From a virus: a stretch of 64,000 nt of DNA. Position 1 is the stretch's first letter. Each line of letters opens with the position of its first letter. The stretch lies in IMG/VR virus record IMGVR_UViG_3300011113_000747, positions 64,001 to 128,000 of that record; one strand, given 5' to 3'. Positions 1 to 64,000 of the stretch are shown here, piece after piece. A program made the translations under genes and the position numbers. The notes under the pieces are model-generated. The model was given only the letters and a program-made list of their open reading frames with translations. It was not told the DNA's origin and did no database searches.

Positions 1-364
1 TTTCTGCAGTTTCGTAATCAGATTTATTCGAAACGAACATAGACTCAAATTTTTTGAGCATATCTCTTGCATTACTTGCATCTATTGAATCTACATCAAA
101 GTTAGCAATCATTGATCTAGTTGACTCATCAGGTTCAGATGTAACTACAGTTTGTAATAATGTTACAAGCTTTTTAATCATGTTAACTTCACCTTGAGAT
201 GTTAGTTTCAGTACTTCTTGCTGTTCTGGTGCTTGAGGTTCAGCTGCCATTGTTGGGTCATTACCTTCTGGTGATGGTGGTGATGCATCACCACCAGCTT
301 CTGGAAATGGAGCTGCTTCTAACAATGAATATGCTTGTTCGATTAATTTGAGAGTTTTTTTCAT
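1..364 (-). CDS. Hypothetical protein, truncated at window edge; putative internal head protein
   Basis: Not in ORF track. ATG at 364-362 overlaps the TGA of the upstream ORF (ATGA); reads MKKTLKLIEQAYSLLEAAPFPEAGG... and stays open to position 1. Confidence 0.7.
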   Translation of the reverse strand, partial: MKKTLKLIEQAYSLLEAAPFPEAGGDASPPSPEGNDPTMAAEPQAPEQQEVLKLTSQGEVNMIKKLVTLLQTVVTSEPDESTRSMIANFDVDSIDASNARDMLKKFESMFVSNKSDYETAE

Positions 365-774
365 ACTGTTTTTGTTGTTGGTGTGTTCACCTGCTTTAAT
401 AAATTATCATACTGCTTTTTTAACTTTGCAGTAGTATTTTTATATAATTGAACTATTTGAGGTTCTAATGTTTTTCTTTCTCTTACAGCTCCTTTAGCTG
501 CTCTCGAATTAGAATCCACAACACCTCCTAGTAAACCTGTTCTATCAGCCATATTTTGAACTGTTGTATCAACAGCTAGTCTTGATGTGTAAGGATCTTC
601 AGCTTCTTCGTCTGGTATGTCTTCCCCAATATAAAATGTAATTGCTACCCCCTTTTCGGTTTTTTTGATATCAACTCCAGCATCTCTCAATTTTTGAATT
701 GTTCCATCATCTAGAATATTGGATGATGAGCTACCTGGCTGATTTTCATTTATTAGATCTAAAAACTTCGACAT
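361..774 (-). CDS. Hypothetical protein, putative internal head protein
   Basis: Track ORF 361-798; start moved to MSKFLDLINE because a TAAATA box lies just upstream of that ATG. Confidence 0.6.
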   Translation of the reverse strand: MSKFLDLINENQPGSSSSNILDDGTIQKLRDAGVDIKKTEKGVAITFYIGEDIPDEEAEDPYTSRLAVDTTVQNMADRTGLLGGVVDSNSRAAKGAVRERKTLEPQIVQLYKNTTAKLKKQYDNLLKQVNTPTTKTV

Positions 775-785
775 ATTGATATTTA

Positions 786-1319
786 TTATTTTAACCAAAA
801 TTTAACCTTTGTCTCTGTTTTATAAATATTTGATAACGATTTTAATCCATGTTTATCCAAAAATCTATAAACTTTCTCAGATTTTATCTCTTTTTTACTA
901 ATAGATTTTTGCAACTTTTCCTGTAAAAAAGCATCGGTTTTAAGCTCTTCTGCATAAGCTTTAAATGAATATCCACCACAAACAAAGCAAATATTCATAT
1001 TGTTCTTAAGCTTTTTAATAAACTCGACAAAAAATTTCAAAAATACCTTCTTATCATTATCACCAATTAAACAACAGGATTGTAATTTAAGCTTATCTAC
1101 ATAAAAAACTTTTTTATCTAGAGTCTTTTGATCAATAAAATACGATATAATACATTCAATTATAGAGTGATAAAATATTTTTTTAACATCTTCGTTAGTT
1201 ATATCATTTACCATAGAATATGTTGTAAGAGACGACAGATATTTCTTGCAGCAGTTTTTATCTACAAACTGGAGGAAATCAATTAGCTGAATACCTCTAT
1301 GTGGTATTTTATACGTCAT
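786..1319 (-). CDS. Hypothetical protein
   Basis: 177-aa ORF, ATGA overlap with upstream GIY-YIG gene. Confidence 0.65.
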   Translation of the reverse strand: MTYKIPHRGIQLIDFLQFVDKNCCKKYLSSLTTYSMVNDITNEDVKKIFYHSIIECIISYFIDQKTLDKKVFYVDKLKLQSCCLIGDNDKKVFLKFFVEFIKKLKNNMNICFVCGGYSFKAYAEELKTDAFLQEKLQKSISKKEIKSEKVYRFLDKHGLKSLSNIYKTETKVKFWLK

Positions 1320-1729
1320 TCTTCTATTATATGACTCTTTGGCGCTTTTCCAATACGACAGTTAATAATTCCGTTATAATAATTTTCTGACACCAAAACA
1401 TCTAACTGAAACTGTATTTTTGACTCGTAATAAGCTAACTCCCATTTACTGTTACAGAACTGTAAAATGTCAAACTTAAAATTTTCCTTGCCATATTTTT
1501 CAATATCAGCATTTAATTCATTTGATGAACCAGTATAAGTACGCCAATCCGTTTCAACCTCTTTATGTCTTTTATTTTTGCGACCCTTTAAAGGTGGCAT
1601 TTTTTTAACTGACTTCATTTGTTTTTTACCAATATACGATTTATTGTTAGCAAGATTTGTAATCTTGTAAATAAACCCATATGCTGAATCAGGTATTTCA
1701 GTTATATTCCAATGTCCAAAGTCGTTCAT
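1316..1729 (-). CDS. GIY-YIG family endonuclease
   Basis: YGFIYKITNLANNKSYIGKK motif, later E..DWRTYTGSS and YYNG. Confidence 0.85.
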   Translation of the reverse strand: MNDFGHWNITEIPDSAYGFIYKITNLANNKSYIGKKQMKSVKKMPPLKGRKNKRHKEVETDWRTYTGSSNELNADIEKYGKENFKFDILQFCNSKWELAYYESKIQFQLDVLVSENYYNGIINCRIGKAPKSHIIEE

Positions 1730-1968
1730 TTTTTCTTACGCTTGCGGCGTCTTTTACTTAAGCCGCCTCTGCGCTGAACTCCACCGAGTGCTTTCGGCAT
1801 TCTAGAATCACCTGGAGCGTAGATCGAATCATTAGATGTAAACCTACCTTCATTTGGATTATAGATACCACCATCGTTATCAACAGCACCACCAAAGACA
1901 GAGTTAGCTCCCCCTGCTACATTATCTTCTTCGATAAGCTTTAAAAAAATATCCTTGAAAGTTGACAT
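1726..1968 (-). CDS. Small hypothetical protein, putative internal head protein
   Basis: MSTFKDIFLKLIEED N-terminus, basic tail RRRKRKKK, TATAAATA at 1987-1980. Confidence 0.65.
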   Translation of the reverse strand: MSTFKDIFLKLIEEDNVAGGANSVFGGAVDNDGGIYNPNEGRFTSNDSIYAPGDSRMPKALGGVQRRGGLSKRRRKRKKK

Positions 1969-1989
1969 CTTGGTATTATTATTTATAAT
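1962..1989 (+). promoter_or_regulatory. Sigma70-like promoter of uvsY
   Basis: TTGACA(1962-67)-N16-TATAAT(1984-89), 5 nt before ATG 1995. Confidence 0.75.
1980..1987 (-). promoter_or_regulatory. T4-type late promoter TATAAATA
   Basis: Exact T4 late consensus on minus strand, 11 nt before ATG 1968; overlaps the uvsY -10 box. Confidence 0.65.
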
Positions 1990-1994
1990 TAAGA

Positions 1995-2390
1995 ATGAGT
2001 CTGCTAAGTAAATATATAAAAGAGGTTGAGCAAGACCTCGTATTGAATGATTTCAATATTAAAGAAACACAATTAAGACTACCAGCTCGTAAACATTTTT
2101 GGGTAGCAAGATTGATTGAAGCAAAACGTGATCTTCAAAACCTTGTTGAAAAGGAAAAAAAGCTAACTAAAAAACTATCTGTTAAAGTGAAGGAGCAAGC
2201 TCCAGTTCATCTTACTGATAAAGCTGTAAGTAATCTTATCGACGAACAAGATGAAATGGTCTCGATAAAAGAACAAAAACGCGACCTTTCTAATGTTATC
2301 GAATATCTTGAAAAGGTTGAAAAAATACTTTCAAGTATGCACTGGGAAGTCAAAAACATTATTGATCTCAATAAACTTGAAACATTATGA
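1995..2390 (+). CDS. uvsY: Recombination mediator UvsY
   Basis: Size, helical pattern (..HFW..LIEAK.., YLE.V.K.L.S..W.VKN.ID..K) and position directly before uvsW. Confidence 0.75.
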   Translation: MSLLSKYIKEVEQDLVLNDFNIKETQLRLPARKHFWVARLIEAKRDLQNLVEKEKKLTKKLSVKVKEQAPVHLTDKAVSNLIDEQDEMVSIKEQKRDLSNVIEYLEKVEKILSSMHWEVKNIIDLNKLETL

Positions 2391-3802
2391 AATTTGACCT
2401 CAAAAGTAATAAGCTTATTTTTCAATGCGAAACTGAATTGTTTAAGCAGGTAAGAGAACATTTTAGTTGTCCTTATGAAGGTCATTCTTTCATGAAAAGA
2501 AAAAATAAGTTTATACCAAGCCGCAAATATTTCATTACACCTACAGGTCAATGTGAGATGGGTATGTTTTGGGAGATTAACAAATACCTTCATGAATGCA
2601 ATATTGTTGTACCATCATCATGCATTACTAAAGAGCTTTCAGATTACCTTACAAAACAGTATGACTTAAAGTTCTATAACAATTTAAAAGCTGATGGTAA
2701 TACCTTAAGAGAATATCAAGAAGATGCAGTTAAAATAGCACTTAGGTATGGCCGTGGTATTTGTCTGATGGGTACCGGGGCAGGTAAAACTATTACAACA
2801 GCAACATTAATTGAAAATTATTATCTAAATGCAACTAATAAAAATGCATTTAAATGTTTAGTTGTAGTACCTGATCTTGGTCTTGTTACACAAACATACA
2901 ACGATTTCCTTTCATATGGTGTTTCCTTCAAACCAACTAAATGGACAGGAAAACATGCACCTGATTTAACATCAAATGTGTTTGTGGTCAATCTTGGTAT
3001 TTTACAAAGTAAGTTTGAGGAAAATAAGTGGTTGGAACATATCGATCTATTAATTGTTGATGAATGCCATAAAGGAAAGGCTGAAGTAACAGGAAAGATT
3101 ATTTCCAAAATAAAAACATCACATAAGTATGGTTTCACAGGAACATTACCAGATAAGAACGGTGATAGGTGGTCTGTACTTGGTAAACTCGGACCAATCA
3201 TATTTGAGAAGAATTCCTACGAGTTGAGACAGGAAAATTACCTTACAAACGTTGAAGTTAAGTGTGTAAATCTATGTTATAAACCTGTTCCTAGAATGAA
3301 ATATAGAGAGGAACTAGATTTCCTTTATGAGTCGGAGTTTAGGAACAACACGATTAAGGAAATCGCGACCAAATTTCCTAAAAATGTCCTCATTCTAATC
3401 AACCATATCCGACATGGGGAAATTCTAATGGAAAAACTTCGCGGACTTTCCAAAAAGGTTTTCTTCATTCAAGGGAAAGTTGAGGTGGAAGAACGGGAAA
3501 AGATTAAGGAAATTATTGAGAAACACGACGATGTAGTGTGTATTGCGTTAAGTTCCATCTTTTCGACTGGTGTTAATATTAAGAATTTACACATGATTAT
3601 GTTTGCCGCAGGTGGGAAAGCCTTTATTCGTACAGTGCAATCGATTGGTCGTGGCTTGCGACTACATCCTTCTAAAAATAAACTATACATTTTTGACTTA
3701 ATTGACAATCTTCGTTATGGTTCCGAACATGGAGATGCAAGAAAAGACATCTATCAACGAGAAAAAATACAATTTATTGAAAAAAATATTAGAGAACCTT
3801 GA
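2387..3802 (+). CDS. uvsW: SF2 helicase UvsW
   Basis: LREYQ, GTGAGKT, VDECH, GFTGT, QSIGRGLR motifs. Confidence 0.93.
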   Translation: MKFDLKSNKLIFQCETELFKQVREHFSCPYEGHSFMKRKNKFIPSRKYFITPTGQCEMGMFWEINKYLHECNIVVPSSCITKELSDYLTKQYDLKFYNNLKADGNTLREYQEDAVKIALRYGRGICLMGTGAGKTITTATLIENYYLNATNKNAFKCLVVVPDLGLVTQTYNDFLSYGVSFKPTKWTGKHAPDLTSNVFVVNLGILQSKFEENKWLEHIDLLIVDECHKGKAEVTGKIISKIKTSHKYGFTGTLPDKNGDRWSVLGKLGPIIFEKNSYELRQENYLTNVEVKCVNLCYKPVPRMKYREELDFLYESEFRNNTIKEIATKFPKNVLILINHIRHGEILMEKLRGLSKKVFFIQGKVEVEEREKIKEIIEKHDDVVCIALSSIFSTGVNIKNLHMIMFAAGGKAFIRTVQSIGRGLRLHPSKNKLYIFDLIDNLRYGSEHGDARKDIYQREKIQFIEKNIREP

Positions 3803-3826
3803 TTTAATCTCTTTATATCATATATT
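3799..3826 (+). promoter_or_regulatory. Sigma70-like promoter of gp55
   Basis: TTGATT-N16-TATATT, 5 nt before ATG 3832; -35 box contains the uvsW TGA stop. Confidence 0.6.
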
Positions 3827-3831
3827 GTGCT

Positions 3832-4287
3832 ATGAGTTCCAAAAAAGAAAAAAAAGAACACTACGTAAACTCTGAAGATTTCAAGAGAGAGCTTCAAAAG
3901 TATTACGACTCTGATGTAATGACTGAGATATTAGGTGTATATATTAAAAAAATTGCAACTGGTCTTAGTTATCTACCTAATTTTATTAACTACACCTATA
4001 AAGATGACATGATAGGTGATGCTCTTATTAAGATGTACAGTGCTCTTAAGAACAAAAAGTATGATTTTTCATCTGGATCCAATCCATTCTCGTATTTTAC
4101 AACGATTGCCTTTCATGCTTTCATTAATAGGATTAAAAAAGAACAAAAACATCACGAAACAATCACAAATTATAAGTCGCAGGTATACGAATCTATGATG
4201 ACCGACCCTGAGATGTCAAATTATGTCTATGTAAAGCCTGAAGGTGATGGTGATGACATGGACTCATATTATAACGAAAATGATTAA
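3832..4287 (+). CDS. gp55: Late-transcription sigma factor gp55
   Basis: HYVN..DF, IATGLSYLPNFINYTYKDDMIGDA, NPFSYFTTIAFHAFINRIKKE; upstream of gp47/gp46. Confidence 0.9.
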   Translation: MSSKKEKKEHYVNSEDFKRELQKYYDSDVMTEILGVYIKKIATGLSYLPNFINYTYKDDMIGDALIKMYSALKNKKYDFSSGSNPFSYFTTIAFHAFINRIKKEQKHHETITNYKSQVYESMMTDPEMSNYVYVKPEGDGDDMDSYYNEND

Positions 4288-5335
4288 TAAGTCGAGAGTA
4301 GCGATCTTTTCTGATTTACATTTAGGTGTTCATGGTAATTCAAACCAATGGCATGAAATTGCTTTAAATTGGTGTCGTTGGTTTGTTGAAGATCTGAAAC
4401 GTAACAATATTAAAGATGTTATCTTCTGTGGTGATTGGCATCATAATAGAAGTGAAATATCTGTTGATACACTTACCGTATCAGCTGAAATATTTGAGTT
4501 ACTAAGTGAGTTTAACCTCACTGTTATAACTGGTAACCATGATATGTATTTCAAACATAGAACTGATGTGCATTCACTTAACATTGTTAAGGGTAAAGAA
4601 AATGTAAACGTTATTGATAAACCGTTTGTTTTAGAACGTTTCGATAAAACTCTAGCATTTTTACCTTGGGGTTTTTCACTCAACGACGTACCTAATGGTG
4701 ATATTCTTTTCGGTCATTTAGAAATCGAATCTTTTAAAATGAACTCAATGAAAGATTGCGATGAAGGAATGAAAGCAAGTGAGCTGCTTCGTAAGTTTAA
4801 TCTTATTATATCAGGACACTTTCATACAAGACATGAACGTAATTTTGGAGCTGGTACAATCCTCTATACCGGTAATCCTTTTGAAATGGATTTTGGTGAT
4901 TGTGGTAATGATAAAGGGTACTATATCCTTGATATTGAGACTAATGAGTTGCAGTTCATTCAGAATAATATATCACCAAGATATAAAAAGATAACTCTTA
5001 GTGATATGGTAAGCATTGGTACTATTGATAATAGTATTAAATCAATTTTTAATAACAACTTTGTAAAGCTAAAAATTGACAAAAATATTAGTTCTGATGA
5101 TATGGATATTTTACGTGGTAAGTTAAGCCAACTTAAACCTACAAGCTTCATCGTTGAATATGATTTTGATTACAATAAACTTATTACAAAAGATACCTGG
5201 TTAACTCAATCTTTAGATGATTCAATTAATATACCAACTGCAATCGAAGAGTTTATTAATTTACTGGATATTGAAGATAAAAAATCTATATTAGACTATA
5301 CTCTCAACCTTTATGGTAAGTGTACAACGGTATGA
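4280..5335 (+). CDS. gp47: Recombination endonuclease gp47 (Mre11/SbcD-like)
   Basis: SDLHLG, CGDWHH, GNHD, GHLE, SGHFH metallophosphoesterase motifs; start at MINKS overlapping gp55 stop. Confidence 0.9.
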   Translation: MINKSRVAIFSDLHLGVHGNSNQWHEIALNWCRWFVEDLKRNNIKDVIFCGDWHHNRSEISVDTLTVSAEIFELLSEFNLTVITGNHDMYFKHRTDVHSLNIVKGKENVNVIDKPFVLERFDKTLAFLPWGFSLNDVPNGDILFGHLEIESFKMNSMKDCDEGMKASELLRKFNLIISGHFHTRHERNFGAGTILYTGNPFEMDFGDCGNDKGYYILDIETNELQFIQNNISPRYKKITLSDMVSIGTIDNSIKSIFNNNFVKLKIDKNISSDDMDILRGKLSQLKPTSFIVEYDFDYNKLITKDTWLTQSLDDSINIPTAIEEFINLLDIEDKKSILDYTLNLYGKCTTV

Positions 5336-7137
5336 AAAACGTTTTATTCAAAAGTCTTAAGATTCAAAATTACCTTTCAGTTGGAAACAATCCTGTGTGC
5401 ATTAACTTTAATGCAGGTATTAATCTAATTACTGGTATTAATAAAGATAAGCCAGATAGAAGAAATGCAATTGGTAAATCTACTATAGCTGATGCATTAT
5501 ACTTTGGTATTTTTGGAGACCCTTTGCGTGAGATTAAAAAAGATCTCGTAATTAATAATATTACTGGTGGTACAACTACCATTGAAATTGAGTATGATGT
5601 AATAACTTCGAAAGAAACAAATTCATATAAAGTTATTCGTAAACTTAACCCATCAAAGGTTTTTATCTATAAAGATGGTGAAGATGCAACTAGAGATACC
5701 ATCGCAAATACCAACAAATATATTTGCGAAACTCTAAGTGCTACACCTTCATTATTTCAAAATTGTGTTATTATGACTGTTAATAACGCAGTACCTTTTA
5801 TGGCTAAAAATAAGGTCGAAAAGAGAAAATTTATCGAAGATATTTTTGGACTTGAAGTGTTTAGTAATATGTTATCAGAACTGCGTGGTGAATTAAATGC
5901 AGTTTCAAGAGAATATGAACTCGAGCAAGCAAAATATAACGAAGTTGAACGTACTGTTTCCGAATATGAAAAACAGAAACTTAAGGTATTAGATCATAGA
6001 AAGCAAAAACATGCTACATATCTAACACGTCAAAAAGAAAATGAGGACAATTTACATAAGCTTGAAACCAAGAGGGATGCTATTTTTTGGTTTGATGAAA
6101 CCTTGGTAAAAGAAAATATTGAAAAGCTTAAAGGTGGTATTACTAAATGTGATACTGCTATTAATGATAAAAATCATTTTATCGGTGAACTAACTGCAAA
6201 GATTAAAAACCTCAAAACCAACTTATCTAAGATCGGTACCGATGAAGATAAATGTCCAGTTTGCTTAAGATCAATTGAGGATCACGATGCTAATTATATC
6301 GAAGCTGAAAAAGAGAAAATTGAAGCTGAAATTAAAACGTATTTGGTGTCTCTCAAAGATGCAAAAGATGAGGTAATATCTATTCAGAATAAAAAAGACA
6401 GCATTAGCAATAAATTGAGAGAAGAAGAAAACAAACTTTCAAAAAATAAACTTAATACACAAGAAGAAAAAAACCTAACAGAAAAAATTGAACAGATTTA
6501 TAAATGGCAAAAATCTCTTATTGAGGATATTGAGCAAGTAGAAAATACTCAAACGGAATTTGACACTCTCATTGAAACTTCTAAAGTACGGGTTAATGAA
6601 CTCAATACATGCATTATTGAAAAGAAAAATAAAGTGCAAATGCTTGAAGTAGTTAAGTATGTTATTAGTGAAGAAGGTGTTAAGTCATACATTGTTAACA
6701 AATTGCTTGAACTTCTCAATGGTAGGTTGATGTATTATCTCAAAAAGCTTGACAGTAATGCTATTTGTTATTTTAATGAGTTTTTTGAAGAAGAGCTTGT
6801 TAATGATAAAAATAAAATTTGCTCATACTTTAACTTCTCTGGAGCTGAACGTAAGAGTGTTGACCTGGCATGTTTGTTTACTTTCTCTGACTTGAGAAGA
6901 ATGCAGGGTGGTGTTCAATATAATATTGCTTTTTATGATGAGTTATTTGATTCATCATTTGATAGTAAGGGTGTTGAACTTATAAGTGAAATACTTAAAG
7001 AACGTACTGAACAATTTAATGAGTGTATCTATATTATTTCACACAGGCCTGAATCACTAAAATCTGTTACAGGTGAAGTTGTATACTTAGAAAAAGAAAA
7101 TGGTATTACTAACCGAGTTGAGTTTACTGATATTTGA
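5332..7137 (+). CDS. gp46: Recombination ATPase gp46 (Rad50/SbcC-like)
   Basis: N..GKST Walker A, coiled coil with CPVC zinc hook, FSGAE signature, FYDE Walker B, ISH. Confidence 0.93.
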   Translation: MKNVLFKSLKIQNYLSVGNNPVCINFNAGINLITGINKDKPDRRNAIGKSTIADALYFGIFGDPLREIKKDLVINNITGGTTTIEIEYDVITSKETNSYKVIRKLNPSKVFIYKDGEDATRDTIANTNKYICETLSATPSLFQNCVIMTVNNAVPFMAKNKVEKRKFIEDIFGLEVFSNMLSELRGELNAVSREYELEQAKYNEVERTVSEYEKQKLKVLDHRKQKHATYLTRQKENEDNLHKLETKRDAIFWFDETLVKENIEKLKGGITKCDTAINDKNHFIGELTAKIKNLKTNLSKIGTDEDKCPVCLRSIEDHDANYIEAEKEKIEAEIKTYLVSLKDAKDEVISIQNKKDSISNKLREEENKLSKNKLNTQEEKNLTEKIEQIYKWQKSLIEDIEQVENTQTEFDTLIETSKVRVNELNTCIIEKKNKVQMLEVVKYVISEEGVKSYIVNKLLELLNGRLMYYLKKLDSNAICYFNEFFEEELVNDKNKICSYFNFSGAERKSVDLACLFTFSDLRRMQGGVQYNIAFYDELFDSSFDSKGVELISEILKERTEQFNECIYIISHRPESLKSVTGEVVYLEKENGITNRVEFTDI

Positions 7138-7151
7138 TATAAATTTGTAAT

Positions 7152-8351
7152 ATGTTTCCATCGCCGTTTGTATCCCCTTTCATTCCAGTTCAAGGCGCTA
7201 AATTAGCTTTTACACCCACAAAACCGAAAGAAATTCCAGCACCTCGCGAGCTTTCTTTACCTCGTGTTGTTAACTACCTTGCTGACTACAGTGGCTGTGG
7301 ACATTGGAGAGTTATTTGGCCTGAACAGATTTTAAACGGCAATGGTATGATGATATCACAATCAAATACATGTATGGTATTTGATCCTAAATGGTATGAA
7401 GGTGTTACTGCAATTAAAATTCAGAGACAAGCAACTACAGATCAAAAACGATTTATTGAGTACTTGAAGTCTATTCAAGCTCAATGTGGATTTAAAATAA
7501 TCTATGAAGTTGATGATGTGGTCTTCAGAGAAGATATTCCCGACTACAACAAGTTTAAATTTGCATTTGATAATGATGAGGTAAGACAAAATTGTATTGA
7601 TATTATCAACATGGCTGATGAGGTCACTGTAACATGTGACTACATGAGAGATTTATATAGAGAAAAAACTGGTAAGCAAGAAATTACAGTCATTCCTAAC
7701 TTCCCTCCATATTTCTGGATGGGCTATCTTTTCAATCATTCTAAAGTATGTAACTCATTAGATAAAAATCACAAAAAACCCCGTATTCTTTATACGGGGT
7801 CTGGAGCTCATTATGACGTAGACAATAAAGTTGGTGGTAAGGATGATTTTGAGCATGTAATTCAAGTGATCATTGATACCAGACACAAATATCAGTGGGT
7901 GTTTATGGGTTCATTCCCACCACCACTTTTACCATATGTGCAGTCTGGTGAGATTGAGTTTCATCAATGGCAAACACTTTATCAATATCCAAAGAAGATT
8001 TATGAACTTGATATTAATTTGATGATTGCTCCGTTGCAGGATAACCCATTCAACAGATCTAAGTCTGATATTAAATTCATCGAGGCATGCTTATTCGGTA
8101 TACCTGTTATTTGTCAGGATATGGTTACATATAAGGATGCACCACTTAAATTTAAAACTGGTGAGCAGCTTAAAGAGCTTATTGCATCAACACTCAAAAA
8201 TAAACCAAAATATCGCAAGATGTCTATAGAAATGAGACAAATTGGCGAACAACGCATTCTTGAAAAACAAGAAAACATTGGATGCATTTTTGAAGCATAC
8301 ACCACACCATATAATTCTCCTGAAAGAAAATACTTGAAGAAGTGGAATTAG
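7152..8351 (+). CDS. Glycosyltransferase, GT-B fold-like
   Basis: DYSGCGHWR, YEVDD, VTVT, ILYTGS..H, IAPL..NPFNRSKSDIKFIEA...GIPVI. Confidence 0.75.
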   Translation: MFPSPFVSPFIPVQGAKLAFTPTKPKEIPAPRELSLPRVVNYLADYSGCGHWRVIWPEQILNGNGMMISQSNTCMVFDPKWYEGVTAIKIQRQATTDQKRFIEYLKSIQAQCGFKIIYEVDDVVFREDIPDYNKFKFAFDNDEVRQNCIDIINMADEVTVTCDYMRDLYREKTGKQEITVIPNFPPYFWMGYLFNHSKVCNSLDKNHKKPRILYTGSGAHYDVDNKVGGKDDFEHVIQVIIDTRHKYQWVFMGSFPPPLLPYVQSGEIEFHQWQTLYQYPKKIYELDINLMIAPLQDNPFNRSKSDIKFIEACLFGIPVICQDMVTYKDAPLKFKTGEQLKELIASTLKNKPKYRKMSIEMRQIGEQRILEKQENIGCIFEAYTTPYNSPERKYLKKWN

Positions 8352-8361
8352 TTCATATAAT
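8334..8361 (+). promoter_or_regulatory. Sigma70-like promoter of gp43
   Basis: TTGAAG-N16-TATAAT, 8 nt before ATG 8370. Confidence 0.65.
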
Positions 8362-8369
8362 AAGACGAA

Positions 8370-10946
8370 ATGTCTTATAGAAACTGTTTTTACGATAATA
8401 ATAATCGATCAGTAGAACTCTTTGCGTGGGATAAAGACGGTAATCGTGTTCGTTATACTGTATCTCACGACCCTTATTTATACCTTGAAGACCCTAAAGG
8501 TGAAAGCACATCGATTTACAATACTAAATTGAAGAAGAAAGTGTTTCGTAATGGTTACGAACGCAGTAAATTTCTTCGTGATAGTGGTATCAGGAGGGTG
8601 TTTGAAAACGTACCCCCAGCTCAGCAATACTTGCTTGATACATTCTGGCGTGATAATGAAAAGCCAGAATTTACGCAGCATCCAATTAAGATCTGCTTTA
8701 TAGATATTGAAACCTATTCTGTTGACTCATTTCCAAATCCAGAAGATCCTACTCATGAGGTGACCGTTATTACTTGTTATGATAGTTTGAGTAAAAAGTT
8801 TCATACATTTGGTATTAAGCCATACAATGGCTCAAACAAAACTGTAAAGTATACTCATTGTAAAAATGAGAGGGAATTGTTCATAAAATTCATTGAGTAT
8901 TTGAAAAAGGATTATCCAGATATTATGTCTGGGTGGAACTCTGAGTTCTTTGATATTCCGTACATCATTAATCGTTGTACTAGAATTTTAGGTGAAGAAT
9001 ATACTAAAGGGTTATCACCTCTTGGACGTGTACATTATCGCGATATAGTTGGTAAGTTTGGTATGCAACAGCGTCGTTATTATATCGATGGTATTTCGAT
9101 TCTTGACTACTTGGATATTTACAAACGTTTCTGCTTTAAAGAACGTGATAGTTACAAGCTCGATAACATTGGTGAAATCGAACTTGGTGAGAAGAAGGTT
9201 AATTTAAATGGTATGTCTCTTGCTCAGTTAACAGATACTGATTGGGATACATTTATTGATTATAACATTCAGGACGTTAATATCGTTGTTCGTCTTGAGG
9301 AGAAGCTGCAGTATGTTAACTTATTGAGGATGTTATCTTATGCTGGGTTGTGTACGTTTGAACAAGCAATGGGTACATTGTCTGTGATCAATGGTGCTTT
9401 ATGTATCAAAGCTCGTGAAATTGGTAAAGTTATTTCAACTTTTATTCGTAATGATCCTGATAGTGTTAACCCAGGGGCTTATGTTGCAGAACCTAGAGGG
9501 GGATTTCAAGAGAAGATTATTTCGTTTGACGCAAACTCTCTGTATCCGAACGTGATGATTTCACTTAATTTATCTCCTGAAACTAAAGTGGGTAAGTTTG
9601 AGAAGGTTGATGATGACAACTATGTTGTGAGACATGTAAGTGGTAAAACGTTCAATCTTACCAAGACAAGATTTGCTGAACTTATTAAAGCAGAAGAGCT
9701 TGCAATTACAAAAGCAAACTTCTTGTTTACTCAAAAGTTTAAAGGTATTGTTCCATTATTTGTTGATCACTTTTATAACAAGCGTGTTGAAATTAAGAAA
9801 GAACTCCAAAAGTATAAAGTTGAGTTGAGTAAACTTAAGAAAGGTACTGCTGATTATAAACGTGTATCTGATATGGTTGATAAACTTAATGCGCATCAGA
9901 TGTGTGTGAAAGTTTTGATTAACTCTTGTTATGGATATTTTGGTAATAAGCAAGCGCCTATTGGAGATGATGATATTGCATCGTCTGTTACGCTAACAGG
10001 TCAGGCAGTTATCAAAGAATCAAATACACTTATCAAGGAATATCTCAAAAATAATGTTACTAACATTACAGATAGGGACTTAGAGGAAGCTATCATTTAT
10101 AACGATACAGATTCTTCTTATGTATCCATTAAGTCTCTCTTCAAAGACAATAAAATACAGTTCATTGATAAAGATGGGAATCTTACCAAAGAAACTCATG
10201 AGCAAGTGCAAAACATTGAAAACTTTCTTAATGAAAAGATTAAGATTTGGGGTAAAAAAGCTCTCAATTCAAAAGATTGTCGATTTGTTTTCAAACGTGA
10301 AAGCATTGGTGATGTTGGTATTTTCTTGCAGAAAAAACGTTATGTTTTACATGTACTAGATGATGAAGGTATTCCTTGTAGTAAGTTCAAGTATACCGGA
10401 GTTGAAGTTGTGCGTACAACAATGCCAAACGCAATTAAACCTTATGCTAAGAAGATTATTGAGACGATGATGCTCACAAAATCTCAAGCAGAAACAAATA
10501 GGGTGTTAAATGAAACGTACGATATCTTTAAGAGTTTGACTATTCAGGATATTGCATTTGTTATGGGATTGAAAGGTTATGATAAATATGCAGTTAAATG
10601 TAGGGAGTTTGAAACTGCAAAGTCAATGCCATTGCATGTAAAATCTAGTTATTATTACAACCTACTTCTTGATAAATTTAAACTTAATAACAAGTATGAG
10701 ACTTTATCATCTGGTGATAAAGTTAGATACATTTACGTAGAAACTCCAAATAAATACATGCTTGAATCAATTGCATTTAAAAATGAATTCCCTGAAGAGT
10801 TTAATCAGCTTTTTAAGGTAGATTATGATAAGATGTTTGAGAAGATTCTTTTTCAAGCAATTGAACGTTTTTATGAAGCAGTTAACTGGACTGTACGTAA
10901 ACCGAAAGATAATGTGCAAACAGAATTATTTGATTTGTTTGGTTGA
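8370..10946 (+). CDS. gp43: Family B DNA polymerase gp43
   Basis: Exo DIET, WNSEFFD, YNIQD; Pol SFDANSLYP, KVLINSCYG, YNDTDS, KKRY; C-terminal clamp motif ELFDLFG. Confidence 0.97.
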   Translation: MSYRNCFYDNNNRSVELFAWDKDGNRVRYTVSHDPYLYLEDPKGESTSIYNTKLKKKVFRNGYERSKFLRDSGIRRVFENVPPAQQYLLDTFWRDNEKPEFTQHPIKICFIDIETYSVDSFPNPEDPTHEVTVITCYDSLSKKFHTFGIKPYNGSNKTVKYTHCKNERELFIKFIEYLKKDYPDIMSGWNSEFFDIPYIINRCTRILGEEYTKGLSPLGRVHYRDIVGKFGMQQRRYYIDGISILDYLDIYKRFCFKERDSYKLDNIGEIELGEKKVNLNGMSLAQLTDTDWDTFIDYNIQDVNIVVRLEEKLQYVNLLRMLSYAGLCTFEQAMGTLSVINGALCIKAREIGKVISTFIRNDPDSVNPGAYVAEPRGGFQEKIISFDANSLYPNVMISLNLSPETKVGKFEKVDDDNYVVRHVSGKTFNLTKTRFAELIKAEELAITKANFLFTQKFKGIVPLFVDHFYNKRVEIKKELQKYKVELSKLKKGTADYKRVSDMVDKLNAHQMCVKVLINSCYGYFGNKQAPIGDDDIASSVTLTGQAVIKESNTLIKEYLKNNVTNITDRDLEEAIIYNDTDSSYVSIKSLFKDNKIQFIDKDGNLTKETHEQVQNIENFLNEKIKIWGKKALNSKDCRFVFKRESIGDVGIFLQKKRYVLHVLDDEGIPCSKFKYTGVEVVRTTMPNAIKPYAKKIIETMMLTKSQAETNRVLNETYDIFKSLTIQDIAFVMGLKGYDKYAVKCREFETAKSMPLHVKSSYYYNLLLDKFKLNNKYETLSSGDKVRYIYVETPNKYMLESIAFKNEFPEEFNQLFKVDYDKMFEKILFQAIERFYEAVNWTVRKPKDNVQTELFDLFG

Positions 10947-10970
10947 TTTATCACAAATATAATTCATAAT
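10943..10970 (+). promoter_or_regulatory. Sigma70-like promoter
   Basis: TTGATT-N16-CATAAT, 6 nt before ATG 10977; -35 box contains the gp43 TGA stop. Confidence 0.6.
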
Positions 10971-10976
10971 ATTTAT

Positions 10977-11318
10977 ATGAACGAACAAATTAAAGTTATT
11001 ATCGACAACGTTGGTAGGTTTATTATCGGTAAAGTTGTATCAGAAAGTGATACAGTTTTATCTCTAAAGACACCTGTAATTCTTCACGTACAACCAAGCC
11101 AGACAGGTCAGCTTCAAGTTCAGACTATCCCACTTTTCTTTGGTGAATTTGTAAAAAACAAAGATACCAATGTTTGGAATTATGCAAAATCAACAATTGC
11201 ATTTAGTGATGTTGAACTTGATGATAGACTTGTTAGTCAGTATCAGGCTATTGCTAACCCATCTCCAATCATCCAACCTACAGCAGATCCACAGGTTGTA
11301 AAGTTGTTTGATGATTAA
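10977..11318 (+). CDS. Hypothetical protein, possible Sm-like fold
   Basis: Beta-strand pattern resembling Sm-like T4-group proteins; ends QVVKLFDD. Confidence 0.5.
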   Translation: MNEQIKVIIDNVGRFIIGKVVSESDTVLSLKTPVILHVQPSQTGQLQVQTIPLFFGEFVKNKDTNVWNYAKSTIAFSDVELDDRLVSQYQAIANPSPIIQPTADPQVVKLFDD

Positions 11319-11339
11319 TTATTAATAACAGCCAACCCG

Positions 11340-11370
11340 AGCCCGTTAGACTAGTCTAACGGGCTTTTTT
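11340..11370 (+). terminator. Rho-independent terminator
   Basis: Perfect palindrome agcccgttagact|agtctaacgggct followed by T-run. Confidence 0.88.
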
Positions 11371-11371
11371 G

Positions 11372-11399
11372 TTGATATTTTGAAAATTGAATTTAGATT
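11372..11399 (+). promoter_or_regulatory. Sigma70-like promoter of uvsX
   Basis: TTGATA-N16-TAGATT, 5 nt before ATG 11405. Confidence 0.55.
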
Positions 11400-11404
11400 A
11401 ATAC

Positions 11405-12526
11405 ATGGACAAAGAATTAAAAGCTGCATTAGATAGTATTGACGAAATTAACCCATACGCAACATATCTCGATAAGAACTCCCTTAGTTTAGTAGATGGT
11501 TGGATTGATACAGGATCGATGGTGTTAAACGCTCTCATCTCTGGTAAATTAGATGGAGGTATTCCAAAGGGTCGAGTTACTCTTTTAGCTGGTGAATCAA
11601 TGACTGGTAAGTCTCTTTTTGTACAAAAGATTCTTGCTCGAGCTCAGCGTCAAGGTTTAACTCCGGTTATCTTTGATACTGAAAATAGTATTGACCCTGA
11701 AGGTGCATCTCGCTTAGGACTTGATGTTTCAAAGGTAAAATATGTACCTTCCGTTACAATTGAAGAAACAAGAAATGCCATCTTCAAATTTTTAACTAAC
11801 GTTAAAGCAAAAGGTCTTGAAGGTAAATTTATTATTGCTATTGACTCGTTGGGTAACCTTCAATCACAGCAAGAAATGAATCGAATGGAGAAAGAGAGTA
11901 CATCTGCTGATATGGGTAGTGCAGCTCGTGCTATGAAGTCACTTCTTAAGACTTGCAATAATATGGGTGCTCTCACTAAAACAACCATTCTTTGCACGAA
12001 TCATGTGTATGATGATCCATCTGCAATGTTCCCATCACTTGAAAAACATATGCCTGGTGGTAAGTCTGTGACTTATCTACCATCTGTTTCTGTTCAGTTA
12101 GCTCGTAAGCCATTAAAAGATGATGGTGGTAAGACATTTGATAGTAACATGGTTGCTGGTCAGAAGAATTACTCTGGTGTGATTATTCGTGCTCTTACAC
12201 GTAAGAATCGTTTTATTAAACAGTACCTTGAAGCTGAGATGTACTTAAGCTTCTCAACGGGATTAGATAAATACTACGGTCTTCTTGATCTTGCAGTGGG
12301 TATGGGTGCTGTTATTCAAAATGGTTCTACTTATGCTCTACCAGACGGAACTAAGCTCGGTTATTACAAATCATGGCGTAAAGATTCTGACGTTTGGGAT
12401 CAGATTTTACCTAAACTTCAAGAAGAAATCACCAAAAATTGGGCATATAGTGAAGGTGAATCATCAGCTAATGATGTTGATGAAATTGATGAACTTGACG
12501 AAATGGAGGATAACGAAAATGAATAA
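11405..12526 (+). CDS. uvsX: RecA-like recombinase UvsX
   Basis: IDTGS..LN, GESMTGKS Walker A, FDTE, IAIDSLG, NHVY, GGK. Confidence 0.93.
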   Translation: MDKELKAALDSIDEINPYATYLDKNSLSLVDGWIDTGSMVLNALISGKLDGGIPKGRVTLLAGESMTGKSLFVQKILARAQRQGLTPVIFDTENSIDPEGASRLGLDVSKVKYVPSVTIEETRNAIFKFLTNVKAKGLEGKFIIAIDSLGNLQSQQEMNRMEKESTSADMGSAARAMKSLLKTCNNMGALTKTTILCTNHVYDDPSAMFPSLEKHMPGGKSVTYLPSVSVQLARKPLKDDGGKTFDSNMVAGQKNYSGVIIRALTRKNRFIKQYLEAEMYLSFSTGLDKYYGLLDLAVGMGAVIQNGSTYALPDGTKLGYYKSWRKDSDVWDQILPKLQEEITKNWAYSEGESSANDVDEIDELDEMEDNENE

Positions 12527-12788
12527 TATCAAACTACTATATTTTAGTGCACCGTGGTGTGGTCCATGTAAAATGTTTAAACCTGTAATTGAGCAGTTTA
12601 AACAAAAACAAACTGAATGTGATGTTCAAATTATTGACATTGAAGAGAATGAAGATCTTGGTAAACAATACAGTATTAATGCTGTACCCACATGCATCAT
12701 TCTTAAAAATGACAAAGAAGTATCTCGCTTTTCTGGCATGAAAGGTATTTCGTATATTGAATCTCTCGTAGACGAAGCTAAAATCTAA
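12519..12788 (+). CDS. trxA: Thioredoxin
   Basis: FSAPWCGPCK active site and I.AVPT; start MNNIK within track ORF 12285-12788. Confidence 0.9.
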   Translation: MNNIKLLYFSAPWCGPCKMFKPVIEQFKQKQTECDVQIIDIEENEDLGKQYSINAVPTCIILKNDKEVSRFSGMKGISYIESLVDEAKI

Positions 12789-12790
12789 TT

Positions 12791-13519
12791 ATGTCAAAAG
12801 TTGTACTAGCATTTAGTGGTGGAATGGACTCTTCAGTCTTGCTTCATATGGCAGCTGAAAAGTTTGATGAAGTGTATTGCTTATTCTTTGATTATGGTCA
12901 AAGACATAAGAAGGAACTTCAATGTGCAGAAAAGCAGCTGAAGAGTCTTAACGAAGGTGTTAAAATGTTGGTGATTGATACACCACTAAATGTTCTTGCT
13001 CCAACCTCATCTCTTACTAATCTGGATATCGATACCCCAGATGTAAGAGAGATGAGAGGTGAGGCTCAACCTAAGAGTTATGTACCATTTCGCAATATGC
13101 TGTTTATCTCATACCTTTTGTCATATGCAGAGGGAGTGGGTGCAGATGCTGTTTGGTATGGTGCAGCTCAAGTTGACTCATTAGCTGGCTATTGGGATGG
13201 AAGTCCAGAATTTTTAAAAGAGATCAATGATGTAGCTGCTTTGAACCGTGAACATCGTATTGTTGTTGAAGCACCGCTTCTTACAATGTCAAAAGCAGAT
13301 ATCATCTTAGAAGGTATTAGACTTGGAGTTAAGTTTAGTGATACTTGGACTTGTTATGCAGGTGAAGAAAAAGCAGATGCATATTCACCTTCCTCAAGTT
13401 TGAGATTACAAGGATTTGCTTCAGCTGGATATATCGATCCAATTCCTTACAAACAAGATTTAAGGAATGTTTGGAAGCAAAATAACTGTAAGAAGATTCC
13501 TTACGAAACTTATCTGTAA
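12791..13519 (+). CDS. queC: QueC-family (7-cyano-7-deazaguanine synthase-like) PP-loop ATPase, atypical Zn site
   Basis: SGGMDS, FDYGQRH..E, YVPFRN, GYWD, MSKADI, TWTCY. Confidence 0.88.
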   Translation: MSKVVLAFSGGMDSSVLLHMAAEKFDEVYCLFFDYGQRHKKELQCAEKQLKSLNEGVKMLVIDTPLNVLAPTSSLTNLDIDTPDVREMRGEAQPKSYVPFRNMLFISYLLSYAEGVGADAVWYGAAQVDSLAGYWDGSPEFLKEINDVAALNREHRIVVEAPLLTMSKADIILEGIRLGVKFSDTWTCYAGEEKADAYSPSSSLRLQGFASAGYIDPIPYKQDLRNVWKQNNCKKIPYETYL

Positions 13520-14550
13520 TACATCTCTTGCTGCATCATCTTCTGATGATATGTCTTAGCTTTGATGTCTTTGTTAGCCACATACTTAATTTTAGGTCTG
13601 TGGCTTTCCTTTACAATCTCTTCTTCATCTTCGAATGGATTTGCTAAACGTCTAGCAGAATCATCTTGAGCAATTGTACCCATTCCATAACCTTGAGTAT
13701 CAATACCAGATCTCATTGATTTAGTTTTAGGTTTTTCTGCTTTATCCTCAAATTCAAAATAACCTGGAGCGTGTACAATAACTTCAAATTCATCTACATC
13801 CAATCCAAGAGCTTTACCTAAAGATGCTTTGATAGATGCTTCGACTTTACCAGCACCTAGCTTGTTAACAATTTTAGTAATAGGTGTTTCTTCACCAAAC
13901 TCTAAGTCAACGCTATTTGAACTACCAACATCAACATCAAATTGTTGATTTTTGTTAGCAGCATTAAAGAACTTTTGGATCTTTTCAATATCTAGTGGTA
14001 TTTCTTGATCTGAAACAATTTCAATAATGGAAGACTTAGCGTCAATTGGTGATGTTGGTGAAATATCATCTGCTGCAGCTTTTTGCGCATCCTTTTTAGC
14101 TTGTTTTTCAGCTGCCATTTCTTCTGGTGTTTTAACTTTACCGAATTGCTCGAAATCCTGTTTTGTTTCAAAAGTTTTACCAATATTTTCACCCTTACCT
14201 CTTGATCTAACTTGCTGTTTACGTTGCAAGAATGAACTTAAGTTACCTTCCATATATTGCTTAAATTCGTCAGCAATTTCGTCTTTAATGACACCACTAT
14301 CGACGAGGTTCTTAATAAATTCACCAGCTTCAGCTGCATATCTTGAACCAGCAAATGCAGTACCTTCTGGTACCATTCCCTTTTCTTTCAAGAAATTGAT
14401 AATAAATTCAAAAACGATTGGTCTAGCAATACCGATCTTTTTATCTTCGATAGCTTTTTTAAGGTAACCTGTATTAAAAAGCTTATCAAAGCGACCTGCT
14501 CTAGCTTCTTCAAGGATTTCTAATTTATTAACAAGGGAATTGAAATTCAT
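13510..14550 (-). CDS. Hypothetical protein, putative late/internal head protein
   Basis: 346-aa ORF, MNFNSLVNKLEILEEA, TAAATA box just upstream. Confidence 0.7.
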   Translation of the reverse strand: MNFNSLVNKLEILEEARAGRFDKLFNTGYLKKAIEDKKIGIARPIVFEFIINFLKEKGMVPEGTAFAGSRYAAEAGEFIKNLVDSGVIKDEIADEFKQYMEGNLSSFLQRKQQVRSRGKGENIGKTFETKQDFEQFGKVKTPEEMAAEKQAKKDAQKAAADDISPTSPIDAKSSIIEIVSDQEIPLDIEKIQKFFNAANKNQQFDVDVGSSNSVDLEFGEETPITKIVNKLGAGKVEASIKASLGKALGLDVDEFEVIVHAPGYFEFEDKAEKPKTKSMRSGIDTQGYGMGTIAQDDSARRLANPFEDEEEIVKESHRPKIKYVANKDIKAKTYHQKMMQQEMYYR

Positions 14551-14598
14551 AGAATTATTTATTGTTTTTTATCTATTAACGTCTATATTTAATATATT

Positions 14599-15300
14599 AT
14601 GTGCGCGATATTTGGATCGACAGATCAATCAATGTTTGAAATATTATTTGAAGCTAATAAAGTAAGAGGTACTTTTGCTTCATCATTAGTAACACTAATG
14701 AAAAATCCAGTTGGTCAAGTTGATGATGTTACAATTCGTAAAGAGCAGGGATTATATTCGTTTGAAAAACTAAAACTCAAACCAAAAAATCATGCTTACT
14801 ATATGGGCCATGTACAGGCTCCTACATCGTCAGCTAGAAAATACAATTATGATACATCACATCCATTTGAGCAAGAAGATTGGCTTGTGTTTCATAATGG
14901 TGTGTTAACTAATCATGAAAGTTTAAATGCAGTTTATTGTAAATGGAATGAAAATCCTGTAGATACATCAGTTATTCCATGTATGCTTCAAGAAAAGTGG
15001 AATGAACTTAAAGAAGGTAAAGCTAAAGCTTCTTCTACTGATGAAGTCAAGATAATTGAAACAATCTGTGAACGACTTCAAGGAACATTTGCTCTCTGTA
15101 TTGTTAACACAACGACCCTTAACGTCTACTTAACTAGACAAGGTAGTACATTATTCTACGACGACAAAGGTAACTACTCTTCAATCAAAGGTAAAACGAT
15201 GGAAGAAGTACCAGAAGGTAAAATTCTCAAACTAACAAAAGATTTCACATTCAAAGCAGTAGGTAAATTCAAACCAAGTTCTCCATTTTTAATCATATGA
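14599..15300 (+). CDS. Class II (Ntn) glutamine amidotransferase
   Basis: N-terminal MCAIFG nucleophile, GHVQAPTS, HPF, HNGVLTN, DTSVI; TTGTTT-N16-TATATT upstream. Confidence 0.85.
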   Translation: MCAIFGSTDQSMFEILFEANKVRGTFASSLVTLMKNPVGQVDDVTIRKEQGLYSFEKLKLKPKNHAYYMGHVQAPTSSARKYNYDTSHPFEQEDWLVFHNGVLTNHESLNAVYCKWNENPVDTSVIPCMLQEKWNELKEGKAKASSTDEVKIIETICERLQGTFALCIVNTTTLNVYLTRQGSTLFYDDKGNYSSIKGKTMEEVPEGKILKLTKDFTFKAVGKFKPSSPFLII

Positions 15301-15950
15301 TCGCATTCGTATCAGCAACCAAAGGTGACCCAACCAAAACATTACTTTATAATAGCACAAAAGATATTCTAGAGGTAGCTTGGGCAGCAAACAATACAGA
15401 CCCACTCCCTGTCGTCTATAATGACGCTATTGCGGACTTTACAATTACAGATTATGACTGGGTTGTATTTGTTCATGACGATGTTATCATTGAATCACCA
15501 GAAGCTATTGAGAGACAAATTTATAATCTTGGTGTTGAATTTGATGTCATCGGTGTAGCAGGTACCAGAGAGGTAAAATTACAAGAACCAGCATTGTGGC
15601 ATCTTATGGGTGATAGAAAACATCACAGAGGAGCTGTAGCACACTTGTGTGAATCTACAGGTAAAAAGTTTATGACCAGTTTTGGTAGCTATCCTGATAG
15701 GGTTGTACTTATCGATGGTGTGTTTATGGCTGCTAAAACAGAAGTACTTCAAAAAGTTAGTTTTGATGAAACCAATCCTGCTGGGTTTCACTTTTATGAT
15801 CTAGACTTTTCTATGGCATGTCATAAGGCTGGTTACAGGGTTGGTGTGGGTGATATAACAATCACACACGCATCACCTGGATTACGACAATTCATAGATG
15901 AATGGAAGAAGGGGCAAGATTGGTTCCTTAATAAATGGGTAACAAAATAA
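15297..15950 (+). CDS. GT-A (GT2-like) glycosyltransferase
   Basis: VFVHDDV (DxD-type), VIGVAG, IDGVFMA, FDE, FHFYDLDFS; ATGA-coupled to the GATase. Confidence 0.8.
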   Translation: MIAFVSATKGDPTKTLLYNSTKDILEVAWAANNTDPLPVVYNDAIADFTITDYDWVVFVHDDVIIESPEAIERQIYNLGVEFDVIGVAGTREVKLQEPALWHLMGDRKHHRGAVAHLCESTGKKFMTSFGSYPDRVVLIDGVFMAAKTEVLQKVSFDETNPAGFHFYDLDFSMACHKAGYRVGVGDITITHASPGLRQFIDEWKKGQDWFLNKWVTK

Positions 15951-15981
15951 AAAAAGGCGGCTTAATTAAGCCGCCTTTTTT
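15950..15981. terminator. Bidirectional Rho-independent terminator
   Basis: Perfect palindrome aaaaaaggcggcttaa|ttaagccgcctttttt between convergent genes. Confidence 0.92.
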
Positions 15982-15982
15982 G

Positions 15983-17242
15983 TTATGCTAATATCTGCTC
16001 TATTGGTTCAGCCTCGTAAACCACCTCAACTGGTCTTAAATCTGGAGTCATCAACTTTGTTCTTGGTGATATACCAATTAAATGGAACATTGTAGCAGCA
16101 AATTGCTGCGGTGTAACTGGATCTGAGTCAGGCTCTGAAGCTAATGCATCAGACGTACCATAAGCATAACCTGCTTTAACACCACCACCAGCTAAAACTG
16201 TTGAGAATACCTTTGGCCAATGGTCTCTTCCGTTTGTAGCATTAATTTTAGGTGTACGACCAAACTCAGATGTCACCATTACAAGGGTTGAATCAAGTAA
16301 TCCACGTTGTTTTAAGTCATTAATAAAGGTTGCAAAGGCTTTATCAAAGTTAATCATATTAGATTCATATGCACCTTTAAGATTTGAGTGGTGATCCCAT
16401 GAACCATACGTTACTGTAACCATTCTTACACCTGCTTCAACAAGACGACGAGCTAGAAGTAAACGTTGACCAGCAGCATTACGGCCATATGCATCGCGAA
16501 CCACATCAGGCTCTTTAGAAAGCTCAAAAGATTCACGAGCTTGTGTTGATGATAACATTGAATATGCATCATTATAGAAAGAATCCATTGCTTTTACTGC
16601 ATCTACGTTTGATTCACGTGTTTTGAAGTAATCATCCACCGCTCCAAGCAATGCACGGCGACGATCTAATTGTTTATCGGAAACATCCTTAGGTGTATTG
16701 AGGTCTTTCACAACAAATCCCGGATCTTCTGGATTAGAACCTAAAGCAAACGGTCCATACTTGGTAGACAAGTAACCGGTGCCGTTTTCAGGTGCAAACT
16801 GATTAGGAACTAACACATAAGCAGGTAGATTGTTACGATTTCCTAATTCATGGCTAATAACACTACCAAATGATGGGTAGTTTAATGCTGGAGATGGTTT
16901 ATAACCAGTGAGCATGTTATGTGTTCCTCTTTCATGAGCTGCTTCACCGTGAGTCATTGAACGAATTACTGTAAGATTGTCAGAGACCTTTGCTGTTTCC
17001 TTTAGAAGTTCACCAAAATGAACACCATCTATCTTTGTCTTAACAGGAGCAAATGGTCCTCTATATTCTGGTGAGCCATTTACCTTATAATCCCACGAAT
17101 CTTGATGTGAAATACCACCAGGTAAGTAGATTTGAACTACTGATGTAGCTTTTGCAGGTGTTTGTGCTTGAGCTTTTAATAATTGTGGTAAACTTACACA
17201 ACCAGCAGCACCAATTCTTAGAATTTCACGTCTGTTATACAT
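15983..17242 (-). CDS. DUF1501 family protein with Tat signal peptide (copy A)
   Basis: NRREIL twin-arginine leader; GGISHQDSWDYK, VIRSM.H...H, SFGSV, ARRLVEAGVR, WDHH, DL..RGLLDSTLV, SEFGRTP, GRDHWP. Confidence 0.92.
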   Translation of the reverse strand: MYNRREILRIGAAGCVSLPQLLKAQAQTPAKATSVVQIYLPGGISHQDSWDYKVNGSPEYRGPFAPVKTKIDGVHFGELLKETAKVSDNLTVIRSMTHGEAAHERGTHNMLTGYKPSPALNYPSFGSVISHELGNRNNLPAYVLVPNQFAPENGTGYLSTKYGPFALGSNPEDPGFVVKDLNTPKDVSDKQLDRRRALLGAVDDYFKTRESNVDAVKAMDSFYNDAYSMLSSTQARESFELSKEPDVVRDAYGRNAAGQRLLLARRLVEAGVRMVTVTYGSWDHHSNLKGAYESNMINFDKAFATFINDLKQRGLLDSTLVMVTSEFGRTPKINATNGRDHWPKVFSTVLAGGGVKAGYAYGTSDALASEPDSDPVTPQQFAATMFHLIGISPRTKLMTPDLRPVEVVYEAEPIEQILA

Positions 17243-17247
17243 ACTCT

Positions 17248-17253
17248 TATTTA
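17248..17253 (-). promoter_or_regulatory. Late-type TAAATA box of DUF1501 copy A
   Basis: TAAATA-agagt-ATG; same spacing as before sheath and tube genes. Confidence 0.6.
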
Positions 17254-17289
17254 ATTATCTACTCAAAAAATTAAAAATCCACTTTTATC

Positions 17290-17317
17290 TTGATATTAGA
17301 ATGTAATAAACTATCAT
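17290..17317 (+). promoter_or_regulatory. Sigma70-like promoter of gp41
   Basis: TTGATA-N16-TATCAT, 6 nt before ATG 17324. Confidence 0.65.
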
Positions 17318-17323
17318 AAAGAG

Positions 17324-18643
17324 ATGTTAAAGCTCGATCTAGACTTCTTTGAGAATATTTTCTTATACAAATGCTGCACAGATAAAAGATATCTTGCAAC
17401 TACTATCGATTACACAAAGCCTGATTATTTCAAAAATGCAGATAACAAAAAAATATTTGAAATTATAAAAGGGTTCTATGATAATCGAAATGAATTACCC
17501 AACCTAACTGAGATTAAACAGTATTGTGCTGATGATGTAAGTAGATCTTCATTCAAAAATGTACTTACTACATTTCAATCATTAGATAAAACCTTTAATG
17601 AAGATGAGTTATATGAGAATACAGAGCAGTTTTTGAAAGAAAAGGCTGTATTCAATACTCTACTTGAGGTAGCAGCTGATGTTTCAAAGAGTAAAGCTGA
17701 TACATCTGTAATTCTAGATAAGTTTGAGAAGAGTTGCAATATATCATTGCAGACTGATGTTGGTTTAGACTTATATGAAGACATTGACAATGTTATTCAA
17801 CAGATTCAAGACGTTCAAGAGACGATTCCAAGTAAGTGGCCTTGGTTGGATGACTATATCGGTGGTGGGTTTATGAAAGATGGGCGTGCTTTGTATGTGT
17901 TTGCAGGTGAGACTAACATTGGTAAGTCAATTTTCCTTGGTAATATTGCAGCTAATATAGCAGATCAGAATAAGACTGTGTTGTTAATTACATTAGAAAT
18001 GCCTGAAATCTTATATGCAAAACGTATTTGTACTAATGTGAGTAAGATTCCAATGAAGACTCTTCATTTAGAGACAGGATCACTTAAAGCAGCTATTGAA
18101 GAGCTCAAGAAGAACAAGCCTGGTGGTAAGATTCTAATTAAAGAGTTTCCTCCAGCAACGATGACACCCAGACAAATTCAAGCTTTTATTAAAAAGATTG
18201 AAGATAAAGGTATTAAAATTGACGCAATTGTATTAGATTATTTGAATCTTTTGCATTCACCTCTTGGCAACAACAGTTACGAGCGAATTAAACATGTTAC
18301 TGAGCAGGTTCGTGCAATGTCATACATCTTTAACTGCCCGGTCATTAGTGCAACTCAGTTGAATCGTTCAGGTTTTGATGTATCTAACCCCGATCTTAAT
18401 ACAATTAGTGAGTCGATTGGTCTTGCAGCTACTGCAGATGTGATTGTTTCTATCTTCCAAAACGATGAAGATCGCGAACTAGAAATTATTAAGATGGGTA
18501 TGATGAAAAACCGTTTTGGAGCTCGTGGAACCACAACAGCGATGAAAATTGATTATTCAACTCTTACTATTTCTGAAGCAGATGGTCAGTCAGGTGGTAT
18601 GGAGAGTGAAATGTTAAGCTCTTTGAGTATGTTCGCGAGTTGA
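17324..18643 (+). CDS. gp41: Replicative DnaB-like helicase gp41
   Basis: AGETNIGKS, ITLEM, IKEFP, VLDYLNL, SATQLNRSG, SESIGLAATAD, KNRFG. Confidence 0.93.
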   Translation: MLKLDLDFFENIFLYKCCTDKRYLATTIDYTKPDYFKNADNKKIFEIIKGFYDNRNELPNLTEIKQYCADDVSRSSFKNVLTTFQSLDKTFNEDELYENTEQFLKEKAVFNTLLEVAADVSKSKADTSVILDKFEKSCNISLQTDVGLDLYEDIDNVIQQIQDVQETIPSKWPWLDDYIGGGFMKDGRALYVFAGETNIGKSIFLGNIAANIADQNKTVLLITLEMPEILYAKRICTNVSKIPMKTLHLETGSLKAAIEELKKNKPGGKILIKEFPPATMTPRQIQAFIKKIEDKGIKIDAIVLDYLNLLHSPLGNNSYERIKHVTEQVRAMSYIFNCPVISATQLNRSGFDVSNPDLNTISESIGLAATADVIVSIFQNDEDRELEIIKMGMMKNRFGARGTTTAMKIDYSTLTISEADGQSGGMESEMLSSLSMFAS

Positions 18644-18671
18644 TTATTTAGTTCATCCTCTAAATAATGAG

Positions 18672-18998
18672 GTGAACCAAAACTTTATAGAATATCTTAA
18701 AGAAAAATTCAAAACGACACAATTTTTTCAATTAAAACTTAATGGTAAATTATTTGTGAGCTTTTTTGATTTAGGTGTTACAACACCTGAGTTTATTAAA
18801 CTATGTCAGAAAAAGTTTAACTGTGATGTATTACTAATTGTAAATACAAAAAACAAAGAAGTTAATGTTTATAAAAACGAATTATCTGATATTGATATGT
18901 TATCGTTTAATAAAAAGGTATTTGGTAAAGGTATGGGTAATACATTTACATTTACAAAAGAGTTTTTAGGTTTAACCAAACATTTCAAGCCATGTTAA
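18672..18998 (+). CDS. Hypothetical protein (possible degenerate DHHA1-like domain)
   Basis: GTG start; in line with the replication genes. Confidence 0.5.
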   Translation: MNQNFIEYLKEKFKTTQFFQLKLNGKLFVSFFDLGVTTPEFIKLCQKKFNCDVLLIVNTKNKEVNVYKNELSDIDMLSFNKKVFGKGMGNTFTFTKEFLGLTKHFKPC

Positions 18999-19279
18999 TT
19001 GCAAATAAACACTACAACCCATCTCACTTTTTAGTAGAAGATGAAACAGAGCATGCATTGTTGTCTTTTTGTACCTTTTGCACTCTTTTGGTGGGTAAAA
19101 AACTATCTTTTCAGAATGTATTCTTGTTGATTCTGAAAGATGCTAAGCTAAAAAATATACTTAAACGAACTTTAGACGTTGATTCTGACTTTGAAATAGT
19201 TAAAATGTTTATAGATTACGATAATACAATTACTAAGTCAAAATATGTCACAAAATACATCAATTCTCTCAAAAAATGA
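18992..19279 (+). CDS. Hypothetical protein
   Basis: 95-aa ORF overlapping both neighbours. Confidence 0.6.
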   Translation: MLIANKHYNPSHFLVEDETEHALLSFCTFCTLLVGKKLSFQNVFLLILKDAKLKNILKRTLDVDSDFEIVKMFIDYDNTITKSKYVTKYINSLKK

Positions 19280-19934
19280 TATTACAGAGGATGAAAAATT
19301 TATATACAATGCATTTTTAGTCGCGTCAAGAAAATCTAAAAATAAACCTTTCAAAATTCGTTCTGACTTTTCGGACATTTCAGATGAAATCTACATTAAC
19401 CTAAAAAAATTAGGTTCGTTTTTTGCAGCACATAAAAATATCGGTTACAACGACTTTTTTTGGGCTCCATATGAAGTATATTCTAAAGATGAATATTTTG
19501 ACCTTAATTTTTACAATACAAGAAAGGCTATTGTAGCATATACACAATTTGTACGTAAAAAAGAAACGCAAGACCCAGATAGTGAAAGTTGTATTAATGA
19601 ATGTAAAGATGGTCTTAAAAACATTTACAATGAGTGCTTAATAAACGGTATAAACCTTGCTCAATATAAAGCATCAGCTCCACCAGTACCAATTTTCTTA
19701 ATTAATCTTAAATCCCATCTTATTAATTTTTACATTCTACATGGTTTGGATGTAGAAAAACAAATTAAGAGCATCGAACCAGAACTATTAGATTTTTATT
19801 GTAAAGATTTTTACGATACATTTTATAAAACAAGAACCAAATTTATTGCATCACAAAGATTAAAAGTAGTAATAAGAGAAGGTTTAAAAATAATTGAAAA
19901 AAAGCTGTTGAATTTTCCAAAACACAATCCATAA
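19245..19934 (+). CDS. Probable helicase loader gp59-like
   Basis: Directly upstream of gp32 as in T4, similar size; LKNIYNEC and FLINLKSHLINFYIL resemble T4 gp59 segments. Confidence 0.55.
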   Translation: MSQNTSILSKNDITEDEKFIYNAFLVASRKSKNKPFKIRSDFSDISDEIYINLKKLGSFFAAHKNIGYNDFFWAPYEVYSKDEYFDLNFYNTRKAIVAYTQFVRKKETQDPDSESCINECKDGLKNIYNECLINGINLAQYKASAPPVPIFLINLKSHLINFYILHGLDVEKQIKSIEPELLDFYCKDFYDTFYKTRTKFIASQRLKVVIREGLKIIEKKLLNFPKHNP

Positions 19935-19935
19935 T
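19908..19935 (+). promoter_or_regulatory. Sigma70-like promoter of gp32
   Basis: TTGAAT-N16-CATAAT, 11 nt before ATG 19947. Confidence 0.55.
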
Positions 19936-19946
19936 AAAAGTATACT

Positions 19947-20798
19947 ATGAGTAAATATAACCTAACGTCAATGTTCGATTCAATCAAAGAAGCTCTTACC
20001 TCTCAGGATAAAAAGCAGGGTGGTTTGCAGGATATTATGCAACTTAAAACTGGTAATACCTATACGGTTAGACTTCTTCCTAATACAAAGAATCCAAAGC
20101 AGTCTCTCTTTCATCATTTTACGCATGGTTGGAATTCTCTTGCTACTGGTAAGTATGTAAGTGCAATTTCACCTACAACATTCGGTGAACGTGATCCAAT
20201 TGCAGAAGAAAGGTACAAGGTTCTTCGAACTGGTACAGAAGAAGAAAAGGAAAAGATGAAAGTTATTCGTCGTGCTGAGCAGTGGCTTGTAAACGTCTAT
20301 GTTATCGATGATCCTTCTAATCCAGATAACAATGGTAAGGTAAAGATTCTTCGCTATGGTAAACAGCTTGGTAACATTATCAATAGTGCTATCAGTGGTG
20401 ATGAAGCTGAAGAGTTTGGTATGCGAGTTTTCGATCTTTCTAAAGAAGGTGTTAACTTCAAGATTAAGGTTGAGAAGCAGGGTGATTACCCAGTGTATAC
20501 TTCTTCGCGATTCACTTCTGTTGGTAGAGATCTCGGTTTGAGTGATTCGAAGCAAGATGAAATTCTTGAATCAACTCACGATCTTGAAAGTGTCTTCCGT
20601 GTCAAAACAGAAGATGAACTTAAGCAAATGCTTGATGAGCATTTTTATTGCAAGACTGCAGAAGATCGTGAAACTTCTACTTCATTACCTGAAGCAGATG
20701 AAGCAATTGCAGAACTTAGTAATAAAGTTAAACAACCTTCAGTTGTAGCATCTACTGTTGAGGATGCTGACATTGACGAGCTTCTTAAAGATCTATGA
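19947..20798 (+). CDS. gp32: Single-stranded DNA-binding protein gp32
   Basis: VRLLP, DPI, WLVNVYVIDDPSNPDNNGKVKILRYGK, G.NFKIK, acidic tail DIDELLKDL. Confidence 0.92.
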   Translation: MSKYNLTSMFDSIKEALTSQDKKQGGLQDIMQLKTGNTYTVRLLPNTKNPKQSLFHHFTHGWNSLATGKYVSAISPTTFGERDPIAEERYKVLRTGTEEEKEKMKVIRRAEQWLVNVYVIDDPSNPDNNGKVKILRYGKQLGNIINSAISGDEAEEFGMRVFDLSKEGVNFKIKVEKQGDYPVYTSSRFTSVGRDLGLSDSKQDEILESTHDLESVFRVKTEDELKQMLDEHFYCKTAEDRETSTSLPEADEAIAELSNKVKQPSVVASTVEDADIDELLKDL

Positions 20799-21313
20799 GT
20801 CCAGAAGAAATTGAACAACAAAAAATGCTACTCAATTTAATGGGTAGCATTTATGGTGAAGCCAAAAAGATTGATCAAAATCTAGTTGGTACATCTCTTA
20901 ATTTGAGACCTCAAAGTGAGAACGTCAAGCAGTTGTTCGAGGGTGCGCTGAGATCTACTCAGCCACCCGCTCCACCACCACAACCGCAGATTGTGCATGT
21001 ACCACCACCTAATACTGTTAATTTACCGCATGTTGTACAACCAGCACAAGAATCTAAACCAATTCAATTAGTTGACAATTCAGATCTTGTATCTACATTA
21101 AAAGGTATTGAAAGCAATCTTGGTAAGTTGGTAGAATTATTCACACAATATGAAGTTAAAGTTAAAAAAGCAACAAATCGAAAAGTTTCTAGAGTCTCTG
21201 GCGAAGATAAACGACCAGTGCATAGTGAAAGTGGAGAAGGACAAGATATCGTCGATAGTAACATCGACGGACAACACGTTGATCCTTTACGCAACTCTAA
21301 ACCATACGAATGA
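20795..21313 (+). CDS. Hypothetical protein with Pro/Gln-rich linker
   Basis: ATGA-coupled to gp32; 3' end overlaps gp45 by 164 nt. Confidence 0.6.
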   Translation: MSPEEIEQQKMLLNLMGSIYGEAKKIDQNLVGTSLNLRPQSENVKQLFEGALRSTQPPAPPPQPQIVHVPPPNTVNLPHVVQPAQESKPIQLVDNSDLVSTLKGIESNLGKLVELFTQYEVKVKKATNRKVSRVSGEDKRPVHSESGEGQDIVDSNIDGQHVDPLRNSKPYE

Positions 21314-21860
21314 ATCCGAAAGATCCTTGTGTATACCGGATTTAAAAAAGCTTAATCGTGTTTTAGACTGTATTAGTAGTGATGAAATTGAACTCCAAGT
21401 TAATCAAAATAACTTGGAGTATAAGTCTCCAGAGATAAAGTTTAAGTATCACCTATTTGAAGATGATTTTATTACACCTCCTTCAATTAAACCAGATAAA
21501 ATTATGTCTTTCGAGACTGATTTTACCTTTGAACTAATGAAAGATGACTTTAGTAAAATCAATAAAGCTTCAACATTTACAACTGAAACGAATAAGATTT
21601 ATTTTTATTTAGAAGATGGGGTTGTTAAGTGTGAACTTACAGATAAAGCTAGACATAATACAGATTCATTTCAATTACAGGTTGGTAAAAATATAGCAGG
21701 AGCTGAATTGAAGAATTTACCTGTTAATTTTGATAATTTCAAACTTATCAATTCAGATAACGTTAAAGTGTCTATTAATAACAGATACGGCGTACTTATA
21801 TTTGATATTGATCAGGAGCCGCTTAAATTAAGATATATTTTATCATCACTTACTCAATAA
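21150..21860 (+). CDS. gp45: Sliding clamp gp45
   Basis: L..LAKIN, I.DLKKLNRVLD and duplicated clamp fold pattern; 236 aa. Confidence 0.8.
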   Translation: MKLKLKKQQIEKFLESLAKINDQCIVKVEKDKISSIVTSTDNTLILYATLNHTNESERSLCIPDLKKLNRVLDCISSDEIELQVNQNNLEYKSPEIKFKYHLFEDDFITPPSIKPDKIMSFETDFTFELMKDDFSKINKASTFTTETNKIYFYLEDGVVKCELTDKARHNTDSFQLQVGKNIAGAELKNLPVNFDNFKLINSDNVKVSINNRYGVLIFDIDQEPLKLRYILSSLTQ

Positions 21861-21861
21861 T

Positions 21862-22215
21862 ATGGAATCCACATTAACATATCAAGACAAAAACAAACTC
21901 AAAACACCAGGATATTTTATCAAACGTCTCAAGGACAGTGGTATTATTACTCTCAGAGTGTTCCAAACATATGGAATGTCTGATCCTCGTAAGTGGACTA
22001 TTCTTGTAGACCCAGGTGTAGCATCAGTTTATGTTACATGCTATCAGAATAAAGAAAAGTTAAATGAAATTATGTTTGAAATTGATGATGGTGGTGTGAG
22101 ATTTCCTCGCAACTACTTTATTAAAACTCATTCTATTGAAGTTATTGTTGAATATCTTCTCGAAAAGGGTATTGCACAATATGATAAAAGCAACCCGTTC
22201 TACAAAAAGGACTAA
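21862..22215 (+). CDS. Hypothetical protein
   Basis: 117-aa ORF 1 nt after gp45 stop. Confidence 0.65.
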   Translation: MESTLTYQDKNKLKTPGYFIKRLKDSGIITLRVFQTYGMSDPRKWTILVDPGVASVYVTCYQNKEKLNEIMFEIDDGGVRFPRNYFIKTHSIEVIVEYLLEKGIAQYDKSNPFYKKD

Positions 22216-22217
22216 AT

Positions 22218-22586
22218 ATGTTTATGAGTGATGAACCTAAAAGGCGTAAAAAGAAAAAAACCACGCCACCAGCTCCAAAACAGGAAACTGAATGGGTACC
22301 ATCTGATAATGATGTAAGAGACTTAATTAATAGCATTCTTTCCAACAGAATAAAAGAAGTTAAGAAAATTAAAGACGTTGAGGATATTAATAATGCTCTC
22401 GTTTGCACAATAAGTGAGTTTCTTGATAGTTTTATGATATTAGGATACAATAGTGAAGGTATACCTATTGCTTTAACAAAAGCTAACACACCTCTTGATG
22501 CAGATGCGTTACATTCTCTTTTAGTTAAGTTCTTTTCAATTCAAATGGTTAAATTTAATGGTAAATATGGTGGGGAAGATTTTTAA
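22218..22586 (+). CDS. Hypothetical protein
   Basis: 122-aa ORF with basic N-terminal patch KRRKKKK. Confidence 0.6.
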   Translation: MFMSDEPKRRKKKKTTPPAPKQETEWVPSDNDVRDLINSILSNRIKEVKKIKDVEDINNALVCTISEFLDSFMILGYNSEGIPIALTKANTPLDADALHSLLVKFFSIQMVKFNGKYGGEDF

Positions 22587-22851
22587 ACGTGAGCCAGAGC
22601 CTAAAGCAAAAATACCCTATGCAGTACAAAATGGTCACTATGTAGGTGAAATGTTTGTTTATATGGAGAAAGACGATAAAAACTTTTATTTTATCTCTAT
22701 ACCTAAAAATATTAACAGAGAAGTCCCTAAAGAGAAGTTTTTCTTCGGTATTGAAAACAAAATACTAGAAGAAGTTGAAAAACTACCCAATAACATTTAT
22801 AGTCTTTTAAAATCGCAATATTTCTACAACAAAAAGAGAAATACTAAATAA
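22558..22851 (+). CDS. Hypothetical protein
   Basis: 97-aa ORF; exact start uncertain. Confidence 0.55.
   Translation: MVNMVGKIFKREPEPKAKIPYAVQNGHYVGEMFVYMEKDDKNFYFISIPKNINREVPKEKFFFGIENKILEEVEKLPNNIYSLLKSQYFYNKKRNTK
22845..22850 (+). promoter_or_regulatory. Late-type TAAATA box of the DUF1549/1553 gene
   Basis: taaataataaaag; identical 13-mer precedes the next gene at 24645. Confidence 0.6.
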
Positions 22852-22863
22852 TAAAAGACTATT

Positions 22864-24651
22864 ATGAAAAAACTCATCTTATTACTAGTAAGTATATGCA
22901 CCTTATCATTTGGTGCTACATTAGAACAGCTTAATAACTATAGTGGTTGGGTTGATTCTGTGTTACAAAAACAATATGTAGCTGCTAATGTTCAACCTCT
23001 TGGTAGGGTTAATGACGATACTTTTGTTCGTCGTGCATATCTTACAATTATTGGTAGAAACCCCACATACGAAGAGTATGAAATGTTCAATAAGGCGACT
23101 GATCCTAATAAAAGACAAGGATTAATTCAGTTTCTTATTAATCACCCTGGTTATACATCACATATGTTTAACTTTTGGGCTGAGTCGTTAAGATTGCGTG
23201 ATAGAATCAACACCACCAATAACTTCTCTGGTGGTCCTTATATTGATTATGTGAAGGATTCTATTGCAGCTAATAAATCTTATTCGAAATTTGTTACAGA
23301 TCTATTAACAGCAACAGGTTCTTATTACGATAATCCAGCTACTGGCTATTTCTATCGTGATTTAGGAATGCCTTTAGATAATCTAATTGGCACAGGTAAA
23401 GTGTTTATGGGTACTGATATTGGATGCGCACAATGCCATGATGATCCGTTCCAAGACTTCACTCAAATGCAGTTCTATAAGATGGCTGCTATGTTTAATC
23501 AGGTAGAACTTAGAGGTCGTGGAAGAGATAAAGACCCAGCTGTTGCAGCTCGTCAAAAAGCATTGAGAGAAGAAATTGATGCTTTGATTAAAGCTGATCC
23601 AATGAAGAATCGTGGATTGAACAATACAATTAATAACTTTGTTGCTGCTATGAGAGCTAATCTTGAAGTAGATGAAAAGCGCGAACTAAAACTACCACAT
23701 GATTACAACTACAAAGATGCAAAGCCATTTGATACAGTTGTACCTGCAGTTCTTTCTGGTAAAACAGAGATTAAAAACAAAGACGACATGAGAAAAGATG
23801 TTGTTGCTTGGTTGGTTAACCCAGAACACCCAACATTCACAAAGAACATTGTGAACCGTTACTGGAAATGGGTGTTCGGTAAGCATATCATCGAAGATTA
23901 TGATAATATCTATGATGATGAAAAGCTTAATAGTGAGCTTATGAATACACTTGCTGCAATTATGGTAAGTGTAAATTATGATACCAAACAGTTCATGTAT
24001 GTATTATACAATACCAAGTTATTTCAACGTGAACTCTACGATGGTGCATATTCAAATTCAGATAAGTTTGTGTTTATTGGACCAGTTAAACAACGTTTAA
24101 CTGCAGAGCAGATGTGGGATTCAGTTATTTCTATTGCTCTTGATAAACCAGATACATTCAAATTGACTTTCCAAGATGAATATGTAAAAGTAATGAGATA
24201 TTCATTAGAAGATCTCACTATTGATAAATTAAAAGCAAAGAATGAGGAATATCAGAAGATTATTCGTTCAAAATACGAGACTGCTCCAAAATATCGTAAT
24301 TACCCTCTTGTAAGAGCATCAGAGGTTAATGATAATGGACCCGTTAATACTATTCTTGAACAGCTTGGTCGTAGTGATCGTGAATTAATTGACACTTCAT
24401 CACGAGAAGGTTCAGTTACACAGGTTATTTCTTTCATGAACGGTCAATTAGCTGAAGTAGCAGTCAACAAAGAGACAAACCTTGCAAAGTTACTTGCAGG
24501 TAAGTCTCCAACCGATACCATTGATATTATCTTTAAGTCTGTATTAGTAAGAAGACCAACAATTGATGAAAAATCTAAGTTTGTTGGTGTGCAGGACGAT
24601 GATATCATCTGGGCACTAGTAAACAGTTCGGAGTTCAAATTCAATAAATAA
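22864..24651 (+). CDS. DUF1549 + DUF1553 (PSD-type) protein with Sec signal peptide and CxxCH motif
   Basis: MKKLILLLVSICTLSFGA signal; D.TFVRRAYLTIIGRNPT.EE, FMG..IGCAQCHD.PF, AWLV.PE.P.FTKNIVNRYW, RLTAEQMWDS, DIIWALVNSSEF. Confidence 0.93.
   Translation: MKKLILLLVSICTLSFGATLEQLNNYSGWVDSVLQKQYVAANVQPLGRVNDDTFVRRAYLTIIGRNPTYEEYEMFNKATDPNKRQGLIQFLINHPGYTSHMFNFWAESLRLRDRINTTNNFSGGPYIDYVKDSIAANKSYSKFVTDLLTATGSYYDNPATGYFYRDLGMPLDNLIGTGKVFMGTDIGCAQCHDDPFQDFTQMQFYKMAAMFNQVELRGRGRDKDPAVAARQKALREEIDALIKADPMKNRGLNNTINNFVAAMRANLEVDEKRELKLPHDYNYKDAKPFDTVVPAVLSGKTEIKNKDDMRKDVVAWLVNPEHPTFTKNIVNRYWKWVFGKHIIEDYDNIYDDEKLNSELMNTLAAIMVSVNYDTKQFMYVLYNTKLFQRELYDGAYSNSDKFVFIGPVKQRLTAEQMWDSVISIALDKPDTFKLTFQDEYVKVMRYSLEDLTIDKLKAKNEEYQKIIRSKYETAPKYRNYPLVRASEVNDNGPVNTILEQLGRSDRELIDTSSREGSVTQVISFMNGQLAEVAVNKETNLAKLLAGKSPTDTIDIIFKSVLVRRPTIDEKSKFVGVQDDDIIWALVNSSEFKFNK
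24645..24650 (+). promoter_or_regulatory. Late-type TAAATA box of DUF1501 copy B
   Basis: TAAATA-ataaaagcc-ATG; overlaps the last codons of the upstream gene. Confidence 0.55.
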
Positions 24652-24659
24652 TAAAAGCC

Positions 24660-25895
24660 ATGAATAACTTAACAAGACGTAATTTCGTGCTTAATCTTGC
24701 TTCTGCAGGTTTAGGTGTAACCGTTCTACCTCACGTTGCAGCTGCTCCAGCTAGCAAAAAAGCAGAACATATCATTTATTTGTTTATGAATGGTGGTATG
24801 AGTCATTTAGATACATTTGATCCTAAAACTAATGCAGAAGTTAAGGGTGAATTTAATTCTATTACCACAAATGCAGGTTATGAAATCTCAGAACACCTAC
24901 CTTTGATGGCTAAGCATGGTGATAAGATGGCAGTTGTTCGTTCCATGATGGTTACAACAGGTGATCACGCTGGAGCGCAATATTTACAAAGAACTTCATT
25001 CAAGAAGATTGGTACAATTGTACACCCTAACATGGGAGCTTGGATGTGTCATTATACTGAAGATGGAAAACCAAAAGTCATTCCACAAAACGTATTAATC
25101 GGTGGTGGAGCTGATCATCCTGGTGCTGGTTGGATGCCTAAGAAGTATTCTCCTATTCCAGTTGCAGATCCAATGAGAGGTCTTGATAATACTAAGCTTA
25201 AGAATACAGCAGAGTTCGCAAAGAGGGTGCAAATCCTAGAAAAGCTTGAAAAAGATGCAAATAAGATTATTAACCCAGCTCAAAAGTCATATGCTGAGTT
25301 TTATGATCAAACAATCCGTCTTCTTAACTCTAATGAGCTTGATGTATTTGATCTTTCTAAGGTAGATCAAGCAACAAGAGACAAATATGGTAATAATCGT
25401 TTTGGTCAAGGGGTTTGCTTAGCAAAACGCTTGATTGAGCAAGGTAAATGTAAGTTCATTGAAGTTTCTGATGGTGGTTGGGATACACACGTTAATAACT
25501 TTGAGTCTCTTGAAACCAAACTTGGTATTCTTGATCAAGCAGTCAACGCACTTATCGAAGACCTTAAAGCATCAGGTCTTTACGATAAGACCCTTATCGT
25601 AATTGCAACAGACTTCGGTAGAACACCAAATATTAACATTAATAATGGTAGGGATCACCATCCAGGTGCTTTCTGCGGTGTTCTTATCGGAGCAGGCATT
25701 AAAGGTGGTCAAGCTTATGGTAAATCTGATGATAAAGGTATGAAAGCTGTTGAAAACATTGTAAGTCCATCTGATTTCAATGCTACTATTGCAGCTGCTG
25801 CCGGGTTACCAATTGATGAAATTGTAATGTCACCTGAAAATCGACCATTCAAGATCGCAGATAAAGGTAAACCTATTCAAGCACTTTTAGCTTGA
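24660..25895 (+). CDS. DUF1501 family protein with Tat signal peptide (copy B)
   Basis: LTRRNFV twin-arginine leader; GGMSHLDTFDPK, VVRSM, HP.MGAW, GGWDTH, DLK.SGL.DKTLIV, TDFGRTP, GRDHH. Confidence 0.93.
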   Translation: MNNLTRRNFVLNLASAGLGVTVLPHVAAAPASKKAEHIIYLFMNGGMSHLDTFDPKTNAEVKGEFNSITTNAGYEISEHLPLMAKHGDKMAVVRSMMVTTGDHAGAQYLQRTSFKKIGTIVHPNMGAWMCHYTEDGKPKVIPQNVLIGGGADHPGAGWMPKKYSPIPVADPMRGLDNTKLKNTAEFAKRVQILEKLEKDANKIINPAQKSYAEFYDQTIRLLNSNELDVFDLSKVDQATRDKYGNNRFGQGVCLAKRLIEQGKCKFIEVSDGGWDTHVNNFESLETKLGILDQAVNALIEDLKASGLYDKTLIVIATDFGRTPNININNGRDHHPGAFCGVLIGAGIKGGQAYGKSDDKGMKAVENIVSPSDFNATIAAAAGLPIDEIVMSPENRPFKIADKGKPIQALLA

Positions 25896-25919
25896 TAATA
25901 TAAGGAAATCGTCTATAAT
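25892..25919 (+). promoter_or_regulatory. Sigma70-like promoter of rnh
   Basis: TTGATA-N16-TATAAT, 6 nt before ATG 25926; -35 box contains the DUF1501 TGA stop. Confidence 0.72.
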
Positions 25920-25925
25920 AGGGGT

Positions 25926-26792
25926 ATGAAAACTCTTATTATAGACGGAAATAACCTTGTTCATCGTTGTTTCTGGGTTGCAAACAACCAGACTAAAGGT
26001 GAAGACTCTTATCTCCATGTATATATGGTGCTTAACTCTGTTAAGACATATGTAGAGAAGTTCAAACCTGATAAAATTTACTGTTGCTGGGATGAGAAGA
26101 AAGATTACGGTGTAAACGAACGTAAAGAAATGTTCGCTGATTACAAAGGTAATCGTGATCGTGAATATAGTGCTCAAGTTCATGATAAAAACGAGCATAT
26201 TAAGCATTTACTTAGCTGTCTTGGGGTTAAAAACTTCTTCCCATTACGTTTAGAAGCAGATGATTGCATGGCTTTCCTTTGCAAAGAGCTTCCAGGTAAG
26301 AAAGTGGTGGTTACAGTTGATAAGGACCTTTGTCAGTGCATTGATACTAATGTTATTGTGTATGATCCTATTAGAAAGCAGGAGATTAATATTGATAACT
26401 TCTTAGATATAATGAAAGTTACTAAAGAGCATTATCTTATAGAGAAATGCTTTAGAGGTGATAAGTCTGATAATGTACCAGGTGTAACTGGGATGGGTAA
26501 AAAGAAGATTGAAAAGTTTTTCATTGGTGCTTATAGGACTACGAATGAGCAAGATGCTGAATTTAAAAGAAATTATGATCTCTTTAGACTTGATAGATAT
26601 ACCATGCATACAGATGAACATTCGTGGTATAAAGAGCAGGTAGACGTTGAACAAAAACATGATTTCAAACAATTTAAGTTGTATTGTGAAGATCTTAAAT
26701 TAGATTCTATTCTGAAAAAGCAAGATAGATGGTATGATATCTTCTGTTTTGGTAATGATTACCAGAGCTATCTCATGAATATGTTAAAATGA
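25926..26792 (+). CDS. rnh: T4-type RNase H / 5'-3' exonuclease
   Basis: IIDGNN, YKGNR, LEADD, TVDKDL, GDKSDNVPGV. Confidence 0.92.
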   Translation: MKTLIIDGNNLVHRCFWVANNQTKGEDSYLHVYMVLNSVKTYVEKFKPDKIYCCWDEKKDYGVNERKEMFADYKGNRDREYSAQVHDKNEHIKHLLSCLGVKNFFPLRLEADDCMAFLCKELPGKKVVVTVDKDLCQCIDTNVIVYDPIRKQEINIDNFLDIMKVTKEHYLIEKCFRGDKSDNVPGVTGMGKKKIEKFFIGAYRTTNEQDAEFKRNYDLFRLDRYTMHTDEHSWYKEQVDVEQKHDFKQFKLYCEDLKLDSILKKQDRWYDIFCFGNDYQSYLMNMLK

Positions 26793-27829
26793 TACTTCCT
26801 GAAGAATACATCATAGAAAAGTTTTATACTTACGGTTATCAACCTAAGCGTAACAAATACAATAAGACATATCAATGTGGGTGTCCTATTTGTCGTGAAG
26901 GTAAATCGTTAGGTATAAAACGTAGATGTTTTTATATACCTAAAAATAATAATATCTTCTGCCATAACTGTGGATGGAGCTCACCTCCACTTAAATGGAT
27001 TGAAAAGGTATCAGGACTCACATATGCTCAAATACTTGATGAAGCTAGTAAGTATGATACCACCAAAGTATACGACTTTAAAGATGTTGTAATCAAGAAA
27101 GAGTATGTAGCACCTACATTACCAACAGATTCAATTAATTTATTTGATAAAACTCAGGTAAAGTTTCATAAAGACAACGAAGTTGTGAGAGCATGCCTTA
27201 AACTTATCAAGGATAGACGTATTCATAAAGCTATCAATAAACCAAAAGCTCTTTATGTATCATTGAAAGATAAAACCCATAAAAATAGATTGGTTATTCC
27301 ATTCTATAATGAACATGGAGATATTGTTTTCTATCAATCTAGAACAGTACTACCTAGTATCAATGACATTAAGTCGAAATATACGTCTAAGGTAGGGAGC
27401 GATAAGTCTCTTTATGGTATTAACAATGTAAAAGATGATCTTAACTATGTTTTTCTATTTGAAGGTCCAATTAATGCAATGTTTACTAAGAATGGACTTG
27501 CAGTTGCTGGCATTTCAAAAGGAGAACATTTATTGACTCAAACTCAACAGGATCAACTTAAACGTTATCAGTTTTATAATCGTATTTGGGTGTTAGACTC
27601 CCAGTGGATTGATAATACATCGTTAGTTAAGACTGAAAAGTTACTCAAAAAAGGTGAAACGGTGTTTATTTGGCCAGCAAAGTATGGTAAAAAGCTGAAA
27701 GACTTCAACGATATAGCAATGAAGTATAATCTTGATGAGATTACACCAGAATTTGTTATTGAAAATAGTTTTACTGAATTAATGGGTATGGTAAAACTAG
27801 CAGAGATAAAAAAAGCGAGCAGAAAGTAA
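26789..27829 (+). CDS. gp61: DNA primase gp61
   Basis: Zn finger CPIC...CHNC, RLVIPF, YQSR, FEGPINA TOPRIM, KDFND. Confidence 0.92.
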   Translation: MILPEEYIIEKFYTYGYQPKRNKYNKTYQCGCPICREGKSLGIKRRCFYIPKNNNIFCHNCGWSSPPLKWIEKVSGLTYAQILDEASKYDTTKVYDFKDVVIKKEYVAPTLPTDSINLFDKTQVKFHKDNEVVRACLKLIKDRRIHKAINKPKALYVSLKDKTHKNRLVIPFYNEHGDIVFYQSRTVLPSINDIKSKYTSKVGSDKSLYGINNVKDDLNYVFLFEGPINAMFTKNGLAVAGISKGEHLLTQTQQDQLKRYQFYNRIWVLDSQWIDNTSLVKTEKLLKKGETVFIWPAKYGKKLKDFNDIAMKYNLDEITPEFVIENSFTELMGMVKLAEIKKASRK

Positions 27830-27844
27830 TCTGCTCGCTTTTTT
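27808..27844. terminator. Bidirectional Rho-independent terminator
   Basis: A-run/gcgagcaga-aagtaa-tctgctcgc/T-run between convergent genes. Confidence 0.88.
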
Positions 27845-27860
27845 ATTGTTATAATGTGAA

Positions 27861-28280
27861 TTAAACACCCTTGTACTTAGGATCTCTAGCTGTAGCAAGG
27901 TAACCTTGGAAAATTTGAGAAAGAGCTGCAAGGTCCATTGCTGAACGAGCAATTTTCTTGGTTTCAGTTGTACGAATTTTATCAAGAATGGTATCTGGTG
28001 TAGCATCCTTAAGTGTATTCTGGATAGATTTGCCTGTAGGTGAGTTAAGATATTTTACGAACTCATCAAGTTTAACGATCCATCCTTGTACTGTGCTAAT
28101 CATTTGCTGTTGCTGTTGAGCTACTGCAGTAGCAGCCTGCGCATCAATATCAGCACCAAGTGCTGCTGGATCTGTTTCAGCATCTAATGTTGCAGCCATT
28201 GCAGCCTCATCAGGTGTTGGTGTAACATCTTGCTCGTCTTGTTCAAGGAGTGTAAAGAATTTTTTTGTAAAGCTACTCAT
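27861..28280 (-). CDS. Hypothetical protein, putative internal head protein
   Basis: MSSFTKKFFTLLEQ; TAAATA 5 nt upstream. Confidence 0.7.
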   Translation of the reverse strand: MSSFTKKFFTLLEQDEQDVTPTPDEAAMAATLDAETDPAALGADIDAQAATAVAQQQQQMISTVQGWIVKLDEFVKYLNSPTGKSIQNTLKDATPDTILDKIRTTETKKIARSAMDLAALSQIFQGYLATARDPKYKGV

Positions 28281-28313
28281 ACTATTATTTATTGGAAGTG
28301 ATAAATATATTTA

Positions 28314-28643
28314 ATGATTAACGTAGGAGATCCATACTCTGTTACAAGAGCTCAACCACCTAAATTAGGTGACGATTACACAGCTGCTTATGACTTACTA
28401 AAACAAGAGCAAGAAGAAGCTGCGCAAGCTCCTCCTGAGCTACCTCACGAGTTGACTCAGATTTATTCTCAGATTGGTGAAATGGTTAACACCCTTAATA
28501 ATATTGCAGCTGTTTTAGAAAAAGGTGTAGGAGAAATTCCATTACTTAAAGGTAAGCGTATTGATAATCAAATTGATCAGATAATTAAGATTAGAGAAGA
28601 GTTATTCGAGTTGAATAATTCTCTCATTGATCTTAAATTATAA
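28314..28643 (+). CDS. Hypothetical late protein
   Basis: TAAATA (28302-07) 6 nt upstream; helical composition. Confidence 0.65.
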   Translation: MINVGDPYSVTRAQPPKLGDDYTAAYDLLKQEQEEAAQAPPELPHELTQIYSQIGEMVNTLNNIAAVLEKGVGEIPLLKGKRIDNQIDQIIKIREELFELNNSLIDLKL

Positions 28644-28644
28644 T

Positions 28645-29055
28645 ATGATCAAACAGGTTTTGCAAAGTTTTGCGATTGTAATCGTTATAAGCAGTATTTT
28701 TGGATACACTCTAGGTACGATTATGGGTGGTTGGCAACATGCATTTGTTTTTTCTATGCTTTTGCAGCTAATTGGTGGTTATTTTTACAATGATATTACA
28801 ATCCGTAGTGATTCACTTAAAAAAGAAAGCATTTTAAATGAAAGATTTGATATTCTTTCACGTAACATCGTATCATTTCCATGCCCTTGTGGTGGTAATA
28901 CATTTGAAGAGATAGTTTATCCAGGTGAAGATAATAACTTTGTTTGTGAGAAGTGTAATCAAGAAATTAGAGTAGATGTTTCGTTTACACCTATCGTAAT
29001 TACAAAACCTTTACTTTCTGATCCATTAGAAAAAATTAAAACACCTGTAGAATAA
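28645..29055 (+). CDS. Membrane protein, two TM segments plus zinc ribbon
   Basis: Hydrophobic FAIVIVISSIFGYTLG and FVFSMLLQLIGGYFY; CPCG...CEKC. Confidence 0.6.
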   Translation: MIKQVLQSFAIVIVISSIFGYTLGTIMGGWQHAFVFSMLLQLIGGYFYNDITIRSDSLKKESILNERFDILSRNIVSFPCPCGGNTFEEIVYPGEDNNFVCEKCNQEIRVDVSFTPIVITKPLLSDPLEKIKTPVE

Positions 29056-29082
29056 TTAGAGGAAATTTAGTATAATATTATT

Positions 29083-29337
29083 ATGAAAAAAGATAATATT
29101 TATATTTCAGTCAATACAAAGAGTGGTAAAGAACAAATGCATATTGATCATTATGCAAGGTGGCTTTGTTTGATTGAAGCAATCGATTATATCGATAAAA
29201 AGTGTGAGGATATGGGAACAGATATTGAAAGTGTTGATTGGGTCAAGCCAATTGCATTCCAAAAATACATCGATGAGCGTTTTCACTCAATGAAGCATGA
29301 TCTTAAGTACGAATACACAAATGGTCTATTAGAATAG
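29083..29337 (+). CDS. Hypothetical protein
   Basis: 84-aa ORF; TATAAT (29071-76) 6 nt before ATG. Confidence 0.65.
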   Translation: MKKDNIYISVNTKSGKEQMHIDHYARWLCLIEAIDYIDKKCEDMGTDIESVDWVKPIAFQKYIDERFHSMKHDLKYEYTNGLLE

Positions 29338-31515
29338 ACTTACTCTAATAGGTACATCAATTATTTCAGGGTTTAAATTAGCAACACCCGCATTAGGTAC
29401 ACCAGTTTGACCGAAAAGGTTATATCCCCATGAATATAATTCATTGGAATTACTTTTAGCAAGTACTGTTTTATTGATACCATTTTGTTCGTATGAAAAT
29501 ACTTCAAAATCAGTCCAAGTTACACCTTGTGGTCTAATAACCTGTTGTAAGGTATTTTGTTTTGTGACATTACCTTCACCTCTACCATCTATACCACCCT
29601 GCACAAATCCAGATACATAAATATCACCTGAACTAGTTAAAACAAACAGTGTAGCGTTGTTACCAATACCAACCATTTTAGCTTTTTCTACTCCAAAGAT
29701 ATTAGGTACTGGTGTAGTTGCGAGAGATTTATTCTGGTTATCACTGGTACCAAGAGCTCCATTACCATTATTACCCCAAACTCTAATCTCTTTAGAGCTA
29801 AGTACTGCACACACACTTACGTTGCCATTTCCAGTAGGGTCTCCATTTGTTGTAATGTATCTTACACCTGTAAGAGTTTGTGTACTTGATGAAACTGGAG
29901 TCCAAAAAGTCTGAAGAGTTTTAAAGCCTGGAACACCTAAGAAAGAACCGTTACCACATGCACCTTTACCATTATTACCACAAGACCAAACTTTACCCCC
30001 TGTTAAAATATATGAAGTAGAACCAGATGTATAAACATCATCGGCGGACATTTGTTCAGATACCAGCACAGGTAGTGTAACCGACTTTTTAGGGTTAACT
30101 TGAACAGAAGATAAAGCCCAAAGTGGTGAATCTCTGAATGTTGTGGTGTTGGTAGGGGGTCTACCTAAAGCAATATTATTACCTGTACCAGTTGTTGCTG
30201 CGCTAAGACCCAATTGACCAGCTCCGTTCCACCCAACTACATGTACACCGTTAGTTGTATCAATTGCAAGAGCATATCCAAGTGTATTTGAGTTTGAAGC
30301 AGTAATTTTGCGGAGTGAAACACCACCGATTGAACCTGGGGTGGCTACATTATTAATGCAAAGTGGCGTTCTAGTATTAATTAAATCACCTGTACCTAAT
30401 TGACCAATTTTATTTGATCCCCAAGCCCAAAGATTACCACCACTTATTGCATAAACAGAGCAATTAGTAGCACCTATATCATTACCTAAACTAATTGCAA
30501 GACTATCAATACCTGAAAGTGGTGATGTTGTTGGTCCTGAACCAGAAGGTATAACTGTAAATGTATTTCTTCTTGTGGTGTCGCCTAGACCTAACTGTCC
30601 TGCTGTATTATCACCTGCAGAATAAACATAACCTCTGTTGGTAAGTAAAAGAGTTGTTAACCCTGTGGTGCAAATATTAGTAACATATTCTGAAGTAAGA
30701 CCTGTTACAAATGAAACGGGAATTTGTGGAAAATTACCGTAAGCGTTTTGATAAAACCCCATACCACCGTTTTTTGTATTACCATATAAACCACTTGTTC
30801 TTATTTTCCTATCATTATCGTTTATAAATGTAACATTATTACCTGTATTACCTCTACCGTTATTATCGTCACCATTTATTAAAAAAGAAGATAATGGATT
30901 TAGTCTAGAACCAGGTTGTGCTGCTATTCTACTTTCAACATAACCTATAGTAGCAATCCTCGTACTAGGTTCTCCAACTGAAGGTGTTGAAGCTGAAATT
31001 CCACCTGTAAATGTACCACCAGAAAGTGGCATAAACTTACCATCTACATAACCTTTATTAATTAACTCTGTAGAATTAACAGGAGTTAAATTAGATGTTA
31101 TATTACCTGTGATGGTGCTACCAGTTAGTGCAACAAAATTTGCAAATACATAAGCTGGTGATACACTACTCACACTTATCACCGCAGCATCAACATATGA
31201 TTTACTAGCAGCTTTAGAACCTTCTGATAAATCACTTGAGAGGTAAATAAAGCAACTATTATTACCAAAAACATATAAGTTAGCACCAGTAAGAGCAGTT
31301 AGTGTACCAGTAAATGTATCACCTGATGCCTGCAAGTAACGTGTATCATTAGGTGTTAATAAACTACTTAAAATATTACTAGTTAGTGAACCGTAATCAG
31401 TTTTATATGATACTGATGATTCTCCATCTACCACATAGAAAAAATCTCCTGAAGTGTATGTACTTAATGATGAAAGTGTTGTGAGTTTAGTTCCTGGAAC
31501 GATATAGGTGCTCAT
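29329..31515 (-). CDS. Tail fibre / receptor-binding protein with RCC1-repeat beta-propeller
   Basis: Fibre repeats (L.SG.TFTG, K.YVD) then RCC1 repeats VYSAGDNTAGQLGLGD, LWAWGSNKIGQLGTGD, VWSCGNNGKG, LYSWGYNLFGQTG. Confidence 0.8.
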   Translation of the reverse strand: MSTYIVPGTKLTTLSSLSTYTSGDFFYVVDGESSVSYKTDYGSLTSNILSSLLTPNDTRYLQASGDTFTGTLTALTGANLYVFGNNSCFIYLSSDLSEGSKAASKSYVDAAVISVSSVSPAYVFANFVALTGSTITGNITSNLTPVNSTELINKGYVDGKFMPLSGGTFTGGISASTPSVGEPSTRIATIGYVESRIAAQPGSRLNPLSSFLINGDDNNGRGNTGNNVTFINDNDRKIRTSGLYGNTKNGGMGFYQNAYGNFPQIPVSFVTGLTSEYVTNICTTGLTTLLLTNRGYVYSAGDNTAGQLGLGDTTRRNTFTVIPSGSGPTTSPLSGIDSLAISLGNDIGATNCSVYAISGGNLWAWGSNKIGQLGTGDLINTRTPLCINNVATPGSIGGVSLRKITASNSNTLGYALAIDTTNGVHVVGWNGAGQLGLSAATTGTGNNIALGRPPTNTTTFRDSPLWALSSVQVNPKKSVTLPVLVSEQMSADDVYTSGSTSYILTGGKVWSCGNNGKGACGNGSFLGVPGFKTLQTFWTPVSSSTQTLTGVRYITTNGDPTGNGNVSVCAVLSSKEIRVWGNNGNGALGTSDNQNKSLATTPVPNIFGVEKAKMVGIGNNATLFVLTSSGDIYVSGFVQGGIDGRGEGNVTKQNTLQQVIRPQGVTWTDFEVFSYEQNGINKTVLAKSNSNELYSWGYNLFGQTGVPNAGVANLNPEIIDVPIRVSLF

Positions 31516-31527
31516 TTCTTAATATAT

Positions 31528-32316
31528 TTATGTGAGTAAGATATGTTCATCTTCAGTAGCAAATGCACTTAGAGATGAAATAGGTGTGATACCTGATTCT
31601 ACCAGAAGAGCAGTTATACCCACACTACTTGTTGTTGGAATATAGGTTGTGGGTGCAGAAGTTGAGCCTTCAATCTGAAAATTTTTAATTCTAAAAATTG
31701 TATTGTTGGATGCTGCAAATGATGTACCTGTAATAGGAAAACTACTAGAAATACCAACTTTATAAAAACTTGAATCTTGTATTGGTAAGGTTATGGGTAG
31801 TTCTAGAACTTGTGCATATGAATCATTATCATTAATTCTATGATCTATGTAAAGAGTTTGTCCAACATTACCTATTCTAAATCTTAACCATTGATAACTA
31901 TCAGTATTGGTTAAAAGAGTCATATTTGTATTGAGAGCTGATAAACTTTCATTATACAACAACTCAAAACCACTAAAACCACTTCTTATTGTTAATGAAT
32001 TGGGTTTTGCTGCAGTAATGTTAACTCCGGAGGTTCTATTACCAATACCAGATACAGCAAACAAACCCAACGTATCAAAACCGATACCTAAAACAGAACC
32101 TACAATACCATTCGTATTGGGGTTGTTATCATAACCCAAGAAAAAACCACTACCACCTACAGAATATGAAGTGCTAGAGGTTGAAACATAGGTAACAAAA
32201 CCACCTTGGTGTTGTGAAGTCACACCAGTGCTGGATAGTAGATATTTGAAAGACCAAACAATGTCGAAGTTTGGATTAGCACTTACAGTATTAAGAATGT
32301 TTGAAATTTTTGACAT
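31528..32316 (-). CDS. L-type (legume) lectin-like virion protein
   Basis: GGFV..., GGSG.FLGY, LGIGFDT pattern of ConA-like lectins. Confidence 0.6.
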   Translation of the reverse strand: MSKISNILNTVSANPNFDIVWSFKYLLSSTGVTSQHQGGFVTYVSTSSTSYSVGGSGFFLGYDNNPNTNGIVGSVLGIGFDTLGLFAVSGIGNRTSGVNITAAKPNSLTIRSGFSGFELLYNESLSALNTNMTLLTNTDSYQWLRFRIGNVGQTLYIDHRINDNDSYAQVLELPITLPIQDSSFYKVGISSSFPITGTSFAASNNTIFRIKNFQIEGSTSAPTTYIPTTSSVGITALLVESGITPISSLSAFATEDEHILLT

Positions 32317-32984
32317 TATGACGTGTAGATAAACACATTTGCATTACGTGTACCAGTAAGTGCACCATTAGAGTTTGTATTTGTAACTCTTACGAAAGTT
32401 GTAGTTTTGGTAGTATTGGTGGTTCCATTATCAGTACTATTGTCTGTTTTAATTTGTAATGTAGAGCCTGCACCTGAATTACCAAATACAACTGCGTACG
32501 CTGATGTAGAAAAAGCATTAGTGAAATTAACTATAAAATCACCCAATCCAGCAGCTGAAACACTACTTACATTATATGAACTGTTTATAGTTGCATTACC
32601 AGTAGTTGCAGTACCATCAAAATTTACCCACGCTTTAGGTGTAGCTGCGACAGGTACTACAGGAGTCCAACTAGTTAAATCATTTGTGTTTGTAGTTTTA
32701 ATAAATGCTGTGTAGTATTGATTGAAACCAGATTTGGTAGCATATACTAAATCACCTGTTAATGCCGTTGAAATACTGGTGGGTGATGTAACTTCGCCTA
32801 GGTATTTATTACCAGCTAAAACTCCACCTGATAATACACCATTACCGATGAATAGTCGGTTAGTATCTGTAGTAAATCCTGGTTCACCTAAGCTTAATAC
32901 AACATTCTGTCTATCAGAGTCTGTACCTCTTCTAAAAAGAAGCTTAGTAATGGTGTTTTCTAAAATTTCAATCTTGTTTGACAT
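32316..32984 (-). CDS. Short tail-fibre-like protein
   Basis: N-terminal RRG....L..GEPGFTTDT.RLFIG.G (Mtd-like) and C-terminal AWVNFDG...YNVSSV...GDFIVNF. Confidence 0.7.
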   Translation of the reverse strand: MSNKIEILENTITKLLFRRGTDSDRQNVVLSLGEPGFTTDTNRLFIGNGVLSGGVLAGNKYLGEVTSPTSISTALTGDLVYATKSGFNQYYTAFIKTTNTNDLTSWTPVVPVAATPKAWVNFDGTATTGNATINSSYNVSSVSAAGLGDFIVNFTNAFSTSAYAVVFGNSGAGSTLQIKTDNSTDNGTTNTTKTTTFVRVTNTNSNGALTGTRNANVFIYTS

Positions 32985-33002
32985 TTGAATTATTTAATTG
33001 GT

Positions 33003-34808
33003 TTAATTTAAATACAATACATTATCCGTAGTTAGTAACGGTACTAACGAAGTATTTGCAACATATGACGATTGTAACAAAGAACGCTGTAAATTATAAA
33101 GATTATAAAAACAACGATTAATTACACTGTTGTTCAACGGTTCATTTTCGTGGATAAAAAAGTCAGACTCATTTGTAATATCTAAGAAATCATAGTTTAA
33201 AAAATAATTTATACCTTTCAACGTTAAAGATGGTGTATATAATGAGTCTTCATAGGTAAGTTGGTTGTTGGTAAGTTCATATTTACCATAAAATGAACCA
33301 ACTAATTGATTTTTTAACCTGATAATGTTTTCAAATATTTTATATAATTCTTTGTTAATATAATTTGCTTGAAAATACTCACTTTTTCTGAGATTAATAT
33401 CACCTATCTCATAGTTAGCAAAATTCTTTGTTTTTAACAGATCCACAAAGGTGTTCGGTTCATTTAAAAAAATGAATCTATCGTTTTTAAGAAGTATTAT
33501 AAAATCGTAATTATTATTAGAACCCAAAAGAGTGCCGCCGAGATATTTGCCCGAATCTCCTTGTATTTTTAAGTTGGTATCAGAAAAAATACCAATTAAA
33601 TCACCAGGTTTGTTAACAAACATTTTGTATACATAGTTGGTACTTATAATGTAGTAAACATTTGAATCATTTTCACTAAACACGATTTTTTTAATTGTTT
33701 CATCTGTAGTGAATCTGATATTAAGTGGATAACTTGCTACTACATTAAAATCGTTTGAAAGGTAATAGAACGTATATACATCATTTACTTTTACCACACA
33801 TGCTAACAAATCATAAAATTTGTTATAACCAATACCAACAACTTCTTCGTTAACTCTTCTAAATACTTTTCTATAGTTAACCAAGTTTAAGTTAATATCG
33901 TAAGATTTAAAAAACCTGTCAGATTGTTGATATATGTAAATGTTATTTTTCGATGCAGTTAATAAATTAGGAAAATTAAACGTTGAAGGTTGGTTTCTAC
34001 CACCACCACTCTTGATTTCTATAGTAATTCTCTGCTTTGGAGCTGCTTGATCACCGCTATAAAAATTTACAATATTGTATTTTACGATAGAATTGTTGCC
34101 TTTATCTAGTACGAAAAGGAAATCACCTAAAATCTCCATCCCAACAATATCATTGTAGAGATAATCCCCCGATAAATCACTAATACATGATGTACATAAA
34201 GAAATACCACATGTTGATGTAACTGTATTACCTGTGATAGCAGTTATAATAGAGGATGTAGCAGCAAAAATAACATAGTTGTTGTTGATCTCATTCTCTT
34301 TGTAAGCTATAGAATTAACTTGGTTAAAATTATAACCAGACACGAATGTATTTGTAGTAAAACTACTAGGTGTGAATGTTATATCTTGAGGGATAACAGT
34401 TAAAGGTGTGGTTGGTGTGGTGGTGCCTATAAAATATGATAAACCTTTAGGTAAGTTACTATCATAGATAAAAAATCTCGAATACAAATAATTTGTATTT
34501 TCATAAAATTTTTTAAAATAACCATTAAGGTTATCTGCAGTCAAAAATTCCCCAGTTGGTACTATAAAATCTTGCTCATTATATACTAACATTGTTGTTT
34601 CATCAAGGGCTCTATCAAAAAGATAAGGAGATGTAAGAACATTATTGGTAAAATTATTTTGATTGCATAATGTTTCAGTAAAAGATTGTTTACCTTTATA
34701 TGGTGCACCACTTAATATTGTATAATAACCGGTATATGCCTGAGATTGGTAATTGAAAGCATCACCACTTGTATAACCAACTCTTAAATTTTTAAAATTA
34801 TCTAGCAT
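33003..34808 (-). CDS. Putative virion structural protein (possible beta-propeller)
   Basis: 601-aa N/Y/F-rich ORF in the fibre block; LFVLDKGNNSI NHL-like strand. Confidence 0.6.
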   Translation of the reverse strand: MLDNFKNLRVGYTSGDAFNYQSQAYTGYYTILSGAPYKGKQSFTETLCNQNNFTNNVLTSPYLFDRALDETTMLVYNEQDFIVPTGEFLTADNLNGYFKKFYENTNYLYSRFFIYDSNLPKGLSYFIGTTTPTTPLTVIPQDITFTPSSFTTNTFVSGYNFNQVNSIAYKENEINNNYVIFAATSSIITAITGNTVTSTCGISLCTSCISDLSGDYLYNDIVGMEILGDFLFVLDKGNNSIVKYNIVNFYSGDQAAPKQRITIEIKSGGGRNQPSTFNFPNLLTASKNNIYIYQQSDRFFKSYDINLNLVNYRKVFRRVNEEVVGIGYNKFYDLLACVVKVNDVYTFYYLSNDFNVVASYPLNIRFTTDETIKKIVFSENDSNVYYIISTNYVYKMFVNKPGDLIGIFSDTNLKIQGDSGKYLGGTLLGSNNNYDFIILLKNDRFIFLNEPNTFVDLLKTKNFANYEIGDINLRKSEYFQANYINKELYKIFENIIRLKNQLVGSFYGKYELTNNQLTYEDSLYTPSLTLKGINYFLNYDFLDITNESDFFIHENEPLNNSVINRCFYNLYNLQRSLLQSSYVANTSLVPLLTTDNVLYLN

Positions 34809-34809
34809 A

Positions 34810-37800
34810 TTAATAGTTAATAAATTTTACATCTCTTACTGTAACATCACCTGGTAAAATATCCCTTACACCTTGCAATACGCTAGTTGTAATTTGCGAT
34901 TGTAATACACTATCTGTAATAGTTGTATCTTTCACGACAACATCAACAACGTTACTTTTGCTAGATGGTTGAGCTAATTTGAACACACTCTGTATTTCCT
35001 CTATACCATTTCTTTGACCACATGGTAACGATGTGTATAGTGTATTTACACTACCATTTGTTTGTAAAAACAATGATTTTATTTCAGTATCAGTAAGCCC
35101 GTTATTATAAATTTTAAAGTTATAAATAGATGCATTATTAAGCTTTCCATATGATGGTATACCTAAGAAATCACCTATTACAGTGTTGTTGTGGAATGGA
35201 ATTGACCCAATTACAATATCATCTTTCACAAAAATATTACCAATATATTTGTAACTATCAATAGATTGGGAGTAAATCTTAGTACCATTAACATACACAG
35301 ATAAATTACCATCATTACTGTAATTAAAACAAAACGTATTGTATAGTTTTGATAAGTTTGAAATAGGTGTTGAAAATTTAAATTTTTGTTTATCAGTTGT
35401 ATTAAAAATATTAACAAGCGAAACTTCAAAATTTAAGTTTTTGTAATCTGTATTACCTACGAAGAAATTGTAATCTGTAAAATTTTGTTTTTCACCATTA
35501 TATACGCAACCTTCTACTAAGGTTGTGGTATTAACATTTGTAGTAAAGCTGAAATCCTTTATAGTGTATACAGCATTTTCTGAATCATATGCTAACACAA
35601 CTGGGTAAAATTTATTACCAGTATTAGTACCATCATATCTATATTCATTAACAAAATCTATACCATAGCATGTTAGTGTATCTACAAAAGATAGTGAATT
35701 TAAAAATTTACGATTTTTATCTACCTGAGTTAACTCATAATTGTTATGCAAGATATATACATTATCGTCTTTATCTATATTAAAATCAGGTATACCCGTA
35801 TTTGATCTTGCAAATACTACAGGCTCAGTATTCGGCTCTTTAAGATAATATCTAGCTAAAACATCATTGTCAAAAATACCATATAAATAACCTCTAGAAT
35901 CTACTTTTAATTGATTAGCTTCAAATCCATAGACTACGTCATTATAGACATAAATTCCAGTAGGGGTTGTTTCGTTACTAGCAAATATATTAATGGTACC
36001 TGTAACTGCTTGCTTAGTTGTGGTGTTATAATCTAGATATGTTGTATTATCTGATAGTAAGAATACTATTTTTTCAGTGGTTGGTGTGGTATAATGATAA
36101 AAATCTAGATAATCAGATATCTGACTAAGGTTTACCTTATCGAGAATTGTACCATCAGTCGCGATATTATATACCCCGGTACCCACCACCACATGATAGT
36201 GAGAAAGTCCAGCTGGATCTATAACATCAGTAATAACATCATCAAAACTAAGGGAATAAAGTAAACTTGTATCTGTACTATAAACATTAAGAGTTTTACC
36301 ACTCTTGATATACATCATAGGTGTTATAGCAGAATCACTGTAAATACCTATACCTGTATCAACAATATTACCCAATACGTAACTAAATTTAGCGTCTAGT
36401 GGTGTTTCTAGTGTGAAGAAAACTGCAAAAGAACCAGAACTATTAATTGTTTCTACTGGTATGGATGTATAATTACTACCATTCAGATCCAACGTATCGT
36501 AATTCTGAACGTTTACAATATTTTCATTATTAACGATAAATGTAAAATCTTTTTGTAGTAATCCAGAGATGCTACTAACGTATCCATTTATATTATTAAG
36601 ACCTACACGTGTGTATGCATATGATTCATTTGGTGAAAAAACTAAATCACTTATAACATCAAAATATTGATAGTTTGCTACTCTATTTTTGTTGTCGTAT
36701 GCTAGTTGACTTATAATATTATCAAATGTGGGTGTGAAAACAGCATTACCGCTAAGAGCATTTTGTCTTGTAATAATATCTGGGAAATAGTACCTATCTA
36801 ACCAGGTATTACCTGAAAGCCAGGTTGTAAGATACGTACCAAATTGATTTTGAGTGTTAATTCCATTTTTTGTTGTTACTTTATCACTTAATAATGGTGT
36901 TAGTCCTCCCATAGCACCATCTACAACGAAGCTAGTATCATTAATATTAAGTTGATCAAATGGAAATATTGAAGATGGTGTGTTAAAATTGGTTGTTGTA
37001 TCAGATGGAAAAGCTAAATCAGTATTATAATATACATAATTGAGAGTTATATCTTTGTAACCTACTTCTTGGCTACCACCGGTGTAAATATTTGTATATT
37101 CTCTGAAGAACGGAGTGGGTGTATTATCACCAGATTCAATTATTGGATTACCTCTTTTAGATACAAACTTATCAGTATAAAGGTTTTTTAATTTAAATGT
37201 ATTGAAATCAATATAACTTGTATCTCTAATATTCTGATACTCAAAATGTAATATATTATTATTTTTATAATCGAAACCACTTTTACTGTCATTCACCTTA
37301 AGATTGTATAAACTTTCAGGGTTATATGATATCCATGAAGTATTGATTTTAGGATCTAACGATGTGTTAGTTAATAACACTCTAAACAAACACAAATTTG
37401 TGTCAAAAACATTGCTATCTGTAGCGCGCTTCAAAACTAAGCTGTTATTTTCGACACATAATACATGATAATCACCTCTTACAAATTTTGTAAAATATAC
37501 AAAACCTGAGTCATCTAACACATAATCAAAACCATCAGGATAACCAGCATTAAAATAATTTGGTAAATTGTCTACGTTAGTAGACGTAATAAAATAAAAA
37601 TTAGTAGAATATACACCACTCTGATCGTAAACTAAAAAGAAATCGGTTTCTTCTCTAGTGTGTTTTATTCTGCAGGTATTTTCGTTAAAAATTTCTAATT
37701 GGAAAAACAGTCTAGATGTATCGGGTTGCTCACTAGATGTTACCAATGAATATGAATTAGCATAACCTGAAATAGGTAATGTGTTTACTGTATCAAAATT

Positions 37801-38094
37801 TAAATAAGATAAATTACTGTTAGAGCTTAAAATAGCAACGTATGTAATAATATTAGAAACCTGATTAGATAATAAGCTTACATCAAAAATATCTTTATCT
37901 ACTTTGAGGTTAGTAAGATATATTCCACTATAATTACTAATTTTGGAGTCATTTGGTGCAGATAATGCATTAATATAATTTAAAGTTACACCTTGCTCAA
38001 AAAATGCACGCTCTTGATTGTAGCTTAAAAAAGCATCAGAGTAACGAGCTGATGGAGATGAAATTTCTGAGAAACTATGTTTTTGAAGACTCAC
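34810..38094 (-). CDS. Large putative virion protein with C-terminal LamG-like domain
   Basis: 1094 aa, GTG start 5 nt after TAAATA; LSVYVNG...IVIG...IYNFKIYNNGLTDTEIKSLF. Confidence 0.65.
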   Translation of the reverse strand: MSLQKHSFSEISSPSARYSDAFLSYNQERAFFEQGVTLNYINALSAPNDSKISNYSGIYLTNLKVDKDIFDVSLLSNQVSNIITYVAILSSNSNLSYLNFDTVNTLPISGYANSYSLVTSSEQPDTSRLFFQLEIFNENTCRIKHTREETDFFLVYDQSGVYSTNFYFITSTNVDNLPNYFNAGYPDGFDYVLDDSGFVYFTKFVRGDYHVLCVENNSLVLKRATDSNVFDTNLCLFRVLLTNTSLDPKINTSWISYNPESLYNLKVNDSKSGFDYKNNNILHFEYQNIRDTSYIDFNTFKLKNLYTDKFVSKRGNPIIESGDNTPTPFFREYTNIYTGGSQEVGYKDITLNYVYYNTDLAFPSDTTTNFNTPSSIFPFDQLNINDTSFVVDGAMGGLTPLLSDKVTTKNGINTQNQFGTYLTTWLSGNTWLDRYYFPDIITRQNALSGNAVFTPTFDNIISQLAYDNKNRVANYQYFDVISDLVFSPNESYAYTRVGLNNINGYVSSISGLLQKDFTFIVNNENIVNVQNYDTLDLNGSNYTSIPVETINSSGSFAVFFTLETPLDAKFSYVLGNIVDTGIGIYSDSAITPMMYIKSGKTLNVYSTDTSLLYSLSFDDVITDVIDPAGLSHYHVVVGTGVYNIATDGTILDKVNLSQISDYLDFYHYTTPTTEKIVFLLSDNTTYLDYNTTTKQAVTGTINIFASNETTPTGIYVYNDVVYGFEANQLKVDSRGYLYGIFDNDVLARYYLKEPNTEPVVFARSNTGIPDFNIDKDDNVYILHNNYELTQVDKNRKFLNSLSFVDTLTCYGIDFVNEYRYDGTNTGNKFYPVVLAYDSENAVYTIKDFSFTTNVNTTTLVEGCVYNGEKQNFTDYNFFVGNTDYKNLNFEVSLVNIFNTTDKQKFKFSTPISNLSKLYNTFCFNYSNDGNLSVYVNGTKIYSQSIDSYKYIGNIFVKDDIVIGSIPFHNNTVIGDFLGIPSYGKLNNASIYNFKIYNNGLTDTEIKSLFLQTNGSVNTLYTSLPCGQRNGIEEIQSVFKLAQPSSKSNVVDVVVKDTTITDSVLQSQITTSVLQGVRDILPGDVTVRDVKFINY

Positions 38095-38168
38095 ATTTAT
38101 ATTTATCCTCCAATCTTTAATACATAAACTAACCTGACATTAACTTTTGTAATAAATAATTTAGTAAT

Positions 38169-39428
38169 ATGTCATCACCGGTAAATTTTTCATCTCTTAC
38201 CTCGTTATCAACAATTAGCAATACAGATCAGCTGTTAGTTAGAATTGATAATTCGCTTTCCGGAACATCCGGTTTTGGTAGAATAACAAAATCTAGACTT
38301 TTATCTAGTGTGGATCTTACAAGTTTATCTGCTAACTGGCAAGGTACGTATACCACCGTAAGTGCTAATTCTGGAGTTTGGAACAATGCATTAACCATTT
38401 TTAAACAGGTATCTTCTACATCAACACCTAATAACTTAACTAATGCATATGCAATATCTGTAATTTCATTATCATCAAATGTTGATTTTGCTATTGTAGC
38501 AAAAGGTACAGGTGCAACTCTTGCTAATATACCCGATAATACAGCTACAGGTGGTAATAAACGTGGTCCATGGGCTACAGACTTACAAAAACTAAGAGCT
38601 GATGAAACACGTGTAGCTGCTGGTAGCGCGAGTGTAATATGCGGTGGTGGATATAATACCGTAAATAGTGAATATTCTGTTGTTGTGGGTGGTTATGGTA
38701 ATACTATAGATTCAACCTCAACATACAGTACGGTTGGTGGTGGCAGTAATAATTCGATAACTAATGGTGTACAATCTATAATTGCTGGTGGTGTATCTAA
38801 CCAAGTAAAACAATCATATGGAACAGTCGGAGGTGGTAGTAATAATATTTGTGATGGTCCAGCTGCATCAATTGGTGGTGGTGCCAATAACATCATTATT
38901 GTGGGTGAATATTCTACAATTGCTGGTGGTTATTTTAATACATTATCTGGTAATTTTTCATCTGCTGTTGGTTCATACAATTCAGATAGAGATTTAAGTA
39001 ATGTTCATCTTTTAGGTTCTAATTTATCAGCAAGTCAAGCTAATTTTACATATGTAAATAATATTTCATCACAAGGAATTATCACCGGTACCTTAAGTGC
39101 TGCAACATATGTAGCAACTGTAACATCTTCATCAAATACAAACTATGTATTACAGTTAACAGATGCATCTAAAACCATTATTGATACAGCATCAACCACC
39201 ACAACATATAGTATACCAGCAAATTCAGTAACAGCATTTGCAATAGGAACACAAATCATAATCATTCAAGGTAACAAAAACGCAAGTAATTATACAATAC
39301 TTTCCGCAGGTGTTGGTGTGACAATTAATAGTTACATGTCCTCATTATCTCTTGGTGGTAATTATGCAGCTGGTACATTAATTAAAACAGATACCAATAC
39401 ATGGTATTTAATAGGTAATTTAGCATGA
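38169..39428 (+). CDS. Tail fibre / adhesin with ~15-aa Gly-rich repeats
   Basis: Repeated S.V.GG..N.I units (YadA-head-like beta-roll); fibre-type C-terminus LIKTDTNTWYLIGNL. Confidence 0.72.
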   Translation: MSSPVNFSSLTSLSTISNTDQLLVRIDNSLSGTSGFGRITKSRLLSSVDLTSLSANWQGTYTTVSANSGVWNNALTIFKQVSSTSTPNNLTNAYAISVISLSSNVDFAIVAKGTGATLANIPDNTATGGNKRGPWATDLQKLRADETRVAAGSASVICGGGYNTVNSEYSVVVGGYGNTIDSTSTYSTVGGGSNNSITNGVQSIIAGGVSNQVKQSYGTVGGGSNNICDGPAASIGGGANNIIIVGEYSTIAGGYFNTLSGNFSSAVGSYNSDRDLSNVHLLGSNLSASQANFTYVNNISSQGIITGTLSAATYVATVTSSSNTNYVLQLTDASKTIIDTASTTTTYSIPANSVTAFAIGTQIIIIQGNKNASNYTILSAGVGVTINSYMSSLSLGGNYAAGTLIKTDTNTWYLIGNLA

Positions 39429-39913
39429 TACCAATCATCACAGGTGTAATAGCAAGCAGTGTAGCTAGAGGTGTATACTCTTTTACCGGTCAAGCTGACT
39501 GTTTTGGAAGCTCCCCTGTAACTGTTTATACCTCATCATCTTCACTCAGTTATTCATCTGTCTTGTATCAAAATCCAGACTTGACTAGTCCGTACAGTGG
39601 TCTTTTTATCACAAGTGGTATGGTTTATGTTGTTTCAGAAACAGGAAATATAACAATTATAGCAACAGAATTTGTCTCTGGTAGATATTCAACTTATGAT
39701 GGTTGTGGTGGTGAAACACCATCAGGAAATATATGGATACCATCTGGTAATACAAATAGCGGTGCAGTTTATACAGCATGTTATGCTGATGATTCAACGA
39801 AAGCTTTGAATCAAACTTATAATATTGATAATTCTGGTAGTAATCTTATAGCGACTGCTACCATCACAACAGATGGTTCTGGTATAATTACTGGAAATAT
39901 ACCTTGTGAATAA
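39425..39913 (+). CDS. Putative fibre-associated protein
   Basis: ATGA-coupled to the fibre gene; S/T/G-rich. Confidence 0.6.
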   Translation: MIPIITGVIASSVARGVYSFTGQADCFGSSPVTVYTSSSSLSYSSVLYQNPDLTSPYSGLFITSGMVYVVSETGNITIIATEFVSGRYSTYDGCGGETPSGNIWIPSGNTNSGAVYTACYADDSTKALNQTYNIDNSGSNLIATATITTDGSGIITGNIPCE

Positions 39914-39938
39914 TGTGAGTAACAAATTTAATTCAATA

Positions 39939-40691
39939 TTATCCGTATAATCCGTAAATATCGGTGTTATTGACATTTTGATTAAACACTTTATCAATGC
40001 TTAATTGATCAACATTACCTGGATAAGACTTAGCAGGTGATTGACTTTGTATAGCAGATGATACAACACCTGAAAATGTGTTGTCAAACACTTGATTATT
40101 TCCTGATTCACCAGATAATCCAGGCTCGAAAGAGTACTCGAAACGTTTACCTTTCAATCTATAGATATATGAACCATAAAGTGGGTTAATTGCTGATAGA
40201 TCTTCATCAACCCTTTCTGTAATTTCATACATTCTCGGACCCCTATCACCTGGTCTGCAAGAGTAATCAATTAACTCTACAACATCACCAGATTTAGGTT
40301 CGATTCGTTGACCAAATGTGTTATATGAAAGTGAACTAAACAACGAAGTAAACGTATCTATATGTAAAAAACCTGTAAACTCTTCATCAGTTACGAAACC
40401 AAATTTTCTAAGGGTGATAGCATTAGCTCCCACCTCAACATACATTCTTATTGTACGTGGTGCTGAGTATGGTCTAGTAGGATCTTCACCATATAAGTTA
40501 TCTGTAGCAGAAACGTTGTATGTATTAACATAATAGTTAACGTTTGTGCCAAAATTCTTGATTAGATCTTTAAATGCATTGTCGTAGATGATCTGCTCAC
40601 CTTGAAAATTGTTAGCATTAAAGATTTCACAATTTGCTGTATTGGAACCAGCAAATATATCACAGCTTTGTAATGGACGACAATCACTCAT
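39939..40691 (-). CDS. gp14: Neck protein gp14
   Basis: LI..FG..V.YY, LYGEDP, FG....E, EPKSGD, YEIT, RFEYS match T4 gp14 layout. Confidence 0.8.
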   Translation of the reverse strand: MSDCRPLQSCDIFAGSNTANCEIFNANNFQGEQIIYDNAFKDLIKNFGTNVNYYVNTYNVSATDNLYGEDPTRPYSAPRTIRMYVEVGANAITLRKFGFVTDEEFTGFLHIDTFTSLFSSLSYNTFGQRIEPKSGDVVELIDYSCRPGDRGPRMYEITERVDEDLSAINPLYGSYIYRLKGKRFEYSFEPGLSGESGNNQVFDNTFSGVVSSAIQSQSPAKSYPGNVDQLSIDKVFNQNVNNTDIYGLYG

Positions 40692-41010
40692 TTGTTTTTG
40701 TTAAGTAAAACTTACCTTTTTCCTTTACCATCTTTATATTTGAGTTGGAATTAATACTTACTTCCTCACCCTCTTCTGGTAAATTAATACCATACTCTTG
40801 ACTCACCGTAAAAGCTCTATCATCTGTTAAAAATGGTTTTGGGTTCATACCCTTGAATAGAGATTCAACCTCAATTGTTTTTCTTTGACCGCTTATCTTC
40901 TTATCCTTAGCAACTTTAGGATTCATAGGGTTCATTCTTTGATTACGACCCGTTATATGAAGTGTTTTGGAATTTTTGGGTTGCCCCATGAATTGTTTAA
41001 AGGAAATCAC
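40684..41010 (-). CDS. Hypothetical protein, putative internal head protein
   Basis: Start reassigned to GTG (MISFKQFMG) 5 nt after TAAATA at 41021-41016. Confidence 0.55.
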   Translation of the reverse strand: MISFKQFMGQPKNSKTLHITGRNQRMNPMNPKVAKDKKISGQRKTIEVESLFKGMNPKPFLTDDRAFTVSQEYGINLPEEGEEVSINSNSNIKMVKEKGKFYLTKTNE

Positions 41011-41036
41011 AATATTATTTAATATAAACAGTAGAA

Positions 41037-41062
41037 AGCTCGGATGAATTAACATCCGAGCT
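41037..41062 (-). terminator. Hairpin, probable terminator
   Basis: agctcggatg-aattaa-catccgagct 10-bp stem downstream of the 41088-41960 gene; weak U tract. Confidence 0.6.
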
Positions 41063-41087
41063 CTCCGTATTTTAGCTTCTATTTTAA

Positions 41088-41960
41088 TTATGCGAAGAAG
41101 TCACTACCAACTTTACCTGTCTTTGTCTGGCCTTTTACCTTGTTACCACCCTTTTCACCCATATCTGGCTTCTTAGCATTAACAAGAGCGTGACCAATAT
41201 CACCTGCATCACCCTTTACCTCATCGGTATATTTACCATCACCACCGTTACCACCACTTGGCTTAAGCTTCATGTTAACTTTGTTATTGCCTTTTTCACC
41301 CATGTTTGGCTTCTTAGCATTTACAAGGACGTGGCCCATTTCTTCTTCATCTTCTTCAAGTGAATCGGATTCAAAATCCATTTCATCACCACCTTCTTCA
41401 CCCATTTCTTCACCCATGTCTTCCATTTCGGTTTCACCTTCACCGATGACACCCATAAGCACGTCATGAAGCTGCTTAGCGAGATCCTTAGAAAGGGTAA
41501 TTGTGACTGTATCTTCTTCACCACCCATTTCATCACCACCTGCATCATCCTCGATACCAAGTGCGTCAAGTTCCATTGATTCAGCGTCCTCACCACCCAT
41601 GGAGTCAGACATTACGTTTTCGTATAATTTATCAAAAATAGATTTGCTCATAAAGTTATTTATTGCTCTTTGTGATGATTTTTCAACAATTTCTTCATCT
41701 TCTTCTGCAGTAAGTGTATTTCCTACATAGATGTTATCTTCATCTTCTTTCTTGGAAATTTTATTAGGGTCAATCTCAGCTGGTTTGAATCCACCTTTTT
41801 CTGTTGGACCTCCATCTTGTAGCTTTGCTGCGTCCTTATCGTTCAATTCTTTAGCACCAGGACCTTGCTTTTTAGGAAGAGTTTTTTCCTCAACAACTTT
41901 AACGCTATTGAGCATACTACCGTATATCTTACCTAAATTCATTAGAGATTTTTTTGACAT
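41088..41960 (-). CDS. Acidic low-complexity protein, putative prohead core/internal protein
   Basis: E/D/M/G-rich; duplicated GH.LVNAKKP.MGEKG; TAAATA upstream. Confidence 0.65.
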   Translation of the reverse strand: MSKKSLMNLGKIYGSMLNSVKVVEEKTLPKKQGPGAKELNDKDAAKLQDGGPTEKGGFKPAEIDPNKISKKEDEDNIYVGNTLTAEEDEEIVEKSSQRAINNFMSKSIFDKLYENVMSDSMGGEDAESMELDALGIEDDAGGDEMGGEEDTVTITLSKDLAKQLHDVLMGVIGEGETEMEDMGEEMGEEGGDEMDFESDSLEEDEEEMGHVLVNAKKPNMGEKGNNKVNMKLKPSGGNGGDGKYTDEVKGDAGDIGHALVNAKKPDMGEKGGNKVKGQTKTGKVGSDFFA

Positions 41961-41973
41961 ATAATTTATTTAG

Positions 41974-42189
41974 TCAGAAACGAATAAAAACACAAGTAAA
42001 TGAGTTAGTTTCATCCATTTTTGACATATGTACAAGCATGTAACCGTACTTTTTGATTTCTTTCCTTAAAGTTGGAAATCTTTCCTTATGAATATTAATA
42101 ATAATACTTTTATGTATATCATCATAAAGTACCGTATCTGTGAATTCCTCACAGACTGCAACCACTCGCGAAACAAGTGCATTAGTCAT
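41974..42189 (-). CDS. Hypothetical protein
   Basis: 71-aa ORF with TAAATA upstream. Confidence 0.55.
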   Translation of the reverse strand: MTNALVSRVVAVCEEFTDTVLYDDIHKSIIINIHKERFPTLRKEIKKYGYMLVHMSKMDETNSFTCVFIRF

Positions 42190-42206
42190 ATATAATATTT
42201 AGAGAT

Positions 42207-43898
42207 ATGTCAGGTCCCATAAAAAAGAAACAAACTTACTTAAATAACCCAAACCTACCAACTTCTGGTGCAGTATTTGAATATACCCCAAAGATGGTAA
42301 AGGAAATCAAGAAGTGTTCTCAAAACATATTACATTTTGCAGAAGAGTATTTCTTTATTGTTCACCCTGATAAAGGTAGAATGAAAATACCTCTTAGACC
42401 TTACCAGAAGAGAGTACTAAGAAAGATGAGAGACAACAGATTCTTCATTCTTCTTTCACCACGTCAGTCAGGTAAGTCAACCATGTATACTATTTACTCT
42501 TTGTGGCATGCATGTTTTGAAGCTGATAAGCGTGTTGTTATTGTAGCTAACAAAGAGGCAACTGCAATTGAAATCTTCAAACGTATTAGATTAGCTTATG
42601 AGGAACTACCTAACTGGTTAAAACCGGGTGTTGAAGAGTATGGAAAAACTTCTATGAAGTTAGCTAATGGTTCTGAAATCGGTATTTCAACCACAACAGG
42701 AAGCGCAGCTCGTGGTATGTCTATTTCCTTATTATTCATTGACGAGCTTGCATTCATTGAGCCTGGGTTGATGGAAGATTTTTGGAAATCCGTTTACCCT
42801 ACAATTTCCTCAGCTGAAAAAGCAAAGATCTTTATTGCATCAACACCTAATGGTACAGGAAATCTTTTCCATAAGTTATGGATGGGTGCAATGAAGGGTG
42901 ATAATGGGTTTGGTTTTGATGAAATTAAATGGGATGAACCACCAAGACGAGATGAAGCGTTTAAAAAGAAGACCATTGAAAACCTAGGTTCATATGAAGC
43001 TTGGTTACAAGAATATGAGTGTGTTTTCCTTCAGCATGGTGATGGTGCTATTGACCATGAATATTTTGATAAGTTAATTAAGAGTGCTAAACAACCAGTG
43101 GAGATTTATGAAAATGGTTGTTATAGAATTTTTGAACCACCACGACCTGAACGAATTTATGCAGCTGGTGTGGATACAGCAGAAGGTATCGGAAAAGATT
43201 ACTCCGTTATTAATATATACGATTTAACTGACCTTTCTAACATTGAGCAGGTAGCTGTTTATTCAAACAATAAGATATCACCTTACGATTTTTCCACAAA
43301 AGTACCTGAAATATTAGCACAATGGGGTAAACCACTTGCATTAGTTGAACGAAATGGTGTTGGAGCTCAGATTGCCGATGCTTTGAGGAACAGATTTTCC
43401 TATGAACGTCTTGTAAACTGGGGTGGTCAACTAGCTAACCGTAAACAACAAAATGGTATGATTTGCCATTCCAACACTAAAGGAAAAGCTGTTACCAATA
43501 TGAGGTATTGGGTATCAGAGCTCAAGTGTGTGAAGTTAAATGATTTAGAGACGATTAGAGAGTTCCGTGATTTTATTAGATATCCTAATGGTACATGGGC
43601 TGCTAAAGATGGTTGTAATGATGATAAGGTGATGTCTACTATATGGGCTCTAATGGCACTTTATGAGGATATTTGCCAGGTGTACTTTGAAATAGCTGAG
43701 ACAGATGATAATAATAAACCTAAAAAACTTGTGGTTACTGATTTCGGAATGAACCTAATGGTTAATCCAAAGTCACTTTATGGTGATAATGAGTTATTTA
43801 AAAATGATATCTTTACACTACCTTGTGTATTTGGTATGGGTGATCAGGTTTACAGTGATATAAATATGTTAGAAGACGAAGGTTGGGCTATACTATGA
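42207..43898 (+). CDS. gp17: Terminase large subunit gp17
   Basis: LRPYQ, PRQSGKST, ANK...A.EI, RGMSISLLFIDELAF, ASTPNG, QEYEC, GVDTAEG.G.DYS, DDKVMS. Confidence 0.96.
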   Translation: MSGPIKKKQTYLNNPNLPTSGAVFEYTPKMVKEIKKCSQNILHFAEEYFFIVHPDKGRMKIPLRPYQKRVLRKMRDNRFFILLSPRQSGKSTMYTIYSLWHACFEADKRVVIVANKEATAIEIFKRIRLAYEELPNWLKPGVEEYGKTSMKLANGSEIGISTTTGSAARGMSISLLFIDELAFIEPGLMEDFWKSVYPTISSAEKAKIFIASTPNGTGNLFHKLWMGAMKGDNGFGFDEIKWDEPPRRDEAFKKKTIENLGSYEAWLQEYECVFLQHGDGAIDHEYFDKLIKSAKQPVEIYENGCYRIFEPPRPERIYAAGVDTAEGIGKDYSVINIYDLTDLSNIEQVAVYSNNKISPYDFSTKVPEILAQWGKPLALVERNGVGAQIADALRNRFSYERLVNWGGQLANRKQQNGMICHSNTKGKAVTNMRYWVSELKCVKLNDLETIREFRDFIRYPNGTWAAKDGCNDDKVMSTIWALMALYEDICQVYFEIAETDDNNKPKKLVVTDFGMNLMVNPKSLYGDNELFKNDIFTLPCVFGMGDQVYSDINMLEDEGWAIL

Positions 43899-44470
43899 GT
43901 GATATTATTCAACAAACATATCTTAATAAATCTAGAAAGGATAAGTTCCTTTTTACGTTGAATTTACCTAACGCCCTTAAAGGTAAAAACAGCATTACAC
44001 AAAGAAGTGATTCAAAACTCAATTTAGATGCTTTGCAATTTTCAGTATATGGTACTATTATACCTAAAATTGAAAAACCAGCTGTAGAAATAAGATATTC
44101 AGGTAATACATTATATAACTCAGCGCATTCTATTAACTCTTACCCACCTGTAACGGTAAATTTTACTATTGATAATAGATTTAACAATTACTGGGCTATA
44201 TATTCTTGGTTAAACCTAATGCACGATCAAATAGATGGTGCATATGATAAAGAAAATCTTATTTTAGAAAAAAAATTCGAAAATTACCAAGCAGATTTTA
44301 TTGTAACAGCCCTTGATGAATTTGATAAACCTGTAATTTCATTCAATTATATAAAAGCATTTCCTACCGAGCTTGGTGAGATAGAACTTAACTATAGAAA
44401 TGCAGAAGAGGTGCAATGCACGTTCACTTTTGTATATTCTCAGTTAAAAGTTAATTTGGTGAGTTTATAA
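43895..44470 (+). CDS. gp3: Tail tube terminator gp3-like
   Basis: P.I..P, Y.P.TV.F.ID, IYSW, AFPT.LGEIE..Y; tube-family fold. Confidence 0.72.
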   Translation: MSDIIQQTYLNKSRKDKFLFTLNLPNALKGKNSITQRSDSKLNLDALQFSVYGTIIPKIEKPAVEIRYSGNTLYNSAHSINSYPPVTVNFTIDNRFNNYWAIYSWLNLMHDQIDGAYDKENLILEKKFENYQADFIVTALDEFDKPVISFNYIKAFPTELGEIELNYRNAEEVQCTFTFVYSQLKVNLVSL

Positions 44471-44502
44471 AAAAATAAAGTTGCCAAAACATAAATATCT
44501 GT

Positions 44503-46893
44503 ATGGCAAGACGTATTCAATCACCAGGAGTTCAAATTACCGAATTCGATTATTCAGAAAGACCACCATTGGCAACAGGCACTTCTGTTTTTGTAACAGG
44601 GTTTGCTGATCAAGGTCCAACAGACGAAATTAATTTCATTCAAAGCATCAACGATTTCACAAATCTTTACGGTGCTCCAACCAATGCAGCTGAACGTTAC
44701 TTTTACCACACAGTAAAAGGTGTTCTTAACTCAAATGCAACAGTTATCACCAACAGAATGCCTTATGGTTCTGGGGGTGGGGATGGTTTCGGCTCATATT
44801 ATACAGCACTAGTTTACCCTACTAAACTTGTTAATCCTAGCCTTTCTGGTACAACAGGTATTACAAGCAACCTCAATGCTGTATCCGGTGTATATTTCCT
44901 CGGTGCACCTAAATCATTATCACTTACCAAATCTGAGTATGAGTCTATTATTGATGGTACAGCTTTCAATTGGTCTGCTACAGCAACTGAACTAAGCGGT
45001 TTATCTGCTCTTTCAACTTTAGGTAGTGCTGGTGTTATTGTTTTAAATGAAAGACAAACAGCAATCGATCAATCATTCCAAGGTTATTACATTGGGTTAG
45101 CTGATAACTTTGATGCTGATAACCAAAATTCAGATTTCAATAAAATCCGCAACATTAAAACTGTTACAAATGTTGGAACTGGTTCTGGTATTACAAATTT
45201 TATTGATGTACCAACCACAACTCTTGCTTTCCAAATTACATCTTTAGCATCTGCGAATGTAAATTCTCTTGCAAGATCAATTGAAACTGGTTCAGATGGT
45301 TACATTATTGGTAATAGATTAGAGTTTGATGATGTACTTAACGTTGGTATTTACAAACTCACAAATAGTGTATTCCAAGACGATCCAACAAAACTTGTAT
45401 ATGCTCTTCAAGAACTCTATACAGGTTCTGCTACAAACAATTTTAGACAAGTAGCAGCTCCTACAGGTGGTGAACCTGTAACTTATAGCTTACAAACTAT
45501 TGTTGGTAACAGAAGTCCAAATGCTACAATGTTGATTAATCCATATATCAATAACGTTGCATCTGATAGTGTGGGTAGAGGTTCATCTTATGATACTAAT
45601 TCACAATATATTACTCTCAAGAAAGTAAGATTGCTAACACAAACCCTTGTTGATGGTGTAAGTAGCGCAACCCTCTCTGCTTCTATTGGATTTTCTAATC
45701 AAAGTGGTGTTTCAGGTGGTTGGGGTACAATTATTAATCAATTAAGTACATCTCTTGGTTTAGCAGATTCAATTTACCCACTTGGTACATACAATCCGGT
45801 TGGTAATACAAATTTAAAAGTGATCGGTAATGTACCAACTAAAGTTGAAAAATCCTTAGGTAAGGTAAAAGATCCTGAAATCTTTGATGTTGATGTTCTT
45901 GTTGAAGGTGGTCTTGGTACCATTTATACCTTCACAACAATTGCTAGTACATCAGCATATGATGATACTATTTCTAATTCAACATTTACCACGGAGTTGA
46001 GTGAACTTCAAGGAGGATTAGTTACATCAAATGATATTCTTACGAATTATCAAGCAGTAGCTAACAAGTTCCTTGAACTTGCACAACCTGAAAAGGATGG
46101 TGGTAGGGGTGATACATTCTTTGTAGCAGATCCTATCAGACAGTTCTTTATTACTGGTGCTAATTCTAAGTTAATTGATAAGACCAGCAGCTCTAACAAC
46201 TACCAGAAGATTTATTACGCACTTAGAAACCTCTATAGTAATTATGATACATCTTATGCAGGTGCTTACCCTAACTGGTTAGCAGTTATTGATGATGTAA
46301 CCGGATTACAAACATGGGTACCACCTTCAGGTTTTGTAGCTGCTATTATGGCTAATACCGATGCAGGTACCGGTCCATGGGAAGCACCAGCAGGTTTTAA
46401 TCGTGGTATAATTAGAGGTGTTGTTGATGTTGCTTGGAATCCAAATCAACGTCAACGTGATGACCTTTACAAAATTAGTTTGAACCCAATCGCTTCATTC
46501 CCAGGTCAGGGTACAGTAGTTTATGGTCAGAAAACACTTCAGAATAAGCCAAGTGCTTTCGATAGAATTAATGTACGTCGTAACTTCCTCTTCATGGAGA
46601 AGACAGTTAAAGATATCATGAAGTTCTTCGTATTTGAACCAAATACTAAGTTTACAAGAGATAGAGTTCTTGCAACCCTTAATCCGTTCTTTATCAATAT
46701 CCAAGCTAACGGTGGTCTTTATGACTTCCTTGTAGTCTGCGATGAGAGAAATAACTCAGATGCGACAATCGAAGATAATACTTTAGTTGTTGATATTTAT
46801 CTCAAGCCAACAAGAACAGCAGAATTCATCCTAGTTAACTTCTATGCTACAAGACAAAGCGCTAGCTTTGAAGAATTAGTAGCAAGAGCATAA
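44503..46893 (+). CDS. gp18: Tail sheath protein gp18
   Basis: SPGV.ITE.D, WVPPSG, PWEAPAGFNRG, RDDLY...LNPI, SAFDRINVRR, FEPN..FTR, KPTRTAEFI. Confidence 0.96.
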   Translation: MARRIQSPGVQITEFDYSERPPLATGTSVFVTGFADQGPTDEINFIQSINDFTNLYGAPTNAAERYFYHTVKGVLNSNATVITNRMPYGSGGGDGFGSYYTALVYPTKLVNPSLSGTTGITSNLNAVSGVYFLGAPKSLSLTKSEYESIIDGTAFNWSATATELSGLSALSTLGSAGVIVLNERQTAIDQSFQGYYIGLADNFDADNQNSDFNKIRNIKTVTNVGTGSGITNFIDVPTTTLAFQITSLASANVNSLARSIETGSDGYIIGNRLEFDDVLNVGIYKLTNSVFQDDPTKLVYALQELYTGSATNNFRQVAAPTGGEPVTYSLQTIVGNRSPNATMLINPYINNVASDSVGRGSSYDTNSQYITLKKVRLLTQTLVDGVSSATLSASIGFSNQSGVSGGWGTIINQLSTSLGLADSIYPLGTYNPVGNTNLKVIGNVPTKVEKSLGKVKDPEIFDVDVLVEGGLGTIYTFTTIASTSAYDDTISNSTFTTELSELQGGLVTSNDILTNYQAVANKFLELAQPEKDGGRGDTFFVADPIRQFFITGANSKLIDKTSSSNNYQKIYYALRNLYSNYDTSYAGAYPNWLAVIDDVTGLQTWVPPSGFVAAIMANTDAGTGPWEAPAGFNRGIIRGVVDVAWNPNQRQRDDLYKISLNPIASFPGQGTVVYGQKTLQNKPSAFDRINVRRNFLFMEKTVKDIMKFFVFEPNTKFTRDRVLATLNPFFINIQANGGLYDFLVVCDERNNSDATIEDNTLVVDIYLKPTRTAEFILVNFYATRQSASFEELVARA

Positions 46894-46912
46894 TGGGTAA
46901 CTAAATATTATT

Positions 46913-47485
46913 ATGGCACAAAATATCCAACAATTCTACAAAACAGCAAAAAATAGAGACTTCTCAAGAGATTTCCTCTTGAGAGTCACTAATATGAGTG
47001 TTGCAGGTCTTCCTCAGATTACTGAGGATGATCTTGTTTATGTAAAAACAGCTACATTACCTGGTAGAGATATCGGTAACGTTGCTGTACCTTACATGGG
47101 CTTACAGTTTAACGTTCCTGGCGCTGCATCATACCCTGGTTCAGATTCATATAAACTTACATTTTATCTTGATGATCCTGGTCAAAACCAGAATGATTTA
47201 AGATCTAAGTTTGAAGCTGCATCAAGAAATATTTTTGATGATCTTACTTCAACAGGTCTTTATCAAGTTCCTGGAAATGAATCACAAATTGTGTTAACCC
47301 AACTTAATAAAAGCCTTGCACCAACCGGTAATGCATATAAGCTTGTAGGTGTCTCTATTAGAAAAATTGGTAATATTGAATATAAAATTGCTGAAGGTAA
47401 AGGTGAAACTCTTTCACTTGATGTTGATTTTGCATATCACTATTACACAACAGAACAATTCCCTGATAGAGCTGTTACTAATTAA
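46913..47485 (+). CDS. gp19: Tail tube protein gp19
   Basis: Follows the sheath gene; KTATLPG..IG...VPYMG, F.YHYY; TAAATA 5 nt upstream. Confidence 0.8.
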   Translation: MAQNIQQFYKTAKNRDFSRDFLLRVTNMSVAGLPQITEDDLVYVKTATLPGRDIGNVAVPYMGLQFNVPGAASYPGSDSYKLTFYLDDPGQNQNDLRSKFEAASRNIFDDLTSTGLYQVPGNESQIVLTQLNKSLAPTGNAYKLVGVSIRKIGNIEYKIAEGKGETLSLDVDFAYHYYTTEQFPDRAVTN

Positions 47486-47496
47486 TAAGTAATTAA

Positions 47497-48207
47497 ATGC
47501 CAAGAAGAACAGAACAATTTCTTGCTTATCTGGGTAAGAATTGGAACAATTCGTTACCTCTCAGAAATCTCTGGGAGGTAAACTTTTCTGTACCCCTAGC
47601 TCGCGAGATCAATTTAGATGTAGGATCACCCACTGTAACACAAGGTGGAGCTGTTGATTTAGAATCAAACATACAAAGAGTAATTGAGACTTATGAAGGA
47701 GCAAAAAGATTTAGCGTCATACCAGGTTTTTTTACCTCACAGAGTAATGGTGAAGTAAGTAATATTTCATTTTTAGCACAGAGTATATCACTACCAACAG
47801 ATGCTTTTGATGTTTCTGTATCAAATAATGATAATGCTGGTGGTTATAGAGGCGGCTACATTGGAGGTGATAGAACACAATATCAACCACTCACCATCTC
47901 GTTTTTAGAAACTAATATTGATGTATTTGAATATCTACTAAGACCATGGACTATTGCATGTGCATACAAAGGTCTCATTGAAGATGGTATTCCAGGTACT
48001 AATATTAAAGCAGGTATGGAAGTTATACAGTATAGTAGACAGGGGTTTAATGTTGATACGTGGTTACCACGTAAACAATATTCTTTTCAAGGTGTTGTGC
48101 CGATTTCGATTGAGGGTGATAAACTCACTTACGAACCAAACGATATTAGTAATATTGTAAGATCCGCATCGTTTACGTTTAAAGATTACACAATGAAAAA
48201 ACCTTAA
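47497..48207 (+). CDS. Tube-like baseplate initiator, gp54-like
   Basis: AQSISLP, L.ISFLET, Y.F..VVP.SI....L.Y, F.FKDY tube-fold pattern. Confidence 0.6.
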   Translation: MPRRTEQFLAYLGKNWNNSLPLRNLWEVNFSVPLAREINLDVGSPTVTQGGAVDLESNIQRVIETYEGAKRFSVIPGFFTSQSNGEVSNISFLAQSISLPTDAFDVSVSNNDNAGGYRGGYIGGDRTQYQPLTISFLETNIDVFEYLLRPWTIACAYKGLIEDGIPGTNIKAGMEVIQYSRQGFNVDTWLPRKQYSFQGVVPISIEGDKLTYEPNDISNIVRSASFTFKDYTMKKP

Positions 48208-48243
48208 CCTGGTTTAGTTAATTACACTGTATAAATACCATCG

Positions 48244-49074
48244 GTGTTTACATTTAACGTCAAGTTACCTTATTATGGAGATTTACGAGTAGAAGAACTT
48301 TCTAATCGTGATATTTTTACTATTTTTAAATATTGCACTGCAGATGATGTAGAAGGTCTTAGTTTATTTTTTGAAAAGGTAATTTTCAGTAAACTTCCTT
48401 TATTAAACGTTATCGATAAATTATACTTACTGTTATTTTACAGATCTTTTTATTTAGATGATATAATACAGATAAGAGTGGATCATGAAAAAGCTAAACA
48501 TATGGACTTTTTCATTGAAAATATGTTAGAAAAAATTCATAACATAGACTTCATTCAGGATGAGGAGATTATATCAAATAATCTCAAGATAACATTATCA
48601 TTACCTTCATCTCTCTACCATAAAACAGGTGAAGATATAATCTACGACTGCATAAAAAGTGTTAAAATAGGCAATGAAACTATTTTTTTACATAACCTCA
48701 ATAAAGTAGAAAAAAACGAATTGTTAGATACATTACCAGCTAAGATTACATCAAATATTTTAGAGTATTTCAAAAAAGTATCTGCTGCAGCAGGTAGTGT
48801 ATCCGTTATTGATGAAAACATTAAATATCAAATCGATCGTGTAAATATACAACTATTATCTAATCAACCTATTGAATTTATTAAAATTTTATTCAAACAA
48901 GATATGGTAAACTACCTCGAGTTTATGTATCACTATGTTAATAAAGTAGGAGGAACCTTTGAAGACTTTTTCAATCTTACATTTAATGATACAAAAATTA
49001 TTCTAGATTTTCACAGAGAGGAAGTTATTCAGCAAAATGAATCATTGAAAACACCACCACCAACCAATATATAA
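48244..49074 (+). CDS. Baseplate hub assembly protein, gp26-like with gp51-like C-terminus
   Basis: GTG start after TATAAATA; LP..., I.DCIKSV, L..LP; C-terminal helix resembling gp51. Confidence 0.5.
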   Translation: MFTFNVKLPYYGDLRVEELSNRDIFTIFKYCTADDVEGLSLFFEKVIFSKLPLLNVIDKLYLLLFYRSFYLDDIIQIRVDHEKAKHMDFFIENMLEKIHNIDFIQDEEIISNNLKITLSLPSSLYHKTGEDIIYDCIKSVKIGNETIFLHNLNKVEKNELLDTLPAKITSNILEYFKKVSAAAGSVSVIDENIKYQIDRVNIQLLSNQPIEFIKILFKQDMVNYLEFMYHYVNKVGGTFEDFFNLTFNDTKIILDFHREEVIQQNESLKTPPPTNI

Positions 49075-49078
49075 TTAT

Positions 49079-49816
49079 ATGTCTAACGTTAAAGATCTCA
49101 TTAGTAGAATTAGTTCTCTCAAAGAAGAAGAAAAGATCCCAGTCCTTATACCATCCCTCGGTAAAACTAAGGATTTCAAACCTATTAATGTAAGACAACA
49201 AAAAAATTTACTTAAAGAAACAATTGGTGGTGTAAGCAGTATTTCTGAACTACTTATCCAATTTAATACTATTATTTTGGATAACATTAACGACGATTCT
49301 GAAGATTTATTATGTCTTGATAAGTACCCTGTGCTTGTTGAACTTAGAAAGAATGCTTTCGGTGATAAAATTAACATCAAAGGAAAAGAATATAGCCTAA
49401 ATGATCTTCAACCACCATGTAAGGTTACTGGTAATATCTCCAATAAGGAAATTGATTTTAAAACTATTAAAGTTTTCCTCAAAACACCCACTATCAAGGA
49501 AGAAAATCAGTTTTTAGCTAAACAATCTAACGAAATTAAAAAGAAAAACATCGATGACGGTAAAGATGTTATATCAGCGTTATATGTTTTTGAAATTGCT
49601 AAATTTGTTGAAAGTATTTCTATTGAAGATACACAAGTTTCTTTCGCAAATCTTAGTATTAATGAGAGGATTGCTATTATAGAGTCTTTACCAATTTCAC
49701 TCAATCAGAAAATTCTTAATTTTATTAGTAAAGTAAGAGAATTTGAAAATAAATTCATTACCTTTGATGATGGTACCACCTTACCTATTGATGCTTTATT
49801 CGTTACCACGGATTAA
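49079..49816 (+). CDS. Baseplate hub assembly protein gp26-like
   Basis: IPSLGK...FKPINVRQQK.LL, LD...VL.ELR, L..PT, IESLP. Confidence 0.68.
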   Translation: MSNVKDLISRISSLKEEEKIPVLIPSLGKTKDFKPINVRQQKNLLKETIGGVSSISELLIQFNTIILDNINDDSEDLLCLDKYPVLVELRKNAFGDKINIKGKEYSLNDLQPPCKVTGNISNKEIDFKTIKVFLKTPTIKEENQFLAKQSNEIKKKNIDDGKDVISALYVFEIAKFVESISIEDTQVSFANLSINERIAIIESLPISLNQKILNFISKVREFENKFITFDDGTTLPIDALFVTTD

Positions 49817-49826
49817 GTATTAATAG

Positions 49827-51950
49827 ATGGATCCAATAGTAGTCGATTTACTAAATAAACTTAAGCAGTTAACAGAAGCGTTAACTGCAAAAACAGGTGT
49901 TCCTCAACCTAAAAAGAACACAAACGTACAACCATCACCTGGTAGTCCAACATATGACACTGGTATACCACCTGATGAATACTATGTAAGATTAAGTTCA
50001 GTTTTACAATTAGGTAAATATGCTACTGAAAGTGATAAAAGGGCTAACAATAAAATTTTTATTGATCAGTTAATACCTAGAATAGATGGTATTCTCAACA
50101 AATATTTTAAACAAACACCCACTATCAAAGAGCAAGGGAAAGATACCACACCATCTGAAAAGAAAACACAAGGTATACTTGAAAAAGCTAAAGATGTTGG
50201 TGGTGGTCTATTGTCTATTGTACCAGCTATAGCTGGTTTAGCTTTAGCAGCTGGTCTTTGGAAAAATATTGATGTTGGTGTTATAGTTAAGATTGTAGGT
50301 ACAATTGGTGCACTAGTAGGTGGTTTATTTTTAATGGATAAAGTTAAAGGTCTTAAAACTAGCATAATCACATTTGCAGCAATTATATTGGAAATTGCTG
50401 CTCTTGGATTTGTTCTAAATCAATTTAAAGATGTTGTGAAAGGTTTTGCGGAAGTTGATCCTAGTGATCTATTAAAAGTTGGTGGTATTATTGTTGGTAT
50501 TGGTGGTATTGTAGCAGTTTTAGGATTAATACCAAAATCAATGTTAATAGCTGGTGTTGCAGCTTTTGCTGGTATTGAACTTTTAATTTTAGGTCTCAAT
50601 ACAGTTTTACCACCATTAGCTACTGCTATAAAATCTTTTGAAGGTGTGAGACCTCAAGACCTTGGTAAAATAGCAGGTGTTCTGGTTGGTATTGGAGTAA
50701 TAGCAGGTATATTGGGTGCAATCGCTGTAACGGGTATAGGTGGTGTAGCACTAACTGCTGGTGCGGCAGCGTTTTCAGGTATTCTTGTATTAGCACAAGG
50801 TCTTACTACAATATTACCACCATTAGCTGCAGCTATCAAATCACTTGAAGGTGTAAAACTTGAAGATATGGGTAAAGCTGGTTTAATAATTGCAGGTGTT
50901 GGCGCTTTAGCTGTAGCTTTAGGTATAGCTGCACCATTTGTGGTAGCTGCTAATTTAGGTATGTCATCATTTTCTAAATTTGTTGATGGTATTTCTGGAT
51001 TGATAACTAAATTAGGTACCACTGTTAGTAATTTTGCAAAAATTAACAAGGAGTCAATTACTGGTGCATTTGATAACATTAAGTTTTTCATGCAAGGTGC
51101 ACAGGGTCTATTCGGTGGTGGTGGAGTCGTTAGTTCTATTGGTAATTTTGTTAAAGGTGTGGTTAGTGGTGGTGGTGCTGCAGCTTTACTAGCACCATAT
51201 ATTCTAATTTCAGCTGAATTAGTAAAACTTGTTGATAATATCAAAGCTGTAATTGGATCAGCTACAGGTTTAACCAAGGATGGTATTATAACGCTTTTTG
51301 ACATACTTACAACTTTTGGTAAATCATCTACAGAATTAACTCAATCCCTTAAAGGCGGTTCATTTTTTGGAGGTACAAATATTAGCGCTTTAGCTACCGG
51401 GTTTGGTTTGTTAAAAGATCAGTTAGGTGGTATTACTACATTTGAATTACCTCTTTCCAATATTTCAAATAGCATTTCTAACCTTGTAACATCTATTTCA
51501 GATTTGAGATTAACCGACAGTGTAATTAAAAGTATTGAAAGTTCCATTTTAAATATTAAAGGAGCTGCATCAAATAATATATTTGGTTCAATGGAAAATA
51601 CATTTAGTAGTTTAGTTGAATCTATTAATAATATGAATGAAACTGTTAATGTATTGAATAACAGTATAGAATCATTTAATGCTTCTGCTGTTGTGAAGAT
51701 ATCTACTGATGAACCACTTAAAGTTGATATGAATACAACTAACTCCATACTTTACCGTTTAGTACAAACAAATGAACAGATGGTTGGTCTATTAAAGAAT
51801 GGTGGTATTGGTCAAAATACACAAAATATATTGTTACCACAAGTTGATAAGACAAATAATGCGTCTGGTGTTAAAACTTCGATTCCTTTTGTACCATTTT
51901 CACAATCACCTTATAACCCAGGAAACGGTCTAGCACCTACTAAATTTTAA
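49827..51950 (+). CDS. Tape measure protein (gp29-like)
   Basis: 707 aa, Ala/Gly/hydrophobic helical repeats (LPPLATAIKSFEGV / LPPLAAAIKSLEGV), between hub and tube-cap genes. Confidence 0.75.
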   Translation: MDPIVVDLLNKLKQLTEALTAKTGVPQPKKNTNVQPSPGSPTYDTGIPPDEYYVRLSSVLQLGKYATESDKRANNKIFIDQLIPRIDGILNKYFKQTPTIKEQGKDTTPSEKKTQGILEKAKDVGGGLLSIVPAIAGLALAAGLWKNIDVGVIVKIVGTIGALVGGLFLMDKVKGLKTSIITFAAIILEIAALGFVLNQFKDVVKGFAEVDPSDLLKVGGIIVGIGGIVAVLGLIPKSMLIAGVAAFAGIELLILGLNTVLPPLATAIKSFEGVRPQDLGKIAGVLVGIGVIAGILGAIAVTGIGGVALTAGAAAFSGILVLAQGLTTILPPLAAAIKSLEGVKLEDMGKAGLIIAGVGALAVALGIAAPFVVAANLGMSSFSKFVDGISGLITKLGTTVSNFAKINKESITGAFDNIKFFMQGAQGLFGGGGVVSSIGNFVKGVVSGGGAAALLAPYILISAELVKLVDNIKAVIGSATGLTKDGIITLFDILTTFGKSSTELTQSLKGGSFFGGTNISALATGFGLLKDQLGGITTFELPLSNISNSISNLVTSISDLRLTDSVIKSIESSILNIKGAASNNIFGSMENTFSSLVESINNMNETVNVLNNSIESFNASAVVKISTDEPLKVDMNTTNSILYRLVQTNEQMVGLLKNGGIGQNTQNILLPQVDKTNNASGVKTSIPFVPFSQSPYNPGNGLAPTKF

Positions 51951-51965
51951 TGATTAAATACTAAT

Positions 51966-53378
51966 ATGGCAATTGATTATATTTTAAAATACGGTAATGC
52001 GGCTGATGAAAAAACTAAAAAAGGCGACAAACTTCTTGCCATACCACCTATTATAGCTGAGCCAAAAGCTTCAGGGTTAATAGATGTAATATCTGATTGT
52101 CAATTGTTTGCAAATAAAATTCCAGAGGCTGGTAAAAGTAAAATACCTTACATATTTTTTGAAGAATTTGATTTAACTGGTAACCCTCTTTTAACACAGT
52201 TTCAGTATTTGAATAATTTTTTACCTGAGTTTTTAACCTTACAGGGTAATAAGACAGCACCTACAACATCACCCCAACCTCAAGGTGGGTTGGGTGCGAG
52301 TACTTTTAATTATTTTTTCCCAAATTTTGCCAAAGCATTAAAAGTTGCAGATGGTGATCTATCACAACTTACTGATGAAACTGTTAGAAATATTTATGAG
52401 GAACTACAAAAGGTTACAGCTAGTTCAATTAATAAAGATTTTATAACTCTAAGTCCATATAGTGGGATGTATGCTCTAAACCCAACAAAATTTCAATATA
52501 TAATGCCTTATTATGATAATAAGATGCAAAATATAGGTAATAAGTTTAATGACTCGTTTACTAGTTTTTTTGGAGGTGAGGGTACTGGTCTTAGTAAAGC
52601 TGGTATACCAGGCACAAATCTTTTTGAAAAAGCAAAAGATCTTTTTGGAACATATTTAACCCTTTCAAATATTACTCAACCCTCTGCATATGTAGAATTT
52701 CCAAAATATTTTGCACCTGGGGAGTATGAAACTTATACAGTTAAATTTCAGCTTCTTAATACAATTGAACAAGATGCTATTCAGAAACACTATGACTTTT
52801 TATTTTTATTAGCGTTTCAAAACTTACCATTTAGAGAATCAATAATACGAGTTAGACCATGTAAGCTGTATTTTGTTGTAATACCAGGCACTCTAACTTT
52901 ACCATACTGTTTTATGGAATCAATTAATATTGATTATGTTGGTAATAGAAGAATGTTACAATTAGATAAATTTAATTTTAATGGTGATAAAATAGAAAAA
53001 ACAAAAACAGAATGCATTGTACCAGATTGTTATTCTGTAACAATAACATTTAGATCTTTATTGCGACCTGCTTCAAACTTTATGTTAACACCTAACATTA
53101 ATGTAAGAACAGCAATACCAACAAACAATATTACACCAGGAATAACACCAACATCACTATTACAAGAACAGAAGCCAGCACTCTTTACACGGGAAGCTCA
53201 ACAGCGAAGAGCTGAAGCGGCGGTTAAAAACTACATTGATAACCCAGATGCACGTGCGGCGCGCCCACAAACAAATACTAGAACACTACCAAGAGAATCA
53301 GCGGAGCCTTCACTTTCTTTACCAGATAATAACGCTGTTCAAAATTTAATTAATACAATAACAGGAGGTTTACAATAA
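51966..53378 (+). CDS. Baseplate tube cap gp48-like
   Basis: Y..KF.LLNT, PC.LY.V.IPG...LPYC.MESI.IDY.GN, P..Y.VTITF. Confidence 0.6.
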   Translation: MAIDYILKYGNAADEKTKKGDKLLAIPPIIAEPKASGLIDVISDCQLFANKIPEAGKSKIPYIFFEEFDLTGNPLLTQFQYLNNFLPEFLTLQGNKTAPTTSPQPQGGLGASTFNYFFPNFAKALKVADGDLSQLTDETVRNIYEELQKVTASSINKDFITLSPYSGMYALNPTKFQYIMPYYDNKMQNIGNKFNDSFTSFFGGEGTGLSKAGIPGTNLFEKAKDLFGTYLTLSNITQPSAYVEFPKYFAPGEYETYTVKFQLLNTIEQDAIQKHYDFLFLLAFQNLPFRESIIRVRPCKLYFVVIPGTLTLPYCFMESINIDYVGNRRMLQLDKFNFNGDKIEKTKTECIVPDCYSVTITFRSLLRPASNFMLTPNINVRTAIPTNNITPGITPTSLLQEQKPALFTREAQQRRAEAAVKNYIDNPDARAARPQTNTRTLPRESAEPSLSLPDNNAVQNLINTITGGLQ

Positions 53379-53385
53379 TATTGAT

Positions 53386-53754
53386 ATGGAAGCATTATTT
53401 AAAAACAATCAAATACAAATTTTACCAACAATATCTAAGTTTAGATATGAAAATATTTTTAATGTTTATAAGTTTGCAAATTTTAACAAAGAGTTTTATT
53501 ACTATAATATAACTAACAAATTACAACTACCAGAAAAAATAGACAAGGTTTTTTTAAACTCTATTACTTTTGATTCGACAATACCACTCACAATTGCATC
53601 CCATAGAATTTATGGTAATCAATTTTTATGGTATTTACTTTATACCCTCAATACCAACACATCTAAACCTAGATTTTTTGTGGAAGCTGGTGAAGAAATT
53701 ATCTACATCAAACCTGAATTTTTAGATACAATAATAAGTAGATTAAATGGTTGA
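53386..53754 (+). CDS. gp53: Baseplate wedge gp53-like (LysM-like)
   Basis: S.RIYG...LWY.L..LN motif. Confidence 0.7.
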   Translation: MEALFKNNQIQILPTISKFRYENIFNVYKFANFNKEFYYYNITNKLQLPEKIDKVFLNSITFDSTIPLTIASHRIYGNQFLWYLLYTLNTNTSKPRFFVEAGEEIIYIKPEFLDTIISRLNG

Positions 53755-55159
53755 AGAAATTAAACTTAACGAAGCAAAATATTGGTTTGAAGCAAAGTTC
53801 GCTTCAAATAGTATAGTCACTGACTTAAACAATAAAATTTCTAGTTCAAACCCTAAATTTTTACCTGCTTCAATTAGCCTTTTTGATATGATTGAGGTGA
53901 GTGAAAATTTATTTGCTCGATTTACTAAAGTAAACTTAGGGATTGGTACATTAGGTGGTGGTATTGAAAGTTCAATATTACCTTTTAGTTTTAAATCAAA
54001 TAATACTAATATATTTGATATGACTTTAACCAATGAACTTGCAGGTGGGCCAAAATTACTTAATTCTACACGCGATCCAAATGTTGAGCATAATATACTT
54101 TCTTTTTTGGGTGTTATAAATAGTGGTGCAAATATAGGTACAGAAAAAAATATTTCAACATTTAACACATACGAATGTAAATCTATCGTAGAAGCTAATT
54201 TAGATGAAATTAAAATTAACACCACCATTTTTAACTTCATAGATAGAAATAAAACTATAAGTGAAAATTTGAAAGATATTTTATCTCTTGTTTTATCTGA
54301 TAATGAGATAGATAGTGTTTCATTTACGAGAGGTTATACTAAATTTCCAGAACCTTACATATATCCAAATCATTTTAGTGCTTTAGATGCACTATGCTTT
54401 TTATTGCCGTTTAATCTTACAAACGATACAAAAGGAATAACATCACAGCTTCTTATTTCTTATGATCGTGTAACAAGAAAATACAAGTTAATTTCACCAT
54501 TAGATGCTTTTATTGATAAATTTACACCCGAACAATTTACAATAACAACACAATCCACCAATGAAGGTCAAAACAAATCCCCATCATTGTTTGCACCAGC
54601 AAATGGTACATTTACCGTACGTGGTAATAACTCTATAGATAGTTACTTTTTTAGTGATGTCCATTATGATACAAGTAATAGTAAATTTGTTACGACATTT
54701 ATTACAACACCAAATAACCTAACAGGTACAAGTAGTAGTTTGGTAAAACTACAGGATGAAGTTGGAAATTACGAAAATGCTATTTTACCTTTAATACAAA
54801 GCCAGTATGGTAATAAAGCTAAACTTAATGTAGCTCTTGATCCAATAAAAATTACCAATTCATCGTATAGGGTGTTTAGAAGTCCGTATGATTTAAAACT
54901 AACCACAGATATTGTAAAAGCACAGATGTATAATTATTTCATGTTTGATAACATGCAACTTAAAATAACTGTACCAGGTCAAATTTATAGACAACCAGGA
55001 ACATTAATCATTATTGATAAAGATAGAAATGTGTCTGGTGGTGAATTTGATAAAAAAATAATTGGTCATTGGTATGTTATGGAAGTAAAACATACCTTCA
55101 ACAATAAAGGTTCATATATTAATGAACTTTATTGTTGCAAACCATTTATCCAGGAATAA
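53747..55159 (+). CDS. Baseplate hub gp27-like
   Basis: C-terminal ITVPG...RQPG..I.I...G.WYV.EVKHTF. Confidence 0.65.
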   Translation: MVEEIKLNEAKYWFEAKFASNSIVTDLNNKISSSNPKFLPASISLFDMIEVSENLFARFTKVNLGIGTLGGGIESSILPFSFKSNNTNIFDMTLTNELAGGPKLLNSTRDPNVEHNILSFLGVINSGANIGTEKNISTFNTYECKSIVEANLDEIKINTTIFNFIDRNKTISENLKDILSLVLSDNEIDSVSFTRGYTKFPEPYIYPNHFSALDALCFLLPFNLTNDTKGITSQLLISYDRVTRKYKLISPLDAFIDKFTPEQFTITTQSTNEGQNKSPSLFAPANGTFTVRGNNSIDSYFFSDVHYDTSNSKFVTTFITTPNNLTGTSSSLVKLQDEVGNYENAILPLIQSQYGNKAKLNVALDPIKITNSSYRVFRSPYDLKLTTDIVKAQMYNYFMFDNMQLKITVPGQIYRQPGTLIIIDKDRNVSGGEFDKKIIGHWYVMEVKHTFNNKGSYINELYCCKPFIQE

Positions 55160-55167
55160 ATTTTTAT

Positions 55168-57000
55168 ATGCCTTCTTATCTACACCTCACACCTGAAGCA
55201 CTTACTATGCGTTTTCGAACAAAACAGCAAGTAAAAAATTCAGATTTATGTGGTCTCGTTGATGATAATTTACCAGATGATTTGTTTATTTTAAAGGGTG
55301 ATGAGCTAGATATAGTAGAACCAGAAGGAACGTTAAATAAAGACTTTGCATTAGCTTTAGGTTTTAATCAAATAACCGACGCTAACAAAGCTAAACAAGT
55401 GGCTAAATTACTAGTATTAAATGGTCCGGGGTTGGACCCATACACAATTAATTATTATACTAGAAGATTAAAAAATGGACCATACGGCACCATTGTTACA
55501 ACACATATTCAAACTAATTTTATAGCAGCTGCAGGTGGTAATAACTACGTACCATTTCAAAACTCTTTAGGTAATATATCAGATGTAGATAATGATTTTG
55601 TTGCAACACTAAAGGAAAAACTAGGTGCACTAGATTGTTTTTTAACACCTGCAAATTATTTTAATTTTCAGGGTATATATGGCGCTTTAGCAGAAAAGCA
55701 AGGTACATGGAATTACACAACATCACCTGCATGGGATACCAACAACAAACAAACATTAGGTCAAGAAGGTTATCAAACTGCTAAAAAAATGCCACCCATT
55801 TTTCAGGCAGTTACTGGTGCTCTTAATTTTGCATCATTAGGTACATATAAAAAGGCTCTTAAATTATTTTACACAAAAGAGCAGCTTGAAAAGCAAAAAC
55901 AAGAATTTGAAGCAGCAAACTCTCAAAGAAAACAAACTAATGGTGATCAACTTACACCGGATATATCAACAGCAAAAGTTATACAAGAAGCTGCTACAGA
56001 TGTTTTAACTTCAATTGCACAATTTTTAGGAGATACTGTACGAATTTTTGAATTTAAAAATATTAACCCATACCAGTATGTTAACGACCCTATAAACCCT
56101 GGTAATAATGCGCAGCGCTCCCAACCACCCGGTATGGTAGGCCCACAACCAAGTGCTACAAATACACCACTTAATAAGTCCCTTGCATCAGCTGATATAA
56201 TAGTTAAAGATCAAAATATTTCTAATAGATTATTTGACTTTACAGTGGTTACGAACATACCACCATCTACCAATACATCAGCACCATATGCACCCAAACT
56301 TACCACCTATGAAAACTATTCCAGTGGTAATACAAACCCTGTTAGTGTATTTGTAAGTAAAGATTTAGGTCTGAACATAGGTACACAAGTATATAGTGAA
56401 AAATTAACGTTAAATGGTAAGATAATACCACTTGTGGTAAGTGGTTACATCCAAGACAGCAATGATACAACAAGAGTGCAAATACTTGCAAGTAATCCTA
56501 ATTTAGCTCTTAATGTACAAAGAAGTGCGTTAATAACAACTGACGATAAAGGTAATAATCAAGTGTGCGTTGCACCTTCACCTACTAGTTCATTTATCAC
56601 TCAAGAAGGTTATATACCAGGTAGTGTTAGAATCGATACCGATGGTATATCAAAACCACCATTTTATGATCCTGATTATCAGCCAAATACCTCCTATCTT
56701 AATGGGGTATTGGACGCTAACATAGATAACTATGTGGTTGTACCTATAGGTAGTGATATACCACTCGGAACAAGAGTAAAACTTACAAATACTATAACAA
56801 ATAAAACTATTAATGCATTTGTGGGTGATAGAGGACCATCACAGAATGGATTAGGTGAAATGTCTCTTAATGCAGCTCGTGAATTGGGTGTGTGGCCGGT
56901 ACCTGGAGCTAAAAATTTAAATTCTGCACTGCAAAATCAACCTATTAAATGGGAGTTTGATCTTACATCTCCTAAAGTAATTAAAAAAGATATAAGATAA
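55168..57000 (+). CDS. Putative baseplate-associated lytic protein with C-terminal GH75/DPBB-like domain
   Basis: IDTDG..., DP.YQPNTS, LDA....YVVVP, LGTRV, AFVGDRGP, GEMS..AA..LG; gp5-like position; start may be 55132. Confidence 0.6.
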   Translation: MPSYLHLTPEALTMRFRTKQQVKNSDLCGLVDDNLPDDLFILKGDELDIVEPEGTLNKDFALALGFNQITDANKAKQVAKLLVLNGPGLDPYTINYYTRRLKNGPYGTIVTTHIQTNFIAAAGGNNYVPFQNSLGNISDVDNDFVATLKEKLGALDCFLTPANYFNFQGIYGALAEKQGTWNYTTSPAWDTNNKQTLGQEGYQTAKKMPPIFQAVTGALNFASLGTYKKALKLFYTKEQLEKQKQEFEAANSQRKQTNGDQLTPDISTAKVIQEAATDVLTSIAQFLGDTVRIFEFKNINPYQYVNDPINPGNNAQRSQPPGMVGPQPSATNTPLNKSLASADIIVKDQNISNRLFDFTVVTNIPPSTNTSAPYAPKLTTYENYSSGNTNPVSVFVSKDLGLNIGTQVYSEKLTLNGKIIPLVVSGYIQDSNDTTRVQILASNPNLALNVQRSALITTDDKGNNQVCVAPSPTSSFITQEGYIPGSVRIDTDGISKPPFYDPDYQPNTSYLNGVLDANIDNYVVVPIGSDIPLGTRVKLTNTITNKTINAFVGDRGPSQNGLGEMSLNAARELGVWPVPGAKNLNSALQNQPIKWEFDLTSPKVIKKDIR

Positions 57001-57002
57001 GA

Positions 57003-57467
57003 TTAACCAATATCGGTAGGTGTTACATCTCTGATATTTTCACTATCTGCAATAAGCTGTTTCATTAAATCTTCTCTAGAAAGAAGTAGTCTAGTCTGAT
57101 TATCTTGGATATTCATCTCTTTACGAGCTTTAATATCCATTTCTTTAAGTTCAACAGAAGTCTTAATCTTCTCTTTAGATTGTAATAGCTTATTCAATGA
57201 CTCTAGAGCTGCTGATGACGCTTTAACTACTTCAGCAAATGCTAATATTTCTCTATCACTAGCACCAGCTTGAATATAATCTTTAAGATTTTCAACTGCC
57301 TCCATTGATTGTGTTACCAACGTAGCAGAGTTATCAAGTACAAATTTTTCCAAGTTTTCAGCTGCTAACTCGGTTTTTGTAGATTGGGGTGGTTTGGTTG
57401 TTAGAGATGATTGTAATTGATCTAGTATTGAATCGCCTATTTTCTCTAATTCGTCATCATTTTCCAT
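57003..57467 (-). CDS. gp16: Terminase small subunit gp16-like
   Basis: S.REI.AFAEVVK..., MNIQDNQ...LSREDLMKQL parallel T4 gp16; TAAATA 5 nt upstream. Confidence 0.65.
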   Translation of the reverse strand: MENDDELEKIGDSILDQLQSSLTTKPPQSTKTELAAENLEKFVLDNSATLVTQSMEAVENLKDYIQAGASDREILAFAEVVKASSAALESLNKLLQSKEKIKTSVELKEMDIKARKEMNIQDNQTRLLLSREDLMKQLIADSENIRDVTPTDIG

Positions 57468-57484
57468 TTAAATTATTTAGTTGG

Positions 57485-57512
57485 TTGATTTCAAAAACAA
57501 CTATGGTATAAT
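57485..57512 (+). promoter_or_regulatory. Sigma70-like promoter of dut
   Basis: TTGATT-N16-TATAAT, 6 nt before ATG 57519. Confidence 0.72.
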
Positions 57513-57518
57513 TAGTTT

Positions 57519-57971
57519 ATGAACGAAGAAAGTTATCAACCACCGAATTATAAGTTAGTTTTTGAAAAGACACACCCTGATGCAAAGCTTCCAGTGAAGA
57601 ATCATGATAATGATACAGGCTTTGATGTATTTTGTGTAGAAGATAAATTAATCCCAGCTAGAGGTTCTGCAGTTGTTGATGTTGGTCTTAAATTTGCAAA
57701 CATCCCTCATGGATATTGGGTAAAGGTTGAAGGTCGATCTGGTCTTGGATTTAAGCATGGTATTATTCCGCATCCTGGTATTATCGATAACGGTTACAGA
57801 GGTAATGCTGGTATTAAACTTTACAATCAAACTGATATTGATTACAATGTAAAGGCTGGTGATCGTATTGCTCAGTTTGTTCTTTACCCGCTTGTCTCTT
57901 GTCATGTAGAGTTTGGTGAGGTGCAAGAAACATCTCGTGGTGAAAAAGGTTTTGGATCTTCAGGAAATTAA
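57519..57971 (+). CDS. dut: Trimeric dUTPase
   Basis: GFDV, RSG, GIID.GYRG, RIAQ, RGEKGFGSSG motifs. Confidence 0.95.
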   Translation: MNEESYQPPNYKLVFEKTHPDAKLPVKNHDNDTGFDVFCVEDKLIPARGSAVVDVGLKFANIPHGYWVKVEGRSGLGFKHGIIPHPGIIDNGYRGNAGIKLYNQTDIDYNVKAGDRIAQFVLYPLVSCHVEFGEVQETSRGEKGFGSSGN

Positions 57972-57980
57972 TTATACTAT

Positions 57981-58082
57981 ATGGGAAAGATACAAAAAGT
58001 TAAAGAGGTAATTCGTAAAGGATATAAAATTCGCAAAACAGTTACCATCACCAAAAAACGCGTCACTAAAAAGAAAAAATGA
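57981..58082 (+). CDS. 33-aa highly basic peptide (below ORF-track cutoff)
   Basis: MGKIQKVKEVIRKGYKIRKTVTITKKRVTKKKK; fills the dut-gp44 gap; TGA overlaps the gp44 ATG. Confidence 0.6.
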   Translation: MGKIQKVKEVIRKGYKIRKTVTITKKRVTKKKK

Positions 58083-59008
58083 ATTTAGATAAAATCTGGG
58101 TAGAAAAGTATAGACCGAAAACTATTGATGAACTCATTGTTGAAGAAGATATTAAGTCCATTGTTAGAGACTTTGGTAAAAATGAGCAGATCCCTAATCT
58201 GCTTTTTGTTGGTTCACCAGGCACAGGTAAGACTTCTCTTGCAAAGATTCTAGTTCATGATGTATTGAAATGCAATTATCTTTACATTAATGCATCTGAT
58301 GAGAATGGTATTGATACTATTCGAAGCAAGGTGAGTAACTTTGCTCAAACTAGATCGTTTGATGGTAAAGTTAAGGTTGTTATTCTAGATGAGGCTGATG
58401 GTATTACTGCTCAAGGTCAGCAAGCTCTTCGTAACTTGATGGAGAGTTATAGTGGATATACACGTTTTATTCTTACTGCTAACTTCAAGCATAAGATTAT
58501 TACACCATTGCAATCTCGCTGTCAGAGTCTTAGTCTTAAACCTTCTGTTGAACAAGCAGTCAAACGTTGTTTCTCTATTCTTAAACAAGAGAATATTGAA
58601 CTAGAAGATGATCAGAAGAAGAGGTTTGTCGAGTTAGTTAAAAACTTCTTTCCGGATCTTCGCAAGACAATCAACGAACTTCAGAAGAGTGTTGTAGATG
58701 GTAAGCTTGTTATCAAGCATACACATATTGATAACGAAATTATCAAGACTATTTGCAATTATGTTAATAGTAAACAAACTTTAGAAGCTCGTAAATACTA
58801 TATTGCTAACGAAGATAAGTTTCAGAACGATTACCAAACGTTAATGAAGCAACTTCTTGAATATGTTTATACAGCAGATCTTGCTGAATACAAAAAGAAA
58901 GAGATGATTGCTATTATTGCAGAACATCTCTATCGTAGTGTGTTTGTTGTTGATGGTGAAATTAACTTCTTTGCATGTTTGATTACATGTGAGAAAGTTA
59001 TACCATAA
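58079..59008 (+). CDS. gp44: Clamp loader AAA+ subunit gp44
   Basis: WVEKYRP, GSPGTGKT, INASD.NGID.IR, ILDEAD, SRC, PDLRK.IN. Confidence 0.93.
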   Translation: MNLDKIWVEKYRPKTIDELIVEEDIKSIVRDFGKNEQIPNLLFVGSPGTGKTSLAKILVHDVLKCNYLYINASDENGIDTIRSKVSNFAQTRSFDGKVKVVILDEADGITAQGQQALRNLMESYSGYTRFILTANFKHKIITPLQSRCQSLSLKPSVEQAVKRCFSILKQENIELEDDQKKRFVELVKNFFPDLRKTINELQKSVVDGKLVIKHTHIDNEIIKTICNYVNSKQTLEARKYYIANEDKFQNDYQTLMKQLLEYVYTADLAEYKKKEMIAIIAEHLYRSVFVVDGEINFFACLITCEKVIP

Positions 59009-59701
59009 TTACATATCGTCTAAAGCTTTTTGTAAAAACTTTATACCGTCAGCTCTTTGCGCTGGATTTGCCAATAACGCCATTATCTGAGTAAGAGATT
59101 TTTGATTACCATCTGTATCTTCTAATTTATAGGTAGAAGCGCTACCTGGTGGTTGTGTCCAATCACCAATTAAAGCTTTAAGTTTATTTTTCTGTGGTGC
59201 AGTAAGTGTGCCAACTGTTTTATATGTATTGATAATATTCTGCAATGCAACTTTATCACCTGAAGCACCACCACCGCTCATATCTCTCATAGCAAATGCA
59301 ACTGTAATTGCTTCATTAATGTTTTTATCAGTTATAACAGGGGCAGCAAGATATGAACTAAGTGCTGGGTCATTTACATCAGCGCGTATTACATTTTTGA
59401 TAAAATTAGTTACAAATTGTTTATCCGCACCAGTTTTATCATTATATTTTACCCGTTTACTTTGTAAAAATAAAGTTTCAAATTGAGCTTTAGCTTTATT
59501 AATTTGTTGTTGAGATTCTTGATTTGACTCTATTCGTTCTTTTGCACCAGCAAAAGCATAACCAAGAATTGGAATATTAGATGCTTTATTAATTAAATTG
59601 CTTTTAAATCCCTGAAGCATTCTATCCCCCATACCTTGAGGTGCCTTTTCAAGCATCTTCACATAGGCTTCAGCGATTAAGTGTTGATCATATCTATTCA
59701 T
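59009..59701 (-). CDS. Hypothetical protein, putative internal head protein
   Basis: MNRYDQHLIAEAYVKMLE; ATGA-coupled to upstream gene. Confidence 0.65.
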   Translation of the reverse strand: MNRYDQHLIAEAYVKMLEKAPQGMGDRMLQGFKSNLINKASNIPILGYAFAGAKERIESNQESQQQINKAKAQFETLFLQSKRVKYNDKTGADKQFVTNFIKNVIRADVNDPALSSYLAAPVITDKNINEAITVAFAMRDMSGGGASGDKVALQNIINTYKTVGTLTAPQKNKLKALIGDWTQPPGSASTYKLEDTDGNQKSLTQIMALLANPAQRADGIKFLQKALDDM

Positions 59702-60285
59702 TTTTTTAACCCCTTTAAATATTCTTTAGTATAAGAATTTACCTGCATTGATTTTGTAGCAGGCTTACTTGAAAGAGTAACATTAGTATTACGAAGTTTT
59801 CTATCACCAAAACCAAGCTTACCATTACCCTTTACATCAGAGTTATTAACGTAAGCTTCTTCATCTGATTCGAGCTCTTCTGGCTTGATATTAACCTTAT
59901 GCTTAATTTCACGTTCAGGTGAAAGTGGGTTGAGATTTGGATATACATCATCTCTAACTAAAAGTGACGGGCAAATGGAAAGATAATCACTATAACGACC
60001 TCCAGCTTGGTCTAAGGCAATATCAACAACGAAATCAAATCCAGAGCTTTGTGGATTCGCTGGGTTAGCATTAGGTTTATAGGATTTAACATTAACAATA
60101 CGCATGTTAAGACCTGAGCTAATCATGTTATCAATAATTGTTTTAATATCATCATTAAGCTCTTTATATGCTTCTTTAGACTTAAAGCCGTCGCTAAACT
60201 TCACGTAATCTCCAACGAGAAAACCACCATTACGCTGATATCTTTGATATACAGATTCAAAAAGCTTGATAAATTTCTTTTCCAT
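59698..60285 (-). CDS. Hypothetical late protein
   Basis: MEKKFIKLFESVY; TAAATA at 60299-60294. Confidence 0.65.
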   Translation of the reverse strand: MEKKFIKLFESVYQRYQRNGGFLVGDYVKFSDGFKSKEAYKELNDDIKTIIDNMISSGLNMRIVNVKSYKPNANPANPQSSGFDFVVDIALDQAGGRYSDYLSICPSLLVRDDVYPNLNPLSPEREIKHKVNIKPEELESDEEAYVNNSDVKGNGKLGFGDRKLRNTNVTLSSKPATKSMQVNSYTKEYLKGLKK

Positions 60286-60320
60286 TATGATTATATTTAT
60301 GGCTTTTCATAAATAATCAT

Positions 60321-61793
60321 ATGACATTTGCAGAATTAGCTCAGAAAATTATCGGTGAAGCAACTACTCCTGATCCAAGAGGTTTAAGAACATCACGCGT
60401 CGGCGCTAGTGATTTCAATCCAATTATTAGACCAGATAAAGATAGAGGTCTTAAAGCAGGTAAGGATGCTCCAGGAGCAGGTGGTGTCGCTGCTAAAAAG
60501 CAACTTAGAAATGCTTTTAGGTTACTCCGAAATGATTCAGATCTTTCTTCAGAAGTTAATGACATTCTTGCTGATTATGCAAGCAAAAGAATGAGTATTA
60601 GCCATGAAGATGAAGTGGTTATCAGAAACAATATTGCTAATATTGACGATAACTCTGCAAAACTTAACAATTATGCTAAAGCTTTGCAGGATCACAATGA
60701 AGGTAAAGCTGTTCTCTCTGATCCAGATAATGTAAAATCAAAGATTCAAGGTCTTAAAGGTGAAATTGCTGATAAAAAAGCTGAACTCAAAGCAGTTCTT
60801 GATAAGGTTGAGTTTTATGCAGAAGATAATGAAGTATTAGAACAAAATCTTCGTAAAAAACTTACAAGGGTTGTTAAGCAAGCAGCTCAAAAATTAATTG
60901 ACAAACTTTCAACACCACAACAACAAGTTTCACAAGTCACATCACTTGATCAACTTGATAAGTTAGTTGCAACTGATGAAGAATTACAGCAACAAGAAAC
61001 AAAATTAGCTGTATTGAAGAGCTTAACAGATGAAAGTCCACAAAATAACATCTTGTTACGTTTCTTAGATTTATTTCTTAACAAATATGAAGATTACAAG
61101 AGTGGTTTATCAATGTCTGGTCCGCTTGCTACCATTGAACTTAACAAAGAGTTTAACAGATTACCACTTTCAGTGTTTGCTAACTTCTATAATTCATCTG
61201 TGAAGGATGCATCTGAAATTAAGTTACTTCCTGCATCTAAAGGAACACAAGCACTTTCAGGTGGCTTCAGAGGCTCACAAGCTGGTAAGAAAGCTGTTAG
61301 CCCTGTTGTTATGCAAGCTAAGAAATTACTTGATGGTAATTTTGGCTCTGGTCAACAAGGTGCTATGCTAAGTGCACTTAGCATGTTCAATAAGGGTGGT
61401 GCTGGTCCAAAAACAATGGAAAAGCTTCGTGCTATTGCTAATGATATTATCAATGGTGTTGAAGGTTCACCTGCTAGACTTGCAAGTATTGTATATGGTA
61501 ACGAAGGTCCAATCACTGAATCATTCAATGATCTTGTAGAACATTATCTTACAGAAGCTAAGAAAGGCGCTCGTTGCACTAAGGTTACAGGGCAGCAAGC
61601 TTCTTCACGCTCAGATAAGAAATATATGAGATGCGCGAGAGTTGATGGTAAGCTTAAGAGAATTCACTATGGTGATCCAAACTTAAGAATCAAGAAGTCC
61701 AATCCTAAGAAGCGTAAGTCTTTTAGAGCACGTCATAAGTGCTCATCTGCTAAACCAGGTACCGCTAAGTATTACTCTTGCAAGAATTGGTAA
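60321..61793 (+). CDS. Hypothetical late protein, coiled coil plus basic Cys-containing C-terminal module
   Basis: TAAATA 5 nt upstream; ends GDPNLRIKKSNPKKRKSFRARHKC...YYSCKNW, a module familiar from T4-like phages. Confidence 0.72.
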   Translation: MTFAELAQKIIGEATTPDPRGLRTSRVGASDFNPIIRPDKDRGLKAGKDAPGAGGVAAKKQLRNAFRLLRNDSDLSSEVNDILADYASKRMSISHEDEVVIRNNIANIDDNSAKLNNYAKALQDHNEGKAVLSDPDNVKSKIQGLKGEIADKKAELKAVLDKVEFYAEDNEVLEQNLRKKLTRVVKQAAQKLIDKLSTPQQQVSQVTSLDQLDKLVATDEELQQQETKLAVLKSLTDESPQNNILLRFLDLFLNKYEDYKSGLSMSGPLATIELNKEFNRLPLSVFANFYNSSVKDASEIKLLPASKGTQALSGGFRGSQAGKKAVSPVVMQAKKLLDGNFGSGQQGAMLSALSMFNKGGAGPKTMEKLRAIANDIINGVEGSPARLASIVYGNEGPITESFNDLVEHYLTEAKKGARCTKVTGQQASSRSDKKYMRCARVDGKLKRIHYGDPNLRIKKSNPKKRKSFRARHKCSSAKPGTAKYYSCKNW

Positions 61794-61820
61794 TAACACA
61801 ACATTTAACTAAATAATAAT

Positions 61821-62459
61821 ATGCCAGCAAAATCAGAAAAACAACGCAAATTCTTCGGCGCAGTAATGGGTGCTAAAAAGGGTAAAGGTAGTAAGGTAAA
61901 AGGTGCTGCTAAAAAGGTAGCTAAAGAAATGCCTGAAAAAGAGATTAAAAAGTTTCTTAAGAAAGAATCTTATGATGACCTCGTAAATGAATATCTTAAA
62001 ACCTACCTTCTTGAGATGGACGTAAGACAAGATCCAAGAGAAGGTTTTGATGGTGATCCATTTGTTGACCCAACTGAAGATATGGGTGAAGGTAAAATGT
62101 CGGTTGAAGAAATGCGTGAAGTTGTAGCAAGAGAAGCTGGTGAAGAAGAAGCTGCTGCAATGTCAGATAACGAAATTCAACGATATTATTATGCTGTTGT
62201 TGGTGTACCAGAAGGTAATATTACACCACAAGAAATGTATGATGTGGTAGCAGCAGAAGTTGGTGAACAAAAAGCATCAATGATGTCTGGTGAAGAAATT
62301 AAACAATATTACTATGATGTTGTTGGTTCTTACCCACCAGATGAAGATTACGAAGAAGAGTGTGAAAGCGCTAAGCAGGGTTGTGATTGTGGTGGATGCC
62401 CTGCATGCAGCAAAAACGATGAAAATAAGATGCTTAAATTTTACGGTTTCTCAAAATGA
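61821..62459 (+). CDS. DUF3008-like N-terminus with acidic tandem repeat
   Basis: MPAKSEKQRKFFGAVMGAKKG; two copies of EM..VVA.E.GE..A..MS..EI..YYY.VVG. Confidence 0.65.
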   Translation: MPAKSEKQRKFFGAVMGAKKGKGSKVKGAAKKVAKEMPEKEIKKFLKKESYDDLVNEYLKTYLLEMDVRQDPREGFDGDPFVDPTEDMGEGKMSVEEMREVVAREAGEEEAAAMSDNEIQRYYYAVVGVPEGNITPQEMYDVVAAEVGEQKASMMSGEEIKQYYYDVVGSYPPDEDYEEECESAKQGCDCGGCPACSKNDENKMLKFYGFSK

Positions 62460-62833
62460 AAGATTATAACAATACATTCACTAAGTTAATGGAGCAATAT
62501 GCTGGTGAGTCTCCATATACAAGAGAAGAGCTTGAAGGTCTTATCGCCGATTTAAGTGCAATGGTGAACAACCCTGCAGTTAAACTAACAAAAGATCAAG
62601 TTGTTGCTAAACTTAAAGGTTATATTAATATGCTTAATGATACACCTGAAAATAAGCTTGATATGGAATATCTAGCTAGAGGTACAGGTGAACCAGTAAT
62701 GGAAGCAAAGCAAAAAAAAACTAAGAAAGACGCTTGCTACCATAAAGCAAAAGCTAAGTATGATGTTTTTCCAAGTGCTTATGCTAGTGGGTATATCTCC
62801 AAATGCCGTAAGCGTAAAGGTAAAATAAAATGA
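62456..62833 (+). CDS. Hypothetical protein with basic DACY..AK..Y.V.PSAYASG module
   Basis: Module familiar from T4-like phage small late proteins; ATGA coupling. Confidence 0.68.
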   Translation: MKDYNNTFTKLMEQYAGESPYTREELEGLIADLSAMVNNPAVKLTKDQVVAKLKGYINMLNDTPENKLDMEYLARGTGEPVMEAKQKKTKKDACYHKAKAKYDVFPSAYASGYISKCRKRKGKIK

Positions 62834-63084
62834 TTACGTTTGCTGAATTTTTTACTGAGAATCTTCGCGATTGGTTCAAATCACATCGCGATCCTAAAAC
62901 TGGTAAAAAATTCAAAGGGTGGATTAATTGTAAAACAGGAGGCCCTTGTGGTAGAAATAATACTAATAAAGGGTCTTACCCTGCATGTAGACCTACTAGA
63001 CAGCAGTGTAAAAAAATAAAAGGTAAGATGTATAAGAAAAAAGGACCAAAACGTGTCCAATGGAAGAGTAAGAAGAAAGACTAG
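62830..63084 (+). CDS. Small basic Cys-containing protein with capsid-targeting-like N-terminus
   Basis: MITFAEFFTE then LRDWF...CGR...YPACRP. Confidence 0.7.
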   Translation: MITFAEFFTENLRDWFKSHRDPKTGKKFKGWINCKTGGPCGRNNTNKGSYPACRPTRQQCKKIKGKMYKKKGPKRVQWKSKKKD

Positions 63085-63100
63085 TCATTAAATAATATAA

Positions 63101-63595
63101 ATGGCAGTCAAATTAGACTTTTTACAACCTAGTGATTTTTCGAGGAATCTCGCAGATAATACTTACCTGTTTAAAGATCTTGCTCTTGACCTTGAACTGG
63201 AATATGCTAATACAGTTGAGCTTTTATCTCAACCTACGTTTAACGATGCAAAAGCAATATATGATACTGAATCAGTATTACAATCGTTACGTAATATTTT
63301 TAACACCCTACCAGGACAAAAAATTCTAAATCCAACTTTTGGTTTAGACTTAAGAAGTTTTTTATTTAACCAGGCAAACAATAGAACAGGGTATGTTTTA
63401 GCTTTAACTATAAGTAAGCAGTTACCTATATTGGAACCTAGAATTTCAATCACTAGTGTGGATGTTGATGTGTTTCCTGATGATCTTACATATGAAGTAA
63501 ACATTTTTTTCAGGATCCCAAGCTTAGAAACCACACCATCTAAGCCACTAAATATTAAGGTTCAATTTAACAAAAACGGATTTACAATTGTATGA
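63101..63595 (+). CDS. gp25: Baseplate wedge gp25
   Basis: SV.QSLRNIFNT.PG.KILNPTFG.DL..FLF, EPRI. Confidence 0.88.
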   Translation: MAVKLDFLQPSDFSRNLADNTYLFKDLALDLELEYANTVELLSQPTFNDAKAIYDTESVLQSLRNIFNTLPGQKILNPTFGLDLRSFLFNQANNRTGYVLALTISKQLPILEPRISITSVDVDVFPDDLTYEVNIFFRIPSLETTPSKPLNIKVQFNKNGFTIV

Positions 63596-64000
63596 GTACC
63601 AATTTTACAGATTATTCTTTACCAAAAACAGCTTATGCTGCATTTGATGCAACAAGCTTGAGACAGCTTATTATCGATAGGCTTAATGAAAATAGCATTT
63701 TTAAAGATCAAAATTTTGAAGGAAGTAATATTAGCGCTGTCATTGATTTGGTAGCATATATGTATCATGTCCTATTGTTTTATCTCAACCAGACATCTGC
63801 AGAAACTCTTTTTTCTCAAACTACATTGTTTGAAAATATGAACAAAATTGTAAGTTTGCTAAACTACAAACCTATAGGTGATCAAACAAGTATAGTAAGT
63901 TTCAATACAACCTGTAAACCAGAAATACCAACTGGTCAATATACAATTCCAAAATTTAGTTATCTTAATACTGGTGGTAAAAGTTTTGCATTACTTGATG
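63592..64000 (+). CDS. gp6: Baseplate wedge gp6 (5' part, runs off window)
   Basis: Not in track; MSTNF...FDATSLRQ...FKDQNFEGSNISAVIDLVAYMYH...AE..F..T.LFEN...I..LLNYKP. Confidence 0.88.
   Translation, partial: MSTNFTDYSLPKTAYAAFDATSLRQLIIDRLNENSIFKDQNFEGSNISAVIDLVAYMYHVLLFYLNQTSAETLFSQTTLFENMNKIVSLLNYKPIGDQTSIVSFNTTCKPEIPTGQYTIPKFSYLNTGGKSFALLD

Follow-up and report, generated by a model that had tools for sequence, protein, structure and literature searches.

Bacteria of the Planctomycetota, Verrucomicrobiota and Lentisphaerae carry a conserved module in which DUF1501 proteins are associated with PSCyt1, PSCyt2 and PSD1 domains (Kamneva et al. 2012, PMC3542564; He et al. 2017, PMC5615132). 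The module has been tied to electron transport or to the use of carbohydrate oligomers (PMC3542564, PMC5615132), and sulfatases are frequent neighbours of its PSCyt genes (PMC5615132). Few unexplained families of PVC bacteria are as large as the DUF1501/PSCyt modules. No biochemistry of any DUF1501 or PSCyt2 protein was found in our literature search, and single PVC genomes hold 22-30 matches to one type of DUF1501 (that of gene C, below), a redundancy that defeats genetics.

We analyzed a window of 64,000 nucleotides (positions 64,001 to 128,000 of IMG/VR record IMGVR_UViG_3300011113_000747) from a complete, 185-kb, T4-like phage that encodes members of these families (Table 1). A preliminary description had reported two intact adjacent genes, a Sec-signal DUF1549/DUF1553 protein (A) and a Tat-signal DUF1501 protein (B), and this is what we found: both ORFs are intact, they are separated by 8 nt, and all three families are matched, by A (PF07583 PSCyt2/DUF1549, E 1.9e-35; PF07587 PSD1/DUF1553, E 1.1e-26) and by B (PF07394 DUF1501, E 4.5e-98; 329 bits for a cut-off of 27). 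The leaders, called by eye plus hydropathy, agree as well, with a Sec-type hydrophobic leader that is the sole hydrophobic segment of A and a Tat-type leader with the twin-arginine motif RRNF on B (RRxF is found in nearly all of 90 aligned DUF1501 sequences). The AT-rich codons noted earlier are also borne out, GC3 being 0.26 for A and 0.235 for B, compared with 0.25-0.31 for the replication genes nearby; the median among bacterial homologues of B is 0.65. The position given between gp45 and rnh was right only on one side; rnh follows directly after B, but three small ORFs (117, 122, and 97 aa) precede A on the gp45 side. The same gene inventory, correct for A and B, omitted the CxxCH motif of A and a second DUF1501 gene (C).

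Table 1 Features of the DUF1501/PSCyt genes and their surroundings in the window.
Feature	Position	Strand	Basis or remark
gp55-like late sigma factor	3832-4287	+	phrog_234, E 8e-29
Terminator-like 14-bp hairpin with A/T runs on either side	15950-15981		between C 3' end and converging glycosyltransferase gene
Gene C, Tat-type DUF1501, 419 aa, four-gene-cluster subfamily	15983-17242	-	Pfam, alignment
TAAATA late-type box upstream of C	17248-17253	-	motif scan
gp45 (sliding-clamp family)	about 21279-21860
TAAATA late-type box upstream of A	22845-22850	+	motif scan
Gene A, PSCyt2 (DUF1549) + PSD1 (DUF1553), 595 aa	22864-24651	+	ORF, Pfam
CxxCH codons in A, C188-A-Q-C191-H192	23425-23439	+	sequence, alignment
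TAAATA upstream of B, overlapping A's last codons	24645-24650	+	motif scan
Gene B, DUF1501, predicted Tat export, alkaline-phosphatase-superfamily fold, 411 aa	24660-25895	+	ORF, Pfam, fold model
Putative rnh promoter, early/middle-type, TTGATA-16-TATAAT, containing ATAAGGAA	25892-25919	+	directly after B

The phage pair shares with the host module its Pfam domains, Sec/Tat leaders, CxxCH motif and adjacent arrangement. Most host loci also have A followed by B, and the closest host subfamily has both this order and a single CxxCH, as in the phage; its identity to the phage proteins is 42-48% for B and mostly 28-40% for A. Unlike its host counterparts, phage A is single-copy, is preceded by late-type promoters, has a shorter median length (594 aa, against 723 aa), and shows no PSCyt1 or carbohydrate-binding add-on. 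No PSCyt1 Pfam match was found on A, whose PSCyt2 domain begins at residue 30 and so leaves no space for the N-terminal PSCyt1 of the two-gene type of Kamneva et al.; a genome-wide search with PF07635 gave 0 matches, as did its controls. Among the matches listed, the phage clade has CxxCH-D-D where the 59 bacterial copies taken from a genome scan have CxxCH-[DN]-H. Changes fixed in the phage proteins include H194D, Q503R and N322H in A and E318D in B, and in A they affect 8 of 66 host-invariant positions, suggesting that the activity may differ from that of the host. Around 80 host A+B loci, no neighbouring gene was conserved in more than 11, mostly from one Opitutia clade, and the host context therefore offers no substrate clue.

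A holds a single CxxCH, of which C188, C191 and H192 are 100% conserved among 260 homologues, along with M169 (97%). No resemblance to a solved cytochrome c fold was found, and a fold search gave no match at E<=0.001 (best Z 5.7, a phycobilisome linker), a blank that is no proof of a new fold. Weak likenesses of the PSD1 part to phycobilisome-linker and RsaA N-terminal helical domains (Z 2.8-5.7) are within noise. For want of such a match, the role of the CxxCH could be metal binding or a disulfide rather than haem attachment. Since Cys12 is not conserved, we rejected the reading of A as a lipoprotein.

The model of B (pLDDT 91) has the core alpha/beta fold of the alkaline-phosphatase superfamily (NPP/ENPP, PafA, formylglycine sulfatases, and LtaS/EptA/PbgA; Z 16-21), with Z scores of 20.8 to ENPP6 (rmsd 3.0, 245 aligned), 20.4 to PafA and about 18 to sulfatases. 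The solved relatives of this fold are hydrolases or transferases, with no oxidoreductase among them. PDB sequence searches gave just weak sulfatase/LtaS matches, and an Atlas fold search with B returned DUF1501 alone. H103, W274, D275, H277, H333 and the FGR/GR motifs are invariant in the 90 DUF1501 sequences, H49 is invariant within the B-type subfamily, and position 318 is D or E. In sulfatases and LtaS, the metal-binding D-N/D-H lines up with this [D/E]318-F. B and the superfamily have in common a metal-binding acidic residue after the central strand. H103 starts a helix 9 residues ahead of T-[S/G], the same distance as in the CxPxRxxLxTG nucleophile motif; spacing, DSSP and HMM alignment would place it in the nucleophile register. 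CxPxR itself is absent from all 90 sequences, which have the invariant His in that register. Neither a Ser/Thr nucleophile nor the first-strand Asp was found in the DUF1501 alignment, where position 44 is variable, and [D/E]FG replaces the DHG (or DNG) of the relatives, from which B also differs in its WDxH spacing, its partner with a haem motif, and its lack of a membrane anchor. Judged by this alignment, B falls outside the standard sulfatases and phosphatases, given the invariant His and the missing CxPxR. The conserved motifs were said to be retained, and CxxCH, H103, D275, H277 and H333 are indeed all kept.

Modelling of the pair, proposed as a check in the preliminary description, predicted that A, haem and B bind one another as a periplasmic heterodimer, with an ipSAE of 0.69, a mark attained by 58 of 80 solved pairs and 2 of 110 mismatched pairs (best control 0.00). 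Agreement between runs was at least 90% and partner pLDDT at least 87. The predicted interface joins A185-188 to B117-121/393-395. In periplasmic dehydrogenases such as SorAB or FccAB, a Tat-exported catalytic subunit works with a Sec-exported cytochrome c. Their export logic and two-subunit layout resemble those predicted for A and B, by analogy only; no sequence or fold relationship between the two was found.

TAAATA boxes occur upstream of 58 of the 206 ORFs (5.4 expected), including A, B, C, head and tail genes, and the phage amidase, and are absent before gp41, gp32, gp45, gp61, gp43 and rnh. Since nrdAB and SOD also belong to this class, the box marks timing rather than function. The gp55-like sigma factor is its likely reader, and A, B and C are apparently expressed late. 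The box upstream of A is kept in different phage backbones, whereas that of B may partly be a by-product of the C-terminus of A, whose last codons it overlaps. As judged from its motif, the rnh promoter splits transcription of the module from that of rnh. A sigma-70 promoter scan gave matches at chance level.

Our favoured, still tentative, reading is that A and B, made late, act together in the periplasm as an auxiliary system, namely a haem-coupled metalloenzyme that is probably an oxidoreductase. It takes as computed the genes, families, fold, residue conservation, selection, spread and promoter motif, and from these we infer expression timing, haem attachment, metal binding, redox chemistry and benefit to the phage. 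The gp55 sigma factor would drive A, B and C late in infection, as their motifs suggest. A would leave unfolded via Sec and acquire one c-type haem at CxxCH from the host maturation system, no cytochrome c assembly protein being encoded by the phage; B would fold in the cytoplasm around its remodelled His/Asp metal site and leave via Tat. In the modelled heterodimer, the haem-binding segment of A touches the segment of B after the His103 helix, such that a metal-dependent oxidation at B could pass electrons through the haem of A. Oxidation appears the most likely chemistry because the nucleophile register of B is occupied by His, and not by Ser/Thr or formylglycine, and because the partner of B is a haem protein. 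For the phage, the benefit would lie in supplementing a periplasmic activity of the host at a time when host genes are no longer transcribed. With greater hesitation, we extend this to the families as a whole: PSCyt2/PSD1-DUF1501 proteins may possibly represent a new class of periplasmic haem-coupled oxidoreductase, built on an alkaline-phosphatase scaffold whose nucleophile has given way to a His-rich metal site; T4-like phages of Verrucomicrobia would have domesticated a minimal, re-tuned, late-expressed version of this enzyme and exchanged it between lineages. A redox enzyme of this kind would mean new chemistry on the alkaline-phosphatase fold and a new, periplasmic type of phage auxiliary gene.

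It is unlikely, in our view, that B (and C) are instead hydrolases with a His- or water-based mechanism, releasing phosphate or sulfate from periplasmic esters for phage nucleotide synthesis, with A as a scaffold or regulator and its CxxCH structural. Phosphodiesterases, phosphatases and sulfatases are the solved folds nearest to B, metal-loaded phosphatases typically leave the cytoplasm via Tat, and a PhoH-like ORF (identified by eye) shares the TAAATA box with nrdAB. The frequent sulfatases beside host PSCyt genes (PMC5615132) fit as well, with a sulfatase-like gene seen by eye near 7 of the 80 host loci. The substitutions at the nucleophile, first-strand Asp and DHG positions of B nevertheless argue against hydrolysis, as does the lack of a formylglycine-generating enzyme gene in the phage, and hydrolysis would not account for the universal CxxCH of A or for its M169.

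Rather improbable, too, is a late periplasmic pair that alters the cell envelope or the phage receptor, as a lysis aid, to keep progeny from attaching to debris, or as a barrier to superinfection. It would suit the late-type promoters that the pair has in common with the amidase and structural genes, the envelope-modifying LtaS, EptA and PbgA/YejM among the fold matches and the faint NCBIfam matches, and the RsaA- and linker-like signal in A, within noise as it is. However, neither A nor B has the membrane anchor (or a conserved lipobox) expected from LtaS, EptA and PbgA, the pair turns up at genomic sites that are unrelated and not consistently tied to lysis or tail genes, and dozens of host paralogues suggest a metabolic family. 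Exclusion genes are usually early, and of the three functions put forward previously, superinfection exclusion fits less well with the late-type boxes of the module; the other two, remodelling of the envelope and nutrient scavenging, compete with a haem-coupled periplasmic enzyme as explanations.

We give little credence to the idea that the phage copies are altered decoys, binding host PSCyt/DUF1501 partners to redirect or block them, for instance so that the host loses a stress or defence signal. The changes at host-invariant positions, including H194D beside the haem motif and E318D in B, could be read in this way, and so could the occurrence of C without a partner and of DUF1501 genes without PSCyt2 in complete phages. 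Against this, the core residues of both proteins are all kept, A and B travel jointly as a self-sufficient pair, and the His-to-Asp change after CxxCH is present in at least one bacterial copy (P0216), so that H194D is not strictly phage-specific.

The module has more than 100 near homologues, and the survey of viral databases found the pair in many related T4-like phages, both freshwater-type and marine, at several different sites; it is missing at this site in a related phage (L231). In trees, phage A and B form old phage-only clades, which are exchanged between phage lineages; among the matches listed, these clades nest in none of the sampled host groups, and no donor lineage was found. Purifying selection is evident, with dN/dS of 0.04-0.12 for A, 0.03-0.15 for B and 0.10-0.13 for C, similar to core genes, and relaxed selection was not seen. 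An assembly chimera, or neutral host DNA of recent acquisition, is thus refuted and extremely improbable: despite an in-frame A/B deletion in one related contig, the gene order of both flanks is identical in independent assemblies (ERZ4201055, SRR12487047, and a 187-kb JGI contig), and the homologues, phage-only clades, low dN/dS (about 0.1 or less) and GC3 values that follow each phage backbone all contradict it.

These results sustain the earlier view that a T4-like phage maintains a host periplasmic module, but not as a simple current host copy, since the phage lineage is old, its proteins are shorter, and host-invariant residues have changed. Nor is it a new system, being the DUF1501+PSCyt2/PSD1 module known since Kamneva et al. 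(2012), moved into phages. A phage example does seem undescribed, as claimed: our literature search found none, PHROGs and NCBIfam have no family for the module, and none of the 50,697 deposited phage records of INPHARED matched it. Host origin, viral flanks, purifying selection and accessory occurrence, taken from sequence comparison, make the pair candidate auxiliary metabolic genes. Like psbA, pstS/phoA and pmoC of T4-like phages, A and B are host-derived, mobile, under purifying selection and behind phage promoters, and unlike these they form a two-subunit exported system without a PHROG family. Short, single-copy and strongly selected, with a confident interface model and few invariant residues, the phage pair is a practical route to a first biochemistry of these families.

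The host of the phage is probably a member of the Verrucomicrobia. The phage tRNAs match Verrucomicrobiota genomes in 123 of 201 cases and Planctomycetota in 44 of 201, a weak signal because identity is no more than 92%. Gene C (DUF1501, E 2.2e-108; 363 bits for a cut-off of 27) also points to this host, being 60-62% identical to Verrucomicrobiota copies and, in the tree, sister to those of Verrucomicrobiales. Module genes may also serve as host markers for a large uncultured group of T4-like Verrucomicrobia phages.

C is 32% identical to B, and its capture is, by sequence and tree, separate from that of A and B. An obligate A-B-C trio was rejected, since C is missing from a 93%-complete phage that has A and B, and there are complete phages in which DUF1501 genes occur but PSCyt2 does not. 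The subfamily of C (L224, L225, L254, L255) heads the four-gene cluster of Kamneva et al. (2012), DUF1501-PPC-PSCyt1/Big_2/PSCyt2/PSD1-PSCyt1/WD40, of which the three partner genes (PPC, Big_2-PSCyt, and WD40-PSCyt) are missing in the phage; with the three partner proteins of cluster L255 as queries, tblastn against the complete phage genome gave matches solely in the PSCyt2/PSD1 region of A. C would be a separate auxiliary gene, probably plugging into the host's own four-gene PSCyt complex. Stand-alone copies of its subfamily also occur in Prosthecobacter.

The phage module formed by gene A (Sec-type, PSCyt2/DUF1549 plus PSD1/DUF1553, with one CxxCH) and gene B (Tat-type, DUF1501) is real, widespread and useful, but it is not the categorically new system that had been suggested: the host module has already been described, without an assigned function (PMC3542564, PMC5615132). 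No paper reporting the module in phages turned up in the searched literature, and neither a PHROG family for it nor a deposited phage carrying it was found, in agreement with the preliminary description.

The virus record is complete (184,542 bp, with terminal repeats at its ends); the window covers its bases 64,001-128,000 and contains 24 tRNA calls together with T4-like replication and virion genes. All three Pfam families proposed for the pair were matched. The two genes are intact and adjacent with rnh directly 3' of B, as first described; gp45 lies on the upstream side but does not adjoin A directly, since three small ORFs intervene. The whole genome encodes exactly two DUF1501 proteins, B and C (only 32% identical), and one PSCyt2 protein; genome searches found neither an FGE gene nor a cytochrome c assembly gene.

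Positions of the genes, promoters and loci discussed in the text
Feature	Position	Strand	Description
A	window 22864-24651	+	intact ORF, 595 aa; Pfam PSCyt2/DUF1549 (E 1.9e-35), PSD1/DUF1553 (E 1.1e-26)
B	window 24660-25895	+	intact ORF, 411 aa; Pfam DUF1501 (E 4.5e-98)
C	window 15983-17242	-	second DUF1501 (Pfam E 2.2e-108)
nrdA/nrdB	genome 13258-17017		late-type TAAATA
Fe/Mn SOD-like gene	genome 143038-143649		late-type TAAATA
ATAAGGAA-N6/7-TATAAT promoters	genome 107, 1095, 5379, 161263-184522; window 25900		early-type
RCC1-repeat protein	window 29329-31515		728 aa
queC-like, amidotransferase-like and glycosyltransferase genes	window 12791-15950		
Possible folE/queD/queE/queF-like ORFs	genome about 25007, 46347-49352		beyond window; by eye only
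Site in relative L231	L231:8701-10292		compared with window 22558-26789
Flavodoxin/FMN-reductase-like ORF	L003:9177-9995		Pfam E 6.5e-5, under cut-off
A/B deletion	L054:12378-12779		IMGVR_UViG_3300023174_000047 (L042/L054)
Split DUF1501 gene	L246:5266-6470		two pieces (292 + 108 aa)

The T4 late promoter consensus is TATAAATA. In this phage TAAATA shows the strongest enrichment of all upstream hexamers (in front of 58 of 206 ORFs, with 5.4 expected) and mostly sits 11-12 nt ahead of the start codon. The box occurs at genes for the head, tail, baseplate and amidase, at nrdAB and SOD, and at A, B and C; it is missing before gp41, gp32, gp45, gp61, gp43 and rnh, the last having a different, early-type promoter. 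The window also encodes the late sigma factor gp55, whose recognition of T4 late promoters needs no -35 element (PMC2988020). Of 14 phage loci, 11 keep TAAATA ahead of A despite differing upstream genes (two of the misses being mis-picked starts), and 8 of 10 close homologues of C have it upstream as well. Because the box of B overlaps the last codons of A and is absent from more distant copies, A and B may form a single late operon. The early-type promoter, 11-12 nt before start codons, has about 18 copies in the small-gene region and one ahead of rnh.

The model of B (pLDDT 91) adopts an alkaline-phosphatase fold, matching ENPP6 (Z 20.8), PafA (Z 20.4) and sulfatases (Z about 18). H103, W274, D275, H277, F319, R321, G330, R331, H333 and R395 are invariant in 90 DUF1501 sequences. 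H103 is the first residue of the helix that follows the second strand and stands nine residues ahead of T-[S/G], which is the nucleophile-motif spacing of sulfatases and NPPs in a register that was inferred rather than superposed. In alignments, residue 318 falls on the metal Asp of sulfatases and LtaS, but Phe takes the place of the His/Asn that comes next, and the first-strand Asp is absent. B thus retains a His/Asp-rich site without a canonical nucleophile. The pair might be read as a non-canonical phospho- or sulfo-hydrolase, which we consider unlikely.

The mostly helical model of A (pLDDT 88) gave no match over noise in fold searches against solved folds. Among 260 A homologues C188, C191 and H192 never vary, and conservation of M169, which is a candidate for the distal haem ligand, reaches 97%. 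As had been proposed, the pair was modelled, here with haem, and association was predicted (score 0.69, with none of three controls above 0.00; contact agreement at least 90%, partner pLDDT at least 87); among reference pairs, 58 of the 80 solved ones and 2 of the 110 mismatched ones reached the mark for this score, a calibration only roughly valid here. The predicted interface sets a helical hairpin of B (176-222) against C-terminal helices of A (513-593) and includes A185-188 beside the haem motif, B117-121 and B393-395; we know of no solved complex like it. Of the host-invariant sites, 8 of 66 in A (H194D, N322H and Q503R among them) and 4 of 85 in B (E318D among them) carry changes fixed in the phage clade; at least one bacterial copy also has H194D.

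Our preferred reading, held tentatively, is that A and B, made late in infection, would form a periplasmic heterodimer in which Tat-exported B carries a putative His/Asp metal site and Sec-exported A one putative c-type haem; together they would act as an oxidoreductase adding to existing host periplasmic activity, with binding, haem, metal and timing all being predictions. Envelope or receptor remodelling by the pair seems rather improbable, and a decoy of host modules is doubtful indeed.

The best bacterial matches to B are 42-48% identical, and the named ones among the matches listed all belong to Verrucomicrobiota or Planctomycetota. Since an A-type gene with one CxxCH lies immediately upstream of most of them, the phage pair derives from that host subfamily. 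This PVC-type derivation had been anticipated, but the trees place the phage copies in clades of their own (B, 11 rows, support 97; A, 15 rows, SH-aLRT 98, the members checked all in phage contexts), and no nesting inside any sampled host lineage was found. Loci L063/L069 represent a second, independent capture. C is nearer to hosts than the pair, with 60-62% identity to Verrucomicrobiota vs at most 58% to Planctomycetota; in the tree, Prosthecobacter and three related copies from Verrucomicrobiota form the sister group (98/95) of its phage clade (100/99). The host is probably a member of the Verrucomicrobiota, order Verrucomicrobiales. C belongs to the DUF1501 subfamily found at the head of the four-gene PPC/Big_2/WD40 cluster described by Kamneva et al. 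(PMC3542564); the partner genes of that cluster are absent from the phage genome.

A and B are real and under selection. An artefact is scarcely credible, as independent assemblies share an identical gene order across both flanks. The best 120 protein matches are 42-100% identical, and 20-26 IMG/VR loci carry A or B. Pairwise Nei-Gojobori dN/dS, saturated for several distant pairs, ranges from 0.04 to 0.12 in A, from 0.03 to 0.15 in B and from 0.10 to 0.13 in C, compared with 0.03-0.16 in the replication genes. The phage-like, AT-rich codons reported earlier were borne out by GC3, which tracks individual phage backbones (0.17-0.43) and not the hosts (median 0.65).

A, B and C are accessory, because L231, a relative whose replication block is the same, is without them at these sites. 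There the primase gene directly follows the 97-aa ORF; as rnh is also absent at this site, it may have arrived with or beside A and B. The pair lies in the replication block in loci L001, L002, L004 and L006, ahead of the gp15-gp20 head block with C alongside in L003, L008, L010, L011, L015 and L018, and at several further sites in L012, L033/34, L039 and L041; more distant phage contigs have it too, among them a TARA scaffold in which it directly follows gp23. A+B and C are separable, yet repeatedly found clustered. In L003, A and B are 86% and 92% identical to those of this phage vs only 46-73% for head genes, and L001 and L002 are about equally close in A/B (pS 0.56/0.40 and 0.53/0.39) despite far more diverged flanking genes in L001; this suggests that the pair has been exchanged between phage lineages, although some of the protein identity could be due simply to conservation.

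Several minor observations were made. In L003 a flavodoxin/FMN-reductase-like ORF lies between C and A, with similar ORFs in L010, L011 and L042 (one phage group). In L042/L054 A and B are fused by an in-frame deletion that leaves ~51 codons from the start of A and ~87 from the end of B, joined at an 11-nt repeat (CATTAATGATG) that both genes have in the relative L011; C is intact. Either the pair has genuinely been lost here or the contig is misassembled. In the distant phage contig L246 the split DUF1501 gene adjoins an intact A homologue. In many phages (viral contigs L084-L121) 2-4 divergent DUF1501 genes stand in an array; PSCyt2 is missing from the fetched flanks and, in L101, a complete 158-kb genome of this group, from the entire sequence. 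In the present phage, the queC-like gene and the possible folE/queD/queE/queF-like ORFs would suggest a deazaguanine pathway, and the RCC1-repeat protein, encoded amid tail-like genes, varies between relatives (29-53% identity).
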